From NCBI GenBank assembly GCA_947169105.1, contig CAMVOL010000004.1, positions 40,656-104,655 on the forward strand: 64,000 nt of DNA, written 5' to 3'. Below are positions 1 through 64,000 of the stretch, one piece after another (the stretch's first letter is position 1; each line of letters begins with the position of its first letter). The position numbers were made by a program, and so were the translations under genes. Origin of the DNA: an uncultured Bacteroidales bacterium. Its GTDB lineage: Bacteria > Bacteroidota > Bacteroidia > Bacteroidales > WCHB1-69. The notes beneath the pieces were generated by a model, which was given only the letters and a program-made list of their open reading frames with translations, was not told where the DNA came from and made no database searches.

Positions 1-159
1 CTTTGCGACATTTTCGGCAGGAAATTGGCGGAAAAGTCTGCAATTCGAGCAGATGAAACCATTTCGTTTGATATATCTGGCTTTGCTAAAGGTATTTATC
101 TTCTTCGGATTGTGACGAAGGACGGAAAAACGGTCACAAGGAAAATCGTTCGTCAGTAG
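1..159 (+). CDS. 3' end of a secreted protein with a T9SS (Por) C-terminal sorting domain; the 5' part lies left of the window
   Basis: Frame 1 is open from base 1 to TAG 157-159 and reads ...ETISFDISGFAKGIYLLRIVTKDGKTVTRKIVRQ*. The terminal pattern matches the CTDs of the CDSs ending at 12180 and 14115. It is not in the ORF track because it has no start in the window. Confidence 0.7.
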   Translation, partial: LCDIFGRKLAEKSAIRADETISFDISGFAKGIYLLRIVTKDGKTVTRKIVRQ

Positions 160-216
160 TATTTTTTATCCGTAAAATATTTGAAAAATCACCCGCAAGC
201 GTATGGAATTTATTTG

Positions 217-224
217 TACTTTTG
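217..224 (+). promoter_or_regulatory. Bacteroidetes -7 promoter box (TAnnTTTG) for rocD
   Basis: TACTTTTG lies about 54 nt upstream of ATG 278. Confidence 0.6.
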
Positions 225-277
225 CGCGTTTTTTGAAACAAGAATCCAATTATCATATTCATAAATAATTAAAAATT

Positions 278-1507
278 ATGGCAGCAGAAAAAATTACATC
301 CAGCAAGCAGGCCATGGAGATGGAAGCCCGTTACGGTGCTCACAACTATCATCCACTTGGCGTTGTCATTTCCAGAGCAAAAGGTCCTTTCATGTGGGAC
401 GTGGAAGGCAAAAGGTATTTCGACTTCCTTTCTGCCTATTCCGCAGTGAATCAGGGACATTGCCACCCCAAAATCGTGGAGGCAATGATTGACCAGTGCC
501 AGAAGGTGACCCTCACCTCCCGCGCATTCTACAACGACTGCCTCGGACCGTACGAGAAGTATGTCACCGAGACTTTTGGTTACGACAAGGTTCTCCCGAT
601 GAACTCCGGCGCTGAAGCTGACGAGACCGCCCTGAAGCTCTGCCGCAAATGGGCTTATATGAAGAAAGGTCTTCCGGAAAACCAAGCTAAAATCATCGTT
701 TGCGACGGAAACTTCCACGGACGTACGATCTCCATCGTTTCCATGTCCACCGATCCCGAGGCTTACGGCGGCTACGGCCCCTTCACCCCGGGCTTCGTGA
801 AGATCCCTTATAACGACATTCCCGCTTTGGAGAAAGCCCTTGAGGATCCCAATGTGGCCGGTTTCATTCTCGAACCCATCCAGGGCGAGGCTGGCGTCTA
901 TGTCCCCGATGACGGCTATCTGAAGAAATCTTACGACCTCTGCAAGGCCAAGAACGTTTTGTTCATCGCCGACGAGGTGCAGACCGGTATCGCCCGTACG
1001 GGCCGTATGCTGGCTTGCGACCATGAAGGTGTCCGCCCCGACATCCTCGTGCTCGGTAAGGCCCTCTCTGGTGGCACGATGCCCGTCTCCGCAGTCCTGG
1101 CCGACGACGACATCATGCTGAATATCAAGCCCGGTGAACACGGTTCTACCTTCGGCGGCAACCCGATCGCCTGCCGCGTGGCCATCGCCGCTCTCGAAGT
1201 GGTGAAGGAAGAGAAACTGGCCGAACGTGCCGAATACCTTGGCAAGATCTTCCGCGACGAGATGAACAGCGTGAAAAGCGACATGATCCAGCAGGTGCGT
1301 GGTAAAGGTCTGCTCAACGCCATCATCATCCGCCCGAAGAATGGCAAGGAGGCCTGGGACGTCTGCGAAAAGATGAAGGAACTCGGCGTGCTCGCCAAAC
1401 CGACCCACCAGCACATCATCCGTTTCGCTCCCCCGTTGGTCATCACCGAAGAGGAACTCCGCGAGGCCATCGAACTCATCAAGAAAGCCATCCTTTCTTT
1501 TGAATAA
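278..1507 (+). CDS. rocD: ornithine--oxo-acid aminotransferase (class III PLP aminotransferase)
   Basis: 409-aa ORF with ATG start. Motifs: [68 protein letters not shown]. Confidence 0.9.
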
Positions 1508-1516
1508 TCGTAAAAG

Positions 1517-1539
1517 GGCCGTACTCTTACGGCCTTTTT
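1517..1539 (+). terminator. rho-independent terminator after rocD
   Basis: Stem ggccgta / tacggcc, loop ctct, followed by ttttt. Confidence 0.75.
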
Positions 1540-1603
1540 CATTTTTATATTTTAATATTTTTCAAATCTTTCAAATTTTTCAAATCTTCAAATCTTATAA
1601 ATT

Positions 1604-2122
1604 ATGATTAACGAAAGAATGCAAAAAGAGATCAATGACCAGATCAATGCCGAATTCTGGTCCGCATACCTTTACCTGAGCATGTCCGCTTGGTTCACCC
1701 AGAACAACCTGCCCGGTTTCGCCAACTGGATGTATGTGCAGTATCAGGAGGAAATCTCCCACGGTATGAAGATGTTCCGCTACATTCACGAGCGTGGCGG
1801 CGAGGTGAAGCTCAAACCCATCGCCAAGGTCGATACCAACTGGAAGTCCTGCGCTGCCGTCTTCAACGACACGCTGAACCACGAGCGCAAGGTGACCTCC
1901 CTCATCAACGGCCTGATGGACACCGCCCACGAAATCAAGGATTACGCCACCATCAACTTCCTGAACTGGTACATTGACGAACAGGTGGAGGAAGAGGCCA
2001 ACGCTGAGGAACTCCTCAACACCGTGAAGATGATTGAGAAGGACCACGCCGCGATGTACACCCTCGACAAAGAGCTGGCCACCCGCGTTTTCGTGGATGC
2101 CACGCTGAAGGCAGAGGAATAA
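1604..2122 (+). CDS. ftnA: non-heme ferritin
   Basis: 172 aa. Ferritin-like di-iron helices: INAEFWSAYLYLSMSAWF, QYQEEISHGMKMFRYIHERGG. Confidence 0.9.
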   Translation: MINERMQKEINDQINAEFWSAYLYLSMSAWFTQNNLPGFANWMYVQYQEEISHGMKMFRYIHERGGEVKLKPIAKVDTNWKSCAAVFNDTLNHERKVTSLINGLMDTAHEIKDYATINFLNWYIDEQVEEEANAEELLNTVKMIEKDHAAMYTLDKELATRVFVDATLKAEE

Positions 2123-2145
2123 TCAGTTACGTACAAACATAGTTA

Positions 2146-2175
2146 AGGCCTCCTGTTTTCTGGAGGCCTTTTTTT
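2146..2175 (+). terminator. rho-independent terminator after ferritin
   Basis: Stem aggcctcc / ggaggcct followed by a T6 run. Confidence 0.8.
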
Positions 2176-2205
2176 GTCCATTCTCGATTCAGGCAACCAT
2201 CCCCT

Positions 2206-3012
2206 TCATTCCCCCTTCTGCCGTGGCTCCTGTTTCTCTGTCAGGTATTTCCAGTATCGGCGGGGCATATCGTTGAGCTGCTTGCGGGGGTTCATGCGCT
2301 CGCGGATGCAGATGGCCTTGAAGTAGGTGCGCCACAGCTCCTGCATCAGGAGGTCGTCGTTGCTGAGCACGTCGTCGTCCAGACGGCCGTCGCTGAGGCT
2401 GAACGTGATGGCGGACTCATCGGCAAAGGTGATGCGAGCGGGGATGCCGCTGCCCTCGTAATAGTACCCGTAATGCCGCTTGGCATCGTAGATGAGCCAC
2501 GGCTGGTCGTTGAAGCGGTCACGGAAATGGTCGGTGATGAGCGGCAGCACGTTGTGGTCGGGCGCGACGACGGCCAGGTAGGTGCCGTCTTTGGCCTTCT
2601 GGAAACGGATGAACTGCTTCATCCGCAACTGCTCGTGCAGCACCTTGCGGGCAATGTTGGTGACAGCGAGCACGTCGGGGTCGGAAAAGTTGCGCTCAAT
2701 GCTGGGCGCGCCCTCCGGCTGCCGAAAAATCTTGCAGATGTAGTGGAACAGCGCGTTGTTGAGCTCTGGCAATTCCGACAACCAGCTGACATACAGCATT
2801 CTGACAACCTCTTTTGGAAGACGTTTCTCCAAACCTTTCCATACCCGTCCGGCTTTCTCCTCATCCGTAACCACCTGATAGTTACAGTCGCAGAACAACG
2901 GTATCTGGTCGCCCGCAGACAGCAGCTGTTCCGGCTGCTCGTGCTGGGCGAAGGCCTCGAAAACTGCCGTGAGGAGGCCATCCAAGGTGTTGTCGAAGGT
3001 ATATACAATCAT
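2206..3012 (-). CDS. TIGR03915-like putative DNA metabolism/repair protein, partner of the adjacent radical SAM enzyme
   Basis: 268 aa with ATG start. It overlaps the upstream radical SAM gene by 4 nt. The N-terminus MIVYTFDNTLDGLLTAVFEAF is typical of this partner family (by-eye). Confidence 0.7.
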   Translation of the reverse strand: MIVYTFDNTLDGLLTAVFEAFAQHEQPEQLLSAGDQIPLFCDCNYQVVTDEEKAGRVWKGLEKRLPKEVVRMLYVSWLSELPELNNALFHYICKIFRQPEGAPSIERNFSDPDVLAVTNIARKVLHEQLRMKQFIRFQKAKDGTYLAVVAPDHNVLPLITDHFRDRFNDQPWLIYDAKRHYGYYYEGSGIPARITFADESAITFSLSDGRLDDDVLSNDDLLMQELWRTYFKAICIRERMNPRKQLNDMPRRYWKYLTEKQEPRQKGE

Positions 3013-4301
3013 GGTTCGAAGTCGAATGAAAGCTGGCTTTCCGCCTCGGCGAGCTTTTTCTGTTCATTGGTGATCAGCAGAGGCCGCAGCCGTTCGGGCC
3101 GTAGCTCGTTGATGCCGATGACGGAGGTTCGGTCGAAGGCGGAAGCGAGTTCGTGGCACGTGATGAAGTATTTGGCCTTCTTCATCACTACGCCCATTTT
3201 TTTGAGGTCGAAGGAGGTGAGCCGGTTGAAACGGCGGGAGTTGGCGATGAGCCACGCCGACTTGTTGCCGATGCCCGGCACCCGCAGCAGCATCTCATAA
3301 TCCGCCGTGTTGATGTCAACGGGGAAGGCCTCGGGATGGCGCAGCGCCCACGACAATTTCGGGTCGATGTCGAGGTCAAGGTTGGGATGCAGGTCATCCA
3401 CGATTTCCTCCACCTTGAAATGGTAGAACCGCAACAGCCAGTCGGCTTGGTAGAGCCGGTTTTCGCGGACAAGCGGCGGCTGCTTGAGTACGGGAAGGCG
3501 CGAATCAAAAGTATTAACACTCACGTAACCAGAATAATAGACACGCCGCATTGAAGGCTGGTGGTATAGCATCGACGACATCGTGAGAATGTCTCGGTCG
3601 GAATCTTTGGTAGCGCCCACAATCATCTGTGTGGATTGTCCGGCGGGCACGAAACGGGGCGTATGGCGGTAACGCTGGCGGTCCTCCTTGTTTTCGATCA
3701 CGCCCTGCTGGATGAGCTTCATCGGCTGGAAGACGCTCTTGTGGTCCTTTTCCGGAGCCAACAGTTTCAGCGACTCCTCGCGGGGAATCTCGATGTTCAC
3801 GCTCATTCGGTCGGCGTAGCGGCCCGCCTCGGCCAGCAGTTCCTGCGAGGCGCCCGGAATGGCCTTCAGGTGGATGTACCCGTTGAAGCGGTGCACCAGC
3901 CGGAGGTCGCGGACAATGGCGGTGAGCCGCTCCATCGTGTAGTCGGGGTTGCGCACCACGCCGCTCGACAGGAACAGCCCCTCAATGTAGTTGCGGCGGT
4001 AGAACTCCATCGTAATCTCCTCCAGTTCCGAAACGGAGAGGGTGGCCCGCTTGATGTCGTTGGAACGGCGGTTCACGCAGTAGGCACAGTCGTACATGCA
4101 GTAGTTGGTCAGCATGATTTTCAGGAGCGAGATGCAGCGGCCGTCGTCGGCAAAGGAGTGGCAGATGCCGATGCCGCCCACGGTGTTGCCTACCATACCC
4201 TGCTTTCCCTTGCGCACGGTGCCGCTTGACGAGCACGACACATCGTACTTTGCCGACTCCGTCAGGATGCGCAGCTTCTCCAGTGTTTGATCTGACAACA
4301 T
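3009..4301 (-). CDS. putative DNA modification/repair radical SAM protein (TIGR03916-like)
   Basis: 430 aa. CxxxCxxC cluster in LTNYCMYDCAYCVNRR. C-terminal helix-hairpin-helix-like LLRVPGIGNKSAWLI. Confidence 0.8.
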   Translation of the reverse strand: MLSDQTLEKLRILTESAKYDVSCSSSGTVRKGKQGMVGNTVGGIGICHSFADDGRCISLLKIMLTNYCMYDCAYCVNRRSNDIKRATLSVSELEEITMEFYRRNYIEGLFLSSGVVRNPDYTMERLTAIVRDLRLVHRFNGYIHLKAIPGASQELLAEAGRYADRMSVNIEIPREESLKLLAPEKDHKSVFQPMKLIQQGVIENKEDRQRYRHTPRFVPAGQSTQMIVGATKDSDRDILTMSSMLYHQPSMRRVYYSGYVSVNTFDSRLPVLKQPPLVRENRLYQADWLLRFYHFKVEEIVDDLHPNLDLDIDPKLSWALRHPEAFPVDINTADYEMLLRVPGIGNKSAWLIANSRRFNRLTSFDLKKMGVVMKKAKYFITCHELASAFDRTSVIGINELRPERLRPLLITNEQKKLAEAESQLSFDFEP

Positions 4302-4366
4302 ACGCTATGCCATTTGCTTATTTATGAGAGACTTTCGATTTCCACTTTCCGTGAAAAAAGCAAGGG

Positions 4367-4374
4367 CAAAGGTA
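4367..4374 (-). promoter_or_regulatory. -7 box (TAccTTTG on - strand) for the radical SAM operon
   Basis: The + strand caaaggta reads TACCTTTG on the - strand, about 66 nt upstream of start 4301. Confidence 0.5.
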
Positions 4375-4396
4375 CAACTTTTGTCCTTTTTTTTGC

Positions 4397-4404
4397 TACT
4401 TTTG
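4397..4404 (+). promoter_or_regulatory. -7 box (TActTTTG) for the YbjQ-family gene
   Basis: TACTTTTG lies about 39 nt upstream of ATG 4443, divergent from the box at 4367. Confidence 0.55.
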
Positions 4405-4442
4405 CGGCTCAAATTCTGAATAAAAAATCTAATTTTAATGAT

Positions 4443-4754
4443 ATGAACATTTATACTGTAGAGAATTTGCAAGGAGTGAATTATGAGGTGCTGGGCGTGG
4501 TTACAGGCAGCACCATCCAATCGAAAAATGTTTTCAGTGATATCGGACAGTCATTGAAGAATATTGTAGGCGGCGAACTCAAAGCCTACACGCAGATGAT
4601 GGAAAAGGCCCGGAAAATGTCCACCGACCGCATGATTGCGCAGGCGGAGGCAATGCAGGCTGATGCCGTTATCGGGGTTCGCTATGCTACTTCCGCCATT
4701 ATGGCGCAAGCCGCGGAGGTGCTGGTTTATGGCACCGCCATCCGGTACAAATAG
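4443..4754 (+). CDS. YbjQ/UPF0145 family protein
   Basis: The track ORF 4314-4754 begins with TTG. The first ATG at 4443 gives 103 aa, MNIYTVENLQGVNYEVLGVVTGS...DAVIGVRYATSAI, the typical YbjQ length and pattern. Confidence 0.85.
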   Translation: MNIYTVENLQGVNYEVLGVVTGSTIQSKNVFSDIGQSLKNIVGGELKAYTQMMEKARKMSTDRMIAQAEAMQADAVIGVRYATSAIMAQAAEVLVYGTAIRYK

Positions 4755-4757
4755 CCG

Positions 4758-5744
4758 CTATTGCTGTTTCGGGAAATTCCCGCTCTGTTTGTAGTGGTAT
4801 CCGCCATCCTCGTAATAGACGAAATGGGCGGCTAATTCGGGATGGCTTTCAAGAAACTTCATTGTTTCGTCCAACCCCATCACCATAAAGGCCGTCGCGT
4901 ACGCATCGGCTACGGCACACTGGTCGGCAATCACCGTCACGCTCAGCAGGTTGGAGGAACGGCTGTCGCCACTGCGCGGGTCGGTGATATGGCAGTACCG
5001 TTGGCCGTCTATCTCCTTGTAGTTGCGGTAGTTGCCGCTGGTGGCGACCGCCCGCCCCGTCATCTCGAAGATATAGTCGGCCTCCTCGAGCCCGTCCCGC
5101 GTTTCCGTCGGGATCTGGATGCCCACGCGCCACGCCTTCCGGCCCGGCTTCGTTCCTTCGCACCGTACCTCACCCCCGATGTTCACCAAACAGTTGGCAT
5201 AGCCGCTTCCGACCAAGAAATCCGCCACATCGTCCACCGCCTTTCCTTTTGCTATAGCGTTGAAATCCAATTTGATACGTTTGTCATCCTTGGTGACACT
5301 TCCATCGTCAGCCACGAGGATTTTGGCGTAGCCGACAAACTGCCGCACGGAGTCGATAGCCTCCTGCGAAACAGTGTTCTCCTTTTCATTGCCGAAGCCC
5401 CACAGGTTCACCAACGGTCCCACGGTGATGTCGAAGGCACCGTCCGTGTTCTTGCTGATGTCTAACGCGTCCCGCACCATCGCTGCAAAAGCAGGGGAGG
5501 GGACGACCGGCTCGTTCCGATTGAGCTTCGATACGAGCGACGTACAATCGAAAATGGAATACAATTTATTGATATTCTGTAAGATGGAATCCACCTGTTT
5601 CGGTAAGTCGGGATTCTCTTCTCCGATGTAAGTGACAGCAAAGTAGGTGCCGAACACAGCCCCTCCGAATTGGTGTACCTCATTTTTTTTACAAGAAAAG
5701 AAAAGGAGGCAGCACGCCACCAGAAGCCAGTAAATTCGTTTCAT
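4758..5744 (-). CDS. apbE: FAD:protein FMN transferase (ApbE family lipoprotein)
   Basis: 328 aa. Lipoprotein signal LLVACCLLFFSCKK. ApbE-like GAFDITVGPLVNLWGF and IAKGKAVD. Confidence 0.85.
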   Translation of the reverse strand: MKRIYWLLVACCLLFFSCKKNEVHQFGGAVFGTYFAVTYIGEENPDLPKQVDSILQNINKLYSIFDCTSLVSKLNRNEPVVPSPAFAAMVRDALDISKNTDGAFDITVGPLVNLWGFGNEKENTVSQEAIDSVRQFVGYAKILVADDGSVTKDDKRIKLDFNAIAKGKAVDDVADFLVGSGYANCLVNIGGEVRCEGTKPGRKAWRVGIQIPTETRDGLEEADYIFEMTGRAVATSGNYRNYKEIDGQRYCHITDPRSGDSRSSNLLSVTVIADQCAVADAYATAFMVMGLDETMKFLESHPELAAHFVYYEDGGYHYKQSGNFPKQQ

Positions 5745-5750
5745 AATGGG

Positions 5751-6962
5751 CTATTTCAGGTGCAGGTTATGCCCCATTTTCTCCTGTTTGGTCTTGAGAT
5801 AGAAGCGGTTGATGGCGTTCGGCTCGATGATGATGGGGACGGTTTCCACGATTTCGATGCCGTGTCCGAGGAGGCCTGCTCGTTTGGCGGGATTGTTGGT
5901 GATAAGCCGCAGACGGGTGGCTTTCTGGTCGCGGAGGATCTGCGCCCCGATGCCGTAGTCGCGTTCGTCGGCACGGAAGCCGAGTTCGAGATTCGCCTCC
6001 ACGGTGTCGCGTCCGAGTTCCTGTAAGTGATAGGCTCTCAGTTTGTTGACCAAACCGATGCCACGTCCTTCCTGATTCATGTACAGCACCATTCCCTTAC
6101 CTTCCTTATCGACCATCTCCATCGACTTGTGGAGCTGTGCCCCGCAGTCGCACTTGCAGGATCCGAAGATGTCGCCGGTGACGCAGGAGGAGTGGACGCG
6201 CACCAGCACATCGTCGCCTTCGTTCCATTCGCCCTTTTTCAGTACCAGATGGGTGAGCCCGTTGTTGAGCTGTGTATAGGCAATCAGTTTGAAATTACCC
6301 CATTCGGTGGGCAGGTTGACTTCTTGTTCCTTTCGGATAAGTGTCTCTGTCTTAATTCTGTAGGCGATAAGGTCTTGGATGGTGATGATTTTGATGCCGT
6401 ATTTTTTCGCCACCTCCACCAGTTGTGGCAGCCGTGCCATGGTGCCGTCGGGGTTGATGACCTCAATGAGGGCGCCTACGGGCTGGAGACCGGCTAGGCG
6501 GGTGAGGTCAACGGCGGCTTCGGTGTGACCGGCACGGATGAGCACGCCGCCGTCGCGGGCGCGGAGCGGGTTGATATGGCCGGGGCGTCCGAACATTTCC
6601 GGACGGGAATCGGGGTCGGCTAACGCCTTGATGGTGCTGGCGCGGTCGAACATCGAAACCCCCGTCGTGCAGCCATGCCCAAGCAGGTCAACGGTGATGG
6701 TGAAGGGCGTGCCCAACAGCGAGGTGTTGTTGCGCACCTGCATTTCCAAGTCGAGCTGGCGGCAACGGTCGGCGCTCATAGGGGCGCACAGCACGCCGCG
6801 GCCGTACTGCATCATAAAGTTGACCTTCTCCGGTGTTATCTTTTCGGCGGCGATGATAAAATCGCCCTCGTTTTCACGGTCCTCATCATCCACCACAATG
6901 AGGAATTTGCCTTCCCGGAAATCCTCAATGGCCTCTTCTATCGTGTTCAGTTTGAAATCCAT
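5751..6962 (-). CDS. ribBA: bifunctional 3,4-dihydroxy-2-butanone-4-phosphate synthase / GTP cyclohydrolase II
   Basis: 403 aa. [12 protein letters not shown] (RibB) and [30 protein letters not shown] (RibA). Confidence 0.95.
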
Positions 6963-6965
6963 TGA

Positions 6966-8267
6966 TTAATTGTTCGTTACAAGTTTGGTGAAGTGGAATC
7001 CCTTGATACCCCACTGGATATCGCTGTTTCCTGTGCAATGATATAAAACTCTGATACGGAAGTCGCTGCTGATGTTTTCCAAACCGCCGAGTGAAATGGG
7101 AGTAATGGTGGTCAGGTAGCCGTTCGGAGCCATCGTGAAGTCGTGCCATTCGCAGTCTTCAGGAGCGCTGGTGAGGTCTGTGGTATATTGCACACGACAG
7201 ATTTCGTAGGGGTCATAGTCACCTGAAATTACATTGATCATGTGTTCGATGGTCATTTCACTGCCGGCTACGGTGGCGTAGGGGATGGGGTGGTTGAAAA
7301 CGGCCCAGTCGTTGGTGACGAAGTCGTCGCTTTGTCCGCTGACATCCCGATGCAATAGCATCTGCTGCTGTGAGTAGTGGCTCCATCCGTTATTGACGGT
7401 CCAGTCGCCGATGCCATTGCTGAAGGTGATGGGATAGACATCGGTGATTTCGCCGAAAGCCAGCACATCCTTGTTGTCGCGGAGCATAAACTGGTAGGTG
7501 CTGTTATAGATAGTGAGGATGCCGACGAGGTCGCCTTTGCCAGCGGGCACCGGCAGCTTGCGGAATTTGGCGTAGTTGGAGGTGCGCACCACGAAGTCAG
7601 AGACCTCGCTTCCGTTGATCTTGCTGATGTAGTGCGAAGTGGTCATCGCATCCTCCGACCACGGTTTCCCGATGGCATCGCTGGCAAACTCGCAGTTATG
7701 GATTCGCACCAAGCGGCACACGTTGCCCGCATTGATGCCGGCGGGCGAGGTGATATCGACGGGTGTCACATCCTTAGGCATCCCGTCCTTGAACAGGTAG
7801 CGGTCGAGGAAATTTCCGTCAATGCGGCCGACGGAACCTTCGTAAATCCAGCCGATCTGGTAGATCCCGTGGTAGTTGCCCACCACCAGTCCATTACATT
7901 TGATATAGACGGTCTGTCCGACGGGGTATCGGGCATAAAGTCCCGACGCGTTGATTTGGATTTCGAGAGCTGCCGTCTCGTCCTGCACAACCATCGTCTT
8001 GTAGAAATTGCCACCCTCGTCGGAGCTGACCACGACAGCTTTCACAACGAAGGTGTCGGTGGCGTGGCAGATGGAGTCCAGCTTTCCGTTGCGGGCATAC
8101 ACGTCAATAATGTCCTGAAGGGTCTTGTTCGCCGCCGGTCCCGTATAGGTGGGGACGTTGAAGACGGGTTCGTCCCATTTCTTGTCGCAGGATACGACGA
8201 GGGCACTCAAAACCAGCAGGGCGATGATTAATCCGCTGAAATGTTTCATATATTGTATCTTGTTCAT
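6966..8267 (-). CDS. surface lipoprotein with an OB-fold-like N-terminal part and a choice-of-anchor-J-like C-terminal part (DUF5689-like); paralog of 8286-9515
   Basis: The track start 8276 is TTG. ATG candidates are 8267 and 8249 (MKHFSGLIIALLVLSALVVSCDK lipobox). VVSSDEGGNFYKTMVVQDETAALEIQI aligns with the paralog. Confidence 0.8.
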   Translation of the reverse strand: MNKIQYMKHFSGLIIALLVLSALVVSCDKKWDEPVFNVPTYTGPAANKTLQDIIDVYARNGKLDSICHATDTFVVKAVVVSSDEGGNFYKTMVVQDETAALEIQINASGLYARYPVGQTVYIKCNGLVVGNYHGIYQIGWIYEGSVGRIDGNFLDRYLFKDGMPKDVTPVDITSPAGINAGNVCRLVRIHNCEFASDAIGKPWSEDAMTTSHYISKINGSEVSDFVVRTSNYAKFRKLPVPAGKGDLVGILTIYNSTYQFMLRDNKDVLAFGEITDVYPITFSNGIGDWTVNNGWSHYSQQQMLLHRDVSGQSDDFVTNDWAVFNHPIPYATVAGSEMTIEHMINVISGDYDPYEICRVQYTTDLTSAPEDCEWHDFTMAPNGYLTTITPISLGGLENISSDFRIRVLYHCTGNSDIQWGIKGFHFTKLVTNN

Positions 8268-8285
8268 TTTCAACAAAATTTAAGA

Positions 8286-9515
8286 TTAATTGTTGGCAAC
8301 TCCAGTGATTTTTAATTCAGGAATCTTCCAAAAGTCACCGCTGTGTCCGTTGAATTGGAAAGCGATGCGGAGGTTGGCGTTATTGGTGACTTCAGCGGGC
8401 AGGATGCCGTTGGCGGGAACTTCCGTCCACGTGGCGCTATGGACATCAGTGCCATTGAAATCGACGGAGTAATATTTGTGTGCTTGACCGTTATTCACTT
8501 GACATAATTCGTTAGGCATAGAGAGCGTCACGTTGTCGTAGCCGCCGAGATTGCTAAGAACGGGCGAAACAAGCCAGCTTTCGATGGCGGTCGTCCCCGT
8601 ATTCTGCACGGCAAAGGCGGCACCTTGGGCATAGTAGAACCAGCCTTCGTCACCTAAGACCGACCATCCCTGATTGGCGATGGGGTCGTTGCTGAAGTCC
8701 ACACTATAGAGGTCAATGGTCTCGACAGCGGGCGTGTTGGCGATACGCACGTCATTGAGGTCGCGGATAGTCAACTGAAGGGTGGTGTTATAGACGGTAA
8801 GGATGCCGACGATGTCGCCCGTGCCGTTAGGCAGAGGCTGCGCAGCGAACTTGGCGTAGTTGCTGGTGCGCAGCACGATGACGCTGTTGTCGGACATCAC
8901 GATGTCGCGGGAGGTGCTGGCATCAGGGTCGCTGTAAGGTTCACCCGGATCGGCGAAGTGGCAGTCCTTCAGGATGACCAGACGGTTAATCATATCTTCG
9001 GTGGCTTCGTTTTTGGAGTTGAGGACGATGGGTGTGGGCTCGTTGCCAACCAAGCCGTCGCGGAAGATATATAATGGTTCTTGCGAGGTGGCGATACCAG
9101 CCATCGAGCCGTTGCTCCAAAATCCCAACTGACGGTTTTTGTGATAGTCGCCAATGACCAAATCCTTGCATTCCACATAGATACGTTGCCCAATCTGGTA
9201 TTTCGGATAAAGGGCGGAGTTGTCGATTTTGATCTGGATGCCGCCAGTTTCATCCTGAATGGTCAGGTACTTGTAGCAGTTGCCCTCTTGGTCGGAACTG
9301 ACGATGATGCCGGAGATGACCGTGCCGGCGGGGATGGAATCGTAGGAGTCCACACTGCCGACCGTGTGAAGTGCATTCAATTCCGCAATGGTCATGTTGG
9401 CTTGACCATCGTAAGTCATGACGGGCGCCACGTCCAGCTCCTTGTCGCACGATGCACCGCCAATTAGGAGAAACGCGGCGATGATAGCCAGTTTGATATT
9501 ATGTATTGTATTCAT
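8286..9515 (-). CDS. surface lipoprotein, paralog of 6966-8267 (DUF5689-like plus choice-of-anchor-J-like)
   Basis: The track start 9521 is TTG; the first ATG is at 9515. Lipobox LLIGGASCDK. IVSSDQEGNCYKYLTIQDETGGIQIKI. C-terminal ESWLVSPVL motif. Confidence 0.8.
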   Translation of the reverse strand: MNTIHNIKLAIIAAFLLIGGASCDKELDVAPVMTYDGQANMTIAELNALHTVGSVDSYDSIPAGTVISGIIVSSDQEGNCYKYLTIQDETGGIQIKIDNSALYPKYQIGQRIYVECKDLVIGDYHKNRQLGFWSNGSMAGIATSQEPLYIFRDGLVGNEPTPIVLNSKNEATEDMINRLVILKDCHFADPGEPYSDPDASTSRDIVMSDNSVIVLRTSNYAKFAAQPLPNGTGDIVGILTVYNTTLQLTIRDLNDVRIANTPAVETIDLYSVDFSNDPIANQGWSVLGDEGWFYYAQGAAFAVQNTGTTAIESWLVSPVLSNLGGYDNVTLSMPNELCQVNNGQAHKYYSVDFNGTDVHSATWTEVPANGILPAEVTNNANLRIAFQFNGHSGDFWKIPELKITGVANN

Positions 9516-9554
9516 AATCAAATCTTTTTAAATTTGGATGAAAGGGATTTTAGA

Positions 9555-12068
9555 TTATTGGAATGTGTAGTTGATGCCGAGGTAGAAGGTGGTGCCGAGT
9601 GCGTAGTAGTACTTGTTAGGGTATTTGTTCACATCGTAATTCTTATAGTCGAAACGGCGCTGCTCCCAAGCGGTGGTGACGAGGTTCTTGTTGTTGGTCA
9701 GGTTGGTGACGCTGATGTTGAAACCGAGAGTGCTATTCTTGATCTTCCAGCTCTTGCCGATGGAGGCGTCCATCGTGAACTGTCCTTTGAGGCGTTCTTG
9801 GGCGACGAGGTCCTGATAGAGCTGCGATTCCGTGGAGAGGGTGCCGCGGGCGGCGGTGGTTCTCCGTTCGGGGTTGAGGTCGGCGTAAATCTTGTCGAAA
9901 TAGTTGGCATTGACGCTCACGAACCAGTACTTGTAGTTGAACTTCACGCCGAGGGTGGCGGCCACTTGCGGTGTGCCGGCCACGTGGAAGTTCTTCCAAT
10001 AGACGGTTTCAGTGTATTGGCTTTCGCCGTTGCCGAGGATGTCGTATCCGTTATCCGCGGTGATGGTCACGTCCGGACGATTGGTATAGCGGTAGTCGCC
10101 CCACGTGCCGGCGGCATACACCGTGAACATTGAGCCAATGGGCACTTCCACACCCAGCTCAAAACCGTAGTTGCGCTTGTTGATGCCGGTCATGGAGTAG
10201 TTGACGTAGCTGCCGTAATCGTCGTGGTAGAAGCTGAACAGGCTGGTCACATCCATGAACGCGCCGTAATAGGCGGTGAGGCGCATCCTCATGAAGGGAT
10301 AGCGCATGATGTAGGAAAAGTCGGCCATCAGGTTCTTTTCGCTCTTAAGGTTGGAAACGTAGTCGTTGCGGATGGTGGGGCTGATGAACACATCGAGGAC
10401 GCGCGGAGCCATCGTTTGTGCCTGTGCGTTCAGAACGAGGTAGTTACGGCCATTAATTTTGTAGGTGATGCCCGCTTTCACTCCACCGTCGGAGAAAACC
10501 TTCTTTTCAGAATTGCCCTGCGAGTTGTCGGGGAAACGGCCGTTACGCATATAGCCGTGACGCCACATTTCCGTCGTCGTGCCGTTCACGCCGACATGGA
10601 AGTCGATATGTGCGTAGGTGAACTTGGCCGTCGCCCATAGGTTCTGTCTATTGATGTAATAGGCGTAGTCGTAACCGAACTTGTCGCCCACGCCGAGATG
10701 CGCCCCGATGTTGTCGAGGTCATCGTACAACAGGTACGGGTTGTCGGGACTTTCGCCGTCAGCATACTTGTCCATGTTCAGCCAGTAACTTCCACCAAGC
10801 AAGTCGTTGATAGTCTTGTAATTGCGCTGCTTGAAGGCGCGGATGTCCACACCGCCCATCAGTTTGATATGGTCGGTAAGGTTGGCGATGATGTTGGCGT
10901 TGGCCATCGCCTGCACGTGGCTGATGACGCGGTTCTCCACGATGTATTGTGCCTGCTCGCCGAGTTGTGCCGCCAACTGGTTGGTCTCGTACATTGACAT
11001 CCAGTCGATCTGGCGGAAATTCTCGTTGGTGGTCCACTGTTCGGTGTAGTAGTTGAACAGGAGCGGATCATCCTTGTAATAGCTCGGAAGGTTGCGGTAG
11101 TAGTCGGGGCGCGGGTCCGGCACGTTGGCCCAGTTGAGGGAGGTGGTGCTCTGTTTCCCGAAGGTGGTCCCGATGTTGGCGGTGATTTGGAGAATGTTGT
11201 TGTCGGGGGTGAAGTTGTAGGTCATCAGGAAGACGGGTTCGAAGGTGGTGCGGATGCGGGCGTTTCGTTTTTCGCCGTCGTACCAACCCCAGTTGGCGTT
11301 GTAGTAGTGGCTGCCAGCGAGGTCATAGACTTCTTGTGGGGCGTTCGATTGAAGGCTCCGTTGGGTAGGAGATCGCCACACAGACAGGCTGAGGGCGTGT
11401 TCGGAGTTGAAGACCTTTTCTACGGACAAGAAGTAGCTTCCGCCGAGGTAGCTGCTGCCGTCCACGTAGCCGAGGTTGGTGCCGAAACGGGTGGAGGCGG
11501 AGGCGGCCACGGCCCAGCCGTTCTTCATCAGGCCGCTTGCATAGGTGAACATCAGGCGGTTGTTGTAGCTGCGGTTCGTCAGGGAGTAGTTGGCGTGGAT
11601 CTGCTTGCGGTACGACGAGGCGCGGGTGCTGAAGTTGGTGGAGCCGGCCAAGTCACCGAAGGCGAAAGAGGCAGGGTTGAGATTCAGCACGTTCTCGGGC
11701 CAGCGGAACACACGGTTGAGGCCGCCCCACTGCGAATAGGAGGCACGGCCCGTCACGAGGTTCTCCATCTCTATCCCGTTGATGGCCACCGTCTGGTATC
11801 TCGCGTCAAGGCCCCTCGACTTGAAATAGGCGATGCTGAAGGTGTAGGAGGTGTTGTTGCTGAAAACGTCCTGAGCGGAGTGCAGCAGCCCCGGCACGAA
11901 GCCGCCGGTGGAGGTCTCCTCGTCATCTACATTTTCGGAGTCAAATGCCGTGCCGGCCGTTTCAGTACCCTGCACGGTCACACTGTCTTTGCTACTCTTG
12001 TCCTCTTGTGAAAATGCAGTCCCACAAACAAATGCGAGGATGAGAGCCGCCAGTAAAGATTTTTTCAT
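9555..12068 (-). CDS. TonB-dependent receptor-type outer-membrane beta-barrel
   Basis: 837 aa with signal peptide. Plug-like SRGLDARYQTVAINGIEMENLVTGRASYSQWGGLN. Alternating beta-strand pattern with a terminal aromatic (YLGINYTFQ). Confidence 0.8.
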   Translation of the reverse strand: MKKSLLAALILAFVCGTAFSQEDKSSKDSVTVQGTETAGTAFDSENVDDEETSTGGFVPGLLHSAQDVFSNNTSYTFSIAYFKSRGLDARYQTVAINGIEMENLVTGRASYSQWGGLNRVFRWPENVLNLNPASFAFGDLAGSTNFSTRASSYRKQIHANYSLTNRSYNNRLMFTYASGLMKNGWAVAASASTRFGTNLGYVDGSSYLGGSYFLSVEKVFNSEHALSLSVWRSPTQRSLQSNAPQEVYDLAGSHYYNANWGWYDGEKRNARIRTTFEPVFLMTYNFTPDNNILQITANIGTTFGKQSTTSLNWANVPDPRPDYYRNLPSYYKDDPLLFNYYTEQWTTNENFRQIDWMSMYETNQLAAQLGEQAQYIVENRVISHVQAMANANIIANLTDHIKLMGGVDIRAFKQRNYKTINDLLGGSYWLNMDKYADGESPDNPYLLYDDLDNIGAHLGVGDKFGYDYAYYINRQNLWATAKFTYAHIDFHVGVNGTTTEMWRHGYMRNGRFPDNSQGNSEKKVFSDGGVKAGITYKINGRNYLVLNAQAQTMAPRVLDVFISPTIRNDYVSNLKSEKNLMADFSYIMRYPFMRMRLTAYYGAFMDVTSLFSFYHDDYGSYVNYSMTGINKRNYGFELGVEVPIGSMFTVYAAGTWGDYRYTNRPDVTITADNGYDILGNGESQYTETVYWKNFHVAGTPQVAATLGVKFNYKYWFVSVNANYFDKIYADLNPERRTTAARGTLSTESQLYQDLVAQERLKGQFTMDASIGKSWKIKNSTLGFNISVTNLTNNKNLVTTAWEQRRFDYKNYDVNKYPNKYYYALGTTFYLGINYTFQ

Positions 12069-12099
12069 AGGTGTATTCTATTGTTGAAAAATAAGGGTG

Positions 12100-12107
12100 C
12101 AAATTTA
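12100..12107 (-). promoter_or_regulatory. -7 box (TAaaTTTG) for the TonB-receptor cluster
   Basis: The + strand caaattta reads TAAATTTG on the - strand, about 32 nt upstream of ATG 12068. Confidence 0.6.
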
Positions 12108-12128
12108 CAAATTTGTTCGTTACAATAC

Positions 12129-12160
12129 AAAAAAAGAGACGTCATATTATGGCGTCTCTT
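12129..12160 (-). terminator. rho-independent terminator after the esterase gene
   Basis: On the - strand: agagacg-ccataatatga-cgtctct followed by ttttttt. Confidence 0.75.
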
Positions 12161-12179
12161 CAATTAAATTTCACTGCAA

Positions 12180-14072
12180 TTATTCCTTCACCACCTTCCG
12201 CACGCCGATGATGCGGACGTTGTCCACCAATTTGATCAGGTAAACGCCGGTGGCGTAACGGGACAGGTCGATTTGCACAGTCTGTACGGACGCACTGCGT
12301 GCGTCCGAAATATCCACAGCATCCAACACCCTACCGTATACATCCAACACCTGAATCTCACCGGCCCCTGATTGTACATTGTTCATTGTACATTGTACAT
12401 TGACAATCCCGTTGGTGGGGTTCGGGTAGAGGAAGAGGAGGCCGCCATTCCAATCTTCCACTGCCTCATCTGTATAGAAGAAACAATTTGTGGTATCTGA
12501 ACACCCATTCAAGGTAATGATACAAGCATAATAGGTGTCAAGCATTGGCGGGTATAGGAAACCCTCATGGGTTTCTCCCTCAATGGGTTCATAGTTCTCA
12601 CAATACACCCACTGGTATTCTGCAGCTGGATCTGCGAATCCAATTTCCCAATAGCCATCGGTATCCCATAGATCATAATGAATCGTAGTCACGGTCAGGT
12701 GCAATGTAACCACTGAGTCACAACCGTACTGAGTTGAGAATTGAAAATTGAAAACTGAAAAATTAGGAGTGCCGATTTCGAAGGTCGTGTCAATCTCACC
12801 GTTTTCGTAGTGGTAGGGCAGGTCGTTTTCGCAAATTTCGACCGTATCATTCAGTGCGGAATAGTCGCAAAGAGTAGTGAAAATCACCTCGTCGCTGTAG
12901 GCCGTCCCCACCTCGTTGGTGGCGTAGGCACGTGCGTAGTAGGTGGTGTTGGGCGTGAGGTCCGTAAGGATGCTGATGAAAGAGCCTGTGCCGACGGAGT
13001 CGGTGGTGTGCAGGTTGGTGATGGTCGGGCGAGGGGAGGTGCTCCAGCAAACACCACGGGCGGTTACCGCTACACTACCTTCCGACGTAACCTCTCCGCC
13101 GAAGGTAGCAGTAGTGGCGGCGATGTCGGTGGAAGTGGTGGTGACGGTGGGAACATTGCCCAGACAGGAGGCAAAGAAGTTGTAGATTTCGTCGGTGAAA
13201 TCCACATCGCGGTAAGGACCGTGGCACCATTCGTGCTCGCCGCCGTTCACTTTGATCAGGACGGTCTTCGTGCCGAAGGTGCCGTCGCCGTAGTAGAATT
13301 TCTCGAAAAGCCGGCCGTCGTCGCAGATGTCGGGGAAGATGGTGTGGACGGCGGTGTCGGAGCATTGGTTGTAGCTGCGCCAGAACTCGATGGTGGAATC
13401 CACGCCGAGCCCGACATTCACATCGACGATATACTGGAAACTTCCGCTGGCGTAGGTCACGATACTGTCGGCGGTGCCGTGGAGGTGCATCACGCTCACG
13501 TGGCCGACGGGTGTGTAGGAGGTGATTTCGTTGCCGATGGTGCCGCAAACGGGCGCAATGGCCTTGATGCGGTCGCCGTGCTCAATCGCCATCCGGTGCG
13601 ACATGAAGCCTCCCATCGAAACTCCGGTACAGAAAATATTGCTCTGGTCGATGTTGTAATGGTTGGCAAGTGTGTCCAGAATGGCCATCATCAGGCCGGT
13701 GTCGTCCCGATCTTCACTCGCCACAATCGTGTCCCCCTCCACGACGGCGCTGACACCGGAGTGCCAAGCGTTCATTGTGATGGTCGTGTCCATCGCGGTG
13801 AAGGTGTCGGGCAGCGCCTGCGGGGTGATGGTAATCCATCCCTGTTCGGCAGCAATCCTGTTGAAGTCAGCGTTGTACAAAACTTCGTACATATTACCCC
13901 CAAGTCCGTGGAAGATAAAGACCACCGGTGTGGGCGTGCTGGCATCGTAAGTTTCAGGAACATACTCCAAATACTGGCGGGTGGTGTCCTCCCAGCTGAT
14001 GGTCTTGAGGGTTTGGGAAAAGACTGGAAGGCAGAAACATACTGCCACCAATAATGCGATGGATTTTTTCAT
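12180..14072 (-). CDS. secreted esterase (PHB-depolymerase/LpqC-like alpha/beta hydrolase) with one Cys module and a T9SS CTD
   Basis: 630 aa with signal peptide. VVFIFHGLGG and nucleophile elbow CTGVSMGGFMSH. Module ...CENDLPYHYENGEIDTTF...GCDSVVTLHLTV. CTD LFLYPNPTNGIVNVQ...GVYLIKLVDNVRIIGVRKVVKE. Confidence 0.8.
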   Translation of the reverse strand: MKKSIALLVAVCFCLPVFSQTLKTISWEDTTRQYLEYVPETYDASTPTPVVFIFHGLGGNMYEVLYNADFNRIAAEQGWITITPQALPDTFTAMDTTITMNAWHSGVSAVVEGDTIVASEDRDDTGLMMAILDTLANHYNIDQSNIFCTGVSMGGFMSHRMAIEHGDRIKAIAPVCGTIGNEITSYTPVGHVSVMHLHGTADSIVTYASGSFQYIVDVNVGLGVDSTIEFWRSYNQCSDTAVHTIFPDICDDGRLFEKFYYGDGTFGTKTVLIKVNGGEHEWCHGPYRDVDFTDEIYNFFASCLGNVPTVTTTSTDIAATTATFGGEVTSEGSVAVTARGVCWSTSPRPTITNLHTTDSVGTGSFISILTDLTPNTTYYARAYATNEVGTAYSDEVIFTTLCDYSALNDTVEICENDLPYHYENGEIDTTFEIGTPNFSVFNFQFSTQYGCDSVVTLHLTVTTIHYDLWDTDGYWEIGFADPAAEYQWVYCENYEPIEGETHEGFLYPPMLDTYYACIITLNGCSDTTNCFFYTDEAVEDWNGGLLFLYPNPTNGIVNVQCTMNNVQSGAGEIQVLDVYGRVLDAVDISDARSASVQTVQIDLSRYATGVYLIKLVDNVRIIGVRKVVKE

Positions 14073-14114
14073 TGCTGACTCATTAAATTCACTTTTAATC
14101 TTTTACTTTTAACT

Positions 14115-17100
14115 TTATTCCTTCACCACCTTCCGTACTGCCATGACCTTGCCGTCATTCACCAATTTTATCAGATAAATGCCAGTGGCGTAATGCGACA
14201 AGTCGATTTGGGTCCTTTCGTCACGGATGGGCATGATCTGTAACCGCTGGCCATAGATGTCGAATATTTGGATTTCAGGGTTCAGGGTACAGGTCTCAGG
14301 TGTCAGTTGGAGGGTGACGGTGCTGTTGGTGGGGTTGGGGTAGAGGTTGAGGATGCCATCGCCCCATTCAGCCACACCTGTAGTGACGGTGACGGTCTTA
14401 CCTGTGCTCAGCTCGCACGGTCCATAGGTCACCGTGACATAGTAGGTGGTAGTTTCGGTGGGCGACACAGTGATGGAGTTGGTCGTGGCGCCGGTGCTCC
14501 ACAGGTAGCTACATTGTGAATTGAACGTTGCGGTGAGCGTTGTGCTCTGTCCTGCGGTTATGCTCGTGTTCCCGGTGATGGTGATGGCGGGCGGTTGCAC
14601 GATGGTGAGGTGCAGCGAGGCGTGAACATCGTAACCGAGCGGAGAGGTATAGTCGTGCAGGTAGGTGCCGCTTTGATGGTAGTTAGTGCCGTACCATTCA
14701 TATTCCACACACGCAGTCACGTTGGTGTCAATATAGACGGCTTCGCCGTTATAGACGATATTGGAGCGTGCACCGGTGTAGGTCTCGGAACGGCGCAGGC
14801 AGCTGCTGCTCATCACCACTTCAATCTGGTAGAAAAGTGCCCCATCCACGTTGTCGTAGTCGGTGTAGGAGGTGAGAGTGGAGGGGATGGTGGTGATCTC
14901 TTCCAAGTTGTTGTTGGCCGTTCCGCGATAAAGCTTGTAGCTGGAGAATTCGAACCCTTCGTAGTGGGTCCAGATGAGGTTCCAACTATTGCCGATGCCT
15001 CGGTTGATGGTGAGATGGACGGTCTTGTGCAGTTCGCTCATCGGCGTCTCGCCCTGACAGACATCCATCGCCGTCACCTTGTAGCGCCATGCGCGCACGG
15101 TCGGGTCGGCGGTGATATCCTCGTAAGAGTTGCCCTGCGAGGCGGGCACCGTGGCTAACAACTCATAGACGTTGGCTTGGTCATTCTCACGGTAGATGCG
15201 GTAGTTCTGGACGTTGGTGTTCTCGATTTCCTCCCAGACGACGAGGTTGTGGCCATTCTCCACACCCACCATGCAGATGGCGGGTATTTCAGGAATCAGC
15301 TCGCTGCCTCCTAACTGGGTCACTTCGGTTATGCTGGAACAACCATTGGTATCGGTGAGGGAAACCCAGTAAAAACCGGGCGCGCTGACTTCCAACGTGG
15401 GCGTGGTGGCGCCGGTGGACCAAGTGTAGGTGGCGTAACTGCCCTCCACAGACAGGGTGGCGCTGCCGCTTTCGCAGGCCGTAACTTGACCGTCCACCAC
15501 CAGCTGGGGCGCGCTGACGGGAATCACTGTGAGTGTGAGCGTGATCAGACTGTCACATTCGTCCATAGTGGAAAGGTGGAAATTATGAACGGACAATTCG
15601 GGTGTCTCCGTCCCGAAGATGGTGTCAATCTGTCCGTTAATGTAATGGTAGGGGAGTTCGTTCTGGCAGATGATGGCTTCGAGCGGGATGCTGTAGGAGG
15701 GGTTCACCGTAAGGTGGAGCGTGACAGTGCTGTCGCAGCCGTGAGAAGTCGAAAAATGGAAATCGAAAGTCGAAAAATGGGGTGTCTCCGTCCCGAAGAT
15801 GGTGTCAATCTGTCCGTTGATGTAATGGTAGGGGAGTTCGTTCTGGCAAGTGGTGGCGAAAATGTCAGAGAAGACAGCCTGATATATCGTAAGATGGAGC
15901 GTGACGGTGCTGTCGCATCCTGCCGCATTGGTGAAGACCTGCTGGTAGTCGCCGCTTTCCTCGTAAGTGCTTTCGTTCCATCTGTAAAGGTAGCAGGCCT
16001 CGTCATCAAACTGGAAAATGTTGCTTTGTCTGATGGTGAGGTGGAGGGTCACGATGCTGTCGCAGCCAGTGGAGGCGGTGAACGTCTGTTCCTTGTTACC
16101 GCTGGTGGTGTAAGGCACACCGTTCCAGACATAAAGGTCGCAGGTGTCGATGCTGAATTCAGTGGTGATGACATCCATAATGGTGAAGCGCATGAAAACG
16201 GTGCTGTCGCAGTCGTGGACGGTGGACAACTGGATGGGGATCGTGTCGTGCTCCGGAGCATCCTCATCAATAATCATCCCCTGATAGTAGTATGGTAGTG
16301 CGCTCCGGCAGAGCATCATGGAATCCACAGTGGTTACGGAATGATGTACGGTCAGGTGCAGGGTGACGATGCTGTCACATCCTGTCGCCGCTTGAAGAAC
16401 CTGTTCGTAATCACCTGTTTCATAATAGGTCGAATCATACCAACGGAAAGAATCGCAGGCTTCGGCGTGAAATTCGCCATATACTATCGGGTTGATGGAG
16501 AGGATGAGCGTGACGGTGCTGTCGCAACCAGCGACAGTCTCCAAATGGGCAGTGCGTGTGACGGGTGTCGTATAGTATTGTCCGTCAAAAAAGTAGGATT
16601 CACCTTGGCAGATGGCGGTGTCGATGCGGATGTTGTATTTCGGATTTACTTGCAGGTTCAGATAGACGATGTAGTCTGTTCCTCCTTCATAGTAAATGAT
16701 GGTGTCCTTGAACAGGCCGGGCGCTTCGGGATACACAAAGTACTCACCATTATTATAGGAGAAGCTCGAACCGAGGCAGATGCTACTGTCGATGGTTTGG
16801 ATGGTCACATCTCCGAATTCGTAGGCTCCGATGTCAATACGATTCTGCTTGATGCGCAGTGAGCCGCCAAGGTCGTAAGTGGGCAGGTTGAGGGAGGTGT
16901 TGCTGGAGTTGCCCGCATTGATGCAAGCGGATCCGGAAGCGAGGTGATAGTCCACATCTTCCTGTGTGCTGATGCCGGCTTCGGCGGTGGGGTTCACGAA
17001 CCTGACATAGTTGACGCCTACGGTTCCCCCGTTGTTGGCGGACTCCAAGGTGATGTTGCCGGTGGCATCTAATCCGCCTTCCACTGCACAATAGGTGAAT

Positions 17101-20100
17101 GTGCCGTCGCCATAGATGTTGCCGGCTTCCTCCATCGCCTTGTTACCCCAAATGATGCAGTTGGTGTATTCGTTGTCGGTGCTGTAATTGTAAATGCCGC
17201 CTCTGCAATAGTTGCTATTCGAACTGGTCGATTTGTTGTTGACAATATTACAGTTGACGAAACGGGAATGATTCCTTGCCGATATGCCTGCCGCACTATA
17301 ATAGGAGTTGTTTGTGGTCGTATTGTTGGCGATGTTCACATTTACGTACAAACCGCCGTTGGTATATAGGCCGCCACCGTTGTTGTTGGTGATGGAGGTG
17401 TTGAAAATCTGCACGGACGCGTTGTCGCTATAAACGCCGTAATTACTTGAGCCATTGTTCTCTATTACGCACTCTTTCACCGTCCCTGTCGTGATGTACA
17501 AGCCAGAACTCCTGTTCTGTCGCATAGTGCTGTTCGACAGGGTGCCGGTGGAATTAAAGTAAATGCCATAATTGTTGTTGTTCTGCGCCGTGCTGTTGCT
17601 TACATTAGTTCCGCCTTCGCAGCGTAAGCCGTAACCTTTGTTTCCGTCAAACATGCAGTGGTCAATACGGCAGTCTTTGGCCCACACGCCATATTGGTGG
17701 TTCCCGGAAAACGTGCAGTTGGACAAATCGGTGTTGGCCAACAGGTATGCGCCGGCATAGTCGCTGGTCGAGGTTACAAATCCGTTACGGAAGGTCAAGC
17801 CGTCGAAGATGCTACCATTGCCTTCGTCAAACGGGCAGCTTTTGTCAAGCACACGGTAGGCCGAGTCGCCGTCCACAACGGTAGCATGGGCGGAGAAGTC
17901 GCGCTGGGTAAGGTCGTAGGGATAAGGTTCATTGCCCTCGAAGCTGCCATAGACGGCCACTTTGGGCTGTGTGATGAGCGAATGTCCGGGCGTGTAGGTG
18001 CCGTTTGCTACCCAGACCATCGCGGGAGGTTCGCATCCCATGGCCACATCCATCGCATACTGGAGGTTGGCGGTGGCGTTACCCCAAGAGGAACCGTCCT
18101 GTGAACCCGCCCCCGTCGTCGTTACATATATTATATTGTTGTTCGCTTCGGGATGCAGAGGGAATGCCATATCATGTTCCGATTCGTAGGCACCGATGTC
18201 AGCACGCTCCTGCTGGATGCGGGTGTTGCCGCCAAGGTCGGTGGCGATGTCTTCCACAAAGATATTTCGGCCCAAATTGGCGCAGATGGAACCAGCTTGC
18301 AGCGTCCAGTCGCCGATGACGTTGTTCACATCAACCCCCGCTTCGGTGGTAGGGCTGGTGAATAAGGGATAGCCCACGCCTGTGCCGGAATTGTTCTTCT
18401 CTAATGTTATGGCGCCGCTGTAGCCGCCCTGCACGGCCGAATTTTCCATCGTGAAATAGTTGCTACCGTTCGTTGCTAACTGGTTGTCGTTGGCGCCCAC
18501 CTTGTTGCCCCACACGATGCTGTTCTGCAATGTGCAGGCGGATGAGGTGTAAAAGCCGCCGCCCTTGCTTACGGCCGAGTTGCGCACGATGTCGCAGGCG
18601 ATGAAACGGATGTTTCCGTTGCTGTTGGACACACCGCCGCCATTGCTGCCTGCCTCGTTATTTCCAATCAGGCATTGCATATAGGTTACCATTCCGTTAT
18701 AGCCGGTGCACACGCCTCCGCCGTTTGTGCGGGCGGTGTTGTTGCTGATTACACAGTTGGTCACTTGCGATACGGAGGAACTATAGTTGTTATGGTAGAT
18801 GCCGCCGCCTGTTGCCGCACTGTTGCGGGTGACAGACGTGTTGCGGATGGTGCTGTTCTGGTAGTCATAGATGCCGCCGCCGTATGTGTTCCAGTTGTCG
18901 CCATTGCTTTCATACTTCGACAGGTTGTTGCGGATGTCGCAGCCCTCGATAATGCCGTTCTTGTTGTAAACGCCCACGCCATATACCTTGTGGCCTGATC
19001 CGGTGCCCGAAAGGTCAATCCGGTTGGTGTGAATCGTGCAGTTGGACAGTGTGCCTCCGTCATTATATACGGCCACCCCGTTGCGTGTCACGTTGCTCTC
19101 AGAACCGGATATAGACGAAATGTTGTTTGTGATTACGCAGTTCTGGAGGGTGCAGTACTTGCGGATGTAGGCGCCGCCGCCCGACCCCACAGTATTCACG
19201 GAACCGCCCCTGATGCAGAAGCCGTCGAACAGGGTGGCGGTGGCTTCCGTGAAGTCAGCACTCTGGTATAGCACGCGACGGGAACCGGAACCGTATAGGA
19301 TGGTATTGTTCATATTGGCCTGTGTGCGGTTGCTGAGGTCGTAGTCCGCCGGCTCGTTGCCGACAAAGCCGCCGTATGCCCGCACGTTGGGCTTGATTTC
19401 ATAGCTGTTGTCCGCTGAGGTGTTGCCGGTGTAAGTTTCGGCCTTCACGTAGAGGTAGGGGGTCACATCGGTGAACGTGTTGGCGATGTCCATCGCCTCC
19501 TGCAGCTCCATGGCATTCTCCCATGAAGTGCCATCGTGCAGGCCTTCGCCGGTGGAGGTGACAAAAATGACCTTGCGCACAATCAGGTGCAGAACCACCA
19601 AGCTGTCGCATTCGTCATTCACATACCAACGATGCTGGTAGATACCCTGCTCACTGACAGGGGTGCCGTAGAAATCGTATGTGCCGCCTTCGTTGATGGT
19701 GACTTCCATGTCGCGCCGCATCGCACAATTGGTACTTTTGCAGAAACGCAGGTTGTTACGATAGCTGGTGGTAGTAATGTTGCGAATGTCGCTGGGATTC
19801 TCTATGTCAATGAATGAATTACTTCTCCCATAAATAGCCCTAGCAGTCCAATCAGTTTTGTAGGTGGTGGAAGAAAATGAATCGTTGTCGTTCCCACTGT
19901 TGTTCAGGAAAGCCACTACTATATTGGAAGTGCCGTCCCACAGGAACGGGTTACTAAATACAATGGTGACCCATTCTTCATCCAATGTCACTTCCCCGCT
20001 GAAAACTTCCTGCATACGGAAAGCAGGAATCCATGTGGTACTAGTCAGATTGTTTTGGAGCGTGTTCCCCATCCATACACTTACTGGGGACTTCGTTTGA

Positions 20101-23039
20101 GGCGTTCCGCTATAGTGGAAGGATAGAGACTGTATGTTGTCACCGTAAGCCAGACCTTGTTCAGCCAGTTCGGCGGCAGTGTATATCTGTTGGGTGTAAG
20201 TGTATTTCAGACAATAATAGCAATAACAATTATTGCAATCGGGGGCACTATAATCTCCGCCTGAATATCCCATTGGCAGAATGTGACCGTCATTGGTGCC
20301 TATAGTCTGTCCTTCGCCCATCTGTGCGCAGTCGAAACTGCCCACAGGAATGGTCGTCTTCACCCACTCGCTGGTAGCTCCGCCGCCGCAGTCGGCCTGT
20401 ACGTAAAAGTCGTAATAGCCGGAGGACAGATGCGTGGCAATCAGGGAGCTCATGCCGCTAATCGTTCGGAATGTGCCGGTGCCCCGCTCAAACCCCGCCG
20501 GGCCGTACTCGGCATTCCAAAGAGTCTCCTGATACCCCGGCAGCCACTCCAAACGCACGCTGTGCCGGTTCAAGTCGGTGTGGGTTAGATGGGTGGGGAC
20601 AGGACAATCCGTGGCAAGACATAACCTTATGCTGGCTCGCATGTTCGACAGGTACCCTTCATGTTCTGAGGTTAAGGGATAGGCAGAGGTGGCGTACAGC
20701 GTGCTGTTGCTTTCTCCGCCATTGGAAGCGAAGTTGATGTAGGTGTCGCAATAATCTCCGTTGTCGGCAACGGCGACCACCACATTGCTGTGCCCGTCCC
20801 AGACAAACGTGTTGTCAAAATCAAATTTCTTCCATTCATTGTTTTGGAAAATCTTGAAAACCTCCTCTTTTTCAGTATAGACATTTACAAGATTCTCTGG
20901 AGCGAACCAGTCCGTATTGCTGGAGAAGGCGGCTTTTGTAGTGTGGCCCATATAGAGGGCGATATTCCGCCGTTTGGATGTGGAACTGGTGTAGTTAGTG
21001 CGGTATTGGAAAGAGAGTGCCGTGATTTCATCTCCGGCCTGTAGGCCGAATGAGGACAGTTCCGCTGCCGTAAATAGTTGCTGTGACCAATGGTAGTTAT
21101 CACTATAACCTATATTAAAAGCGACTTCAGAGGAATAGGTGCTGGAGGTTGCCTGCACGAAGGGCTCTTCGAAACAGGCCATCACTTTCTCCGTCTTGAA
21201 TATTATAGGTCCAAGCGTTTGGATGCCGCTGCCGGAGCAGCTGTAGGAGAGGTAGGCATCGTACTCGGTTTCGGCAGTCAGTCCGCCGATGGTGACAGAA
21301 GTGGTAGTGGCTGGCACTATAGTGCCGGTGCCGGGTGTGAAGCCGTGTGGGCCGTACTCTACCCGCCAGTTGAAATTGAAACCGGTGTACTCTTCGGGAT
21401 GGAACACTTCCCACGAGAGATCTGCTGTGGCAAAGGTCTTTCCGATGCAGGCAAATCCGAACACAGGAGGCATACAGCTTACCTCTGTCACACGCAGCAA
21501 CAGCTCGTTTGAAACTGTTCCCGCTCCACTGACTACTAACGTGAGCGTTCCTGAGGTGGACATGACAGGTTCCTGCTGATTGCTGTTCTCTATGGTCATC
21601 AGCAAGGTGCCGTCGGTGCCTACTCCGTCATATACATAAATACGCCACCGGTCGGAATAATTGTTGGTGTATGCGACTTTTTCTAAAAGCAGTTGGGCAT
21701 CGGCAGTCTGTGGATACAGCACAAGCGTGTCGCCATTGTATTCGCCCCAGTTGCTTCCGTAGGTGTAATTTCCGTTGTAGCCAAGCTGGTGTGAAATGTC
21801 GAGACTGCCATGAACAGTCATCGAAGAGCGGCCTTCCGAATTAAATATATATTTTTGTATTCCAGATGTGTTCGGATGGCAGAATACGGCAATGTTGTTG
21901 CTGGGATAAAGGGAGGTGTCGGCACCCGCAGGAATCACATTTCCCACGGCATAGTAGCCGTTATACCAACCGCTCCATCCCCAGTTGAAATGGAAGTAGT
22001 CGTTGGCATCGTAACCATCGCACACAAAAGCATGGCCTCCTCCTTGCAAATCAAACGGTGTTCCATCGTAAAGAATGGGGTTATGAGCATCCAATTCATT
22101 CTTTAGCATGGCTTTCCATTCATCATCATTGTAATAGATGAGGTTGTTGTAGCTTCCAATAATGGTACCGAAACTCTTATAGTCTCTTAGGGCCATTTTG
22201 GCTTCGTATCCGAAATAGTCGATTAGGGCCGCACGGGCGTCAGTGGTGAATGCACTGCTTGCGTCCGGGCCGTAGCCCATATTTACGGCTACGCCGCAAT
22301 CGCGCATCAGGGTGGCCACGGCATTCACTTGTGCAGAGGTGCTGTTTGAGTTAAGTTCGTTCGGCATCAGGTCATAGTGGTATGTGTGGCTGCTGAAATT
22401 GACAGCCAGCGTGCCATAATCTTCGTGATAGTAAAGGTGCGAACCGAAGCCTTGTGCTGGCCACTGGTGATAGTTGATAATCTGTGCCATCGCTGTGGCC
22501 TCGCAGCCGGTGATGGCTTGGTCGTTGCCAGTACCAGGGCACAACGAATTGTACCACGGGCTTTGGTCCCATGTGGTGGTGAGCAGCGGAGCCACGGTGC
22601 GGGTGTTGCCGCTGCGGGTGGGTTCACGCCCCTCTACCAGTTTCGTCCATTCCGTGCTCACTTCGGCTGGGGAGGAAAGGTTGTGCTCTTTCACAAGGGC
22701 AATCTGGTCGGCATAGTTCTGCAACCATGCGGCGCAGTTGGAAGGGATGTTCTGCGGGTCGAAACTTCCGGTAGTGGAATAGCCCAGCACGGGCTTCACC
22801 GCATCGTCGGCGGAAACGATGACGAAGCCGCCGCCCACGTTATAGACATAGAACAGCGCGTCGCTGCGGCCGTTGCTCTTGGTGTAGGCCAGCGTGCATT
22901 CGGTGCTGCGGGTCACCGCCGGTATCTGCCTCATCATAAAGTGGCGGGCGACGGTTTGGGCCTGCTGCGGCTCCACAGGGTTGGCCATCATGGCAATGGC
23001 GCAAATCATCATGGCGAAAAAGGTCGTGATTCTCTTCAT
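14115..23039 (-). CDS. giant multidomain T9SS cargo protein with an N-terminal C10-family cysteine peptidase
   Basis: 2,974 aa with signal peptide and an Spi-like propeptide. C10 motifs NSLCPGTGNDQAITGCEATAMAQIINYHQWP and GGGHAFVCDGYD. FN3-like modules. Two parallel beta-helix blocks, each ending ...DIGAYE. Tandem Cys modules ending GCDSxVTLHLT. CTD LNLYPNPTNSTVTLQL...GIYLIKLVNDGKVMAVRKVVKE. Confidence 0.9.
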   Translation of the reverse strand: MKRITTFFAMMICAIAMMANPVEPQQAQTVARHFMMRQIPAVTRSTECTLAYTKSNGRSDALFYVYNVGGGFVIVSADDAVKPVLGYSTTGSFDPQNIPSNCAAWLQNYADQIALVKEHNLSSPAEVSTEWTKLVEGREPTRSGNTRTVAPLLTTTWDQSPWYNSLCPGTGNDQAITGCEATAMAQIINYHQWPAQGFGSHLYYHEDYGTLAVNFSSHTYHYDLMPNELNSNSTSAQVNAVATLMRDCGVAVNMGYGPDASSAFTTDARAALIDYFGYEAKMALRDYKSFGTIIGSYNNLIYYNDDEWKAMLKNELDAHNPILYDGTPFDLQGGGHAFVCDGYDANDYFHFNWGWSGWYNGYYAVGNVIPAGADTSLYPSNNIAVFCHPNTSGIQKYIFNSEGRSSMTVHGSLDISHQLGYNGNYTYGSNWGEYNGDTLVLYPQTADAQLLLEKVAYTNNYSDRWRIYVYDGVGTDGTLLMTIENSNQQEPVMSTSGTLTLVVSGAGTVSNELLLRVTEVSCMPPVFGFACIGKTFATADLSWEVFHPEEYTGFNFNWRVEYGPHGFTPGTGTIVPATTTSVTIGGLTAETEYDAYLSYSCSGSGIQTLGPIIFKTEKVMACFEEPFVQATSSTYSSEVAFNIGYSDNYHWSQQLFTAAELSSFGLQAGDEITALSFQYRTNYTSSTSKRRNIALYMGHTTKAAFSSNTDWFAPENLVNVYTEKEEVFKIFQNNEWKKFDFDNTFVWDGHSNVVVAVADNGDYCDTYINFASNGGESNSTLYATSAYPLTSEHEGYLSNMRASIRLCLATDCPVPTHLTHTDLNRHSVRLEWLPGYQETLWNAEYGPAGFERGTGTFRTISGMSSLIATHLSSGYYDFYVQADCGGGATSEWVKTTIPVGSFDCAQMGEGQTIGTNDGHILPMGYSGGDYSAPDCNNCYCYYCLKYTYTQQIYTAAELAEQGLAYGDNIQSLSFHYSGTPQTKSPVSVWMGNTLQNNLTSTTWIPAFRMQEVFSGEVTLDEEWVTIVFSNPFLWDGTSNIVVAFLNNSGNDNDSFSSTTYKTDWTARAIYGRSNSFIDIENPSDIRNITTTSYRNNLRFCKSTNCAMRRDMEVTINEGGTYDFYGTPVSEQGIYQHRWYVNDECDSLVVLHLIVRKVIFVTSTGEGLHDGTSWENAMELQEAMDIANTFTDVTPYLYVKAETYTGNTSADNSYEIKPNVRAYGGFVGNEPADYDLSNRTQANMNNTILYGSGSRRVLYQSADFTEATATLFDGFCIRGGSVNTVGSGGGAYIRKYCTLQNCVITNNISSISGSESNVTRNGVAVYNDGGTLSNCTIHTNRIDLSGTGSGHKVYGVGVYNKNGIIEGCDIRNNLSKYESNGDNWNTYGGGIYDYQNSTIRNTSVTRNSAATGGGIYHNNYSSSVSQVTNCVISNNTARTNGGGVCTGYNGMVTYMQCLIGNNEAGSNGGGVSNSNGNIRFIACDIVRNSAVSKGGGFYTSSACTLQNSIVWGNKVGANDNQLATNGSNYFTMENSAVQGGYSGAITLEKNNSGTGVGYPLFTSPTTEAGVDVNNVIGDWTLQAGSICANLGRNIFVEDIATDLGGNTRIQQERADIGAYESEHDMAFPLHPEANNNIIYVTTTGAGSQDGSSWGNATANLQYAMDVAMGCEPPAMVWVANGTYTPGHSLITQPKVAVYGSFEGNEPYPYDLTQRDFSAHATVVDGDSAYRVLDKSCPFDEGNGSIFDGLTFRNGFVTSTSDYAGAYLLANTDLSNCTFSGNHQYGVWAKDCRIDHCMFDGNKGYGLRCEGGTNVSNSTAQNNNNYGIYFNSTGTLSNSTMRQNRSSGLYITTGTVKECVIENNGSSNYGVYSDNASVQIFNTSITNNNGGGLYTNGGLYVNVNIANNTTTNNSYYSAAGISARNHSRFVNCNIVNNKSTSSNSNYCRGGIYNYSTDNEYTNCIIWGNKAMEEAGNIYGDGTFTYCAVEGGLDATGNITLESANNGGTVGVNYVRFVNPTAEAGISTQEDVDYHLASGSACINAGNSSNTSLNLPTYDLGGSLRIKQNRIDIGAYEFGDVTIQTIDSSICLGSSFSYNNGEYFVYPEAPGLFKDTIIYYEGGTDYIVYLNLQVNPKYNIRIDTAICQGESYFFDGQYYTTPVTRTAHLETVAGCDSTVTLILSINPIVYGEFHAEACDSFRWYDSTYYETGDYEQVLQAATGCDSIVTLHLTVHHSVTTVDSMMLCRSALPYYYQGMIIDEDAPEHDTIPIQLSTVHDCDSTVFMRFTIMDVITTEFSIDTCDLYVWNGVPYTTSGNKEQTFTASTGCDSIVTLHLTIRQSNIFQFDDEACYLYRWNESTYEESGDYQQVFTNAAGCDSTVTLHLTIYQAVFSDIFATTCQNELPYHYINGQIDTIFGTETPHFSTFDFHFSTSHGCDSTVTLHLTVNPSYSIPLEAIICQNELPYHYINGQIDTIFGTETPELSVHNFHLSTMDECDSLITLTLTVIPVSAPQLVVDGQVTACESGSATLSVEGSYATYTWSTGATTPTLEVSAPGFYWVSLTDTNGCSSITEVTQLGGSELIPEIPAICMVGVENGHNLVVWEEIENTNVQNYRIYRENDQANVYELLATVPASQGNSYEDITADPTVRAWRYKVTAMDVCQGETPMSELHKTVHLTINRGIGNSWNLIWTHYEGFEFSSYKLYRGTANNNLEEITTIPSTLTSYTDYDNVDGALFYQIEVVMSSSCLRRSETYTGARSNIVYNGEAVYIDTNVTACVEYEWYGTNYHQSGTYLHDYTSPLGYDVHASLHLTIVQPPAITITGNTSITAGQSTTLTATFNSQCSYLWSTGATTNSITVSPTETTTYYVTVTYGPCELSTGKTVTVTTGVAEWGDGILNLYPNPTNSTVTLQLTPETCTLNPEIQIFDIYGQRLQIMPIRDERTQIDLSHYATGIYLIKLVNDGKVMAVRKVVKE
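15500..16900 (-). repeat. in-frame tandem array of ~180-195-nt (~60-aa) Cys modules inside the giant gene (bounds approximate)
   Basis: 15601-15668 and 15781-15848 are 67/68 identical at an exact 180-nt offset. The motif ggagcgtgacngtgctgtcgca recurs at about 15717, 15897 and 16040. Confidence 0.85.
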
Positions 23040-23128
23040 ATTGATTTTTGTATTTGATTGATATTCAGTTTTCTATTCTGTCTCAAACGGTTTGTTGTTA
23101 CTAACAAAGTATTGTTAATTTAAGTCGG

Positions 23129-23136
23129 CAAAGATA
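23129..23136 (-). promoter_or_regulatory. -7 box (TAtcTTTG) for the giant gene / esterase operon
   Basis: The + strand caaagata reads TATCTTTG on the - strand, about 90 nt upstream of ATG 23039. Confidence 0.55.
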
Positions 23137-23195
23137 CAATATTAATTTGAAAGTTGAAAACTGAAAATGGAAAAATAGCCAGTGTAAAATGAAAT

Positions 23196-23287
23196 GTGTG
23201 AGGTACGAAAGTATAAAGTAAAAGGTATGAAGTAGGGGTGCCTATCGCACACCCTCTCTTCATACCTTTTATTTGTTACTTATAATC
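23196..23287 (+). repeat. long imperfect hairpin element, copy A (purine-rich arm, core tgcctatcgcacaccc, pyrimidine-rich arm)
   Basis: aaaggtatgaag (23221-23232) pairs perfectly with cttcataccttt (23258-23269). The core is homologous to the copies at 37905-38005 and 48534-48638. Confidence 0.7.
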
Positions 23288-23293
23288 TGGGCT

Positions 23294-23318
23294 TTCAAAC
23301 TGCGAGATGCAGTTTGCC
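23294..23318. repeat. 25-bp hairpin repeat, left copy of an inverted pair bracketing trxB
   Basis: ttcaaactgcgagatgcagtttgcc is the exact reverse complement of 24403-24427. It has an internal 8-bp stem, caaactgc/gcagtttg. Confidence 0.9.
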
Positions 23319-23364
23319 ACTATTCTCTATTACTAATCACCTGTGACCTGTCACCTGATACCTT

Positions 23365-24300
23365 CTACTGTATCAGAAACCGTTCGGCTTCGATGGCGGC
23401 CTTGCAGCCTGAGGCGGCGGCGGTGATGGCCTGGCGGAACTGCGGGTCCTGCACGTCGCCGGCGGCAAACACGCCGTCCACACTGGTGGCGGTGCTGTCG
23501 GGCTTGGTGACGATATAGCCCTGCGGGTCCAGCTCGATCTGCCCCGCAAACAGCTCGGTGACGGGCGTATGGCCGATGGCCACGAACACGCCGTCCACGG
23601 GGAGCGTGCGGTTTTCACCGCTGTTCTTGTCGGTGACCGCCAGTCCTGTGACGGCTTTCATGAAGCCCCGTTTCTCGCCGACGATTTCGGTGGGGATGCT
23701 GTTCCATACCACTTCGATATTGGGGGTGTCGAACACGCGCTGCTGCATCGCCTTGGAGGCGCGGAACTCGTCGCGGCGGTGCACCAGATAAACCTTGTTG
23801 CACAGTTTGGCGAGGTAGGTGGCCTCTTCGAGGGCGGTGTCGCCGCCGCCGACCACGGCCACATCGCGGCCGCGGAAGAAGTTGCCGTCGCAGGTGGCGC
23901 AGGCCGAAACGCCGAAGCCGCGGTAGGTGCGCTCACTCTCCAGACCGAGCCAGCGTGCTGTGGCGCCCGTCGCAATGATGACCGTGTCGGCCATGTACTC
24001 GTCGGTGTCATCGACCACGCAGCGGAAGGGGCGTTTGGAAAAATCGACCTCCGTCACCATGCCGGAGCGCATGTCGGTGCCGCAGCGCAGCGACTGCTCA
24101 CGGATGTCGTCCATGATGGCCGGCCCGGACATCCCTTTCGGGTATCCCGGAAAGTTCTCCACTTCCGTGGTGATGGTGAGCTGGCCGCCCGGCTGCGGGC
24201 CTTCAATCAGTATGGGTTTCATGTCGGCGCGTGAGGCGTAGATGCCCGCGGTATAGCCCGCCGGTCCGCCGCCGATGATCAAGCATTTTGTTGTTTCCAT
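23365..24300 (-). CDS. trxB: thioredoxin-disulfide reductase
   Basis: 311 aa. GGGPAGYTAGIYASRA FAD motif, redox-active CATC in SACATCDGNFFRG, NADPH motif VVGGGDTALEEA. Confidence 0.95.
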   Translation of the reverse strand: METTKCLIIGGGPAGYTAGIYASRADMKPILIEGPQPGGQLTITTEVENFPGYPKGMSGPAIMDDIREQSLRCGTDMRSGMVTEVDFSKRPFRCVVDDTDEYMADTVIIATGATARWLGLESERTYRGFGVSACATCDGNFFRGRDVAVVGGGDTALEEATYLAKLCNKVYLVHRRDEFRASKAMQQRVFDTPNIEVVWNSIPTEIVGEKRGFMKAVTGLAVTDKNSGENRTLPVDGVFVAIGHTPVTELFAGQIELDPQGYIVTKPDSTATSVDGVFAAGDVQDPQFRQAITAAASGCKAAIEAERFLIQ

Positions 24301-24402
24301 TTATGTTTAGTTAAAAGTTAATAGTTAAAAGTTAAAAGTTGAAGGGAAGTGGTGGTTTTGGGTTAAGGAGTTAAGAAGTTAAGGAGTTAAGATGTGAATT
24401 GG

Positions 24403-24427
24403 GGCAAACTGCATCTCGCAGTTTGAA
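24403..24427. repeat. 25-bp hairpin repeat, right copy of the inverted pair bracketing trxB
   Basis: ggcaaactgcatctcgcagtttgaa matches the reverse complement of 23294-23318 at 25/25 positions. Confidence 0.9.
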
Positions 24428-24518
24428 TGTCCCGATAATAGGTGATATGTGGCAGGTGATAGGTAGAAGGTTATTTTGTTCAAAAAGGCAGTCTATAATT
24501 TTGGTTGATATTGAGCTG

Positions 24519-24526
24519 CAAAGGTA
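24519..24526 (-). promoter_or_regulatory. -7 box (TAccTTTG), candidate trxB promoter, outside the inverted-repeat bracket
   Basis: The + strand caaaggta reads TACCTTTG on the - strand, about 219 nt upstream of ATG 24300. Confidence 0.4.
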
Positions 24527-24707
24527 AGATTTTTATTTCAAATACCTCTTTTGCTATCGTATAATTTTGCAAATTTCCGTAAAATGTTGAAACATAGACG
24601 TATGGGATTTTCGGTCCTAATTAACAACGAAATCTGACAAGCCCAAGCGATACCGAGGGTTGTCTCTGGAACAAAATCCTATCAGTGGGGAAGGAAAGAT
24701 GGATGTT

Positions 24708-25145
24708 TTATCGGACAATATCCCAGAAAAATAGGGATTCTTCTTCACCGCTTAACAGACCCGTATCAACGATTGTGCGCCTTACGGTGGCAAGGTCGTT
24801 TTCGTTCAGTCGTCCAATGACTTTGCACGTTCCGTTGGCGATACCGCTGGCAATGGCCGACATCTCCATAATGAGGGTGTGTGAGCAGTTGGCGAAAGAG
24901 TCGTGCGCCAAGAAAGTGTTGTCGCTCTTTTTCAATGGTACCTGTGCATTCAGCAGGATGGGCTTGTTGTACAGCGAAGGGTGTATTCTGGAATTGATGA
25001 AGATGCTGCATACCGTGAGCCGGTTGCGTGTGATGCCGGTCACAATGAAGAATTTCGGATGGTAAATGCCCTCAAAGTTCTGCAAGAAGACATCGCCTGT
25101 ATGGATGGCTGCCGTAATAATCTCCTGTGGAAAATCAACACTCAT
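24708..25145 (-). CDS. hypothetical 145-aa protein, candidate toxin partner of the Panacea-domain protein
   Basis: ATG start, 6 nt downstream of the preceding ORF, in the AT-rich islet. No family recognised. The layout (GDVFLQNF..HPKFFIVTG .. NAQVPLKKS .. HDSFANCSHTLIM .. VIGRLNENDL) is loosely reminiscent of MazF/PemK-type SH3-barrel toxins. Confidence 0.6.
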   Translation of the reverse strand: MSVDFPQEIITAAIHTGDVFLQNFEGIYHPKFFIVTGITRNRLTVCSIFINSRIHPSLYNKPILLNAQVPLKKSDNTFLAHDSFANCSHTLIMEMSAIASGIANGTCKVIGRLNENDLATVRRTIVDTGLLSGEEESLFFWDIVR

Positions 25146-25151
25146 TCCGGT

Positions 25152-25691
25152 TCATTTAACGAGCGTTTCCAGCTCCATCTCCTCCTGCACGTACTGTATG
25201 TAACTGTCGGATTCACCTGTTTCCACAAGCATGTTTTTCACATCAATGGGACGGTTGAGCGTGGTGTTGCGCCAAGCGTAGTCATGCGATTTTTCACGTA
25301 TTTCATCCCACGAAAGTTCGCCATATTTTTGGAGGGTTTCGTCAATGATCTGAATATCCATTTTCGACAGGCAACGCATATCAGGCTCCTTCTTGGCAGT
25401 AACCAGATCCCAGTTTTCCACTCCAATCCATGCGGTGAGCTCTGACTGGTTGTTGAAGAATCCGTCCCCACGCACCGATTTGAATATGTCATAGATGTTG
25501 GAGGGCACGGGACCGTCGTTCATTGCGATATAGGTGTCGCCCGTAATCATCATTCCAGCTTGTGAAAGCATATCACGGTCAGAGAAATACAAGATTTTGA
25601 AAACCTTGTGGAAGTCAGCTCTTTTCAGGTGCTTCACAATGTAAAGCACCGCATTCATTGCTTTGTTAAAATTAAAAACTCCTTTCGTCAT
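25152..25691 (-). CDS. Panacea (DUF4065 / SocA-GepA-like) domain protein, antitoxin candidate
   Basis: The track ORF extends to 25769. ATG 25691 (MTKGVFNF...) or ATG 25658 (MNAVLYIVKHL...) fits better given the -7 box at 25700. FHKVFKILYFSDRDMLSQAGMMITGDTYIAMNDGPVPSNIYD resembles DUF4065. Confidence 0.7.
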   Translation of the reverse strand: MTKGVFNFNKAMNAVLYIVKHLKRADFHKVFKILYFSDRDMLSQAGMMITGDTYIAMNDGPVPSNIYDIFKSVRGDGFFNNQSELTAWIGVENWDLVTAKKEPDMRCLSKMDIQIIDETLQKYGELSWDEIREKSHDYAWRNTTLNRPIDVKNMLVETGESDSYIQYVQEEMELETLVK

Positions 25692-25699
25692 TGCGGCGG

Positions 25700-25707
25700 C
25701 AAAAGTA
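25700..25707 (-). promoter_or_regulatory. -7 box (TActTTTG) for the Panacea / 145-aa pair
   Basis: The + strand caaaagta reads TACTTTTG on the - strand. It lies 9 nt from ATG 25691 and about 42 nt from ATG 25658. Confidence 0.55.
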
Positions 25708-25859
25708 CAACAAATTTCCAATATTGCGGAATTTATGCTGAAATAATGCTGAATTTTTGTGGAAATCAAAATGTAATAATTTCAAAATCAGGTCGTTGTT
25801 GTACACATAGCAATCGTTATTTGCAATGCCAAAAAAATGAATATCACAAGCATTCGTAA

Positions 25860-25892
25860 GTGAGCCAGCCGTAAAATCCCGGTCCGATCAAC
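25860..25892 (+). repeat. cassette-junction repeat R1
   Basis: GTGAGCCAGCCGTAAAATCCCGGTCCGATCAAC aligns with R2-R5 (GTGA..C...C/GT[GA]AAA....G....AT.AAC). Confidence 0.7.
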
Positions 25893-25954
25893 CACATGAG
25901 GTGGCGTACGCGGATGTGGTGACATTGGCTATCGTGGATGGGAACGGTAAAATT

Positions 25955-25982
25955 GTAGAGACGCGATTAATCGCGTCTCTAC
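25955..25982. repeat. 28-bp perfect palindrome
   Basis: gtagagacgcgattaatcgcgtctctac equals its own reverse complement. Confidence 0.9.
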
Positions 25983-26084
25983 AGCAGGTCACATACAATT
26001 CTGGGGGGTCCTTGTCCGCCGCCAGCACCAACGTGATGATAGCCTGCCAGAAGGGGGAAACGCCATCCATCAAAATATTATTTG

Positions 26085-26092
26085 TATATTTG
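26085..26092 (+). promoter_or_regulatory. -7 box (TAtaTTTG) heading the + strand cassette array
   Basis: TATATTTG lies about 22 nt upstream of ATG 26114. Confidence 0.55.
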
Positions 26093-26113
26093 CACCGGCA
26101 AAATCAAACAACA

Positions 26114-26182
26114 ATGTTGGGTGCAATAATAACTTTGGTTCTCTTATGGGCTGCCTATAAATGGTTGAAAGAGAATATTTGA
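26114..26182 (+). CDS. 22-aa hydrophobic mini-protein (MLGAII family, copy 1)
   Basis: ATG..TGA reads MLGAIITLVLLWAAYKWLKENI*. It lies directly after the -7 box and has a paralog at 26268. It is below the ORF-track size cut-off. Confidence 0.4.
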   Translation: MLGAIITLVLLWAAYKWLKENI

Positions 26183-26214
26183 GTGAACCATCTATGAAAT
26201 TCCAGTTATAACAA
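26183..26214 (+). repeat. cassette-junction repeat R2
   Basis: GTGAACCATCTATGAAATTCCAGTTATAACAA starts right after the TGA of mini-protein 1. Confidence 0.6.
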
Positions 26215-26267
26215 GTTCTATAGTTTTTTGCCATTGTTTAATATTGTAGCCGCATAAATCAGGTGCC

Positions 26268-26366
26268 ATGTTAGGAGCAATTATATCCATATTATTTGTT
26301 ATATGGTTTGTCTGGAAAGGAATCAAAGATCCTACACCGCCCACGTGGAGACGGAATCTTCATTGA
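26268..26366 (+). CDS. 32-aa hydrophobic mini-protein (MLGAII family, copy 2)
   Basis: Reads MLGAIISILFVIWFVWKGIKDPTPPTWRRNLH*. It shares the MLGAII start and a single predicted TM helix with copy 1. Confidence 0.4.
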   Translation: MLGAIISILFVIWFVWKGIKDPTPPTWRRNLH

Positions 26367-26374
26367 GGCCTATA

Positions 26375-26408
26375 GTGAACCAGCCGTGAAAATTTGGTCT
26401 GAATAAAC
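26375..26408 (+). repeat. cassette-junction repeat R3
   Basis: GTGAACCAGCCGTGAAAATTTGGTCTGAATAAAC ends 13 nt before ATG 26422. Confidence 0.7.
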
Positions 26409-26421
26409 TAGAAAAGGATTT

Positions 26422-26631
26422 ATGGAAACAATATTCGATCATAATGTAACGAAAAGGGAAATTGAGGAGTTTGGTCTTGTTGGCTCAAAGGATGTTGATA
26501 GTATAACGGCCAACATTAACCTCGCTTATTTATTTTGGCATCGTGGTAATAAAACTAAAGCCAGATTATATGCAGACAGACTACCTATTGAATATAGGAA
26601 TGACTTTTATAGGACTATATCACACTCTTGA
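26422..26631 (+). CDS. hypothetical 69-aa protein (array cassette 3)
   Basis: ATG start flanked by junction repeats R3 and R4. No family recognised. Confidence 0.45.
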   Translation: METIFDHNVTKREIEEFGLVGSKDVDSITANINLAYLFWHRGNKTKARLYADRLPIEYRNDFYRTISHS

Positions 26632-26654
26632 ATATATAGCGAAATCATTTTTTT

Positions 26655-26689
26655 GTGAGACAGTCGTGAAATATTGGGTATAATCAAAC
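26655..26689 (+). repeat. cassette-junction repeat R4
   Basis: GTGAGACAGTCGTGAAATATTGGGTATAATCAAAC ends 12 nt before ATG 26702. Confidence 0.7.
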
Positions 26690-26701
26690 TTATTAATCCT
26701 C

Positions 26702-27214
26702 ATGAAAAAATTCTTTTTACTAGTATTGTTTTTTATTCCTATTGCAATTGTAGGACAAGTCTTACGAGAGAGAACTACTGGCGTTAAGGATTTTGGTACA
26801 GAACGATGGGAATTGATGGAATATGAGTTACGACAATATACAATTGTGGATTCTTCGATTGAATTGCAATTAAGAGAAATATTGGGTATTAATCAAACGT
26901 CTGAAATTCAAAGCATGTGGAAACATTTGATGTTCGTGGAGTACATTAATGACACAATAAAATTAAGAATAGAATATCAGGATGCGCCGTACAAGCTGCC
27001 TGGATTAGTGGGTTTCTTTCGTATTGATGATTGGGACATATTGTTTTACAACAAGCTACCAACTTTTCTGAAAGCCACGAAAAAGTCCAAGACTTTTGCT
27101 TATGAAAGACATCTTTACAAGATAGGTAAAGATGATTGGGTGGAATTTCCCGGCGACAATTGCAGTCATACTTGGAATTTGATTTATTTTAACAACACGT
27201 TTTTAATTGAGTGA
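26702..27214 (+). CDS. hypothetical secreted 170-aa protein (array cassette 4)
   Basis: N-terminal signal peptide MKKFFLLVLFFIPIAIVGQ. No family recognised. Its size and export signal resemble orphan immunity-type proteins (inference). Confidence 0.65.
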   Translation: MKKFFLLVLFFIPIAIVGQVLRERTTGVKDFGTERWELMEYELRQYTIVDSSIELQLREILGINQTSEIQSMWKHLMFVEYINDTIKLRIEYQDAPYKLPGLVGFFRIDDWDILFYNKLPTFLKATKKSKTFAYERHLYKIGKDDWVEFPGDNCSHTWNLIYFNNTFLIE

Positions 27215-27244
27215 CTCTGACGTGAAATTGCAGCTATAATCAAC
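27211..27244 (+). repeat. cassette-junction repeat R5
   Basis: GTGACTCTGACGTGAAATTGCAGCTATAATCAAC contains the TGA stop of cassette 4 and ends 3 nt before ATG 27248. Confidence 0.7.
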
Positions 27245-27247
27245 ATC

Positions 27248-28039
27248 ATGATATATATCATATCCTTACTATTTGTTGCCGGCATCAGCCTTGTGATTGT
27301 TAGATGGTGGTACAATTCACCCCGTCAGAAAGGCAAACAAGGGGAACAAAGGGTGCGTGATATTCTTTCTCATCTACCAGAAGATTACCATGTCTTGCAG
27401 GACATCATATTGAAAACAGAAAAAGGGACAACACAAATTGATCATGTTGTCATCAGTCGGTATGGGATATTCACTATAGAGACAAAGAACTATCGAGGTG
27501 AAATTTATGGTGACGACACCCGTAAAGAATGGACACAGCTTATCGTTACAGATGTAACGTATGCAAAGAAATGGTGGAAAACATATACCTATGTGACGAA
27601 GAACCATTTTTATAACCCAGTCAAACAATCGTTAGGGCACGCTTATAGGATCAAAGAACTCCTTTCTGCATACCCCAACCTTAAAATTGTACCCATTGTT
27701 GTGTTTGCAGGTGACGCCTTACTGAACAACGTCAGGAGCAATCACCATGTCATCTATGAAAACCGTTTATTGGAGTTGATTTATTCATACGGGACCTGTT
27801 GCCTGACAGATTACGATGTTCAAACAGTGCTTTCCCTATTCAATGAGAACAATGTCAGAGAGACGGTGAGCGACAGACAACATGTCGAGAACCTTAGAAA
27901 TGCAGCAAGAGAGGTCAATGCCACCATCCATTCAGGCATTTGTCCGAAATGTGGCGGCCGTTTGATTGAACGGCACGGCAAATATGGTACATTTTATGGA
28001 TGTTCCAACTATCCTCAATGCAGATTCATTGTAAAATAG
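27248..28039 (+). CDS. NERD (nuclease-related) domain protein with an N-terminal TM helix and a C-terminal topoisomerase-type C4 zinc ribbon
   Basis: 263 aa. GEQRVRDILSHLPEDYHVLQDIIL...QIDHVVISRYGIFTIETKNY (NERD). CPKCGGRLIERHGKYGTFYGCSNYPQCRF (zinc ribbon). Confidence 0.8.
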   Translation: MIYIISLLFVAGISLVIVRWWYNSPRQKGKQGEQRVRDILSHLPEDYHVLQDIILKTEKGTTQIDHVVISRYGIFTIETKNYRGEIYGDDTRKEWTQLIVTDVTYAKKWWKTYTYVTKNHFYNPVKQSLGHAYRIKELLSAYPNLKIVPIVVFAGDALLNNVRSNHHVIYENRLLELIYSYGTCCLTDYDVQTVLSLFNENNVRETVSDRQHVENLRNAAREVNATIHSGICPKCGGRLIERHGKYGTFYGCSNYPQCRFIVK

Positions 28040-28560
28040 CAGCGGAAGTTATCTATCCGTCCGGTTCTTCCGCGGCATCACCTGCGGTGTTCTTCCGTAC
28101 CTGCCGCCCGTGCCGCGGGCTGACCCACGAGGCTTTCCCGCACAACCCCACGTTACGGCGTTCACTTCGTTCCGCCTCACATGGGGCTACAAAGCTTGCA
28201 CCCCTACGGGGTGCCGCACGAAACCCTTCCCTTCCTAAAATACGGCGCGATTCCGAAGTCGCACGCCGCCTTGCGATTTTTGCCGTTAAGAAATTGAGAC
28301 GTTTCGAGCGTGAAGAAACGCGAACTGTTTGAAGCAACACGGAATGGAATGCAGTGTTGCAAGTTTTCGCGTTTTAGCGAGAAACGGCCAATTTTAGGGA
28401 AAAATCGTGCAGCGGCAAAGCGCATTTCTTTTGGTTCGTTTTCTTTTTGCAATCGAAAAGAAAATGAACAAATATAACCGAAGGTTAAATACACGATTTA
28501 GAGACTGACAAAACCAAAAATATTGTCACCAAATGTTTTTGGCAACAGTACCTTAACTCC
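28040..28560. other. non-coding tract with a GC-rich, hairpin-dense left part and an AT-richer right part; function unknown
   Basis: Contains the perfect hairpin cacccc-tac-ggggtg (28199-28213) and gcccg-tgccg-cgggc. It shares words with 57484-57631 (ctgac[cg]cac, cacccct[ag]cggggt, atggggct). Track ORFs here have no start context or family. Confidence 0.5.
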
Positions 28561-28588
28561 TTAACTTTCAATTTTCAGTTCTCAACTT

Positions 28589-30376
28589 TCAGTTCAAGAA
28601 CGCGATCACATCGCCCTTCCGCACTTTTTCCCCTTGGCTTGCCACCACTTGCAGCAGCTTGCCGTCGTACAGGGCTTTCACCTCGTCCTGGCCGTAGTAG
28701 GCCTCCACATAGCATACGGTGTCGCCTTCTTTGTAGGACGTGCCTTGCGGCGGGTTCATGCCCTGTCCGGTGACGGGAAGTTCCCACAGCACGATGCCGT
28801 CGGAGGGGGCAATGACGGGTTTTGCGTCGGGATGCTGGGCCGTTACAGCGGCAATCAGCTCCTCGCGTACCACTTCGGGCAGCTTGATCTCCTTGACGAT
28901 GACTTTGATGTTGGATTGCTGCTTCTTGGCTTCGAGTTCGCGCTCGAAATTCTTCTTGGCCGCACCGCTCTTATAGTCGATGTACTGCGTCGGGTGCATG
29001 GCGTACTCGAAGAGTTCCTCCTCGTCTTCGCCGACGTCCCAGCCCTGCTCTTCCATCAGCTTGCGGTACTTCGGCAGCTCGTCCGGATAATGGTCCTGCG
29101 GGTTGGTGGTGGAGAATTCGTATCCTTTTTCTTTGGCCAATTCCACGATTTCGGGCGCCAGTGTGCCGGGGAGTGTGCCGGCTTTGCCGAGGATCATGTC
29201 CCACTGCTTCTGGTCCATGGAACTGAAACGCTCCTTGCCTTGCGCCATCTGCAGGATGTTCATCAGGGCGATGTTCTTGACGTACTGGCTGAACGGGGTG
29301 ACCAGAGGCGGGTTGCCGACTTTGGGCCACACGTAGGCCACCTCCTCAAACAGCTTCACCAAAAGCTCGTCTTCGGAAAGTTCTTTTTGACCGCTGGCTT
29401 TCAGCGACATATTGATGGCTTTGTGCACGCCTTTGAGGTCGGCCATCATCGAGCCCATCATACCGCCGGGCAGGCCGCAGCCCACGAGCAGGGAGGTGGA
29501 GATGCGGTTCTTCGGGTCGATCCAGTAGCCGAGGAAGTCGTCCATAAACTCTTGGGTGAGACGGCGCACCTCCATATAGGCGTTCATGTTGATTTCGGGG
29601 ACGTCGAAGCCCGCATCTTTCAGCATGGCCTGGATGGTGATGACATCGGGATGCACCATGCCCCAGGAGAGGGGTTCGACAGCCACGTCGATGATGTCGG
29701 CGCCGGCTTTGGCCACCTCTAATGTGGAGGCGACGGAGAAGCCCGGGCCGGTGTGGCCGTGGTATTGCACGAGGATGTGCGGGTATTTTTCCTTGATGGC
29801 CTTGACCAGTTTGCCGAGGGTGGCGGGGCGGCCCACACCGGCCATGTCCTTCAGCCCGATTTCGTCACAGCCGAACTCCACGACTTTATCCACCACGCCC
29901 ATATAGTACTCCACGGTGTGGATGTCGGAGTGGGTGATGCTGAGGGCGACTTGCGAGATCATGCCGGCCTCTTTGGCGAACTTGACGGAGTTTTCGAGGT
30001 TGCGGGGGTCGTTGAGGCCGCAGAAGGAGCGGGCGACATCGACACCTTGGGCTTTCTTCACCTTGAACATCAGTCGGCGCACGTCGGCGGGCACGGGGTC
30101 CATACGGAGGGCATTGAGGGCGCGCTCCAGCATCTGGCACTGGATGCCGGCTTCCCGCAGCGGCTTCGTCCATGCGCGGACGGCCTTGTTCGGGTTCTCG
30201 CCGTAAAGAAGGTTCACTTGTTCAAAAGCGCCGCCGTTGGTCTCCACGCGGGCGAAACAGCCGCAATCCACGATGGCGGGTGCGACACGCACCAGCTGGT
30301 CCACGCGGGGCTGGTACTTTCCGGAAGATTGCCACATGTCACGATAAACGAGACAGAATCTGATTTGTTTGCTCAT
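28589..30376 (-). CDS. pyruvate/oxaloacetate carboxyltransferase (OadA / transcarboxylase-5S-like) with a C-terminal biotinyl/lipoyl-like domain lacking the canonical MKM lysine
   Basis: 595 aa. LKDMAGV, VQYHGHTGPG and GADIIDVAVEPLS carboxyltransferase motifs. The C-terminus EGDTVCYVEAYYGQDEVKALYDGKL occupies the position where EAMKM is expected. Confidence 0.8.
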   Translation of the reverse strand: MSKQIRFCLVYRDMWQSSGKYQPRVDQLVRVAPAIVDCGCFARVETNGGAFEQVNLLYGENPNKAVRAWTKPLREAGIQCQMLERALNALRMDPVPADVRRLMFKVKKAQGVDVARSFCGLNDPRNLENSVKFAKEAGMISQVALSITHSDIHTVEYYMGVVDKVVEFGCDEIGLKDMAGVGRPATLGKLVKAIKEKYPHILVQYHGHTGPGFSVASTLEVAKAGADIIDVAVEPLSWGMVHPDVITIQAMLKDAGFDVPEINMNAYMEVRRLTQEFMDDFLGYWIDPKNRISTSLLVGCGLPGGMMGSMMADLKGVHKAINMSLKASGQKELSEDELLVKLFEEVAYVWPKVGNPPLVTPFSQYVKNIALMNILQMAQGKERFSSMDQKQWDMILGKAGTLPGTLAPEIVELAKEKGYEFSTTNPQDHYPDELPKYRKLMEEQGWDVGEDEEELFEYAMHPTQYIDYKSGAAKKNFERELEAKKQQSNIKVIVKEIKLPEVVREELIAAVTAQHPDAKPVIAPSDGIVLWELPVTGQGMNPPQGTSYKEGDTVCYVEAYYGQDEVKALYDGKLLQVVASQGEKVRKGDVIAFLN

Positions 30377-30466
30377 ATAGTTTGGTCTGTTTTTGTTTTA
30401 TTCTTCTATTATAAACAAGGAAAAAGCCCAATTGTTCAAGGCTTTTCCTGTTTTTGAAAAAACGCG

Positions 30467-30474
30467 CAAAGGTA
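30467..30474 (-). promoter_or_regulatory. -7 box (TAccTTTG) for the carboxyltransferase gene
   Basis: The + strand caaaggta lies about 91 nt upstream of ATG 30376. Confidence 0.5.
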
Positions 30475-30533
30475 CGATTTTTTTGTGGAAGAAAGAATTT
30501 GTTTGAAAAATTTGTTGTTTGCAAGAAAAGCAA

Positions 30534-30541
30534 TATCTTTG
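30534..30541 (+). promoter_or_regulatory. -7 box (TAtcTTTG) for mntA-hepT
   Basis: TATCTTTG lies about 21 nt upstream of ATG 30562. Confidence 0.6.
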
Positions 30542-30561
30542 CAGCCCCAAACGGAGTGTTT

Positions 30562-30861
30562 ATGAGTACAGAATCAATAACGGCTAAGATAGCTGAATAC
30601 TTCAAGACGCAGCCTGTGGTGAAAGCATGGCTGTTCGGGTCGTTTGCCCGTGGCGAGGAAACGCCCGATAGTGATATTGACATATTAGTACAGTATGATG
30701 AAAATGCCCGCATTTCGTTGTTGACCATTTCGCACATGATGGGAGAATTGGAACAAAGCACTGGAAGACGTGTTGATTTAATTGAAGATGGTTGTCTGAT
30801 GCCTTTTGCAGCGGAATCAGCCAACCGCGACAAACGATTGATATATGAGAGAAGAAATTAA
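30562..30861 (+). CDS. mntA: MNT-type nucleotidyltransferase antitoxin (type VII TA, MntA)
   Basis: The track ORF starts at 30454; ATG 30562 follows the -7 box. LFGSFARGEETPDSDIDILV is the GSx..DxD nucleotidyltransferase motif. Confidence 0.85.
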   Translation: MSTESITAKIAEYFKTQPVVKAWLFGSFARGEETPDSDIDILVQYDENARISLLTISHMMGELEQSTGRRVDLIEDGCLMPFAAESANRDKRLIYERRN

Positions 30862-31201
30862 GGACATAGAACGACTCCAGCATATTCTTGAAGCTATAAA
30901 CGTGCTTATTGACTACAAGGAACGACATACATTGGAAGAAGCTCAGTCTGATCCTGTGGTGTATTTCGGACTGGTGAAGCACGTTGAAATTATAGGTGAG
31001 GCTGTATATATGCTGACATTGGAGTATAAAGAAAAGCACAACGAAGTAAATTGGGGTGATATTGAGCGTATGAGGCACGTGTTGGTGCATGGATATTATA
31101 AAATCAGGCCAATACAGCTCTGGGAGACTATTGCTGTGGATATCCCTCAACTGAAACCTTTTATTATGAAATTGATAGAAGAAAAATTGTCTGAACAATG
31201 A
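30845..31201 (+). CDS. hepT: HEPN (DUF86) toxin HepT
   Basis: 118 aa, overlapping mntA by 17 nt. The RX4HXY motif is present in ERMRHVLVHGYY. Confidence 0.85.
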   Translation: MREEIKDIERLQHILEAINVLIDYKERHTLEEAQSDPVVYFGLVKHVEIIGEAVYMLTLEYKEKHNEVNWGDIERMRHVLVHGYYKIRPIQLWETIAVDIPQLKPFIMKLIEEKLSEQ

Positions 31202-31644
31202 ACATTGCACTCCGTTCCTTTCTCCGCCACGTGGCCCTGATTGCCGCCTTTTTTTTCCTGAATCTCTATTTGTTTTCGCAGACAACCGTTTATCAGAAAG
31301 ACAAGTGGGGCGCAAAACTCTATTATGTCGATGAGACCAACACCATGCGCATCAAGGACAAGTGGGGCGACAAACTCTACTATTTCGACGGGAAGACCAT
31401 CCGTCTGAAGGACAAGTGGGGCCAGGCGTTGGCCTATATGGACGGCAATACGGTGCGACTGAAGGACCAGTGGGGCGATAAACTCTACTACTTCGACGGA
31501 AACACCATCCGCCAAAAGGATCAATGGGGCGAAAAACTCTATTATCTGGATGGCAATGTTTTGAAAATCAAGGATAAATGGGGTGCGCCGATGTTCTATT
31601 TCGATGGGATTCCCGAAAGGTGGATGATTGTTTGCGTAATTTGA
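31198..31644 (+). CDS. secreted tandem-repeat protein (six 18-aa KDKWGxKLYYxDGxT[IV]R repeats)
   Basis: Its ATG overlaps the hepT stop (ATGA). Signal peptide ALIAAFFFLNLYLFSQ. The 54-nt coding repeats span about 31282-31605. They may be related to short beta-hairpin 'beta-flower'-type repeats (unverified). Confidence 0.7.
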   Translation: MNIALRSFLRHVALIAAFFFLNLYLFSQTTVYQKDKWGAKLYYVDETNTMRIKDKWGDKLYYFDGKTIRLKDKWGQALAYMDGNTVRLKDQWGDKLYYFDGNTIRQKDQWGEKLYYLDGNVLKIKDKWGAPMFYFDGIPERWMIVCVI

Positions 31645-31649
31645 AATTT

Positions 31650-31664
31650 TGGCACGGTATTTGT
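31650..31664 (+). promoter_or_regulatory. candidate sigma-54 (-24/-12) promoter upstream of the ECF sigma gene
   Basis: TGGCACGgtatTTGT compared with consensus TGGCAC-N5-TTGC gives one mismatch. It lies 37 nt upstream of ATG 31701. Confidence 0.35.
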
Positions 31665-31700
31665 TGTATGGTGGCGTGTAAAATTGGAAATTGCTACCCT

Positions 31701-32228
31701 ATGGAAAATACCGATATGATGAACAGCGTCCTCTCTCTTGATGACCGTCTGCGCCAATATGCTTTCTCTCTCACTCATAATCAGGAGGATGCGGAGGATT
31801 TAGTACAGGATACCTATTTGAAAGTGCTTCAGAATACCGATCGTTTCGCCGAAGCAACCAATCTGAAGGCGTGGGTCTATACGATTATGCGGAATACGTT
31901 CATCAACGGCTACCGCCGCAAGCAACGGAGCAAGGTCGTTACCGATGAAAGCGATGATAATGTGTCATTCACCAGCACGACCACGGTGTCAAGTGATGCC
32001 GCCGACCTCCCGCTGTATGTTTCGGAAATCACTACGGCCATCTCCTCTATGAAAGACAATCAAAGGGATGCATTCGAAATGTATGTGGACGGTTTCAAGT
32101 ACCACGAGATTGCCGACAAGCTCCAAATTTCCATCGGTACGGTGAAGAGCCGCATCTTCTTCGCCCGCCAGAAACTGATGTCCAACCTTACGGGTTATTC
32201 GGTGGCGCAGCTTCCGCTGACCGCGTAG
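31701..32228 (+). CDS. ECF-type RNA polymerase sigma-70 family factor
   Basis: The track ORF starts at 31578; ATG 31701 gives 175 aa. Region 2 is DAEDLVQDTYLKVL...LKAWVYTIMRNTFIN. Region 4 is YHEIADKLQISIGTVKSRIFFARQKL. Confidence 0.85.
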   Translation: MENTDMMNSVLSLDDRLRQYAFSLTHNQEDAEDLVQDTYLKVLQNTDRFAEATNLKAWVYTIMRNTFINGYRRKQRSKVVTDESDDNVSFTSTTTVSSDAADLPLYVSEITTAISSMKDNQRDAFEMYVDGFKYHEIADKLQISIGTVKSRIFFARQKLMSNLTGYSVAQLPLTA

Positions 32229-33477
32229 CCCGTCCGTACAGGAGCAGAAGCACGGTCATCAGCGGGATGAAGTTTGACCCCGCGCGGGTTTCCAGCATCG
32301 ACTCCACCAGAAAATTGCCAGCCACGAGCAGCCACCACATTCCTTGCAGGAAGTCTTTTTGCCGCACGGCCTCCCACAGAGGGATGCAGATAAAAAGCAG
32401 CAATGTCAGTAGCCCCGGAATTCCCAGTCCCACAAGGTGTTGCAGATACTGGTTGTGGCAGTTGAGCCGCTTGTCCAAAATGTACGTGTAGCCCTTCGCC
32501 TCGTACCGGCGGCATAGTTCGTCGGTGACATCGCCTGTGCCCGTGCCGAACGGCAGGTTCTCACCCGCCACCTCGCAGGAAGTCTGCCACACCACCACCC
32601 GCTGCATCGTGCCGTTGTACGGGTTGACCGTATTCTCCTCTTCCAACTGCCGCCCCATCTCGTAAAGACGGTCGGTCGGAACCACCCCGCTTGTCACAAT
32701 GGTAGCGCCAAGTCCGAGGCAGCCGGCAATCACCGCAATTCCCGCCCATAACGGCAACGCCTTCTTGCGGACGGCATAGATGAGGATGCACGGAAATACC
32801 AGTGCGAAAAGCAGGATACCCGCCTTCGATTGCAACAGGATGATGTCGGCCGGCAGGATGACGAGCGCGGCAATCAGTAGGATACGGATGCCTTTCAGAA
32901 GTGACAAATTGTTGTTAACCAGTAATATGACCGACAGAACCCATGCGGTGGTGCAGTACATTGACAGGTAGGAGGGATGTGTGGCCTTCTCCCCGAAAAA
33001 GTGGGTGGCATTCATATAGAAGAACTGTGACAGTTCGCCGGTGCGGGCATAACTGACAGCGGATATGACAAAATTTCCGATGGCGGTGGCAGTGACCGAC
33101 AGGATGAAGACAATCAGCAGAATGTGTATTTGTTTCAGCGAAATTCTTCCGTAAAGGGGAAGCAGGCCGATGGGTGCTGCCAAAAACCACAATTTGCACT
33201 CCCAGTCGGAAATGGCCTTGGCTACGTTGGTGGAGTAGGTGGCTCCAATGAGGCTCAGCACGAAAAGGGAAATGATAACGAAAAAAGGCAGTAGCAGCTT
33301 CTTTTCTCTGATTGTTTTAAAATGAGAAATAAAAAGGTTGTCTGTCAGGAATACAACCATCAACAGGATAGCGATGGGGAGCATCAGAAACCGTGTGAAC
33401 GGCAGGGTGGCCATGGCTACGGCCAGCAGCCAGAAGGCGCTTTTCTCGTTGAATTGGTCTCGGGTGAGTCTTTCCAT
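32188..33477 (-). CDS. O-antigen ligase/polymerase (Wzy_C) family membrane protein
   Basis: 429 aa, polytopic. The periplasmic-loop motif CHNQYLQHLVGLGIPGL resembles HN.yL...e.Gi.G. Confidence 0.7.
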   Translation of the reverse strand: MERLTRDQFNEKSAFWLLAVAMATLPFTRFLMLPIAILLMVVFLTDNLFISHFKTIREKKLLLPFFVIISLFVLSLIGATYSTNVAKAISDWECKLWFLAAPIGLLPLYGRISLKQIHILLIVFILSVTATAIGNFVISAVSYARTGELSQFFYMNATHFFGEKATHPSYLSMYCTTAWVLSVILLVNNNLSLLKGIRILLIAALVILPADIILLQSKAGILLFALVFPCILIYAVRKKALPLWAGIAVIAGCLGLGATIVTSGVVPTDRLYEMGRQLEEENTVNPYNGTMQRVVVWQTSCEVAGENLPFGTGTGDVTDELCRRYEAKGYTYILDKRLNCHNQYLQHLVGLGIPGLLTLLLFICIPLWEAVRQKDFLQGMWWLLVAGNFLVESMLETRAGSNFIPLMTVLLLLYGRATRSAEAAPPNNP

Positions 33478-33486
33478 AGCCGTGGT

Positions 33487-35403
33487 CTAATCGAAGAAAC
33501 GCCATGTGAGGCCCAAGACGAACTGCCGGCCCTCCATCGGGTAGTCGGGTGTGGTAAAGTAGCGGTATTTTATCGCGCCGCAGAGCACGTGCGTCACCTT
33601 GAAGTAGAGGGCGATGCGCTGCACCTGTATGGCGATGCTCGGGTCGAAGTAGAGGTAGTTGCCCACCTTCACCTTGTTTTGTGTGTAGAAACTGTAGAGC
33701 ATCGGACAGTATCCGTCGGCATAATAATTTGTATTATAGGCCATTGCAAAACCGAATTGAAGCTTTGCCTTGTTCTTGAAGATGTTCAGCCTGTAGAAAG
33801 CATCCATCTTTCCGGCAAAAATGGGCACTTGTATTTCCTTGTTGTTGGAGTACTGTACCCAAACATTGAAATTGGCGCCGAACCCTTTGACATAAATCGG
33901 TGCGAACAGGTGTATCTGTATGATATTGACGTATTTGTCAATGGCTTTCGGCCTCCATGTCTCATCAATGACGGCGTAGTTGTGGAGCATATAGTAGCTG
34001 AATTCCGCCTTGTAACCTTCTCTTTCCCAATAGGCTGAAAAATGGAGGATGTTCTGTTTCTTCCAATCGGTTTTCTTCCAATACATTGTGTTGGAGAAGA
34101 AGTAGGTGTAGGAATAGTCGGGGGTGCGGAAGTAGTAGTCGATGTTGGCGCCGAGGAAGTGGCGGTGCTTGCGGCTGATGGCCCAGCTGACGGCGGCGCG
34201 GGCGTTAAGGTCGTTGTTTTGATAGCCGCCAAGGGTGTAGAAAATCCTGCCGTGGATGTCCATCACGGAGAAGAGGCGGGTGTGGATCTGGGCGAAGGGA
34301 ATGAGTGCGTGCCCGATGTAGTTGGCCTGTGCGAACCGCGTGTATTCGTATGTGATGCCGCCTGTGAAGTGGAAAAAATACCGCTCATTCCTCTCTCCCT
34401 TATAAGGTTTGAACGAGGACCACTGTAGGGTGTTGGAAAGGGTATAGAAGCGGGTGGTGTCGGCGGTGGTGTCTGGGGAGAGGAAGAAGTTCGTACCGTA
34501 ATAGAGGGTGTCCAGATCGTAGTCGTTGTAGTTAACGCGCTGATGTTTGAAACGGAAGGTGTGCATGAAGGTGCCCCAGTAGTTGTTCTTCTCTTTTCGT
34601 TTATTTGGGGCGATGATGTTCACGTACTGCTGGAAAAGGAGGTCGTGGGTAAGCAGCCGCGTGGAAGCGTGGTACAGCTTCATGTTGTAGTTCTTGGTGG
34701 GGTCAAGAGAGTCCTGCTTGACGAAATCCTCCATGCTTAGCAGTCCGCCGTTTTCCTGCGGGTTGTAATAATTGACGATGTAGCTTGCCCGGAAACCGTA
34801 TATCTGCGAGGGGATTTCGTAATGGATGAGTGCATCGGCCACGATGTCGCTGGTCCGCTGGTTGGTGTAATATCCGTTGCTGGCCAAACCGCGCAGGTTG
34901 ATGGCGTACTTGACCTTGTCGCGGATGTTCTGTGTGTGTGTGGCCGTAAGCATATATTGTTTCGGAATCACACTATAGGTGAAGCCAAGATTGGTGTAAA
35001 CGGTCTTCAGATCATAGTATTCCAAATCTTCCTGTTCCTTGAAATAGAGCGGGAAAGGGAAGGTGAAAAGGGCGAAGCCCGGTTCTTTCTCGTAGGTGAA
35101 GTTGATGAATTTGTGTGCCTGTCCGATGATGCCGAGGGTCTGGCAGAGATTGATGGTCTGCTCTAACGGGTCGTGCTGCGCAATTCGATTGATGGTTGTG
35201 TCAATAACCTTGTAATCAACGGGTTTGAAAAAGATTGTACCAAGTTCTGTGTAGGAGGTAGGCAAATAAAGCGGGGAGATGGCCATCGCGGAGTCGATGG
35301 TGTGGTGGAAAAGGTCGTCCTCTTCGGTTTCGTCCTCCTGTGCCACAGTACGGAAGGCGGCGGCAAGGAGCAGGAGGGTGATGATGACGACTTTTCTGGA
35401 CAT
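33487..35403 (-). CDS. putative outer-membrane porin (large beta-barrel, Porin_10-like)
   Basis: 638 aa with signal peptide. Aromatic-rich alternating strands and a terminal ...GLTWRFFD. Confidence 0.6.
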   Translation of the reverse strand: MSRKVVIITLLLLAAAFRTVAQEDETEEDDLFHHTIDSAMAISPLYLPTSYTELGTIFFKPVDYKVIDTTINRIAQHDPLEQTINLCQTLGIIGQAHKFINFTYEKEPGFALFTFPFPLYFKEQEDLEYYDLKTVYTNLGFTYSVIPKQYMLTATHTQNIRDKVKYAINLRGLASNGYYTNQRTSDIVADALIHYEIPSQIYGFRASYIVNYYNPQENGGLLSMEDFVKQDSLDPTKNYNMKLYHASTRLLTHDLLFQQYVNIIAPNKRKEKNNYWGTFMHTFRFKHQRVNYNDYDLDTLYYGTNFFLSPDTTADTTRFYTLSNTLQWSSFKPYKGERNERYFFHFTGGITYEYTRFAQANYIGHALIPFAQIHTRLFSVMDIHGRIFYTLGGYQNNDLNARAAVSWAISRKHRHFLGANIDYYFRTPDYSYTYFFSNTMYWKKTDWKKQNILHFSAYWEREGYKAEFSYYMLHNYAVIDETWRPKAIDKYVNIIQIHLFAPIYVKGFGANFNVWVQYSNNKEIQVPIFAGKMDAFYRLNIFKNKAKLQFGFAMAYNTNYYADGYCPMLYSFYTQNKVKVGNYLYFDPSIAIQVQRIALYFKVTHVLCGAIKYRYFTTPDYPMEGRQFVLGLTWRFFD

Positions 35404-35457
35404 GTCTTTTGGTATGAGATAAGATAACGCTGTTATTTGCAGTTTGTTGCCCTGTGC

Positions 35458-36126
35458 CTACAGTTGTACGCCGAGGGTGATGGTGAGGAATTGTTGTCGG
35501 ATGGATTTGCGGTCAGAGAAAGCGGGCAGCAGGTTGTATTTATAACCCACGCCGACCGTGAAAAACATGATGCGGAAGTCGAGGCCTGCAGTCACTTGGC
35601 ACTGGTGGCGGGTCAGGGATGTCTTTCCGTAGCCGATGTCGTTTTTGGAGCAGTGTATCAGCGGTTTGTAAACGATGCCGGCGTAGGGGAGGAGGGCGCA
35701 GATTTTGCCGGCCTTGATTTGTCCGACCACCTTGACAGGAATCTGCAGATAACGGCTCTCCACCGTCTCGTCGCCGCACAGCCGGCCTTCCGCAGTCCAT
35801 GTGTCGTAGTGGCATTTGTGGAAAATGTACTCAAGGCCGGTTTCGGCAAAAATGAACTTGTAGCCGCCGCGCACGTAAAAGCCGAACATGGCGGACAGAT
35901 GGGTCTTGAAGTGGTCTCGTTCCGACAGCCACTTGCTGCTGAGATTGAGGTCGGTGCCGATACGGATGCCGTATTGGAGATAGTCCTCCAAGCTTCCCTC
36001 TTCCGATGAAAGTGTTATGGCCTGAAGTCGTGATTGCCGGAAGAAGGTCGAGTCGCGGTCGGCGGCGGAAACAGGCAGCAGTAAGGCTGTCAGCAGGATG
36101 CAAAGAAAGAAAGCGCTATTCCTCAT
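35458..36126 (-). CDS. small outer-membrane beta-barrel protein (OmpW/porin-family-like)
   Basis: The track start 36153 is TTG. ATG 36126 gives the signal peptide MRNSAFFLCILLTALLLPVSAA. It overlaps the pth 3' end by 11 nt. Confidence 0.7.
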   Translation of the reverse strand: MRNSAFFLCILLTALLLPVSAADRDSTFFRQSRLQAITLSSEEGSLEDYLQYGIRIGTDLNLSSKWLSERDHFKTHLSAMFGFYVRGGYKFIFAETGLEYIFHKCHYDTWTAEGRLCGDETVESRYLQIPVKVVGQIKAGKICALLPYAGIVYKPLIHCSKNDIGYGKTSLTRHQCQVTAGLDFRIMFFTVGVGYKYNLLPAFSDRKSIRQQFLTITLGVQL

Positions 36127-36733
36127 GGCTGGTCGTTTCTGGTTTCTTTTCAACCTTCTTTGTGTTGAACTGGTTCATGGTGTGCTGGATGCCCGCCGTG
36201 GTGAACGAAAGCACCATCTCCACGGCCTTGTCGATGGCGGGTTGGATGGTAGCCTTCATCTCATCGGTGGGGAATTTGCCCAGGACGTACTCAATCTGGT
36301 ATCCTTGGGCGAAGTCGTGGCCGACGCCGAAGCGGAGGCGTGGGAAGTCGGTGTTGCCGAGGGTTTCGATGATGTGGTTGAGGCCGTTATGGGTACCGCC
36401 GCTGCCTTTGGCGCGCATCCGGACCCATCCGGCGGGCAGGTCGATGTCGTCGCAGATGACGAGGATGTTCTCCTCCGGCACGCTCTCGTGATCCATCCAA
36501 TAGCGGACGGCTTTGCCGCTGAGGTTCATATAAGTGGTGGGCATGGCCAGAATGAGCGTGCGTCCTTTGTACTTCCCTTCGGCGATGTAGGCGTGCCGGT
36601 CGGTGCGGAAGGTCACCGACAGTTTCTGCGCCAGTGCGTTCACCACCTCGAAACCGATGTTGTGGCGTGTGCCGGCATACTGGTTCTCAGCGTTTCCGAG
36701 ACCGAATATGATGAATTTTTTGCAATTTTCCAC
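36116..36733 (-). CDS. pth: peptidyl-tRNA hydrolase
   Basis: FIIFGLGNAENQYAGTRHNIGFEVV and the THNGLNHI motif. The start codon is GTG, with no in-frame ATG before the conserved N-terminus. Confidence 0.9.
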   Translation of the reverse strand: MENCKKFIIFGLGNAENQYAGTRHNIGFEVVNALAQKLSVTFRTDRHAYIAEGKYKGRTLILAMPTTYMNLSGKAVRYWMDHESVPEENILVICDDIDLPAGWVRMRAKGSGGTHNGLNHIIETLGNTDFPRLRFGVGHDFAQGYQIEYVLGKFPTDEMKATIQPAIDKAVEMVLSFTTAGIQHTMNQFNTKKVEKKPETTSHEE

Positions 36734-36751
36734 TTGTCAAAAATTAGGGTG

Positions 36752-36759
36752 CAAAAGTA
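36752..36759 (-). promoter_or_regulatory. -7 box (TActTTTG) for pth
   Basis: The + strand caaaagta lies about 19 nt upstream of GTG 36733. Confidence 0.55.
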
Positions 36760-36833
36760 CAATTTTTTACGGAACCCAAATTTTGCAATTGAAAAAAAGA
36801 AAATCCCGATATTCAAGAGTAAAATTATTTCCG

Positions 36834-36841
36834 TACCTTTG
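36834..36841 (+). promoter_or_regulatory. -7 box (TAccTTTG) for moxR
   Basis: TACCTTTG lies about 26 nt upstream of ATG 36867. Confidence 0.6.
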
Positions 36842-36866
36842 CAGACTTTTTCAAAACCATACTGTT

Positions 36867-37862
36867 ATGTCTAATGTAGTTGATATCAAGGAATTAAACG
36901 ACAGAATTCAGCGCGAGAGCTCTTTTGTCGATATGATTAATAATGAAATGTCGCAGGTGATTGTCGGCCAGAAGGCGATGGTGGAGAAGCTGCTGATCGG
37001 CCTGCTCTCCAACGGACATATCCTTTTGGAAGGCGTTCCCGGACTGGCCAAAACATTGGCTATCAAGTCGCTGGCTAACGTCATCAAGGCAAAGTTCAGC
37101 CGCATCCAGTTCACCCCCGACCTTCTGCCCGCCGATGTCATCGGTACGATGATCTACAGCCAGAAGAACGAGGAGTTCGTGGTGAAGAAGGGCCCCATCT
37201 TCGCCAACTTCATCCTCGCCGATGAAATCAACCGTGCCCCCGCCAAAGTGCAGAGCGCCCTCTTGGAGGCGATGCAGGAACGCCAGGTCACCATCGGCGA
37301 AACCTCCTTTAAACTGGAGGAACCGTTCCTTGTGATGGCCACCCAGAACCCGATTGAACAGGAGGGTACCTATCCGCTGCCCGAGGCTCAGGTGGACCGT
37401 TTCATGATGAAGGTGATTGTGGATTATCCCAAACAGGAGGAGGAGAAACTGATTCTGCGTCAGCATCTTGCTGCAGAATTTCCCACCACCCGCACCATCC
37501 TCGACCCGCAGGACATCATCAAGGCCCGCTCCATCGTCCGTGAGGTGTATGTCGATGAAAAAATCGAGCAGTACATCACCTCCATCGTCTTCGCCACCCG
37601 CTACCCCGAAGAGTACGGGCTTGGCAAATTCCAGACGATGATCAGCTACGGCGCTTCCCCGCGTGCCACCATTAACCTCGCCCTCGCGGCACAGGCCTAC
37701 GCCTTCATCAAACGCCGCGGCTACGTCATCCCCGAGGATGTCCGCGCCGTCGCCTACGACGTGCTCCGCCACCGCATAGGCCTCACCTACGAAGCAGAAG
37801 CCGAAAACGTCCAAAGCACCGACATTATCAATGAAGTGCTGAATACCGTCGTCGTACCGTAG
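36867..37862 (+). CDS. moxR: MoxR-family AAA+ ATPase
   Basis: The track ORF starts at 36603; ATG 36867 gives 331 aa. Walker A-like region HILLEGVPGLAKT, ILADEINRAPAKVQSALLEAMQE. Confidence 0.92.
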   Translation: MSNVVDIKELNDRIQRESSFVDMINNEMSQVIVGQKAMVEKLLIGLLSNGHILLEGVPGLAKTLAIKSLANVIKAKFSRIQFTPDLLPADVIGTMIYSQKNEEFVVKKGPIFANFILADEINRAPAKVQSALLEAMQERQVTIGETSFKLEEPFLVMATQNPIEQEGTYPLPEAQVDRFMMKVIVDYPKQEEEKLILRQHLAAEFPTTRTILDPQDIIKARSIVREVYVDEKIEQYITSIVFATRYPEEYGLGKFQTMISYGASPRATINLALAAQAYAFIKRRGYVIPEDVRAVAYDVLRHRIGLTYEAEAENVQSTDIINEVLNTVVVP

Positions 37863-37904
37863 GGAACGGAAAACGGAAAAATGAAAATGGAAAAATGAAA
37901 ATTA

Positions 37905-38005
37905 TGGAGTAAAAAGTAGGAGGTAATAAGTAGGAGGTTTCCAACGCACAACCCATCTTCACACCACCCACCTAATACCTTTCACCTATTACATATTACC
38001 TTATA
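37905..38005 (+). repeat. long imperfect hairpin element, copy C, inside the moxR-DUF58 spacer
   Basis: gtaaaaagtaggaggtaataagtaggagg - tttccaacgcacaaccc - atcttcacaccacccacctaatacctttcacc. Homologous to copy A and, in reverse complement, to copy D. Confidence 0.7.
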
Positions 38006-38100
38006 CATACGAAACTGCCGATTAGCCGCCATGCTATGACGGCTCTACCAAATGCCCCCTTAACTTTTAACTTGATAAACTTGATGAACTTGTAACTATT

Positions 38101-38967
38101 ATGGAACCCTCTGAACTGATAAAAAAGGTGCGCCGTATTGAGATCCGGACGCGGGCGCTGACCCAGCAGATTTTTGCGGGACAGTACAAGAGCGCGTTCA
38201 AGGGGCGTGGTATGGCCTTCAGTGAAGTGCGCCAGTACAACTACGGCGACGATGTCCGCTTCATCGACTGGAACGTGACTGCCCGCTTCAACTCCCCGTT
38301 TGTCAAGATTTTCAATGAGGAACGTGAGATGACCGTGATGCTGCTCATCGACGTGAGCGGCTCCAACCTGTTCGGCACCCGCAAGCAGTTCAAGACCGAC
38401 CTCATCACAGAGTTGGCCGCCGTCCTCTCCTTTTCTGCTATTACCAATAACGACAAGGTGGGCGTGATTTTCTTCAGCGATACCGTCGAGAAGTTCATCC
38501 CGCCGGCCAAAGGAAAAAGCCATATCCTGCGTATTATCAGAGAATTACTGACTTATACACCGTCGCAGCGGCAAACCGACCTTTCCGAAGCGTTGCGCTA
38601 TTTCACCAACGCTATCAAGAAGAAATGCACGGCGTTCGTTATTTCTGACTATGTCGGGGGCGATTTTGAGCAGGCGCTGAAGATTGCGGCGAACCGGCAC
38701 GACATTGTGGCGCTCCAGATTTCGGACAAGGGCGAGGCGGCCATCCCTAATCTGGGTCTGCTGGAACTGATGGATCCAGAGACGGGAAAACGTTTCTGGG
38801 CCGACACTTCATCACCCAAAGTGCGCGACAGTTACGCACAATGGTGGAAGAAATTGACGGATACCAATTTGGACCTTTTCCGCCGCTCCGGCATTGATGT
38901 GGCGCAACTTTATACCGATGAGGATTACGTGCCGGCTTTGTCGGCTCTGTTCGCTCGGCGCGGGTAG
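38101..38967 (+). CDS. DUF58 (vWA-like) protein, MoxR partner
   Basis: 288 aa. GQYKSAFKGRGMAFSEVRQYNYGDDVRFIDWNVTAR and LLIDVSGS. Confidence 0.88.
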   Translation: MEPSELIKKVRRIEIRTRALTQQIFAGQYKSAFKGRGMAFSEVRQYNYGDDVRFIDWNVTARFNSPFVKIFNEEREMTVMLLIDVSGSNLFGTRKQFKTDLITELAAVLSFSAITNNDKVGVIFFSDTVEKFIPPAKGKSHILRIIRELLTYTPSQRQTDLSEALRYFTNAIKKKCTAFVISDYVGGDFEQALKIAANRHDIVALQISDKGEAAIPNLGLLELMDPETGKRFWADTSSPKVRDSYAQWWKKLTDTNLDLFRRSGIDVAQLYTDEDYVPALSALFARRG

Positions 38968-38995
38968 TCTTGTGAAATCATCTTAATTTTATAGA

Positions 38996-40741
38996 ATGAA
39001 AAGAATCCTCACTACTTTGCTTTTCTTGATTTTAGGATTCGCCGCTATTGCGCAGCAACATCCTGTGTATGAGAAGAGTGCGGAAGATGTGCTGCGTTGG
39101 CACGAATTGTACGAGCGGATGCGCACGTCGGAACCGCCGACGGCACCCGTCACCAACGTCGCCGAATTCCAGCCCTCGCAGGGCGTGCTGATTGCTTATC
39201 CGACCAGTTACAGTGGAAGCGGTTTCGGAATCCCCTATACGTTGATAGCACAGATGTCGGAACTCGTTCCTGTCACTATCGCCATTAGCAGTTCTTACCA
39301 GCAGAATCAGGTGCGTAATGAATTGCAACAGAATGGTGTGGACGTGAACAACGTCAATTTCGTAGTGGGCGCGGTGGACAGTTACTGGGCCCGCGACTTC
39401 GGCCCGTGGTTCATCATCGACGGCAACGACCAGTTCGGTGTGACCGACTTCACCTACAACCGCTCTTCCCGACCTAACGATGACAACCACATGTCCATAA
39501 TGGCTCAGTCCCTCAATATCAATCATTTTGACTTTCCGTTGATTCATACCGGCGGAAACTATATGACGGACGGTTATGGGATGTCCGCTTCCACCGATCT
39601 CGTTTTTGAGGAGAATAGTGATTTGACGGAGGCGGAAATACGTCAGCTGATGAACGACTACCTCGGCATCGAGACGTACCATGTCACCATTGATCCGCAA
39701 GGGGATTATATTGCCCATATCGACTGCTGGGGCAAGTTCTTGGATGTGGATAAGGTGTTGATTGCGCAGCTCCCGCAGAATGCCAACCGCTATCAGGAAT
39801 ATGAGGAGGTGGCGGCCTATTTTGCCAATGCCACTAGTTCGTGGGGAAACAAGTATCAGGTTTACAGGGTTTTTGAACCTGGAAGTGTGGTGAGCAATGC
39901 CCGCACACCCTACACTAATAGCTTGATTCTCAACGACCATGTTTTCGTGCCCGTGACAGGTACTTCGTATGACGATGATGCCATTGAGGTGTATCGTGCG
40001 GCGATGCCCGGCTATACCATTGTGCCTATTATGGAACGTTCTGACCGTCAGTGGAAAAATACCGATGCACTCCACTGCCGCACGCACGAAATTGCCGACT
40101 TGGGTATGCTGCTCATCCGCCACTATCCCACACTCGGAGTGCAGCCCTTTGATTCGGTCTTCACGTTCCGTGCCGACCTTACCGCCTACAGCGGACAGGA
40201 TATCATTAGTGACTCTGTCCTAATTCATTACAGAATTGTTGAAGATGGAGATACCACGGAGTGGCAAATTTCTCCGATGGCTTCTGTTGGAGGAAAGACG
40301 TGGGAAGGTTTTATCGCCGGCATCACAGACAGCTGTGAAGTGCAGTACTACCTAAGTGCCGCAGACCTTTCAGGCCGCCACGAAAATCATCCCTACATTG
40401 GGGCTCCCGACCCGCATACCTTCACCGTTAGTCCCCCCGCCGACAATCCTGAAGAACCTGATGATCCCGAAAATCCCGATGACACTACCGGAATTGTGGC
40501 GTTCAATGAAGCCGCTTACGTTGTCGCCCCGAATCCTGCTCATGGCACATTTACCGTACATACGCCGAGCGCTAAGGAACTCCGCGTTTTCAATACGATG
40601 GGACAGATGGTTTTGAATCAGAAAGTTGAGGGCGTGGAGACGGTGACGGTCAATGCCACGAATTGGCCCAAGGGTACCTACATTATTGCCATCATTACCG
40701 AAAATAGCAAGGTGGTGCAGAAGAAAATAATAATAATGTAG
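38996..40741 (+). CDS. secreted agmatine-deiminase / Porphyromonas-type peptidyl-arginine deiminase family enzyme with a T9SS CTD
   Basis: 581 aa with signal peptide. DSYWARDFGPWFI, HTGGNYMTDG, catalytic-Cys context TDALHCRTHEI. CTD VAPNPAHGTFTVH...GTYIIAIITENSKVVQKKIIIM. Confidence 0.85.
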   Translation: MKRILTTLLFLILGFAAIAQQHPVYEKSAEDVLRWHELYERMRTSEPPTAPVTNVAEFQPSQGVLIAYPTSYSGSGFGIPYTLIAQMSELVPVTIAISSSYQQNQVRNELQQNGVDVNNVNFVVGAVDSYWARDFGPWFIIDGNDQFGVTDFTYNRSSRPNDDNHMSIMAQSLNINHFDFPLIHTGGNYMTDGYGMSASTDLVFEENSDLTEAEIRQLMNDYLGIETYHVTIDPQGDYIAHIDCWGKFLDVDKVLIAQLPQNANRYQEYEEVAAYFANATSSWGNKYQVYRVFEPGSVVSNARTPYTNSLILNDHVFVPVTGTSYDDDAIEVYRAAMPGYTIVPIMERSDRQWKNTDALHCRTHEIADLGMLLIRHYPTLGVQPFDSVFTFRADLTAYSGQDIISDSVLIHYRIVEDGDTTEWQISPMASVGGKTWEGFIAGITDSCEVQYYLSAADLSGRHENHPYIGAPDPHTFTVSPPADNPEEPDDPENPDDTTGIVAFNEAAYVVAPNPAHGTFTVHTPSAKELRVFNTMGQMVLNQKVEGVETVTVNATNWPKGTYIIAIITENSKVVQKKIIIM

Positions 40742-40788
40742 GAGGTGCCGTAAGGTTCGGATATTGCAGGACAAATCATCCGTTGCCC

Positions 40789-41277
40789 CTATTTCGCCTC
40801 ATCATATACTTCCAGATGGCTCAGTTCCGTGCCGTTGATTTCCAACCGCAGGAACGTCAGACGGATGTGATGCCCATAGCGGCTGGCCGAGCCAGGATTG
40901 ATGTACAATAGGTTGTGCTTCTGGTCGTTGAAGACTTTTAAAATATGGGAATGCCCCGCCACAAAGATGGTGGGGTGCTCCTTCTCAATAAGGTCAAGTG
41001 CCGGCGTCGAATAGTAGTTCCCGTTGCCCACAATGTGCATGATGGCGACCTTGTGGCCTTCACAGTTGAACACCAACGATTCCGGCACTTCCCTGCGGAT
41101 ATCCCAGTCGTCACAGTTGCCGTAAACGGCCCGCAACGGCGCAATGTAGCGGAGCTCGTCCAAGATGTCGGAGCTGCCAATGTCGCCGGCGTGCCAGATT
41201 TCGTCGCACCCCTTGAAGAAGTTCTCCACTTCGGGGTGCATATAACCGTGCGTGTCTGAGATGATTCCTATTTTCAT
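40789..41277 (-). CDS. YfcE/MJ0936-type metallophosphoesterase
   Basis: ATG 41277 gives MKIGIISDTHGY. Also HAGDIGS, GNCD, GHSH. Confidence 0.85.
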   Translation of the reverse strand: MKIGIISDTHGYMHPEVENFFKGCDEIWHAGDIGSSDILDELRYIAPLRAVYGNCDDWDIRREVPESLVFNCEGHKVAIMHIVGNGNYYSTPALDLIEKEHPTIFVAGHSHILKVFNDQKHNLLYINPGSASRYGHHIRLTFLRLEINGTELSHLEVYDEAK

Positions 41278-41284
41278 AAAAATG

Positions 41285-41659
41285 CTATTTGATAGCGATG
41301 GATTCAATTTCCACCATCACACCCATCGGGAGGGCTTTCACGGCGAATGCGGCGCGCGCCGGCGGGTTCTCCTTGAAGTATTTGGCGTAAACCTCGTTCA
41401 TCGGTTTGAAGTTGGCCATATCGCTCAACAGGCAGGTGGTCTTCACCACGTTGGCGTAGGTGTAGCCGGCTTCTTCCAAAATGGCCCCGATGTTCTTCAG
41501 TACCTGTTCGGTCTGTTCTTCGATGGTTTCGGCAACCTTCCCCGTAGCAGGATCTACCGGAATCTGACCGGAAATGAATAACATTCCATTGTTTTCAATT
41601 GCTTGGCTGTAAGGTCCGATGGCCTTCGGCGCTTTGTCGGTGTGGATAACTTTCTTCAT
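41285..41659 (-). CDS. ridA: RidA (YjgF/TdcF) reactive enamine/imine deaminase
   Basis: 124 aa. APKAIGPYSQAI...FISGQIP...ARAAFAVKALPMGVMVEIE. Confidence 0.92.
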   Translation of the reverse strand: MKKVIHTDKAPKAIGPYSQAIENNGMLFISGQIPVDPATGKVAETIEEQTEQVLKNIGAILEEAGYTYANVVKTTCLLSDMANFKPMNEVYAKYFKENPPARAAFAVKALPMGVMVEIESIAIK

Positions 41660-41717
41660 GATTTAATAATTTAAAAACCTATAATTTAATAACTTAATAG
41701 TTTTAATAATTTAATAA

Positions 41718-42968
41718 TTAGTGAATTTTTTTCTGGCCGTCGAATTTGTAGCCGATGGTGGCGAAGAAAAGGATATAGATATAGCTGACGAACAGGATGC
41801 AGTAGGCGGTCTGGTTGCCGATGACATCGCACAACTTGCCGTAAACCAGCGGGATGATGGCGCCGCCGGCGATAGCCATAATCAACAGGGCGGATCCCAG
41901 TTCGGTGTGCTTTCCGAGGTCGTGGATGGAAAGCGGCCAGATGGCGGGCCACATGATGGCGTGGGCGAAACTCAGCATAATGATGCACGCTACAGACACC
42001 ATCCCTTTCGTCCCGACCGCCGCAATGACGAGCGCGATGGAAATGAACAGCTGGATGATGAGGGCCTTGCGTTGCGAAATCAGCTTCGGTATGGTGATGA
42101 TGCCCAACAGGTAACCCACCACAAGGGCAATGAGGGCATAGACACCGAAGTTTTTGCCTGCCGAAATGGGCATTCCCCAGAATTCGCCGTAACGCACCAG
42201 ATAGTCAATGGCGATGACCTCCGCACCCACATAGAAAAAGATGGCCAATGCACCAAGCCACAGGTACGGATAGCTGAAAATCGACTTCTCCTTGCCGTCC
42301 GACTGCACCGTTTCCACTTCGGGTTCAGGAAGTTTGGCTAATTTTAGGAAGATAACCAGCACTATCAGGATGGTCGTGATGATGATGTAGGGGAGGATAA
42401 TCTGGTTGGAAAGATGCTGAAGCAAAAATTCGCGATTGGGTCCGGCGGGCATCGTCTGGAGCAGTTCCACTTCTTTTTCGGTGGTGGAGAAAAGCGCCTT
42501 GTACAGGACGAGGATACCGATCATGCCGGCCACTTTGTTGCAGATGCCCATCATGCTGATGCGCCGGGCCGCCGTCTCTATCGGCCCGAGGATGGTGGCG
42601 TAAGGGTTGGAGGCGGTCTGCAGGATAGAGAGTCCCAGCCCTTGTACGAAAAGCCCCACAAGGAAGAAACCGAACTGGCGTGTCATGGCCGCCGGCACGA
42701 AGATGATGGAGCCGATGGCCATCGTCACCAAGCCTAAAATCATACCATTCCCGTAACCCACCCGTTTGATGAGGTACGATGACGGAATTGCCATCACAAA
42801 ATAGGAGATGTAGAAGGCGAAAGGTACGAAAGAGGACTGGAAATCAGTAAGTTCGCAAGTTGTTCGGAAAAACGGAATCAGGATGTTGTTGAGCCACGTC
42901 ACGAAGCCGAAGACGAAGAACAGCGATCCGATGACGAAAAGGCTGAAGGCGTATTTGTTCTGTTTCAT
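41718..42968 (-). CDS. sugar:H+ MFS transporter (FucP/GluP family)
   Basis: ATG 42968 gives MKQNKYAFSLFVIGSLFFVFGFVTWLNNILIPFF. 12-TM pattern. Confidence 0.85.
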   Translation of the reverse strand: MKQNKYAFSLFVIGSLFFVFGFVTWLNNILIPFFRTTCELTDFQSSFVPFAFYISYFVMAIPSSYLIKRVGYGNGMILGLVTMAIGSIIFVPAAMTRQFGFFLVGLFVQGLGLSILQTASNPYATILGPIETAARRISMMGICNKVAGMIGILVLYKALFSTTEKEVELLQTMPAGPNREFLLQHLSNQIILPYIIITTILIVLVIFLKLAKLPEPEVETVQSDGKEKSIFSYPYLWLGALAIFFYVGAEVIAIDYLVRYGEFWGMPISAGKNFGVYALIALVVGYLLGIITIPKLISQRKALIIQLFISIALVIAAVGTKGMVSVACIIMLSFAHAIMWPAIWPLSIHDLGKHTELGSALLIMAIAGGAIIPLVYGKLCDVIGNQTAYCILFVSYIYILFFATIGYKFDGQKKIH

Positions 42969-42987
42969 ACTGTGGTTTTTGAAAGTG

Positions 42988-42995
42988 CAAAAGTA
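42988..42995 (-). promoter_or_regulatory. -7 box (TActTTTG) for the MFS transporter
   Basis: The + strand caaaagta lies about 20 nt upstream of ATG 42968. Confidence 0.6.
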
Positions 42996-43116
42996 CGGAT
43001 TTTTTTGCGGTGCTTCCAAACCAAATTTGAAAATTTCGTAACAATCTGGATAGCAGAATATATTCAGAACAACGTGGAAAATGGGGATTGGACAGATTGT
43101 GGGAGAAAAGCCTTAT

Positions 43117-43458
43117 TCACACATTCGCTGTTGCTGCCGTTGGCTTTACAACCCACGGGCTAACGTTGCGAATGGAATTGAAACGGGATATGACGGATTC
43201 TTTCGTCCTGCTAGTCTGAATGTTGTATCGGGCTTGCATATTCAGCCAGTGTTCTGCAGGTGTGCCTAAAGCGGCTTCTACAAGCAACGCAAAATCGGAC
43301 GTAATGGGCCTTTTCCCATTCAAAATCTCATTCAATCTGGTATAGGATACAGAAATGGTTTCAGCAAAATCCTTTTGGCGTATGCCCCGAAATGCCAATT
43401 CCTCTTTTAGTATTTCTCCAGGGTGTATGGCAGTAAAAGAAAATCCCAAATCGCTCAT
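43117..43458 (-). CDS. higA: HigA-family antitoxin (XRE helix-turn-helix)
   Basis: IHPGEILKEELAFRGIRQKDFAETISVSYTRLNEILNGKRPITSDFALLVEAALGTPAEHWLNMQ. Confidence 0.85.
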   Translation of the reverse strand: MSDLGFSFTAIHPGEILKEELAFRGIRQKDFAETISVSYTRLNEILNGKRPITSDFALLVEAALGTPAEHWLNMQARYNIQTSRTKESVISRFNSIRNVSPWVVKPTAATANV

Positions 43459-43465
43459 ATTATTC

Positions 43466-43780
43466 TTATTTATAATGTTTTGTAATGTCTAGAATGTTAC
43501 ATATTATGATTACAGGTTCCTTTGTTTCCGTAACGACAAATTCTAATCTGTATTTTGAATCTATACGTATCGATGATATTCCTGCTTTGTTGCCAGATAA
43601 AACCTCATAATTCAGTGAGTTAAGAACATAGAGGGATTCAACGTTGGGTGCTTCTGCTAATGTTATGATGCGTTTCACATAATTTCGGGCGACAATAGGC
43701 TGAAACCAATGCTTCCTGTCTGAGCACTTTCCTGTGTAATATAGTTCTGACAAATATTCTTTATCAAAGTGGATTTTCAT
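43466..43780 (-). CDS. higB: HigB/RelE-family toxin (plasmid maintenance system killer type)
   Basis: The track start 43798 is TTG; the ATG is at 43780. LNYEVLSGNKAGISSIRIDSKYRLEFV matches the HigB core pattern. Confidence 0.8.
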   Translation of the reverse strand: MKIHFDKEYLSELYYTGKCSDRKHWFQPIVARNYVKRIITLAEAPNVESLYVLNSLNYEVLSGNKAGISSIRIDSKYRLEFVVTETKEPVIIICNILDITKHYK

Positions 43781-43795
43781 ATTGATTTTCGGCTG

Positions 43796-43803
43796 CAAAA
43801 TTA
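43796..43803 (-). promoter_or_regulatory. -7 box (TAatTTTG) for higBA
   Basis: The + strand caaaatta lies about 16 nt upstream of ATG 43780. Confidence 0.55.
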
Positions 43804-43847
43804 CAATAAATCTTCAAATAATTCACTAAAATAGTGAATTATTTTTT

Positions 43848-46463
43848 TCATTTTCGCGCCACGGCCACCACCTTGCGGTAGTTCTTCGTACGCCCGTACA
43901 GATTCCACACCCTTACGAAAACCACATACATTCCGTTGCTCACCGTCCGCCCGTCGTCCGTCACCGCGTCCCACCGGAACCGTTCGTCCGTGCCGCAAAT
44001 ACGGTTGTCGCACAACCTCCGTATGCGGTGCCCGTCCTGGTCGTAAATATCTACAATCACCCGCTGTCCCGTCGTGGGGAAGTGGCAGAATACCTCGGCA
44101 AAGTCGTGGTAGCCGTCGCCGTCGGGGGAAATTACCTCCGGCTCCACCGTCACCGTCTCATTCCCGCCGCCCGCCTCCGAGTGCTGTGAGTTACGGTAGC
44201 CCGGAGTTCCCCAGCCGCACGACTCCGCAGCAGATGTCCAATTCTCAGGGTCTTGCGTAAGCCCGTCAAGATGGATACGTTCCAGCGCCACCCCGTCGGT
44301 GCTATTGAGCAACGGGTAGTGCAGGGAGGCGTCGTAGGTGAAACGGTCGAGGTGGTTCAGCTCCGCATCCAGCAGATGCACAGTTCCCGTCTCGTTGGGG
44401 TAAGAGGGAAGTTTCTCGTTTTCAAGAAGGTTCTGCGGTAACGGTGGGGCATACTGCTCTATCGTCAAAGACCGGTTCTTGCAGATGGCCGCATACTGCT
44501 GCGGGAACAGCAGAAAACCGTCCGCCATCGTCTCCACGGCGTTGTCAGGCACTTCCCCGTTGCCGATGCCGAGCCGTGTCTTTCCCAAGTCAATGATTTT
44601 GTCCGACCGGTTGTACAGCTCTACATAGTCACCATCGGTGTCATTGAACGGGTTCGACAGCACCTCATTGAGGATGAGGTCGCCGGCGATGGGTGTTTCC
44701 GGCAGGCCGAAGGTAGCAAACTCGCCGTCCGACAGCCAGTTTCCGACGCAGTCGCAGAGGGTGTCGTGCAAGGTTAAGGTATAGATGGTGCGTGCGTCCA
44801 ACGGCGCGTCCAGCGTGAGGGTGGTGTAGTGGAACTCCGGCGGCTCTTCGGTCGCAGCTGTTACCGTTACCCCACGGTCGATTTGGAAGATGTCACGGGC
44901 GGCGGCGGTGTCGAAACGGACTGGCTCGGTGAAGAAGACCCGCACGTGACGGTCGTCCGGTATGGTGACTTTTTCTATACGAGGCATCGTAACATCCTTG
45001 TTGTCAGTTGATATGGAGTTGGAAGTACAGGGAGTGCCTCCCGCCGCCGCCACCGATGAATCCCAGTTGTCTGCACTACCGCAAGGATTGTCCGTATCCA
45101 TCATCTCCAACGACCACCCGCCGTCACGCTTCAGCGGATTTCGGTGCCATGTCTTCTTGTATGCCACATAGTGGATCGCCTCACCTTCGTCCGAAAGCAA
45201 CGTCAGTTTCTGTCCGTCATCGGTGAGACTGAAGGAGTTGACGGCGTAGATGTTGAGGGTGCTGTCCCAATAGTCGAGCGTTGCCGTGGAGACGATGACG
45301 ACCTCCCCGTTGGCGGGGATGGCGACTTCGGAAAGTGTCCGGTCGTTTGTCCCTATTCGTAACGTCCAGTTATCCAATGTGATGTCGAAGGGGAGACGGT
45401 TGTGCAGTTCTACGAATTCGCTTGCGGGCAATCCTACTGGTGGTGAGGGGTCGGCCATGATCTCACTGATTACGAGTTCGTTCCTGCGTATTTTGTAAAA
45501 AAGAAAGGGTAGGAGCGTGTCCGTCATCCGATTGCCATTGATGTCCGTAATATCTTCAATGGCAAGATGATAACGTTCCCTTTCGGTGAAATCTTCCGAA
45601 AAGGTCAGTTCTATGCTCCGTTGCGAATTGTCGGTGAAGTGGCACTCCGTCGGATGTGTGGGTCGTTCAGCTACGGAATAGTGGGGCGTATCCAAAGCTC
45701 CCGTGGTGACAGGTTCGCTGAAGGTCACTGTCATTCGGTTCCGCTGGTGGCGGTCGGGCGTGACGGAGATGACGGCAGGTGCGAGCGTGTCACGGATCGG
45801 CGGCCCGCAGTAGAAATCGTCGAAATAAAACTTTGTCTTGTTCCCCGAAGTGTAGGTGCATTCAATTCCAAAATATTGGTTTTGAGCACATGCCGATTCG
45901 CTACCGGGCGGACTTTCGCCGCTGCCAATCTCCTCATAGATGCCATTGGCTGTTTCCGCTGCATAAATCCGCCATAGGTTTCCCTGCTCTTTTACTATTT
46001 TTATATATAGGGATGTGCTGCTGGCGATGGAACGGTTGCATCGGAAAACAGAAGTGGACTCCCCATTTTCTTGAAAAAACAGTTCGGGAACGTCATTGCT
46101 GCCTGCCTCACCCAATTGTAAGTAAAATTCTGTTAATTGATTGTTATCTAAAATGGGCTGATTTGCAGCCAAATGTACTCTGGCATTGTTGTTTCCCGAA
46201 GGCGAAAACGATAGTTTGACGAAAAAACGCCATTCCACTTCCTCTTCACGAAACAGATTGTCCGTCATCAGCCATGCCTTGCCGCTCTCGTTGCCGTTCA
46301 GCTGTAGCTGTTGTGCTCCGTTGATGATGAATTGCGCCGTGTCGCCCACCCATTTCGGATTTTCGGAGAAATTCCCGTCCGAAAAGTCATCGCTGAACTG
46401 CCCGCGCAATGGGATGGATAGTAGGTATAAAATACTGATAATAAACCACTTGTTGCGTTTCAT
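43848..46463 (-). CDS. secreted lamin-tail-domain (LTD) repeat protein with a C-terminal Ig/FlgD-like sorting-type domain
   Basis: ATG 46463 gives MKRNKWFIISILYLL. Two LTD signatures: LVISEIMADPSP..ASEFVELHN and LILNEVLSNPFNDTDGDYVELYN. C-terminus GDGYHDFAEVF...NGMYVVFVRVWN. Confidence 0.75.
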   Translation of the reverse strand: MKRNKWFIISILYLLSIPLRGQFSDDFSDGNFSENPKWVGDTAQFIINGAQQLQLNGNESGKAWLMTDNLFREEEVEWRFFVKLSFSPSGNNNARVHLAANQPILDNNQLTEFYLQLGEAGSNDVPELFFQENGESTSVFRCNRSIASSTSLYIKIVKEQGNLWRIYAAETANGIYEEIGSGESPPGSESACAQNQYFGIECTYTSGNKTKFYFDDFYCGPPIRDTLAPAVISVTPDRHQRNRMTVTFSEPVTTGALDTPHYSVAERPTHPTECHFTDNSQRSIELTFSEDFTERERYHLAIEDITDINGNRMTDTLLPFLFYKIRRNELVISEIMADPSPPVGLPASEFVELHNRLPFDITLDNWTLRIGTNDRTLSEVAIPANGEVVIVSTATLDYWDSTLNIYAVNSFSLTDDGQKLTLLSDEGEAIHYVAYKKTWHRNPLKRDGGWSLEMMDTDNPCGSADNWDSSVAAAGGTPCTSNSISTDNKDVTMPRIEKVTIPDDRHVRVFFTEPVRFDTAAARDIFQIDRGVTVTAATEEPPEFHYTTLTLDAPLDARTIYTLTLHDTLCDCVGNWLSDGEFATFGLPETPIAGDLILNEVLSNPFNDTDGDYVELYNRSDKIIDLGKTRLGIGNGEVPDNAVETMADGFLLFPQQYAAICKNRSLTIEQYAPPLPQNLLENEKLPSYPNETGTVHLLDAELNHLDRFTYDASLHYPLLNSTDGVALERIHLDGLTQDPENWTSAAESCGWGTPGYRNSQHSEAGGGNETVTVEPEVISPDGDGYHDFAEVFCHFPTTGQRVIVDIYDQDGHRIRRLCDNRICGTDERFRWDAVTDDGRTVSNGMYVVFVRVWNLYGRTKNYRKVVAVARK

Positions 46464-46505
46464 GACCATGTGATTTTTTAAATAAATTTCGGATGTTTCG
46501 TGCCG

Positions 46506-46513
46506 CAAATTTA
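46506..46513 (-). promoter_or_regulatory. -7 box (TAaaTTTG) for the LTD gene
   Basis: The + strand caaattta lies about 43 nt upstream of ATG 46463, back-to-back with the asd box. Confidence 0.5.
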
Positions 46514-46514
46514 C

Positions 46515-46522
46515 TATCTTTG
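46515..46522 (+). promoter_or_regulatory. -7 box (TAtcTTTG) for asd
   Basis: TATCTTTG lies about 52 nt upstream of ATG 46574. Confidence 0.55.
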
Positions 46523-46573
46523 CATCCCCAATTTCAAGGGTTTTTAACTTTTATTAATAAAAAATTTGGAAAT

Positions 46574-47563
46574 ATGAAAATTGCTTTGGTCGGTGCCACC
46601 GGATTGGTGGGAAGTGTTATGCGCAAAGTATTGGAAGAAAGAGGCTTTTGTAATTGTGAGTTTATCCCGGCGGCCTCTGAACGTTCCGTTGGCAAGGAGG
46701 TCTCTTTCGCCGGACGCAGCTGCAAAGTGGTCTCGGTAGCCGATGCCATTGCCGCACGCCCCGACTTCGCCATCTTTTCCGCTGGAAGCTCTGCCTCCCT
46801 GTTGTACGCCCCGCAGTTCGCGGAGGTCGGCACCACGGTCATTGACAACTCGTCAGCGTGGCGCGGTTACGAACATATCCCGCTCGTCGTGCCCGAAATT
46901 AACATTGACGCGGTTTCCCCCGCCGACCGTATCATCGCCAACCCGAACTGCTCCACTATCCAGATGGTGCTGGCGTTGGCTCCGTTGCATTGGAAATACA
47001 AAATTCACCGCTTGGTTATCTCTACCTATCAGTCTGTTACGGGCACGGGTATGAAGGCGGTGACGCAGTTGAATGCCGAACGTGCCGGCCAACCGTGCGA
47101 GAAGGTCTATCCTTACGTAATCGACCTGAACGTGCTGCCCCACGGGGGGTCTTTCGAGGCCAATGGGTACACTTCCGAAGAGATGAAGTTGGTGAATGAA
47201 ACCCGCAAAATCCTTTCCGACAATAAGATAATGATTACAGCAACGGTCGTCCGTGTGCCAGTTTTCGGCGGTCATTCCGAAGCGGTGAACGTGGAGTTTG
47301 AAAACGAGTACGATTTGGCCGAAGTCCGCCGTCTTTTGGAGGAGATGCCCGGCATCATTGTGCAGGACACACCCGAAGCCAATCTCTATCCGATGCCCCG
47401 CTTTGCAAAAGACAGGGACGAGGTGTTTGTGGGACGCCTCCGTCGCGACGAATCTCAACCCAAAACATTGAATATGTGGATAGTAGCGGACAATCTCCGA
47501 AAAGGTGCCGCTACCAATGCCATTCAAATTATGCAGAAATTGATAGAAAAAAGGGGACTGTAA
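46574..47563 (+). CDS. asd: aspartate-semialdehyde dehydrogenase
   Basis: ATG 46574 gives MKIALVGATGLVGSVM. Active-site IANPNCSTIQMV. Confidence 0.93.
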   Translation: MKIALVGATGLVGSVMRKVLEERGFCNCEFIPAASERSVGKEVSFAGRSCKVVSVADAIAARPDFAIFSAGSSASLLYAPQFAEVGTTVIDNSSAWRGYEHIPLVVPEINIDAVSPADRIIANPNCSTIQMVLALAPLHWKYKIHRLVISTYQSVTGTGMKAVTQLNAERAGQPCEKVYPYVIDLNVLPHGGSFEANGYTSEEMKLVNETRKILSDNKIMITATVVRVPVFGGHSEAVNVEFENEYDLAEVRRLLEEMPGIIVQDTPEANLYPMPRFAKDRDEVFVGRLRRDESQPKTLNMWIVADNLRKGAATNAIQIMQKLIEKRGL

Positions 47564-47578
47564 AGCCCCCTTTTTTTG
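47545..47578. terminator. bidirectional rho-independent terminator between convergent asd and lgt
   Basis: aaaaaagggg-actgtaaagc-cccctttttt: an A-run, a GC stem and a T-run, usable on both strands. Confidence 0.7.
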
Positions 47579-47601
47579 TCCCTTATTCCCATAAGATTTC
47601 T

Positions 47602-48495
47602 TTACTTTTTCTTGTCGGTTATCTTCTCTTTTGGACCGTCATAAACGGGAATCTTATCCTGTTTTACAATCGAATAGATGAGGAATCCGATGCCGAGCAG
47701 AATCATCGGGATGCTGAGTTTCTGCCCGATGTTGAGAATCATGGTCGCCTCCTTCGCCACTTGGTCGGCTTTGAGAAATTCGATGAGAAAACGGGCAGTG
47801 AAGATGACGAGAATCATAATGCCCGTTGTGCGTCCCGGAGGCACTTTCCCTTTGGCAAAACGGAAGTAATAGACGGTCAATGCGACAAACAAGAGGAAAT
47901 AGACGATGGATTCGTAGAGTTGCGACGGGTGTCGGAAGGTGCCGGCGATGGCGGAACCGTCGGAATCGTAGCCGCCGTAGATGAAGTTGAAGGCCCACGG
48001 CATCGTGGTGACGGAGCCGAAAATCTCGTGGTTCATCAGGTTGCCCAACCGCACGAAGGCGGCTGCGATGGGGATAGCGATAACGATTCTGTCAATGAGC
48101 CAGAAGAAGTTCATCTTGCGGGTGTAGGCAAAATAGACAATCCACAGGATCATGGCAATGGCACCGCCGTGGCTCGCCAATCCCTGATAGCCGATGAAGT
48201 GCCAGTCTTCGTCAATGGGCAGCAGCACCTGTAGAGGGTGCGCCACCAGAAATTCCGGTTCGTAGAACAGAAAATGCCCCAACCGCAAACCAACAATGCA
48301 CCACACAATCGTCCAGATGGAGAAAGTATCCAGTGTTTTTTGCGGAACTTCTTCCTTCCTGAAAATCTGCTGTAATGTCATGTAAGCCAGTACAAAACCC
48401 AGAGCAAGCAGGATGCCGTACCAACGGATTTCCATGCTGCCGAGGCTGAATGCCACGGGGTTAACCGTCCAGGTTATAAATGCTAAGAGGTTCAT
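47602..48495 (-). CDS. lgt: prolipoprotein diacylglyceryl transferase
   Basis: The track start 48498 is TTG; the ATG is at 48495. IRWYGILLALGFVLAY and GRLGNLMNHEIFG-like VRLGNLMNHEIFG. Confidence 0.9.
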   Translation of the reverse strand: MNLLAFITWTVNPVAFSLGSMEIRWYGILLALGFVLAYMTLQQIFRKEEVPQKTLDTFSIWTIVWCIVGLRLGHFLFYEPEFLVAHPLQVLLPIDEDWHFIGYQGLASHGGAIAMILWIVYFAYTRKMNFFWLIDRIVIAIPIAAAFVRLGNLMNHEIFGSVTTMPWAFNFIYGGYDSDGSAIAGTFRHPSQLYESIVYFLLFVALTVYYFRFAKGKVPPGRTTGIMILVIFTARFLIEFLKADQVAKEATMILNIGQKLSIPMILLGIGFLIYSIVKQDKIPVYDGPKEKITDKKK

Positions 48496-48533
48496 CAAGT
48501 TACAAGTTTATCAAGTTACAAGTTTATCAGGTC

Positions 48534-48638
48534 GTAGGTAAAAGGAAGAAGGTAGAAGGTAGAAGGTAAAAGGTATTAGGTATGAAGTTTAAAGAGGGGT
48601 TTGTGCGATAGCAACCTATTACTTATTACTTTTTACTC
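48534..48638 (-). repeat. long imperfect hairpin element, copy D (reverse orientation), inside the pheS-lgt spacer
   Basis: Read on the - strand: gtaaaaagtaataagtaatagg - ttgctatcgcacaaaccc - ctctttaaacttcatacctaataccttttacc. Collinear with copy C. Confidence 0.7.
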
Positions 48639-48642
48639 GAAA

Positions 48643-49665
48643 CTACAGTTTCGCTGCGGTGAATTGTTGAAGGAAACGGACGTCGTTCTCGAAGTAGAGG
48701 CGGATGTCGTTGGTCTTGTACTTGAGCATGGTCATGCGTTCGATGCCGAGGCCGAAAGCAAAACCGGAGTATTTTTTGCTGTCGATGCCGCAGTTTTCGA
48801 GCACGTTAGGATCGACCATGCCGCAGCCGAGGATTTCCACCCAGCCGGTGTGCTTGCACAGGGCGCAGCCTTCGCCGCCGCAGATGTTGCACGACACGTC
48901 CATTTCCGCCGACGGCTCCGTGAACGGGAAGTAGGAGGGACGCAGACGGATGCGTGTGCTTTCGCCGAACATCTGTTTTGCAAAATACATCAGTGTCTGC
49001 TTCATGTCGGCGAAAGAGACGTTTTCGTCGATGTACAGACCTTCCATCTGGTGGAAGATGCAGTGTGCGCGGGAAGTGATGGCTTCGTTGCGGAATACGC
49101 GGCCCGGGCAGATGACGCGGATGGGAGGCTTTTGCTTCTCCATCGTCCGCACCTGAAGCGTGGAGGTGTGGGTGCGGAGCGCGATGTCGGGCTTCTGGTC
49201 AATGAAGAAGGTGTCCTGCATGTCGCGGGCGGGATGCTCCTCCGGGAAGTTGAGGGCCGTGAAGATGTGCCAGTCATCCTCAATGTCGGGGCCGGAAACG
49301 GTGGTGAAGCCTATTCTCTCGAAGATGTCGCAAACTTCGTCCATCATGATGGAGATGGGGTGGCGGGATCCGAGTTCTACGGTAGCGCCGGGGCGGGTGA
49401 CGTCGGTCAGACTGCCCTCGGTGGGGGTGGCGTCTTCCAGACGCTGCTTCTGTTCGTCGAAGAATGTCTGTGCCTTCTGCTTCAGCAGGTTCACCTGTTG
49501 ACCGAAGGCTTTGCGCTGCTCTGCCGGCACATTCTTGATCTCGTTCAGCAGCGACTGCAACTCGCTTTTCTTGCTGAGGAATTTCAGACGGAAGTTGTCC
49601 AAGTCCGCCGCCGCGTTCACTTTGAACGCCTCTATTTCTGCTGTGATTTTTTCGATGTTGTCCAT
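48643..49665 (-). CDS. pheS: phenylalanine--tRNA ligase alpha subunit
   Basis: 340 aa. HPARDMQDTFF, FRNEAITSRAHCIFHQMEG, GFAFGLGIERM. Confidence 0.95.
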   Translation of the reverse strand: MDNIEKITAEIEAFKVNAAADLDNFRLKFLSKKSELQSLLNEIKNVPAEQRKAFGQQVNLLKQKAQTFFDEQKQRLEDATPTEGSLTDVTRPGATVELGSRHPISIMMDEVCDIFERIGFTTVSGPDIEDDWHIFTALNFPEEHPARDMQDTFFIDQKPDIALRTHTSTLQVRTMEKQKPPIRVICPGRVFRNEAITSRAHCIFHQMEGLYIDENVSFADMKQTLMYFAKQMFGESTRIRLRPSYFPFTEPSAEMDVSCNICGGEGCALCKHTGWVEILGCGMVDPNVLENCGIDSKKYSGFAFGLGIERMTMLKYKTNDIRLYFENDVRFLQQFTAAKL

Positions 49666-49738
49666 TATCTTTCTCTATAATGAGACCCACGGCCGTGTGT
49701 CTCTACTTGATGAACTTTATTACTTGATAAACTTGCAA

Positions 49739-50497
49739 CTATTTGAGAATTTCGGTGGAGAGGATTTTGATGTCGGCTGTGGGGCGGTCGTAGCGGTCTT
49801 TGGGCTTGGCTGCGATTTTATCCACCACGTCCATGCCTTCCACTACCTCGCCAAAGACGGTGTAGTCACCGTCAAGGAAGGGGGCGCCGCCGATGGTTTC
49901 GTAAACCTTGCGCTGCTCTTCTGTGAAGGATTTGCCGTACTGGTACGAAATCTGTGCCATCAGGTTGGAATTGAAAGGCTTGCCGTCCACGATATAGAAT
50001 TGTGAGCCGGAAGAGGCCTTGGTGGGGTTCACTTGGTCTCCCTGACGGGCCGCCGCCACCGCGCCGCGTTTGTGGTAGTTCTCGGGTTTGAACTCCGCGG
50101 GGATGGTGTAGCCGGGACCGCCGTTGCCGAGCATTTTGCCCGCCGGTGCGCCCTTCGATTCGGGATCGCCCGTCTGAATCATAAACCCTTGGATGATGCG
50201 GTGGAACAGGACCCCGTTGTAGAATCCGTCATTCACCAGTTTGAGGAAGTTTTCCTTGTGCTTCGGCGTGTTGTCGTAGAGGGCAATGGTTATGTCACCT
50301 TCCGACGTTTTGATCAGTACTTTGGTCAGATTTTCCATATCACGGATGTTTTGTGGTTTTTCAGTCTGGTTTTCTGTAGTCGTCGAGACCGCCGCTGTTT
50401 CGGTGCGTTCCGCTGGTGCCTTGCTGGTTTTGGAGGAGCAGCAACTTGCCAAGAAGAGGCTGAACAGGACGGTCAGTATTAACGAAAATTTCTTCAT
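49739..50497 (-). CDS. cyclophilin-type peptidyl-prolyl isomerase (lipoprotein)
   Basis: Lipobox LFLASCCS. FHRIIQGFMIQTGDP, SGSQFYIV. Confidence 0.9.
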   Translation of the reverse strand: MKKFSLILTVLFSLFLASCCSSKTSKAPAERTETAAVSTTTENQTEKPQNIRDMENLTKVLIKTSEGDITIALYDNTPKHKENFLKLVNDGFYNGVLFHRIIQGFMIQTGDPESKGAPAGKMLGNGGPGYTIPAEFKPENYHKRGAVAAARQGDQVNPTKASSGSQFYIVDGKPFNSNLMAQISYQYGKSFTEEQRKVYETIGGAPFLDGDYTVFGEVVEGMDVVDKIAAKPKDRYDRPTADIKILSTEILK

Positions 50498-50516
50498 ATC
50501 TGTCGGTTTTCAAAGA

Positions 50517-53500
50517 TTAATATTTTTCAAAAGAATTGGCCCCAAAATACATGGCTAATTGTGAGACATACTGACGGTGGATGTTTTTCGCTTTTTCTGC
50601 GGTGTTCTGGTCTCCGCAGGCTTCAAAGAGTTTGATGGAACGTTCCAGACCTTTCATGCTCTGGGCTGCTTCCTGCAACTGGTCGTTTATCTGGTCTTCC
50701 GTCGCCTGAATGCGTTGCTCCACATTCTCGCGGCTCTCTTCGCCGCTGTTGGCGCGGCTGATGAGCATCGAACGTTCTGTTACCAGCGATTGCACATTGC
50801 CCATCGCGTTTTGGATGGTATGTTCGGCATTTGCTACCATGTAATTGCCGCTCTTTGAAAGCTTCACCCCGCTGAAATCCAACGGATCCTTGGCATATTC
50901 CATCATTCTGGGTAGGAACATGCTATAGATGAGTTCAAGGTTCTCGTGGTGAATTTTCAGGGTGCGGTCATCGGCGCCCTCGTAGAAGTTGAGTTCCTCC
51001 TTCATCACGCTCCAAATCGTGTTGAGCAGTTGCATGGCCTTTTCGGGATTGCAAGCGTTGTACATCTTGGCAATCTCAATCCACCGGTCGGTGTAACCGG
51101 GGTTACGGTTCAACTTATAGCAGATGAGGTCGTTGGGGAGCACTTGCTGGCAGTGGTCGAGCACCCGTTCCGCGCTGTCGAGTTTGTGCTCGTTGATCAG
51201 TTGCTGCGCCAGGCGGCTGTGGATGTTCTGGATGTAGTAGCAGGTGCGGATGTTGTCATCGGAGTTATAGACCCGTGGGTCGTTTATGCCGCCCCAAGCG
51301 TAGGGATAGGGCTCCTGCGCTGGTGCGTCGGGATGGTTGACACGGTCGATACGGGTGTGGTCATCGAACTTGTTCATCACGTTCTCATACAGGATGTCGC
51401 TGTCGATGCGGCCGGCTCTGCTTGATTTGATAGGCACCAAGCGGTAGGCGAAGCCTTCCAGCTGGAAGTATTCCTCCAATCCAAAGTAGCCGTCGCTGCC
51501 CATGGAGGTGGCGAAATAGATGGGACGTTCCCAGTTGTTGGTGGCGAGCATGTCAAGAACCATCAGGGCAGAACGTGAGGCGATGGTGCTCTTAAGATTC
51601 CAGCGAATGCGGTCCACGATGAGTGCGGTATCCTTCTCCTTGACGGTTCCGTTGGCGATAACCTTTTCACGGTCAACGGGTATGGAGAAGCTGGCAGGGA
51701 TGTCCTGTCCCACGTAGGCGCCGTAGTAGGGGAGGGAAGCACCGCATTTCAGACGGGATTGCCCGTTGTACTGGGGCTGTTTGATGATGTCCATCACGGT
51801 GTTGAGGTCACGGTATTCTCCATTGCCTTGCAGGAAGAAGACGGCATCACGTGTACCGTCGCGGTACTGCACCTTCTCCATCGAAATCGGCAGCGGGTCG
51901 GAGTTGTAGGCTTTCCGTTTCATCTGATCGACGTACCAGCCGGCGGAGAGCAGCGACAAGTTGCAGACGCGCACGTCGGTGCGGTATCCTTCCACCTCTT
52001 GGGCGTACCAGAGCGGGAAGGTGTCGTTGTCGCCCATTGTGAAGATGATGGCATTTGGCGCACAGGAGTCAAGGTAGGCCTTGGCTGCGGCCAGTGCCGT
52101 GTAGCGGTGCGAGCGGTTGTGGTCGTCCCAGTTCTGGGAAGCCATCAGCCCCGGCACGAGGCCGAGGCAGAGGCACGTGGTCAGCACGGCGGCGACCACC
52201 TGCACTTTGCTGTTCTTCAGCTTTTCAAAAAGGGAATAGATGCCGAACACGCCGAACCCCACCCAGATGCTGAAGGCATAGAACGAGGCCGCAAAGGCGT
52301 AGTCACGCTCACGGGGCTGGAAGGCATACATGTTCAGGTAGAAGCCGATAGCCAAGCCGGTCATCAGGAAGAGCATCAGCACAATGAAGGAGTTCTTGCC
52401 GTCGCGGGCGGAATAGAACAGGATGCCGATGATGCCCAACAGCAGCGGCAACATATAATATTTGTTATGCCCCTTGTTCTCGTTGGCTTTCAGGTCGGCC
52501 TGCTTGCCGAGGAATTTCTGGTCTATGGCGTTGATGCCAGTGATCCAGTTGCCCTCCAGCTCACCGCCCATACCCTGCACATCACCTTGCCGTCCGCTGA
52601 AGTTCCACAGGAAGTACCGCCAGTACATATAATAGAACTGGTAGGAGTGCATGAACTTGATGTTTTCCTGATAGTCGGGGATGCGGGTCTTGTTGAGCAG
52701 CTTCGCCGCTTTGACCGGGTCGTTGGCGTACAGCCAGTTGATATAATTGGCTTTGTGCTCGTGGTCGTACATACGCGGCATGAAGCGCTTCTGGCTGTCG
52801 TCGTAATAAGGTACGGAATTCTCCCGCTTGTCGGCAATGACGTACTTCTTTGCGGCGTCGTCACGCACATACACCGGATTGCCGTTCTCGTAGCGGGACG
52901 GACGAGAGTCGTAGGTGCGGCCCGTAAGGAACGGAGTGTCGCCGTACTGTTCGCGGTTCAGGTAGGCGAGGAGGGCGACCGCATCCTCCGGATTGTTCTC
53001 GTCAATGGTCGGGTTGGCGTTGGAACGGATGGTAAGTACGAAGAAGGTGGAATAGCCGATGAGCAGGAACAGGAAGCAGTAAACGCCCGCCACCAGATTG
53101 CCCTTGCCTTTCTTGTAGCCGTACCACAATCCCCATGCGATGAGGGCGGCAATGAGGACGAAATAGATAATGGTGCCGGAGTTGAACGGCATTCCGAAGG
53201 TGTTGACAAAGAAAATCTCGAATTTGCCGGCAAGGTTCACAATCATCGGGATGATTCCGTAAAGAACCAATCCCAAGAGGATGAAGGAACCGACAAGGGA
53301 GAAGAGAATGCCCCATTCGGCCAACGAGCTGAAAGTGCCTTTGCGATAACAGATGATCAAAAGCGGCAGGGAAATGAAGAGCCAGATGATGATCATCGCC
53401 GCTGTCGGGAAGAAGACGGCTGCCACGACCGAAGCCAGCGCGATGGTCTGCAACACGCCCCAAACCGTCGCTTTCTTCGACAGCTTGAAATAGACAATCA

Positions 53501-54125
53501 GCACCACGGCTGGAATGGTCAGCAAGTTCAACAGGTGGACACCGATAGAAAGCCCTATCAGGTAGGCAATCAGTACGATCCAGCGGTTCGGATTGACATT
53601 CCCTTTCGGGTTGTCGTACTCGAAGTCCCACTTCAGGATGCACCAGAACACCAGTGCGGTGAAGAAGGAGGACATCGCATAGACCTCACCCTCCACGGCG
53701 GAGAACCAGAAGGTGTCGGTGAAGGTGTAGGTGAGTGCGCCAACGATTGCGGAACCGAACAGGGCAACCATACGCCCCGGGGTCATACCGCCCTCCATGT
53801 TTGCCACCAATTTGCGTCCCAGCATTGTCATTGTCCAGAAGAGGAACATGATGGTGAGGCCGCTGCAGATGGCCGACATGCTGTTGATGCACACCGCCAC
53901 TTTCGTCACATCGCCGCCGGCGAACATGCTGAAAACACGGCCAAGAAGCTGGAAGGTCGGTGCTCCAGGGGGATGTCCCACTAACAGTTTGTTGGCGGTG
54001 GCGATATACTCGCCGCAGTCCCACCACGAAGCCGTCGGCTCCGCCGTCATAATATAGACCGCAGAGGCAAAAATACCGATGACCCATCCGAGGATGTCGT
54101 TAACCCATTTGTACTTTTTCGTCAT
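50517..54125 (-). CDS. DUF2723 family polytopic membrane protein (glycosyltransferase-C-fold-like)
   Basis: 1,202 aa. N-terminus AEPTASWWDCGEYIATANKLLVGHPPGAPTFQLLGR is typical of DUF2723, followed by many TM helices and then a soluble C-terminal part. Confidence 0.8.
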   Translation of the reverse strand: MTKKYKWVNDILGWVIGIFASAVYIMTAEPTASWWDCGEYIATANKLLVGHPPGAPTFQLLGRVFSMFAGGDVTKVAVCINSMSAICSGLTIMFLFWTMTMLGRKLVANMEGGMTPGRMVALFGSAIVGALTYTFTDTFWFSAVEGEVYAMSSFFTALVFWCILKWDFEYDNPKGNVNPNRWIVLIAYLIGLSIGVHLLNLLTIPAVVLIVYFKLSKKATVWGVLQTIALASVVAAVFFPTAAMIIIWLFISLPLLIICYRKGTFSSLAEWGILFSLVGSFILLGLVLYGIIPMIVNLAGKFEIFFVNTFGMPFNSGTIIYFVLIAALIAWGLWYGYKKGKGNLVAGVYCFLFLLIGYSTFFVLTIRSNANPTIDENNPEDAVALLAYLNREQYGDTPFLTGRTYDSRPSRYENGNPVYVRDDAAKKYVIADKRENSVPYYDDSQKRFMPRMYDHEHKANYINWLYANDPVKAAKLLNKTRIPDYQENIKFMHSYQFYYMYWRYFLWNFSGRQGDVQGMGGELEGNWITGINAIDQKFLGKQADLKANENKGHNKYYMLPLLLGIIGILFYSARDGKNSFIVLMLFLMTGLAIGFYLNMYAFQPRERDYAFAASFYAFSIWVGFGVFGIYSLFEKLKNSKVQVVAAVLTTCLCLGLVPGLMASQNWDDHNRSHRYTALAAAKAYLDSCAPNAIIFTMGDNDTFPLWYAQEVEGYRTDVRVCNLSLLSAGWYVDQMKRKAYNSDPLPISMEKVQYRDGTRDAVFFLQGNGEYRDLNTVMDIIKQPQYNGQSRLKCGASLPYYGAYVGQDIPASFSIPVDREKVIANGTVKEKDTALIVDRIRWNLKSTIASRSALMVLDMLATNNWERPIYFATSMGSDGYFGLEEYFQLEGFAYRLVPIKSSRAGRIDSDILYENVMNKFDDHTRIDRVNHPDAPAQEPYPYAWGGINDPRVYNSDDNIRTCYYIQNIHSRLAQQLINEHKLDSAERVLDHCQQVLPNDLICYKLNRNPGYTDRWIEIAKMYNACNPEKAMQLLNTIWSVMKEELNFYEGADDRTLKIHHENLELIYSMFLPRMMEYAKDPLDFSGVKLSKSGNYMVANAEHTIQNAMGNVQSLVTERSMLISRANSGEESRENVEQRIQATEDQINDQLQEAAQSMKGLERSIKLFEACGDQNTAEKAKNIHRQYVSQLAMYFGANSFEKY

Positions 54126-54213
54126 CTTGTAATGTTTTTTTGTAATAGTTTATATATTTATCTTATTATAAATCAATGAATTGTAATAAAATTCCATTTT
54201 TACAAAACGATTG

Positions 54214-54221
54214 CAAAGGTA
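54214..54221 (-). promoter_or_regulatory. -7 box (TAccTTTG) for the DUF2723-ppi-pheS-lgt cluster
   Basis: The + strand caaaggta lies about 89 nt upstream of ATG 54125. Confidence 0.5.
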
Positions 54222-54268
54222 TAAAAAAAGTAGGAAAGTTTGAAGGTTGGAAAGTGGTAAAAAAATCG

Positions 54269-54276
54269 TACTTTTG
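54269..54276 (+). promoter_or_regulatory. -7 box (TActTTTG) for the lipoprotein gene
   Basis: TACTTTTG lies about 21 nt upstream of ATG 54297. Confidence 0.6.
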
Positions 54277-54296
54277 CGCCGTTTTTTTTCTGAGGT

Positions 54297-55310
54297 ATGA
54301 AAATGAGATATTTCCACTTCTTTTTGGCTTGTCTGACTGCCGTTTTGCTGACAGCCTGTTCCAAAGATTTCAACTCCAACGCACCATACAAAGACGCTAC
54401 CATCGTTTACGGCATCATCAATGCCGATGATGGCGTCCAGTATGTGAAGATTTATAAGGGCTTTCTGACCAATGAAAACGCTTACGATGTCGCACAGATT
54501 TACGACAGCTTATACTATTTCGACAAAATCACGGTGGATTTGGAGGAGTACAGCAACGGACGGAAAATCAATACGTGGCGGCTTGACACCACCACTGCCA
54601 TTCCCCGCGACATTAACGGCGATATGTCGGCACCGAAACAGCTGCTCTATGTCATTGACCAACCCATCGATTCAAGTAAAACCTATAAACTTGTGATTAC
54701 CAACAAGGAAACAGGGCGTGTTGTCACCGCAGAAACCACAATTGTGGGTAAAACGATAATTTCAAGCCCTGCCACCCAAACTGTTGATATTACGCACACT
54801 ACTGCAAATTCCATAAAATATAAGGCAGCTGAAAATGCGAGTGCTTATATTATCGTTCAGATGTTCAATTATATAGAGAAAAACAAGATCACGGGAGCTA
54901 CCACTATCAAAACGCTTCGGCGTAATTTGACCCCTGGCCCCGTTATAACGACCAGTTTTCAGTTTGTCCCGTATAGTCTCTATGAGTATATTTGCTCCTC
55001 CATTCCAGTGGACGGGACAGTGGATCGCTACCTCCTGCTGGATTCGTGCGTATGCTACGAGGTCTGGGCTGTCAATGAACCGTATTACAACTATGTGCAG
55101 ACCAGCACGATATCGTCAAGTGTGGTGATGGATCATCTGGTCTATACCAATATAGAATGTGAGGATGACGACCTCGTTTTCGGCTTTTTCGGCTCCCGCC
55201 GCAGCACACGCAACGGCTACCGTCTCAACCCGAACTCGCAGGATCTGATTGTGAAGGGCAGCAACTCCCGCAAACTCAATTTCCACTATTGGTACGATTT
55301 GGAGGACTAA
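54297..55310 (+). CDS. hypothetical lipoprotein (possibly DUF4249-like)
   Basis: 337 aa. Lipobox AVLLTACSKD. No confident family assignment. Confidence 0.7.
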   Translation: MKMRYFHFFLACLTAVLLTACSKDFNSNAPYKDATIVYGIINADDGVQYVKIYKGFLTNENAYDVAQIYDSLYYFDKITVDLEEYSNGRKINTWRLDTTTAIPRDINGDMSAPKQLLYVIDQPIDSSKTYKLVITNKETGRVVTAETTIVGKTIISSPATQTVDITHTTANSIKYKAAENASAYIIVQMFNYIEKNKITGATTIKTLRRNLTPGPVITTSFQFVPYSLYEYICSSIPVDGTVDRYLLLDSCVCYEVWAVNEPYYNYVQTSTISSSVVMDHLVYTNIECEDDDLVFGFFGSRRSTRNGYRLNPNSQDLIVKGSNSRKLNFHYWYDLED

Positions 55311-55352
55311 TCCCCATTTTTTCGGACGCACGCGGTGCGTCCCTACAATTTA

Positions 55353-57482
55353 TTATTCGGTTTGAATAATGTCGAAATCCATCTGCCGCCGGTCCATATC
55401 GACACCCGCGACGCGCACGGTGACGGTGTCACCGAAGCGGTAGTTGCGTCCACGGTGAAGTCCCACTAATGTATAGTTCTCTTCGTCAATGTAGTAGAAG
55501 TCATCGTTGAATTTCCGTATGGCGATGAGGCCTTCGCACTTGCTCTCCTTCAGTTCGGCGAAGACGCCCCACTTGCAGATGCCGCTGACGGTGGCCTCGA
55601 ACACCTGCCCCACCTTGTCGGAGAGGAATTCCGCCTGCTTGTATTTGACGGAGGTGCGTTCCGCTTCCACCGCCTTCTGCTCCATCTGGGAACAATGCTC
55701 GCAATACTCCTCAAACTCCTGCTGGTTCACCGAACTTCCCTTGGCGAGGTAGCGGTCGAGGAGTCGGTGCACCATCAGGTCGGGATAGCGCCGGATGGGG
55801 GAGGTGAAATGTGTGTAGAAAGGGAAAGCAAGGCCGTAATGCCCGATGTTTTCGGTGGAATAGACTGCCCGCGCCATCGTGCGGATGGAGAGTTTGCTCA
55901 GCATCTCGTACTCCTGCGTGCCTTTCGCCTGTTGGAACATCTTGTTGAAGGAACTTGCAGATGTCTTGGGCGAACCCACTTTGAAGTCGTAACCGATCTT
56001 CTTGACGAAATTCTTGAAGGTGGTCAGCTTCTCCTCCAACGGCTTGTCGTGGACACGATAGACGAAGGTGCGCGGTTCCTTGTTGGTTGCTGTCTTTTTG
56101 CCGATGCGCTCCGCCACCCTTTTGTTTGCTAAGAGCATGAATTCCTCAATCAGCCAGTTGGCTTCGGTCGAGACCTTCACGTAAACGCCGATGGGTTTCG
56201 CATTCTCGTCCAGCTTGAACTTGACCTCCTCCGTCTCGAAGTTGATGGCGTTGTTCTCGAACCGTTTCTTGCGCAGGATGCGGGCCAAGGCGTTGATGTC
56301 ATTGATTTCGGTGGCGAGCCGTCCCTTACCGCTGTCGATGATCTGCTGAACCTCGTCGTAGTTGAACCTTTCGTCGGAGTTGATGATGGTGTGCCCGAAC
56401 CACTCCTTCACGACCTTTGCCCCCTCGGTCATCTCGAAGAGGACGCTGAAGCAGAGCTTGTCCTCGTGGGGACGGAGCGAGCAGAGGTTGTTCGACAGCA
56501 CCTCCGGAAGCATCGGGATGGTACGGTCCACTAGATAGACGGAGGTGCCGCGCTCGTATGCCTCCTTGTCGATGAGCGTACCAGGCTTGACGTAGTGCGA
56601 CACGTCGGCGATATGGACGCCGATGCGGAAGTTGCCGTTGGGCAGCTTCTCGTAGGAAATGGCATCGTCGAAGTCCTTGGCGTCGGTGGGGTCGATGGTG
56701 AAGGTGGTGATGTCGCGGCAGTCGCGGCGTTTTCGGATTTCCTCTTTCGGGATTTCGACGGGGATGTCCTCCGCCTCTTTCTCCACGTTGGCAGGAAAGG
56801 AGAGGGGAAAGTCGTTTTCGGCGAGGATGGACTGCATCTCCACGTTGTTGTCGCCGGGTCTGCCCAGCACATTGATAACTTCGCCGATAGGGTTGCGACT
56901 GCCGTGTGCCCAATCGACAATGCGGATGACCACCTTGTAGCCGTTCTTGGCCTTTTTCAGGAGGCGTGTGGGGATGAGGATATTATTGCGGTATGACGGG
57001 CTGTCGGGGATGAAGAAGGCGATGCCTTTCTGTATGCTGATGACACCCACCACCTGCTTCTTGCTCCGTTCGATTACCTCCACAATCTCGCCCTCTGTCC
57101 GGCGCCCTTCCTTTTGGGGAAACACCAGCACCTTCACGAGGTCCCCGTGCAGGGCGTTGCTCATATTCCGTTCCGCAATGAAGATATCCTCGTTTTCCCC
57201 TTCCTGTAGTACGAAGGCGGCTCCGCTGAGCTTCACCTCCAAGCGCCCCGTCACGTAGTTGCGGCCGGTGGTCTCCTTGGTCAGGTAGCGTGGATTGATG
57301 CGGTACTTGCCACGACCGCTTTTGAGAAGAATCTTCACATTCACGAATTTCTCAATGATGCGCACCACCTCGGCACGACCCTCCTTGTCGTAGATGTGGA
57401 GCTTCGCTGCTATCTGTTTGTAACCATATTTTTCATTCTTTGAGGCAAAAACCTCGATGATCTTGTTCTCTATGTTTTGCAT
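55353..57482 (-). CDS. rnr: ribonuclease R
   Basis: 709 aa. RNB core IDPTDAKDFDDAIS, HYGLAFPFYTHFTSPIRRYPDLMVHR. C-terminal S1 domain. Confidence 0.93.
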   Translation of the reverse strand: MQNIENKIIEVFASKNEKYGYKQIAAKLHIYDKEGRAEVVRIIEKFVNVKILLKSGRGKYRINPRYLTKETTGRNYVTGRLEVKLSGAAFVLQEGENEDIFIAERNMSNALHGDLVKVLVFPQKEGRRTEGEIVEVIERSKKQVVGVISIQKGIAFFIPDSPSYRNNILIPTRLLKKAKNGYKVVIRIVDWAHGSRNPIGEVINVLGRPGDNNVEMQSILAENDFPLSFPANVEKEAEDIPVEIPKEEIRKRRDCRDITTFTIDPTDAKDFDDAISYEKLPNGNFRIGVHIADVSHYVKPGTLIDKEAYERGTSVYLVDRTIPMLPEVLSNNLCSLRPHEDKLCFSVLFEMTEGAKVVKEWFGHTIINSDERFNYDEVQQIIDSGKGRLATEINDINALARILRKKRFENNAINFETEEVKFKLDENAKPIGVYVKVSTEANWLIEEFMLLANKRVAERIGKKTATNKEPRTFVYRVHDKPLEEKLTTFKNFVKKIGYDFKVGSPKTSASSFNKMFQQAKGTQEYEMLSKLSIRTMARAVYSTENIGHYGLAFPFYTHFTSPIRRYPDLMVHRLLDRYLAKGSSVNQQEFEEYCEHCSQMEQKAVEAERTSVKYKQAEFLSDKVGQVFEATVSGICKWGVFAELKESKCEGLIAIRKFNDDFYYIDEENYTLVGLHRGRNYRFGDTVTVRVAGVDMDRRQMDFDIIQTE

Positions 57483-57483
57483 A

Positions 57484-57631
57484 ATTGTTTTTTTATTCCC
57501 CGCGCTGACGCACAGGGCTATATTCTTTCACCCCTGCGGGGTTCTATAAGGTATTTGTTTTTTTCATACGGGGATTTGCATCCCCGTTTATATTCTCTTG
57601 TCCCTATGGGGCTGCTTGATGTATTTGTTTT
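57484..57631. repeat. ~70-bp tandem repeat (about 2.2 units) with embedded GC hairpins
   Basis: Units start at 57484, 57553 and 57623 with a(t)ttgttttttt. Each full unit contains tatattct[tc]tt. Hairpins: cacccctgcggggt(t) and acgggga-tttgca-tccccgt. Confidence 0.7.
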
Positions 57632-58468
57632 TTATTCATGTGGGTTCCGAAGAAAATCTAGCGGAGAAGCGGCCACATTTCCGAGGAAACAGCCTTTTTC
57701 TTGTGCGACTTCCCCTATAACGCTATGGAAATGGAATGCCACCGAACCCATAAGGTGCAATATATATATATTGTAAGGGAGAAGGGGTTGGATTTGGGTG
57801 CGGAAGAAGTCTGTGAAGCCCTCCATGAGCAGGCTGTGGAGATAGGGGATGTCCCTGTTCATGCCAAGGTAGCGGGCGAAGGAGGCGAGGAGGCGGTTAG
57901 GGGCGGGTTCGCGGTAGAGCCTGCGGATGACCTCGGCCTTGTCAAGTCCGTATGTTCTTTGGAAGTCGGCTTCGATAGGCGCCGGCAGATCGTCCCGCAA
58001 GTACCGTTGTATGAATAGTTTGCCTATATAGGTGCCGCTGCCTTCGTCGCCGAGGAGGTAGCCAAGTGACGGTGCCTGCCGGATGATGGCGGTGCCGTCG
58101 TAGAGGCAGGCGCTGGCACCGGTGCCGAGGATGGCCACGATGCCGCTTCGGTCGGGGCACAGCAGGCGGCACGCCCCGAGGAGGTCGGAGATGACTTCGG
58201 TCTGGGCGGTAGGGTAGAGGCGGGTGAGGATTTCCCCGATGCGTCGGGCGTTGGTGGAATTACCGCAGCCTGCGCCCGAGAACGTCACCTTACGGATGTC
58301 TTCGCCGCCAGTCAGCGCGTGCAGACGTGTCAGTACGGCCTCCATTTCGTTGTCGCGCATGTAGGTGGCGTTGATGCCCTCGTCGGTGCAGTGGCGCACA
58401 TAGTGCCCGTTGTCATCCAGAAGGATGGCGTCGCACTTGGTGGCCCCGCTGTCGAAGAAAAGTTCCAT
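57632..58468 (-). CDS. BadF/BadG/BcrA/BcrD-type ATPase (N-acetylglucosamine kinase-like)
   Basis: ATG 58468 gives MELFFDSGATKCDAILLD. GIVAILGTGASAC, LGDEGSG. Confidence 0.8.
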   Translation of the reverse strand: MELFFDSGATKCDAILLDDNGHYVRHCTDEGINATYMRDNEMEAVLTRLHALTGGEDIRKVTFSGAGCGNSTNARRIGEILTRLYPTAQTEVISDLLGACRLLCPDRSGIVAILGTGASACLYDGTAIIRQAPSLGYLLGDEGSGTYIGKLFIQRYLRDDLPAPIEADFQRTYGLDKAEVIRRLYREPAPNRLLASFARYLGMNRDIPYLHSLLMEGFTDFFRTQIQPLLPYNIYILHLMGSVAFHFHSVIGEVAQEKGCFLGNVAASPLDFLRNPHE

Positions 58469-58495
58469 ATAAATTGCTCGTTTTGAAAACGGGTG

Positions 58496-58503
58496 CAAAG
58501 ATA
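58496..58503 (-). promoter_or_regulatory. -7 box (TAtcTTTG) for the BadF-type ATPase gene
   Basis: The + strand caaagata lies about 28 nt upstream of ATG 58468. Confidence 0.55.
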
Positions 58504-58615
58504 CAATAATAGTTTGTAAAGTTCGTCAGGTTTGTCAAGTAGGGCTGCCACAATGTGGTTGCCAACAAAAAAATCCGCCAGCGAGGCGGATTTTTTTGTT
58601 TTGCCGAAGAACGGC

Positions 58616-59533
58616 TTATTTGTTCACCTGGAATTTCTTGTCGCCGGTCTGGAAGAAGCTGACGATCTGTGCGGCAGCGGCCTTTGCGGCGTTGATGTTG
58701 GCCTCGGCGGTTTCGGCACCTTGTTTTTTCGGGGTGGCGAAGAAACGCTTCTCGAAGCCTTCGAACAGACCCATCTCCACGGGGGCGATGTCGGTGCAGT
58801 ATTTGATATCCTCACGCTCGGCCATAAGTGCGGCGAGTTCCTCTTCGTTGATGACCTCCTTGCGGGCGGTGTTGATCACGCAGCCGCCTTTGGGCATACG
58901 GCCGACGAGGTTCTTGCCGATCGACTTCTTGGTCTGGTCGTTGGCGGGGATGTGGAGGGAGATGTAGTTGCAGTTCTCGTACATCTCTTCGAGGGTGGCG
59001 GGAACGTGCACGCCTTCGGCTTCCATCTTCTCTTTCGGTACGAAGGGGTCGAAAGCCCAGACTTCCATGCCCATGGCTTTGGCCTTTTCGGCGACGAGGC
59101 GGCCGACGTTGCCGTAGGCCTGGATGCCGACCTTCTTGCCTTTCAGCTCGGCACCGGTGCCGGGTTTGAAGGTGTTGCGGGCCATGTAGATCATCATGCC
59201 GAGGGCGAGTTCAGCCACGGCGTTGGAGTTCTGGCCGGGGGTGTTCTCAGCGACGATGTTGTTGGCGGTGCAGGCGGCGAGGTCGAGGTTGTCGAAGCCG
59301 GCTCCTGCGCGGACGACGATCTTCAGGTTCTTGGCGGCGTCCACCACTTGGGCGGTCACCTTGTCGGAACGCACGATCAGAGCGTCCACATCAGCCACTG
59401 CATCGTAAAATTGTTGAACATCAGTGTATTTCTCAAGAAGGCACAGCTCATAACCGGCGGCCTCCACGATTTCGCGAATGCCGTCAACGGCCACTTTCGC
59501 GAAAGGTTTTTCAGTTGCTACTAATACTTTCAT
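58616..59533 (-). CDS. serA: D-3-phosphoglycerate dehydrogenase (short D-2-hydroxyacid dehydrogenase type)
   Basis: 305 aa. VRAGAGFDNLDL, GIQAYGNVGR NAD motif. Context downstream of serC. Confidence 0.85.
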   Translation of the reverse strand: MKVLVATEKPFAKVAVDGIREIVEAAGYELCLLEKYTDVQQFYDAVADVDALIVRSDKVTAQVVDAAKNLKIVVRAGAGFDNLDLAACTANNIVAENTPGQNSNAVAELALGMMIYMARNTFKPGTGAELKGKKVGIQAYGNVGRLVAEKAKAMGMEVWAFDPFVPKEKMEAEGVHVPATLEEMYENCNYISLHIPANDQTKKSIGKNLVGRMPKGGCVINTARKEVINEEELAALMAEREDIKYCTDIAPVEMGLFEGFEKRFFATPKKQGAETAEANINAAKAAAAQIVSFFQTGDKKFQVNK

Positions 59534-59567
59534 TGTGTTTTTTATTTATAAGTTAAGGAGTGAAATT

Positions 59568-59590
59568 GTGAAGATGTGAAAATGTGAAAG
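59568..59590. repeat. left arm of the inverted repeat bracketing the four-helix-bundle gene
   Basis: gtgaagatgtgaaaatgtgaaag compared with the reverse complement of 60007-60028 (gtgaagttgtgaaaatgtgaag) is 20/21 identical over the first 21 nt. Confidence 0.8.
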
Positions 59591-59609
59591 AAGTTAAGGA
59601 GTGGAGATG

Positions 59610-59987
59610 TTAGGATGCTCGTTTGACTTTTGCGGCATTGTTTTCTTTTGCTGTTTTAAGACTTTTGGTTAAAAGTACAATTATATGTTGTAAATCAGAT
59701 AAAAGGCTTTCAGCTTGTGGAGAATCAATATATTCACAATCACGTAAAAGACGAATCCAATAGTGGGTTTCTCTATACTCTTTCAGTGAAATATGAAGTT
59801 TTGCTATGAAATCATTTACGGATTGTGCACCAGAGGCTTCTTCAATATTGGCACCAATAGAAGTTCCGCTTCTAACAATTTGTCTTGAAAGGATATACTC
59901 TTGTTTTTCTTCACGAAGGAATTTCCCGAGTTTGACCATCCTAACTGCAAATTGGTAGCTAATATCCCTCAAAATGCTTTCTTTCAT
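59610..59987 (-). CDS. four-helix-bundle protein (23S rRNA intervening-sequence protein family)
   Basis: The track start 59996 is GTG. ATG 59987 gives MKESILRDISYQFAVRMVKLGKFL...RSGTSIGANIEEA...EYRETHYWIRLL. AT-rich relative to its neighbours. Confidence 0.8.
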   Translation of the reverse strand: MKESILRDISYQFAVRMVKLGKFLREEKQEYILSRQIVRSGTSIGANIEEASGAQSVNDFIAKLHISLKEYRETHYWIRLLRDCEYIDSPQAESLLSDLQHIIVLLTKSLKTAKENNAAKVKRAS

Positions 59988-60006
59988 GTTTTTCACGCTT
60001 TTACAA

Positions 60007-60028
60007 CTTCACATTTTCACAACTTCAC
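60007..60028. repeat. right arm of the inverted repeat bracketing the four-helix-bundle gene
   Basis: cttcacattttcacaacttcac; see 59568-59590. Confidence 0.8.
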
Positions 60029-60035
60029 GGAAAAA

Positions 60036-61154
60036 TTATTTGTTCTTTTTCTCAAAGTCTTGCATGCACTGGACGAGTGCTTCGACGTCTTCGATAGAGC
60101 AGGCGTTGTAGAGGGAGGCGCGGAAGCCACCGACGGAGCGGTGACCCTTGATGCCCACCATGCCGCATTCCTTGGCGTAGGCCATGAAAGCGTCCTGCTT
60201 GTCCTCGTAGCCGGGAGCCATCACCCAGCAGTGGTTCATGATGGAACGGTCGGCCTTGTCGGCGACGGTGCCCACGAACATGCTGTTGCGGTCGATCTCT
60301 TCGTACAGGAGGTTGGATTTCTTGGTGTTGATCTTGTTCATCTCAGCAACGCCACCGATGGTGTTCTTCAGCCAGTTGAGGGTTTCGTGCATGAGGAAGA
60401 TGGCGCCTACCGGCGGAGTGTTGAACATGGAGATGTTCTTGGCCTCTTCAGCGGCGTGGGTTCTGTAGTCCACCATAGTCGGCAGCGGGTTCATATAGGC
60501 GCGGTCGCCGATGTTGCCGAGGATGGATTTCTTCACGATGACGAAGGTGACACCGGCAGGGCCGACGTTCTTCTGGGCGCCACCGTAAATCAAACCGTAT
60601 TTGGTCACGTCAACGGGACGGCTCATAATGTCGGAGGACATGTCAGCGACGAGCATCACATTGTTGCACTTTTCAGCGGTGAAGTCCTCGCGGATTTCAG
60701 TACCGTAAATGGTGTTGTTGGTAGTGATGTGGAAGTAGTCGGCGTCAGCGGGGACGGTCCAACCCTTCGGGATGTAGTTGTAGGTCTTGTCTTCGGAGGA
60801 GGCGATGATGTCAACCTTACCGAACAATTTGGCTTCCTTAGCGGCTTTCTTAGCCCAAACACCCGTCTGGAGGTATGCGGCTTTGCTGCGCATCAGGTTG
60901 GCGGGCACGCAGAAGAACTGGGTGCTGGCACCGCCACCGAGGAACAGAATCTCGTACTCTTCGGGAATGTTGAGGAGGTCGCGCCAAAGCTGACGGGTTT
61001 CAGCCATGATGCGTTCCCAACCCGGAGTACGGTGGGAGATTTCCATGATACCGACACCAGTGTTGTCGAAATCGCGCATGGCATTGATGGTGGACTCAAT
61101 CGCTTCCTTGGGAAGCACGCAGGGACCTGCGTTGAAATTGTGTACTGCTTTCAT
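60036..61154 (-). CDS. serC: 3-phosphoserine aminotransferase
   Basis: 372 aa. NFNAGPCVLPKEA, FLGGGASTQF, AQKNVGPAGVTFVIV. Confidence 0.93.
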   Translation of the reverse strand: MKAVHNFNAGPCVLPKEAIESTINAMRDFDNTGVGIMEISHRTPGWERIMAETRQLWRDLLNIPEEYEILFLGGGASTQFFCVPANLMRSKAAYLQTGVWAKKAAKEAKLFGKVDIIASSEDKTYNYIPKGWTVPADADYFHITTNNTIYGTEIREDFTAEKCNNVMLVADMSSDIMSRPVDVTKYGLIYGGAQKNVGPAGVTFVIVKKSILGNIGDRAYMNPLPTMVDYRTHAAEEAKNISMFNTPPVGAIFLMHETLNWLKNTIGGVAEMNKINTKKSNLLYEEIDRNSMFVGTVADKADRSIMNHCWVMAPGYEDKQDAFMAYAKECGMVGIKGHRSVGGFRASLYNACSIEDVEALVQCMQDFEKKNK

Positions 61155-61210
61155 AAATACAATGATTTTTAATGGTTTATATTAAATTGTAGTATTCTCA
61201 AAAATTGCGG

Positions 61211-61218
61211 CAAAGGTA
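61211..61218 (-). promoter_or_regulatory. -7 box (TAccTTTG) for the serC operon
   Basis: The + strand caaaggta lies about 57 nt upstream of ATG 61154. Confidence 0.55.
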
Positions 61219-61346
61219 CGCCTTTTTTCGATATGGGCGCATCTTTGAATTAAGATTTTTTCACAATGAAAAAACAGTCCGAGAAATACAATTTCTGATG
61301 TTTAAAAATAGGGGAGGCGATGCCCTCCAAAGCCATAAAACAGCAG

Positions 61347-61354
61347 TATCTTTG
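61347..61354 (+). promoter_or_regulatory. -7 box (TAtcTTTG) for mltG
   Basis: TATCTTTG lies about 15 nt upstream of ATG 61369. Confidence 0.55.
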
Positions 61355-61368
61355 CTTTTTCTTTTATT

Positions 61369-62379
61369 ATGAAACTGAAACATATATCTTTCGGATTGTC
61401 AGTGGTTTGTGCTGCGATTCTCGTCGCCATCGCCGCTATCCTTTTTTCGTCCAACGTCCGTAATTCGGAGGCGGCAGTTTTTGTGCCACAAGGCGCCACC
61501 CACGAGCAGCTGCTCGACTCTCTGCGGAAGTACGGGGTGCTCAAAAGCGAGTTCCGCTTCAAGGCGGCGTCCGAACTGCTTCTCTACAAGACCGTCCGTC
61601 CGGGCCGCTATCTTTTCGAGGCGGGCGAGAACAGCTTCTCCATCGTCCGCAAGCTGCGGCGTGGCCAGCACTATCCGGTCAGGTTCACCTTCAACAATGT
61701 CCGCACCAAGGACCAGCTGATGGAGAAATTGTCAAAGTATTACTTCCTTTTTGAATGGCAGGATTTGTATAAATTATTGAATGATAAAGAGTTTCTCGTA
61801 GAATATAACCTTACGCCCGAAACAGCTATCGCCATCTTCATTCCAGATTCGTACGAATTTTATTACGACATCACTGCAGAGGATTTCTTCCATAAGATGT
61901 ACGGCTATTATCAGGATTTCTGGGACGGCAAGCGGACGGAGCAGGCCGCTTCCATCGGTTTTACGCCGATGGAGGTCAACATCCTTGCCTCCATCGTGGA
62001 GGAGGAGAACTTCCGTGAGCCGGAAAAGGCCATCATTGCAGGATTGTATATCAACCGGTTGCATAAGAATATGCTGCTCCAGTCCGACCCGACGGTGAAG
62101 TACGCCCTCGGCAACTTCAAACTGAAACGGGTGCTGAACGAGCATCTGCAGGTCAATTCGCCGTACAATACCTACCGCCATCAGGGACTGCCCCCCGGCC
62201 CAATCCGTATCCCCGCCAAGTCAACGGTGGATTCCGTGCTTCACTATCGACATCATAACTATTTGTATATGTGTGCGAAAGAGGATTTGTCAGGCAGCCA
62301 CAACTTCACTTCCGACTACCATGTGCATTTGCAGAACGCCCGCCGCTATCAGGCCGCAATCACGGCGAAGGGGCTGTAA
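61369..62379 (+). CDS. mltG: endolytic murein transglycosylase MltG (YceG-like)
   Basis: 336 aa with an N-terminal TM helix. LASIVEEE, LQSDPTVKYAL, SPYNTYRHQGLPPGPI. Confidence 0.9.
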   Translation: MKLKHISFGLSVVCAAILVAIAAILFSSNVRNSEAAVFVPQGATHEQLLDSLRKYGVLKSEFRFKAASELLLYKTVRPGRYLFEAGENSFSIVRKLRRGQHYPVRFTFNNVRTKDQLMEKLSKYYFLFEWQDLYKLLNDKEFLVEYNLTPETAIAIFIPDSYEFYYDITAEDFFHKMYGYYQDFWDGKRTEQAASIGFTPMEVNILASIVEEENFREPEKAIIAGLYINRLHKNMLLQSDPTVKYALGNFKLKRVLNEHLQVNSPYNTYRHQGLPPGPIRIPAKSTVDSVLHYRHHNYLYMCAKEDLSGSHNFTSDYHVHLQNARRYQAAITAKGL

Positions 62380-62412
62380 TACTATTTTGAATATCTGAAC
62401 GTTATATACCCC

Positions 62413-64000
62413 GTGAAACGAATTTTCCTGCTGGTATGGATGCTGACGGTGCTGATGTCCGTCCGGGCGATTGACCCGCCGCAGTTGCGCTGCCTCGCCG
62501 TGGATGCGACGGGCGCGGTGACACTGACGTGGGTGCCACCTGCCAATACCACCGGTTTTACGAATTACGAGATTTTCTATTCCATTGTCGGAACGACATT
62601 TACGTCCGTCGGACAGGTGAATGATGTCACGGCCACGACGTTCATCCATACCACTGCCGATGCCATCAATAACGCCCGTTGCTACTACTATGTGACGGCA
62701 GTGGCAGGTACGCAGTCCGCCTCCTCCGACACGCTGGCTCCCATTGAGTTATACCTCACCAACGGGAACGGTACCGCCATTCTCAACTGGGATGCCCCGC
62801 ACGCTCCGGCACTCCCTTCATTTGCAGATGCTTACGATATTTTGCGGGAATATCCCGCCACCGTCTGGAACACGATTGGTTCAACATCGGCTCTTGTGTA
62901 TCGCAACGTGACGGATGTATGCGAGGCCACCATCGGCTACCGTGTCGAGCTGGCCGATGCCTCGGGATGTCGCAATGTCTCCCGTCCGCTGCACGACATC
63001 TTCACCGACCGCACTCCACCCGAAATTCCGCAGTTGGACAGTGTTTCCGTGAACTTCCTCACCGACCGCATCCATCTCGGCTGGGAGCGCTCCGGCAACG
63101 AGGATGTCACAGCCTACATCATCTACCATTATGAAAATGGGCTGTGGGTGCCGATTGATACCGTTTACGACATCGACAACACCTCTTGGTCGGATATGGA
63201 AAACGCCGCCGATGCGACGCAGCAGTATCGTATTGCCGCTCTCGACAGCTGCCTCAATTCCAGTCCGATGACCGACCCGCAGCACAACATCCGTGCCACC
63301 GCCACCTACGACCTCTGCCGTCGGGAGGCCTACATCTCGTGGGACGAGTACGAAAACCTGCCGCCCGACATCGAAAGCTACCGGATTTATTTCTCGGAAA
63401 ATGGTGGCCCGCTGCAACTGGCAGGCGAGGTGCCGTCCAACGCCCGCAACTTCACAATGGAGCAGTTGGTGCCGCAGAGCCGCTATAGTGTCATCGTCCG
63501 TGCCGTGAACCTCGGCGGCAACATTACGGCGGCCTCCCTCAAATGCTCCTTCACGTTCAATTCCGCCGACAACAACGATTTCGCCTACATCCGTTACGTG
63601 ACGGTGGCGGAAAATTCCAAGATTGAAATCAAAGTTTCGACGGGAACTACCGTTTCTTTCTCGCAAGTCCACCTCTATCGCAGCGTGGGCGACGACCAGC
63701 ATTTTGAGCCGCTCGCCTCGCAGCTCAACAACGGTACCGATACATATATTTTTATAGATGAGGATGTTCAGGTGGATAGGACAATCTATTACTATCGGGC
63801 CACCGTGGAAAACGACTGCAACGTGGAGACCGCCACTTCCAATGTGGCACACAATATCCTGCTGACGGGCGCGTCGTCCCGCAACTCCCGAGACAATAAC
63901 CTGCAATGGAACTTTTATGGCGACTGGGCGGGCGGCACCGACCACTACGAGGTGTACCGCAAGACTGAGATGCACCGCGCGTATGCCTCCATCGGGGGTA
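62413..64000 (+). CDS. 5' part of a large secreted FN3-like repeat protein, continuing beyond the window
   Basis: Frame 1 has no stop from GTG 62413 to the window end (checked codon by codon). (V/M)KRIFLLVWMLTVLMSVRA is a signal peptide. FN3-like units recur (..VTLTWVPP..YEIFYS.., ..IHLGWERS..AYIIYHY.., ..YRIYFSE..RYSVIVRAVN). It is not in the ORF track because it has no stop in the window. Confidence 0.7.
   Translation, partial: MKRIFLLVWMLTVLMSVRAIDPPQLRCLAVDATGAVTLTWVPPANTTGFTNYEIFYSIVGTTFTSVGQVNDVTATTFIHTTADAINNARCYYYVTAVAGTQSASSDTLAPIELYLTNGNGTAILNWDAPHAPALPSFADAYDILREYPATVWNTIGSTSALVYRNVTDVCEATIGYRVELADASGCRNVSRPLHDIFTDRTPPEIPQLDSVSVNFLTDRIHLGWERSGNEDVTAYIIYHYENGLWVPIDTVYDIDNTSWSDMENAADATQQYRIAALDSCLNSSPMTDPQHNIRATATYDLCRREAYISWDEYENLPPDIESYRIYFSENGGPLQLAGEVPSNARNFTMEQLVPQSRYSVIVRAVNLGGNITAASLKCSFTFNSADNNDFAYIRYVTVAENSKIEIKVSTGTTVSFSQVHLYRSVGDDQHFEPLASQLNNGTDTYIFIDEDVQVDRTIYYYRATVENDCNVETATSNVAHNILLTGASSRNSRDNNLQWNFYGDWAGGTDHYEVYRKTEMHRAYASIGG

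Follow-up and report, generated by a model that had tools for sequence, protein, structure and literature searches.

A repeat-joined island of small genes in a ruminant-gut Bacteroidales genome that looks like a recombinase-less cousin of rAID-1 arrays

Is a short run of small genes in a ruminant-gut Bacteroidales genome, in which a direct repeat recurs at the gene junctions, a further kind of immunity-gene array? In gut Bacteroidales, orphan immunity genes are stored in arrays that resemble integrons (Ross et al. 2019, bioRxiv 10.1101/471110) and are termed recombinase-associated acquired interbacterial defence arrays or rAID-1 (Ross et al. 2019; PMC12247911). [quoted passage not shown] We analyzed the locus within a 64,000-nt stretch of DNA, hereafter the window. 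The array is a ~2.2-kb low-GC island (38.9% versus 59-64% in the flanking genes) of co-oriented modules, each headed by a ~34-bp direct repeat, and all five of its ORFs lie on the + strand. The flanking genes encode TrxB, a SocA/Panacea toxin-antitoxin pair and a carboxylase subunit, the SocA/Panacea pair and TrxB being the upstream neighbours. No toxin or T6SS domains were found among the neighbours, and an ECF sigma gene lies 3.5 kb from the array.

Direct reading of the + strand bore out the positions and sequences of the five copies listed in a preliminary description of this DNA. The consensus of the repeat is (A)GTGAACCAGCCGTGAAATTTCGGTCATAATCAAC, to which the copies are ~79% identical. 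R1 (GTGAGCCAGCCGTAAAATCCCGGTCCGATCAAC, 25860-25892, nhmmer E = 1.2e-7) sits ahead of the operon promoter and has the ending ATCAAC-CAC-ATG. R2 (26183-26214, E = 2.4e-6), the most divergent copy, begins right behind the stop codon of mini-peptide 1, and R3 (26375-26408, E = 6.5e-8) is nearest to the consensus. Homology to a toxin-linked immunity locus starts at the 3' end of R4 (26655-26689, E = 2.8e-7), and R5 (27211-27244, E = 4.2e-9) is the leader of the gene for a NERD-domain protein. The 5' edge of the repeat, (A)GTGA, often has TAA, TAG or TGA just before it. As to the previous stop codon, R2 begins directly after it, the GTGA of R5 provides the TGA stop of a 170-aa ORF, and R3 and R4 begin 8 and 23 nt, respectively, past the preceding stop. 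The ends of R3, R4 and R5 were measured at 13, 12 and 3 nt from the next ATG, in agreement with the range of 3-13 nt given earlier, and four copies have the ending ATCAAC-NNN-ATG.

The resemblance among the copies proved significant. The loose pattern GTGANNNNNNNRTRAAA matched six times in 64 kb (0.70 ± 0.72 expected), a number reached in 0 of 100 shuffles, and five of the six real matches fall in the array. When each copy was left out of the nhmmer profile in turn, the omitted copy was the top non-training match in the window on both strands, with E-values of 4e-4 to 1.3e-3 (0.066 for R2) and a best value outside the array of 0.39-6.5. Profiles built from six or eight copies matched only R1-R5 within the window. 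Chance similarity in AT-rich sequence, for which the shortness of the copies (32-35 nt) and the weak leave-one-out score of R2 might speak, is refuted by the shuffling and leave-one-out tests and by the independent recovery of the repeat in two related lineages, at the homologous position and before another gene; its probability is negligible.

For the repeat, no consensus pairs were predicted from five or eight copies in single or alignment folds, and single-copy folds gave z-scores of -1.9 to +1.5; as regards a structured RNA, the earlier suggestion of an RNA-level element is thus not supported. A suspected CWG...CWG stem was dropped, its support being limited to three orthologous copies ahead of NERD genes. 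Dyad symmetry of the tyrosine-recombinase-core type, judged by eye, was confined to a central 8-10-bp palindrome, GAAATTTC. An Rfam scan of 24500-29000 gave only a sub-threshold rliA match. Position-specific constraint was not significant (10 invariant columns versus 8.1 expected, P = 0.21).

Bacteroidetes primary-sigma promoters use TAnnTTTG. The array's + strand holds a sole good match, the Bacteroidetes-type -7 box TATATTTG at 26085-26092, which is presumed to be the promoter of an operon from mini-peptide 1 to the NERD gene. It lies after R1, not ahead of all five copies as had been proposed, and full copies of the repeat contain no TAnnTTTG. Fused to this box is a 3'-half copy of the repeat on the + strand, CCGGCAAAATCAAACAACA (26095-26113), aligned by eye with CCGGTCCGATCAACCAC of R1 and not significant by nhmmer. 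This half copy is expected to make up the brief 5' leader of mini-peptide 1. R1 does not directly precede that peptide, as the preliminary description had it. Instead, R1 is followed after 3 nt by an eight-codon + strand ORF read from the sequence (MRWRTRMW-stop, 25896-25922), whose ATCAAC-NNN-ATG spacing matches that of R5 and of copies in the related lineages L149 and L224; a cassette that has decayed probably left this ORF behind. Beyond it, the R1-R2 interval is ORF-less and GC-richer, contains a perfect 30-bp palindrome (TGTAGAGACGCGATT/AATCGCGTCTCTACA, 25954-25983) and had no homology to any locus fetched.

The cargo is heterogeneous, as first described, and includes at least one true orphan immunity gene. 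Mini-peptide 1 (22 aa, MLGAIITLVLLWAAYKWLKENI, 26114-26182, +) is hydrophobic. It and mini-peptide 2, taken from the ORF list (32 aa, MLGAIISILFVIWFVWKG..., 26268-26366, +), have a common MLGAII start and are identical at 15 of their first 20 nucleotides; as paralogues, they indicate a tandem duplication. A likeness of mini-peptide 2 to the N-terminus of the NERD protein (18/21 nt) was dropped as being at about chance level. The 69-aa protein (26422-26631, +) is one of a family whose members measure ~70-77 aa and contain a single TPR-like unit; at E ≤ 1e-3, its relatives fall into 61 representative clusters, most of them full-length at 70-77 aa, and it had no match in Pfam, NCBIfam or PADLOC. 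The cargo between the repeat copies shares no similarity. Evidence for immunity function was obtained for one of the five cargo units, the 170-aa gene.

This gene (26702-27214, +) encodes a signal-peptide protein that is an orphan homologue of an Rhs/Toxin-JAB1 immunity protein, being 82-90% identical to products encoded right behind Toxin-JAB1 Rhs C-termini at two loci. At the first, L103, a 173-aa homologue starts 5 nt past an orphan Rhs C-terminus that bears Toxin-JAB1 (E = 8.9e-16). At the second, L217, the homologue lies 5 nt behind a SpvB/RHS toxin of 3061 aa whose C-terminus is the same. The window gene has no toxin with it. Its DNA is 93% identical to that of the L103 immunity gene, and this homology is confined to 26689-27204, beginning at the final base of R4 and stopping 7 nt short of R5. 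It begins 13 nt before the ATG and takes in the toxin's last codons and TAA stop, such that 8 nt from the 3' end of the toxin persist as a stub. At the other end, the gene is truncated and the native C-terminus of the protein has been replaced. By homology, then, the 170-aa gene is a captured orphan immunity gene against an Rhs toxin, and its product confers putative protection. Because the repeat is missing from the toxin locus and the gene is 3'-truncated, both junctions look illegitimate, and their pattern does not show site-specific capture. An AlphaFold2 single-sequence model of the protein was unusable (pLDDT 41).

The last module encodes a 263-aa protein (27248-28039, +) that carries a TM segment at its N-terminus and also contains a NERD domain and a C4 zinc ribbon of the Topo-I type; Pfam matches to NERD and Zn_ribbon_Top1 upheld the earlier assignment. 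A GC-rich (64%) structured tail (28040-28220, +) travels with this gene, and the larger stretch that contains it (28040-28590) folds with z = -4.97. Two other lineages, L149 and L224, have the same unit of repeat, NERD/Zn-ribbon gene and GC-rich tail, with 92-96% identity. The NERD/Zn-ribbon gene is the conserved terminal gene in all three array types, and the small genes upstream of it are unrelated among them. Homology to the window spans 27207-28118 in L149 and 27210-28077 in L224, and that between L149 and L224 starts at the A of AGTGA; thus, the homology of the NERD unit stops within 1-4 nt of the 5' edge of the repeat. In the tail, BLAST homology reaches 28118 for L149 and 28077 for L224, and an alignment extends weaker similarity, with matching stems, to about 28215. 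L224 carries a second full copy of the repeat before an unrelated 112-aa gene (E = 6e-6), and L149 has a possible 3'-half copy before a 75-aa TM gene (by eye; nhmmer E = 3.7, not significant), bringing the total to eight full and two 3'-half copies across the three lineages. In L224, a TATTTTTG box lies ~100 nt upstream of one copy, which would accordingly fall in the 5' UTR. In other contexts (L141, L154 and L145-L148), NERD homologues with 71-81% identity had no repeat upstream, which ties the repeat to the array rather than to the NERD gene. Modules of different origin have been joined at the repeat.

The preliminary description had asked whether the repeat occurs elsewhere and whether cassette content varies. 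The array is identical across 15 conspecific contigs, and the variation appears between lineages: the two related ones hold the repeat with different cassettes, with the breakpoints at the repeat. Beyond the array, other strains have an AT-rich element inserted after position 28377. In larger collections, no further arrays turned up when patterns were run against 185,579 species-representative genomes, JGI metagenomes and IMG/VR. The patterns were AGTGANCCAGCCGTGAAA for genome contigs and GTGANNCWGNCGTRAAAWN{9,10}ATMAA for metagenome and viral contigs, with two more for viral contigs. Exact and degenerate patterns gave single unrelated matches only, including a phage coding family and a eukaryote-like contig, and no scanned locus had two matches to the repeat profile. 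A distant blastn search of a plasmid database gave no match. Either the family is rare or the patterns were too strict. The array type has so far been seen only in ruminant-gut metagenomic contigs, which occur in the XIEF21, TONG22 and STEW19 sample sets.

We put at about 0.5 the probability that the island is a cassette array resembling those of rAID-1 and integrons, whose junction element is new and doubles as an intercistronic stop-and-leader signal. A polycistronic transcript would run from the single TATATTTG promoter; at each junction, the 5' edge of the repeat would close the preceding reading frame and its A/T-rich 3' end (ATCAAC) would sit 3-13 nt ahead of the next start codon. Since it closes the upstream frame and ends just before the next ATG, the repeat may serve as the intercistronic stop and leader. 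An enzyme whose gene lies elsewhere would recombine DNA at the junction, and the host may gain orphan immunity or defence functions from the array. Counting for the cassette array are the statistical support for the repeat and its restriction to the array, the restriction of the 170-aa gene's homology to the R4-R5 interval, NERD-unit breakpoints at the repeat with unrelated upstream genes in three lineages, the further copies in L224 and possibly L149, the NERD homologues without a repeat, the GC contrast and common gene orientation, the ATCAAC-NNN-ATG ending of four copies and the single TAnnTTTG box. Counting against it are the lack of a recombinase within 64 kb, of a hairpin or of a dyad beyond the central palindrome and of position-specific conservation, together with the invariance in 15 conspecific contigs, the empty scans, the immunity assignment for one cargo unit in five and the illegitimate-looking joins.

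The evidence can also be read as that of a pure expression element, i.e., a conserved leader 5' of genes, a signal between cistrons, or a sequence bound by a regulator or an alternative sigma factor, which would have spread along with its genes through duplication and ordinary rearrangement and would play no part in recombination. We regard this as somewhat unlikely, though it accounts for several features: the repeat is always on the coding strand just 5' of start codons, with the ATCAAC-NNN-ATG spacing fixed in four copies; its 3' half occurs alone directly behind the -7 box at 26085 and possibly in L149; and the L224 copy would be in a 5' UTR. In addition, R4 and R5 score 10/12 as GTGAGA/GTGACT-N18-TATAAT, an internal GTGA-N7-GTGA direct repeat with 11-bp spacing resembles activator sites, and the ECF sigma gene is nearby. 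However, full copies lack the primary-sigma box, the conserved RNA structure is absent, and a regulon would predict copies elsewhere, of which the 64 kb hold none. An expression element also leaves unexplained the three independent breakpoints within 1-4 nt of the repeat's 5' edge and the exact fit of the captured immunity gene between two copies. Less likely is that the repeats are non-functional vestiges of successive insertion and displacement, for example by homology-facilitated illegitimate recombination anchored at the NERD leader or by tandem duplication and later ORF replacement. Such a process would resemble the way in which sequential displacement assembles the immunity-gene arrays of Vibrio cholerae (PMC5361080), and the low identity of the copies, the lack of position-specific excess conservation, the paralogous mini-peptides and the lack of a recombinase agree with it; the 8-nt toxin stub and truncated immunity gene are typical of illegitimate joins. 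Nevertheless, eight copies in three lineages are still recognizable before unrelated genes while the intervening cargo shares nothing, both repeat edges have been precisely re-used as junctions, and the stop codon and start-codon spacing have been kept.

In a further alternative, a gene-capture platform of Bacteroidales not described before, the nuclease-like NERD/Zn-ribbon protein, or another enzyme that is not a tyrosine recombinase, would act on the unstructured 34-bp repeat in place of an integrase and assemble immunity and defence ORFs upstream of itself; we consider this quite improbable. Still less credible is an rAID-1 array, degenerate or orphan, from which the XerD-like recombinase has disappeared. 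The low GC, co-oriented short genes, intergenic repeats and orphan immunity gene do correspond to criteria (ii) and (iii), but membership is already contradicted on two defining features. Using the rAID-1 recombinase of L155 as a query, tblastn detected no tyrosine recombinase in the 64-kb window, consistent with the earlier reading: its one weak match (E = 0.008) was spurious, lying inside the gene for RNase R (RNB/S1 domains). Genuine rAID-1 loci (L155-L158) carry a ~50-nt hairpin repeat, TAACAAGCGGAT...ATCCGCCGAACATTA, with compensatory changes in five of six predicted pairs, versus zero predicted pairs in the window repeats. Reciprocal nhmmer searches were empty: a profile of 25 rAID-1 repeats had a best E of 1.6 in the window, and the window-repeat profile a best E of 3.9 in the four rAID-1 loci. 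A likeness, noted by eye, to the region behind an IS91-family transposase in rAID loci (CTGCCGTGAAC...AGTGAAATCCC) was rejected after an empty profile search.

If the cassette array is real, it is a second array type, and the "immunity gene library" architecture has more than one origin. The array is set apart by its unrelated, unstructured junction, the lack of a linked recombinase, a different conserved anchor gene and a documented capture of an immunity gene for an Rhs toxin. It would extend the immunity-array phenomenon from the human gut to ruminant-gut Bacteroidales, and it is a small, tractable case with sharply mapped junctions for asking how ORFs join such repeats. Should the repeat prove to act in expression alone, what is left is an unusual operon leader.

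Among known systems, the cargo relates to the polymorphic-toxin Rhs/Toxin-JAB1 modules (Pfam PF15659), in which homologues of the 170-aa gene sit directly 3' of the toxin; in the window, the gene is an orphan between repeats. The T6SS clusters of V. cholerae contain tandem orphan immunity genes built up by sequential effector displacement (PMC5361080), in which an orphan keeps a stub of the former toxin's 3' end; these arrays stand behind a live effector and are not known to have a common junction repeat. The window array likewise has an effector stub, whereas it has a common repeat and neither an active upstream effector in a secretion cluster nor toxin or secretion genes nearby.

Integron attC sites are imperfect inverted repeats of 57-141 bp (R''-L''...L'-R') that form single-stranded hairpins and lie 3' of each ORF, and CALINs are clusters of attC sites without an integrase. 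The window array has in common with integrons a promoter-proximal array of promoterless cassettes with a repeated junction between them and an ORF-less unit carrying the promoter, and with CALINs the absence of an adjacent integrase; no integron integrase was found in the window with the rAID-1 recombinase, rather than an IntI profile, as the query. Its element differs from both in being 34 bp long and unstructured and in moving with the downstream ORF as a leader: the five or eight copies yielded no attC-type consensus pairs, only the central palindrome.

The likeness to recombinase-associated immunity arrays that was originally proposed holds for the architecture, the lineage-specific cassettes and the breakpoints at the repeat; it does not extend to membership in rAID-1, intact or degenerate. 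rAID-1 arrays have an XerD-like recombinase at the 5' end, which is lacking throughout the 64 kb, a ~50-nt hairpin repeat unrelated in sequence to the ~34-nt one described here, and flanks of ICE backbone in contrast to the housekeeping genes and SocA toxin-antitoxin pair around this tiny array of five modules. The anchor of rAID-1 is the 5' recombinase and that of the window array the 3'-terminal NERD/Zn-ribbon gene with its structured tail. As for cargo, the 170-aa gene has immunity homology, the searches assigned no function to the 69-aa protein or the mini-peptides, and the NERD protein is not of an immunity family. The two array types have in common low-GC, co-oriented short genes in Bacteroidales, with a repeat in every intergenic region in gene orientation, cargo that includes orphan immunity genes diverged from toxin-linked cognates, and cassette content that varies between lineages. 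The island thus looks like a new, recombinase-less cousin of rAID-1 arrays and not a member of that class.

The array is best described as a previously undescribed variant of repeat-delimited immunity and defence gene arrays. A preliminary description had placed five + strand copies of a ~34-bp repeat here, and these are present at exactly the coordinates it gave: 25860-25892 (R1), 26183-26214 (R2), 26375-26408 (R3), 26655-26689 (R4) and 27211-27244 (R5). In their alignment, the GTGA, C, T-AAA, G and A positions are invariant. The resemblance, which the description had proposed to judge against shuffled sequence, is non-random: the loose pattern GTGANNNNNNNRTRAAA matched the 64-kb window six times versus 0.70 expected, a count that no shuffle reached, and five of the six matches are this cluster. 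In leave-one-out nhmmer searches of both strands, every omitted copy was the top non-training match in the window, with E-values of 4e-4 to 1.3e-3 (R2 being weaker, at 0.066). Profiles built from six or eight copies found no further match in the window. Together with the related arrays of loci L149 and L224, the family, tiny so far, comprises eight full and two half copies; their mean match to the consensus, GTGAACCAGCCGTGAAATTTCGGTCATAATCAAC, is 79%.

The array forms a low-GC island (38.9% versus 59-64% in the flanking genes). Two details of its layout were revised. The sole good + strand TAnnTTTG box (TATATTTG, 26085-26092), thought to precede all repeats, comes after R1, and R1 is directly followed not by mini-peptide 1 but by an 8-codon ORF and then an ORF-less, GC-richer stretch. 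That ORF-less stretch, which lies ahead of the box, contains a perfect 30-bp palindrome without a spacer (25954-25983), a homologue of which was found in none of the fetched loci. Mini-peptide 1 (26114-26182) instead follows the promoter box, to which a 3'-half repeat copy is fused.

Among the cargo, a function is supported for one gene only. Mini-peptides 1 and 2 (22 and 32 aa) are paralogues sharing the start MLGAII, the 69-aa protein is a member of a real family whose proteins have 70-77 aa and a TPR-like unit, and the 263-aa protein (27248-28039) combines NERD and Topo-I-type zinc ribbon domains. The 170-aa signal-peptide protein (26702-27214) has few homologues. At L103, a toxin-linked locus, the order is a complete Rhs/Toxin-JAB1 gene, the immunity gene belonging to it, and an orphan C-terminal piece of Rhs that carries a Toxin-JAB1 domain (E 8.9e-16); a protein 90% identical to the 170-aa protein begins 5 nt after this piece. 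At L217, a homologue comes after a 3061-aa SpvB/RHS protein ending in the same domain. As its homologues directly follow Toxin-JAB1 domains at both loci, the 170-aa gene is a predicted orphan copy of a Toxin-JAB1 immunity gene.

The repeats could be mapped cleanly as junctions. DNA homology to L103 (93%) is limited to 26689-27204. It begins on the left with R4's final base, 13 nt ahead of the ATG, and takes in the toxin's last codons and stop; its right edge lies 7 nt before R5. The native C-terminus of the 170-aa gene is replaced, its stop being the TGA within R5's GTGA. NERD homologues of 93% identity occur in two other arrangements. The order in L149-L153 is a 170-aa TM protein, a 153-aa gene, a 75-aa TM gene, the repeat and NERD, in a genomic neighbourhood unlike the window's; in L224-L225 a 150-aa secreted protein comes first, then a full repeat (nhmmer E 6e-6), and after it a 112-aa gene, the repeat and NERD. 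When sought in related lineages, as had been proposed, the repeat delimits different cargo before NERD. A candidate 3'-half copy before the 75-aa gene of L149, seen by eye in the alignment, was not significant (nhmmer E 3.7). The window's match is confined to 27207-28118 with L149 (91.6%) and to 27210-28077 with L224 (92.4%), and L149 and L224 match each other (95.8%) from the A of AGTGA. In all three comparisons, the breakpoint of the NERD unit and the 5' edge of the repeat next to NERD lay within 1-4 nt of each other. NERD homologues of 71-81% identity found in other settings, after an FtsX permease gene or in a defence island on a mobilisable element, are without the repeat, which therefore belongs to the arrays rather than to the gene.

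Both ends of the 2.2-kb L224 contig (1-30 and 2145-2174) lie inside copies of a hairpin, ATTCCGTTCCC-N10-GGGAACGGAAT, also present at 2503-2532 of L149 and absent from the window; either this three-gene array is bracketed by a hairpin element or the contig is circular.

We conclude that the repeat is a linear junction element at which modules of different origin have been joined, and assign its being a cassette junction a probability of about 0.5. Four copies end ATCAAC-NNN-ATG, and stop codons are found at the 5' edge (TTGAGTGA, TAAGTGA, TAGTGA); the repeat would work at least as an intercistronic stop-and-leader. R4 and R5 also resemble sigma-70 promoters (GTGAGA/GTGACT-N18-TATAAT), a type other than the primary promoter of Bacteroidetes; TAnnTTTG is absent from the full copies. 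Set beside the module breakpoints at its edges, a role purely in expression is the less likely reading. The suggested RNA-level element did not hold up as a structured RNA: the repeat has no conserved fold as RNA or DNA, the central GAAATTTC palindrome alone standing out. Conservation is not concentrated by column (10 invariant versus 8.1 expected, P = 0.21). Downstream of the array, at a distance of 3.5 kb, is a gene for an ECF-type sigma factor (31578-32228, +); the repeat profile had no match upstream of it.

Proteins identical to the window's are encoded in the "Bacteroidales bacterium" MAG GCA_017459005.1 and across many metagenome assemblies; the names of their sample sets point to the gut of ruminants or livestock. 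Over 24308-28377, fifteen of these contigs agree with the window at 99.93-100% identity and keep all five repeats. The array is invariant within this strain or species, and the cassette gain or loss that was to be looked for at repeat boundaries did not appear. We regard vestigial joins as improbable, more so than a pure expression element, and prefer the cassette junction. Scanning with exact and degenerate patterns gave unrelated single matches only, whether in species-representative genomes, in metagenomes or among viral contigs, and a plasmid database gave none. The patterns were all strict, with the genome scan restricted to an R3-like form, and the metagenome collection perhaps holds few ruminant samples; this absence is therefore weak evidence of rarity.

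Five conspecific assemblies (L001, L006, L011, L012 and L013) match the window to 28377, continue into unrelated AT-rich sequence (tattataggttaaaaacaagcc...) and end within 92 nt past that position, which suggests a multicopy element inserted strain-polymorphically just right of the array, at 28377/28378. Downstream of NERD, a 550-nt non-coding region (28040-28590) folds far better than shuffles, at -177.9 kcal/mol (z = -4.97). Partial conservation, with stems that match, extends over its first ~180 nt (64% GC) after NERD in L149 and L224, and the motif CCrGTTCTTCCrCGGCA is kept even where the NERD gene is 80% identical and its context differs. Rfam gave only a sub-threshold rliA match, and the region may represent a cluster of terminators or an unknown RNA. 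A probable toxin-antitoxin pair is divergent from the array and, like it, lower in GC than the flanks: a SocA/Panacea-domain antitoxin-like gene (24708-25769, - strand), with a likely start at 25691 behind a TACTTTTG box at 25707, and a 145-aa partner without a family match. Overlapping nucleotidyltransferase (Polbeta/NTP_transf_2) and HepT-like RNase genes at 30454-31201 (+) form an MNT/HEPN toxin-antitoxin pair. A 2974-aa protein (14115-23039, - strand) has Inhibitor_I69, Peptidase_C10, Beta_helix and T9SS Por_Secre_tail sorting domains, as called on the identical gene in L001.

The array was compared with the recombinase-associated rAID-1 arrays of gut Bacteroidales, whose repeats are described in the text of the rAID papers only as 'reminiscent of integrons', without a motif sequence (bioRxiv 10.1101/471110; PMC12247911). 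A search with the BF9343_Orf5 sequence, rebuilt from a supplementary alignment, led to four genuine loci, one of them in a complete B. fragilis genome. In all four, a 372-376-aa Phage_integrase gene precedes 11-15 immunity genes (SUKH, Imm9, Imm10, Imm17, Imm19 and Imm44 families). Their ~50-nt intergenic repeat, TAACAAGCGGATnAATC...GATTATCCGCCGAACATTA, has a predicted hairpin in which five of six pairs show changes on both sides in at least one sequence; in L155, L156 and L158 this hairpin is attC-like and bounded by TAACA...CATTA. Three of these arrays contain an IS91-family transposase gene (Y2_Tnp and Zn_Tnp_IS91; L155 7087-8316, L157 7738-8967, L158 11058-12287), at differing positions: in two of them it immediately follows the recombinase, whereas in the other it comes behind the first cassette.

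A profile of 25 rAID-1 repeats had no match in the window (best E 1.6), nor did the window-repeat profile in the rAID-1 loci (best E 3.9). In tblastn, the rAID-1 recombinase gave only a spurious match, inside RNase R. With repeat profiles negative in both directions and the recombinase absent from the window, membership in rAID-1 was rejected. The earlier proposal of an integron-like or recombinase-associated immunity array stands as to a cassette-like array with a putative orphan immunity gene and falls as to rAID-1. The contrast is instructive: by the published criteria, the array agrees with rAID-1 in gene orientation and GC and, given the negative searches, departs from it in recombinase and repeat.

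Follow-up and report, generated by a model that had tools for sequence, protein, structure and literature searches.

A candidate family of hairpin repeats with complementary heptamer arms in the intergenic DNA of uncultured rumen Bacteroidales

The feature described here is read, with moderate confidence, as a non-coding dispersed repeat of about 90–100 nt that belongs to a narrow clade of uncultured rumen Bacteroidales. Three copies lie in the window (the whole 64-kb stretch of DNA that was analysed): copy C between a moxR-type gene and a DUF58 gene, copy D between pheS and lgt, and copy A beside trxB. The unit runs over some 95 nt from a (GTAnnAG)n purine arm through a GGT-N6-CGCACA-(A)ACC core and CCTCTTTA to a (CCTAYYA)n pyrimidine arm. 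The unusual trait of the family is that both arms of its hairpin are complementary microsatellite arrays. It is a new family of a known kind, the REP/MITE-like intergenic repeats. The source organism is an uncultured Bacteroidales bacterium of ruminant gut metagenomes, with T9SS cargo proteins (Por_Secre_tail) and TAnnTTTG promoter boxes.

The unit and its copies in the window

The spacer that holds copy C, 37863–38100, is the exact gap between the moxR-type AAA_3 gene and the DUF58 gene, and the one that holds copy D is the pheS–lgt gap, 48496–48642 on the minus strand. Both copies are sense to their operons. Copy A is flanked by the trxB stop (23365) and by the start (23039) of a gene of 2974 aa, and is upstream of the TATCTTTG promoter-type box of that gene. 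It is antisense to both neighbours, which are minus-strand genes, forms a near-perfect hairpin and is also carried by strain L002. The positions of these features, together with the loci found in other genomes, are collected in Table 1.

Table 1. Repeat copies, neighbouring blocks and genes in the window, and long-arm loci elsewhere (z, folding score on the strand named)
Feature	Position	Strand	Description
Copy C	37909..38006	+	left purine heptamer arm 37909-37937, core GGTTTCCAACGCACAACC 37936-37953, right pyrimidine arm 37954-38006
Copy D	48534..48636	-	left arm 48636-48615, core 48616-48598, right arm 48597-48534
Copy A	23211..23283	+	left arm 23211-23236, core GGTGCCTATCGCACACC 23237-23253, right arm 23254-23283
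(GGAAAAY/GAAAATG)n tandem block	37863..37908	+	directly after moxR stop; outside the dispersed unit
Short hairpin and G-poor leader	38015..38100	+	hairpin CTGCCGATTAGCCGCC..GACGGCTC 38015-38049; leader of AACTTGATA-type repeats 38057-38100, reaching the DUF58 ATG
Leader GACCTGATAAACTTGTAACTTGATAAACTTGTAACTTG	48496..48533	-	before lgt ATG; 16-nt unit, 2.5 copies (TRF period 16)
(GAAAAYN)n-type block TGAAAGTTGAAAACTGAAAATGGAAAAAT	23148..23176	+	left of copy A
MoxR-type AAA_3 ATPase	stop at 37862		Pfam; near-identical metagenome contig
DUF58/VWA_2 gene	start at 38101		Pfam; near-identical metagenome contig
PheS	48643-49665	-	Pfam; near-identical metagenome contig
Lgt	47602-48495	-	Pfam; near-identical metagenome contig
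Thioredoxin-reductase-type flavoprotein (trxB)	23365-24300	-	Pfam
L012			between FabF-like ketosynthase and acyl carrier protein; RGIG10213; z -3.4 CGCACA strand, -2.7 opposite
L014			between MBL-fold hydrolase and FolE; RGIG10213; z -4.4 CGCACA strand, -4.6 opposite
L019 (= L036, one locus)			upstream of obg; JGI metagenomes; z -5.4 CGCACA strand, -4.7 opposite
L022			true by nhmmer; JGI metagenomes; z -4.0 CGCACA strand, -4.8 opposite

An earlier note on this DNA held that the three copies are homologous, and the sequences that it quoted were found where it placed them. Copies A, C and D have GGT-N6-CGCACA-MMC in common. This pattern is matched three times in the window against 0.05 expected (60-fold over chance), a count reached in none of 100 shuffles. 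When the module of locus L014, which comes from a different genome, was used as the sole nhmmer query, it matched copy C (37907-37992, E 1.2e-11), copy D (E 6.8e-8) and copy A (E 5.2e-10) and nothing else in the 64 kb. By blastn, it is identical to copy A at 26/26 bases and to copy C at 30/32. The specificity of this query and the excess of the core pattern mean that the similarity of the copies is homology rather than an effect of low complexity, and composition, which could have undone the claim, does not explain it. Judged from their sequences, then, the three copies are homologous. In an alignment of the seven distinct long-arm loci (the three copies and the four loci of Table 1), mean column identity is 72%, the CGCAC core is invariant, and the loop CYAWCGCAC is conserved while the arms vary.

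Blocks that belong to the site

The blocks around the unit follow one order at all loci: stop, (GAAAAYN)n, (GATGAAAG)n, (GTAnnAA)n, GTAGGAGGTnnCCAACGCACAACCCCTCTTTA, (CCTAYYA)n, (AACTTTT or AACTTGATA)n, ATG. The outermost of these blocks occur without the unit. Post-stop blocks resembling the one after the window moxR follow the moxR stop in L007 and L011, both of which lack the core, and the whole OADA-trxB gap of L001 is a block of a similar kind. The block to the left of copy A resembles the one to the left of copy C, with 65-70% identity over 57 nt. On the other side of the unit, the short hairpin and the leader before DUF58 recur in L007, and the leader recurs in L040 without the core, so that both are a property of the site and not of the dispersed unit. 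In the same way, ACCTGATAGACACAGTAAAC stands before lgt in L040 at the place equivalent to the window leader, with the unit absent, and the window leader is a local expansion of a leader that already existed. The distance from the end of the leader array to the ATG is 0-12 nt in C, D, L012, L014, L019 and L022; L009 and L042 have no such array.

This evidence goes against the proposal that the element supplies the translation-initiation region of the downstream gene. At moxR–DUF58, L040 and L007 have the leader ACTTGATGAACTT(T)GTAAC although core and arms are absent, and at pheS–lgt L040 has ACCTGATAGAC but not the unit. Nor is the shared leader a part of the element, since (AACTTTT)n or ACTTGATAAAC arrays also precede start codons where the unit is absent, at L007 20595-20650, at L012 5880-5911 and in the trxB leader of the window. 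The collinearity of the two operon spacers over their whole length is therefore part homology, confined to the unit, and part a shared intergenic pattern, as the outer blocks follow a clade-wide arrangement of (GAAAAYN)n after stops and G-poor 7-9-mers before starts.

Could the whole feature be such a pattern? Look-alike heptamer arrays may have arisen in place, by slippage in the intergenic DNA of the clade, with no common descent among the copies. Tandem repeats of period 6-9 do cover 13.8% of intergenic DNA and only 0.46% of coding DNA, leader and post-stop blocks are met again where the unit is absent, and the AGTAAAA unit of the copy D arm resembles AAGTAAAAC in the empty site of L042. 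Slippage of this kind would not give different loci and genomes a common non-repetitive core with its flanks (about 35 nt, AAGTAGGAGGTnnCCAACGCACAACCCCTCTTTA), nor the excess of the core pattern over chance. Independent origin is contradicted for the core and arms and applies to the outer blocks only; as an account of the whole feature it is very improbable.

The blocks upstream of the start do not appear to hide it. In predicted folds, positions -20 to +10 have a probability of 0.48-0.63 of being unpaired, no lower than in controls with the upstream part shuffled, and by this model the downstream start region is not sequestered by the upstream blocks. The same values rule out a scheme of translational coupling by long-range pairing, with the leader masked by the post-stop purine block and released when a terminating ribosome melts the pairing.

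Gain and loss between close relatives

The loci of close relatives were fetched through homologues of DUF58 and Lgt, and they show the unit to be gained or lost at the DNA level in short stop-to-start gaps. The moxR–DUF58 gap is 18 nt long in L009 and L010 (DUF58 83% identical), 96 nt in L011, where it holds (GAAAATT)n only, and 128 nt in L040 (93%), where core and arms are absent and the leader ACTTGACAAACTTGATGAACTTTGTAAC is present. The gap of L041 has other content, and so copy C is missing from the orthologous site in L009, L040, L041 and L011. In L007 and L008 (93%), the post-stop (GAAAAYT)n block, the CTGCCGATTAGCCGCC..GACGGCTC hairpin and the leader are all kept, and a 1.9-kb insert with a GH16 gene occupies the exact place of the window core. 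The pheS–lgt gap of L042 (Lgt 90%) is only about 26 nt long and lacks the unit. That of L040 is 59 nt long and has a different GC-rich hairpin, GTAGAGACGCGGTGCACCGCGTCTCTAC, in place of the unit, followed by ACCTGATAGAC..., the counterpart of the window lgt leader.

Both operon sites are thus empty or otherwise filled in close relatives, as one would look for in a dispersed repeat; two sites filled in the window are empty elsewhere, and the unit is seen at seven distinct long-arm loci as well as at L009. Comparison of filled with empty sites also sets the limits of the variable unit, which is therefore the arm-core-arm segment only (the extents given for the three copies in Table 1). Within the arms, change goes on by heptamers. 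The copy D arm of L001 has one additional AGTAAAA heptamer, which shows slippage directly.

Further copies and their orientation

In a search of 185,579 species-representative genomes with a strict pattern that matches all three window copies, the true loci were two, L012 and L014, both in the yak-rumen metagenome-assembled genome (MAG) RGIG10213, and one chance match fell in a coding region. A relaxed pattern gave 25 matches in JGI metagenomes, of which 22 were chance matches and three were true by nhmmer; the three amount to two distinct loci, L019 and L022. The expectation that further copies exist was thereby confirmed, at unrelated loci in related genomes. A divergent form was met in the DUF58–PAD gap of L009, where two tandem copies consist of (GTAGGAA)n followed by GGAGGGAGGATTCGCGATAGCACAGTTTCCCTCC, with the pyrimidine arm missing. 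The core is quasi-palindromic, and by hand alignment that of L009 agrees with the window core about equally well either way round, at about 12 and 13 of 19 positions. The L009 copies are probably sense, judging from the 5' purine array and the CCCTCCTTTTAA motif.

Copies are few. The source genome has three in about 74 kb, with none in the 10 kb upstream of the window, and about 125 kb of relatives' loci fetched by protein contain only the divergent L009 locus and no further copy. No inverted pairs occur among the copies found. Viral contigs, phages and plasmids gave no match, and a phage- or plasmid-borne element is ruled out on this ground.

The orientation of the copies relative to genes was also considered. 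All four new long-arm loci (L012, L014, L019 and L022) are sense to co-directional flanking genes, which brings the count to six of the seven distinct long-arm loci, with copy A as the exception. The bias of six in seven has a one-sided binomial probability of 0.06. A sense orientation in six of seven, combined with placement between stop and start, is not predicted by purely selfish DNA and hints at selection or function at the level of RNA.

Folding, transcription signals and possible functions

The perfect 12-bp arm pairing claimed for copy A is real: 23221-23232 pairs with 23258-23269, as part of a hairpin with a z of -8.3. The fold of copy A has a z of -8.31 on the plus strand and -6.88 on the minus strand. 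The broader claim of a long imperfect hairpin in every copy holds for A but not for C and D, which fold like shuffles on the operon strand. Copy C has a z of -1.25 on that strand and -2.48 on the opposite one, and copy D has -0.94 and -3.14, the opposite-strand folds being improved through G-U pairs; folds of the whole spacers reach only 0.0 and -0.8. Overall, hairpins are highly significant on both strands in five of the seven long-arm copies and weak in C and D, and the seven show no consistent strand asymmetry in stability.

Pairing in the alignment of seven sequences is in register, with 82% of cells paired against 34-54% when the partner is slid. Compensatory changes in the arms, which the earlier note had asked for, did not turn up. 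The covariation score is 0.076 against 0.081 in shuffles, with 335 of 500 shuffles scoring at least as high (seven sequences give low power), and RNAalifold returns a covariation term of +1.02 with one compensatory pair, a positive term being no support. Arm pairing is maintained by sequence conservation, and any selection for it would be hypothetical. No match at the gathering score was found in Rfam at the copies, and its E-value mode gave chance-level miRNA-like hairpins far below threshold, so no known RNA family matches.

As for transcription, the TAnnTTTG box is absent from both strands of all eight modules, although it occurs 40 times in the window, and an internal promoter for the downstream gene is ruled out on that basis. 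(A sigma-70 promoter scan is inapplicable to Bacteroidota.) With no box in the spacers, the unit would be co-transcribed, and the downstream genes would depend on read-through; transcription as part of the operon mRNA is a reasonable inference. As regards a Shine-Dalgarno (SD) or anti-SD role for GTAGGAGGT, AGGAGG is present in four of the seven copies only.

The main rival to a dispersed repeat is a selected cis-acting RNA of the polycistronic mRNA, which we regard as possible but on the doubtful side. Such an RNA would be a processing site for RNase III or RNase E, or a barrier to 3'-exonucleases, and would set the ratio between cistrons; the heptamer arrays might cooperate as sites for an RNA-binding protein. 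The sense orientation speaks for it, as do units that fill stop-to-start gaps devoid of a promoter box, the strong conservation of the core between non-orthologous loci of different genomes, the unpaired leader of the downstream gene and the different hairpin that stands in the place of the unit at pheS–lgt in L040. This last exchange could point to a hairpin requirement at the site. Against a selected RNA are the absence of covariation, the mRNA-strand folds of C and D, which are no better than those of shuffles, and stability without a consistent strand asymmetry. The operon junctions of close relatives do without the unit, copy A is antisense, and the orientation bias of six in seven reaches a probability of only 0.06.

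Folding that is about equal on both strands would suit a site that acts as DNA, such as a hairpin or cruciform bound by a recombinase or by a nucleoid, replication or repair factor, with the loop as the recognition motif. A loop that is conserved while the arms vary fits this idea. The moxR–DUF58 junction is a rearrangement hotspot, as the GH16 insert of L007 and L008 at the core position illustrates, and heptamer-rich blocks also flank a 4.3-kb island at 24301-28588. Yet recombinase or integrase genes adjoin no copy, the arms, about 10-20 nt apart, lie too close together for an inverton, and there is no known partner protein, which leaves a DNA-level site unlikely.

Termination of transcription is another function that a hairpin between genes could serve. 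The unit might be a weak intrinsic terminator or attenuator between cistrons, with copy A as the terminator of trxB. Copy A does follow closely on the trxB stop, ahead of the promoter-type box of the next gene, and the outer arms are A/U-rich; other genes in the window end with GC-rich hairpins, one of which (12135-12159, minus strand) is followed by a T run. But a terminator-pattern scan found 0 sites at copies A, C and D on either strand, the GC-rich part of the stem has no U-tract after it, and termination within moxR–DUF58 or pheS–lgt would deprive the downstream gene of a promoter. An intrinsic terminator is unsupported by the scan and, as an explanation of the unit, quite unlikely.

Origin and likely effect

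The best reading, which we hold at somewhat better than an even chance, is a REP/MITE-like dispersed repeat of narrow host range that is transcribed with the operons in which it sits. The earlier note had left the kind of repeat family open between MITE/REP-like and RNA element; copies at unrelated loci and empty sites favour the former, while the RNA structure lacks compensatory changes. In this dispersed repeat, the arms may grow, shrink and decay through slippage of heptamers. Young copies (A, L014 and L019) would be long, near-perfect palindromes, and old copies (C and D) would have lost much of their pairing. The z values of the hairpins, from -8.3 to -0.9, span the range expected of copies that differ in age. 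Gaps with neither a promoter box nor a terminator pattern suggest that the unit is transcribed within the operon mRNA, to which it would add an intercistronic stem-loop while the pre-existing G-poor leader of the downstream gene stays open. Any effect would most likely be modest and concern the processing or stability of the mRNA between cistrons, comparable to that of REP, ERIC and Correia elements, rather than an essential function.

How the unit moves can only be guessed from its anatomy. A nuclease or transposase that recognises a GTAG-flanked hairpin might mobilise it in trans, or recombination might take place at heptamer microhomology. Several results stand against the best reading. No target-site duplication and no terminal inverted repeat distinct from the arms were found when the window was compared with the sites of L042, L040 and L009 and when the ends of copy A were inspected, although heptamers blur the borders and a short duplication could escape notice; the only inverted repeat at filled sites is the hairpin itself. 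No Y1 or other transposase is among ten ORFs scanned, half of them in the 4.3-kb island that adjoins copy A, no Y1 transposase is among the Pfam calls for neighbouring genes, and no insertion sequence was seen in the window or the fetched loci. The copies are also few, with three in about 74 kb of the source genome, two strict-pattern matches in RGIG10213 and a divergent form in L009.

In a wider proposal, the hairpin and the strand-specific heptamer arrays would together serve as "punctuation" for the operons of a Bacteroidales clade in which Shine-Dalgarno sequences are not used. Those arrays are (GAAAAYN)n after the stop, (GTAnnAG)n and (CCTAYYA)n in the arms, and G-poor (AACTTTT)n or (AACTTGATA)n before the start. 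They would bind a protein of the S1, Csp or RRM type, the hairpin would isolate the purine-rich arrays from the leader, and the unit would be a mobile cassette that re-tunes the ratio of cistrons wherever it has landed. This proposal is speculative and improbable.

Comparison with known repeats

The best-known repeats of this kind are the REP elements of Enterobacteria and Pseudomonas, which occur as BIMEs (REPINs) with RAYT transposases. They are extragenic imperfect palindromes, often located after a stop codon and co-transcribed in operons. A REP is 20-40 nt long and GC-rich, begins with a conserved 5' GTAG/GTGG tetranucleotide, and reaches tens to hundreds of copies in a genome, frequently paired in inverted orientation, along with a RAYT (Y1 transposase) gene. 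Much of this background is reportedly due to Nunvar (2010), Bertels and Rainey (2011) and Ton-Hoang (2012). Like a REP, the unit is an extragenic imperfect palindrome whose presence varies between close relatives. Immediately before the inner stem, on its 5' side, C, A, L012, L014 and L019 (five of the seven long-arm copies) have GTAG, and D and L022 have GTAA; GTA, however, begins every arm heptamer. Unlike REPs, the unit has a palindrome of 70-95 nt and AT-rich heptamer arms, few copies were found, and no RAYT was found in the DNA examined. It cannot be assigned to the REPs because no RAYT was seen and its size and composition are atypical.

Closer in size are the ERIC (IRU) elements of enterobacteria and the Correia elements (CREE/NEMIS) of Neisseria, which are imperfect palindromes of intergenic DNA, 100-150 nt long, that have inserted into transcription units. 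Their RNA folds into long hairpins, and measured effects on the stability of the adjacent mRNA, exerted by way of RNase E or RNase III, depend on orientation; these elements have defined ends (terminal inverted repeats and, for Correia, a TA duplication) and no microsatellite arms. Like them, the unit is an intergenic palindrome in transcription units; it differs in its microsatellite arms, and any RNA effect of it would be hypothetical. The BOX elements of Streptococcus pneumoniae are modular dispersed repeats of intergenic DNA, built from boxA, boxB and boxC sub-units of 45-59 nt in variable number. The unit resembles BOX in being modular, intergenic and co-transcribed, with a variable number of internal sub-units and a stable hairpin, but its repeats are of 7 nt, against modules of 45-59 nt, and the sequences are unrelated.

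Heptamer direct repeats occur in the intergenic DNA of cyanobacteria as STRR. The likeness to such arrays is confined to the outer blocks, as the window leader and post-stop arrays are tandem 7-mers comparable to the TAACTGA heptamer direct repeats of Beggiatoaceae, Cyanobacteria and some Bacteroidetes (MacGregor 2015, PMC4679880). Those repeats are intergenic and of unknown function, for the most part lie forward-oriented no more than a few bases from a start codon, and are absent in syntenic related species (PMC4679880). They differ in having other heptamers and in forming direct-repeat arrays that have no conserved hairpin core with complementary arms.

Among the Bacteroidales themselves, the BrickBuilt MITE of Porphyromonas gingivalis, so far as the account of Klein et al. 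(2015, PMC4596501) is drawn on here, is non-coding, always intergenic, limited in host range and built on an internal tandem repeat. In the same account the element is present at 19 copies per genome and has promoter activity; it comprises a 23-nt minisatellite together with leader and tail sub-units that end in small inverted repeats. To that extent the two are alike, as dispersed non-coding elements of Bacteroidales that contain a tandem repeat, are intergenic and have a limited range. In contrast to BrickBuilt as described in that account, the unit has 7-nt repeats in two complementary arms around a conserved loop, and no TAnnTTTG box. Nor can the unit be assigned to the classical MITEs, as neither a target-site duplication nor separate terminal inverted repeats came to light.

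Implications

If the best reading is true, the unit would be one more clade-restricted intergenic hairpin repeat beside REP, ERIC, BOX, Correia and BrickBuilt. Its practical value would lie mostly in the annotation and assembly of rumen Bacteroidales MAGs, in which the units and heptamer arrays will break assemblies, shift stop codons and mark the sites of recent rearrangement. The setting is of more interest than the unit. About 14% of the intergenic DNA is short-period tandem repeat that is strand-specific relative to stop and start codons, an echo of the unexplained heptamer arrays of Beggiatoaceae, Cyanobacteria and some Bacteroidetes. The natural pairs of filled and empty sites are available for testing a post-transcriptional role.

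Short tandem repeats in intergenic DNA

The intergenic DNA of the window is rich in short-period tandem repeats, and throughout the window 7-9-mers repeated in tandem make up much of the short gaps between genes. Repeats with a period of 6-9, together with multiples of these periods, occupy 13.8% of intergenic bases compared to 0.46% of coding bases. The 30 nt upstream of start codons are also poor in G (13.8%, compared to 27.5% window-wide). The intergenic 7-9-mer arrays are similar to the heptamer arrays described by MacGregor 2015 (PMC4679880).

A gene for a four-helix-bundle protein of the "23S rRNA-intervening sequence" family (PF05635) lies in the window region 59525-60035, with arrays of the 8-mers GTGAAAAT / GTGAAGTT on either side. 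A longer tandem repeat of 54 nt (18 codons) is present in about 4.6 copies with roughly 70% identity, within which the words AAGGACAAGTGGGGC...CTCTACTATTTCGACGG recur. The rough gene call predicted no gene for it and placed it in an "intergenic" stretch (31091-31577), but it may encode a recurring peptide motif.

Insertion and inverted hairpins around trxB

A 4.3-kb insertion of low GC content (38-46%) is found with an oxaloacetate-decarboxylase gene on one side and trxB on the other. It carries genes for a protein with a SocA/Panacea antitoxin domain and for a NERD nuclease that has a zinc ribbon of the Top1 type. Heptamers are abundant at both ends of the insertion. The strains L001 and L002 are without the insertion, and there only 23 nt separate the OADA stop codon from the trxB ATG. 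A second hairpin, CAAACTGCGAGATGCAGTTTG, flanks trxB on both sides in inverted copies; the pair belongs to an inverted repeat 48 nt long that shows 85% complementarity, and heptamer arrays adjoin each copy.

Variable junctions in relatives

Among relatives that share 92-93% identity in DUF58, the moxR-DUF58 junction is hypervariable. In the relatives' loci L007 and L008, an insert of 1.9 kb occupies it, containing a GH16 gene as well as a small open reading frame (ORF); a remnant of this insert is present in L041. The next gap, DUF58-PAD, measures 371 nt in L009 compared to 28 nt in the window, and consists of a tandemly duplicated unit roughly 152 nt long. This unit contains (GTAGGAA/GTATAAA)n arrays and a 13-bp hairpin, the loop of which is related to the core of the window's hairpin repeat family.

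Other hairpins and a small RNA match

A separate family of GC-rich hairpins has a GTAG...CTAC frame (for example, GTAGAGACGCGATTAATCGCGTCTCTAC and GTAGGGACGCCATATTATGACGTCCCTAC), and most of its members are positioned at gene ends. One lies in the pheS-lgt gap of the relative L040, at the place of the window's copy D of the hairpin repeat. An Rfam match to the Acido-Lenti-1 sRNA (38 bits, compared to a gathering score of 37) falls inside a gap of 149 nt in which several small hairpins occur, and both flanking genes are on the opposite strand.

Coordinates of repeats, hairpins, and associated features
Feature	Location	Coordinates	Strand	Remark
7-9-mer gaps (examples)	Window	1541-1596, 14091-14116, 24309-24392, 28551-28595, 41661-41729, 49705-49735, 59560-59589, 60003-60028
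PF05635 gene	Window	59610-59987	minus
54-nt tandem repeat	Window	31296-31583
4.3-kb insertion	Window	24301-28588
CAAACTGCGAGATGCAGTTTG hairpins	Window	23293-23318, 24403-24427
moxR-DUF58 junction	L007	8013-10000
moxR-DUF58 junction	L008	1-2072
moxR-DUF58 junction	L041	2746-3008
DUF58-PAD gap	L009	8520-8890
GTAG...CTAC hairpins	Window	25955-25982, 55320-55347, 12283-12310
GTAG...CTAC hairpin	Window	12135-12159	minus	T run next; terminator-like
GTAG...CTAC hairpin	L040	about 19765-19795
GTAG...CTAC hairpin	L046	about 2690-2720
Acido-Lenti-1 match	Window	57498-57543	plus
ORF end in (GAAAAYN)n	L012	4653-4665	minus	...RRMEK*
ORF end in (GAAAAYN)n	L019	10373-10400	minus	...RKGKLKNEN*
ORF end in (GAAAAYN)n	L022	1683-1710	minus	...RKSKTETL*

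A repeat block that ends coding sequences

The purine block (GAAAAYN)n can also be part of a gene. At three further loci carrying the window's hairpin repeat (L012, L019, and L022), the upstream ORFs extend into the block, which supplies their final residues and the stop codon.
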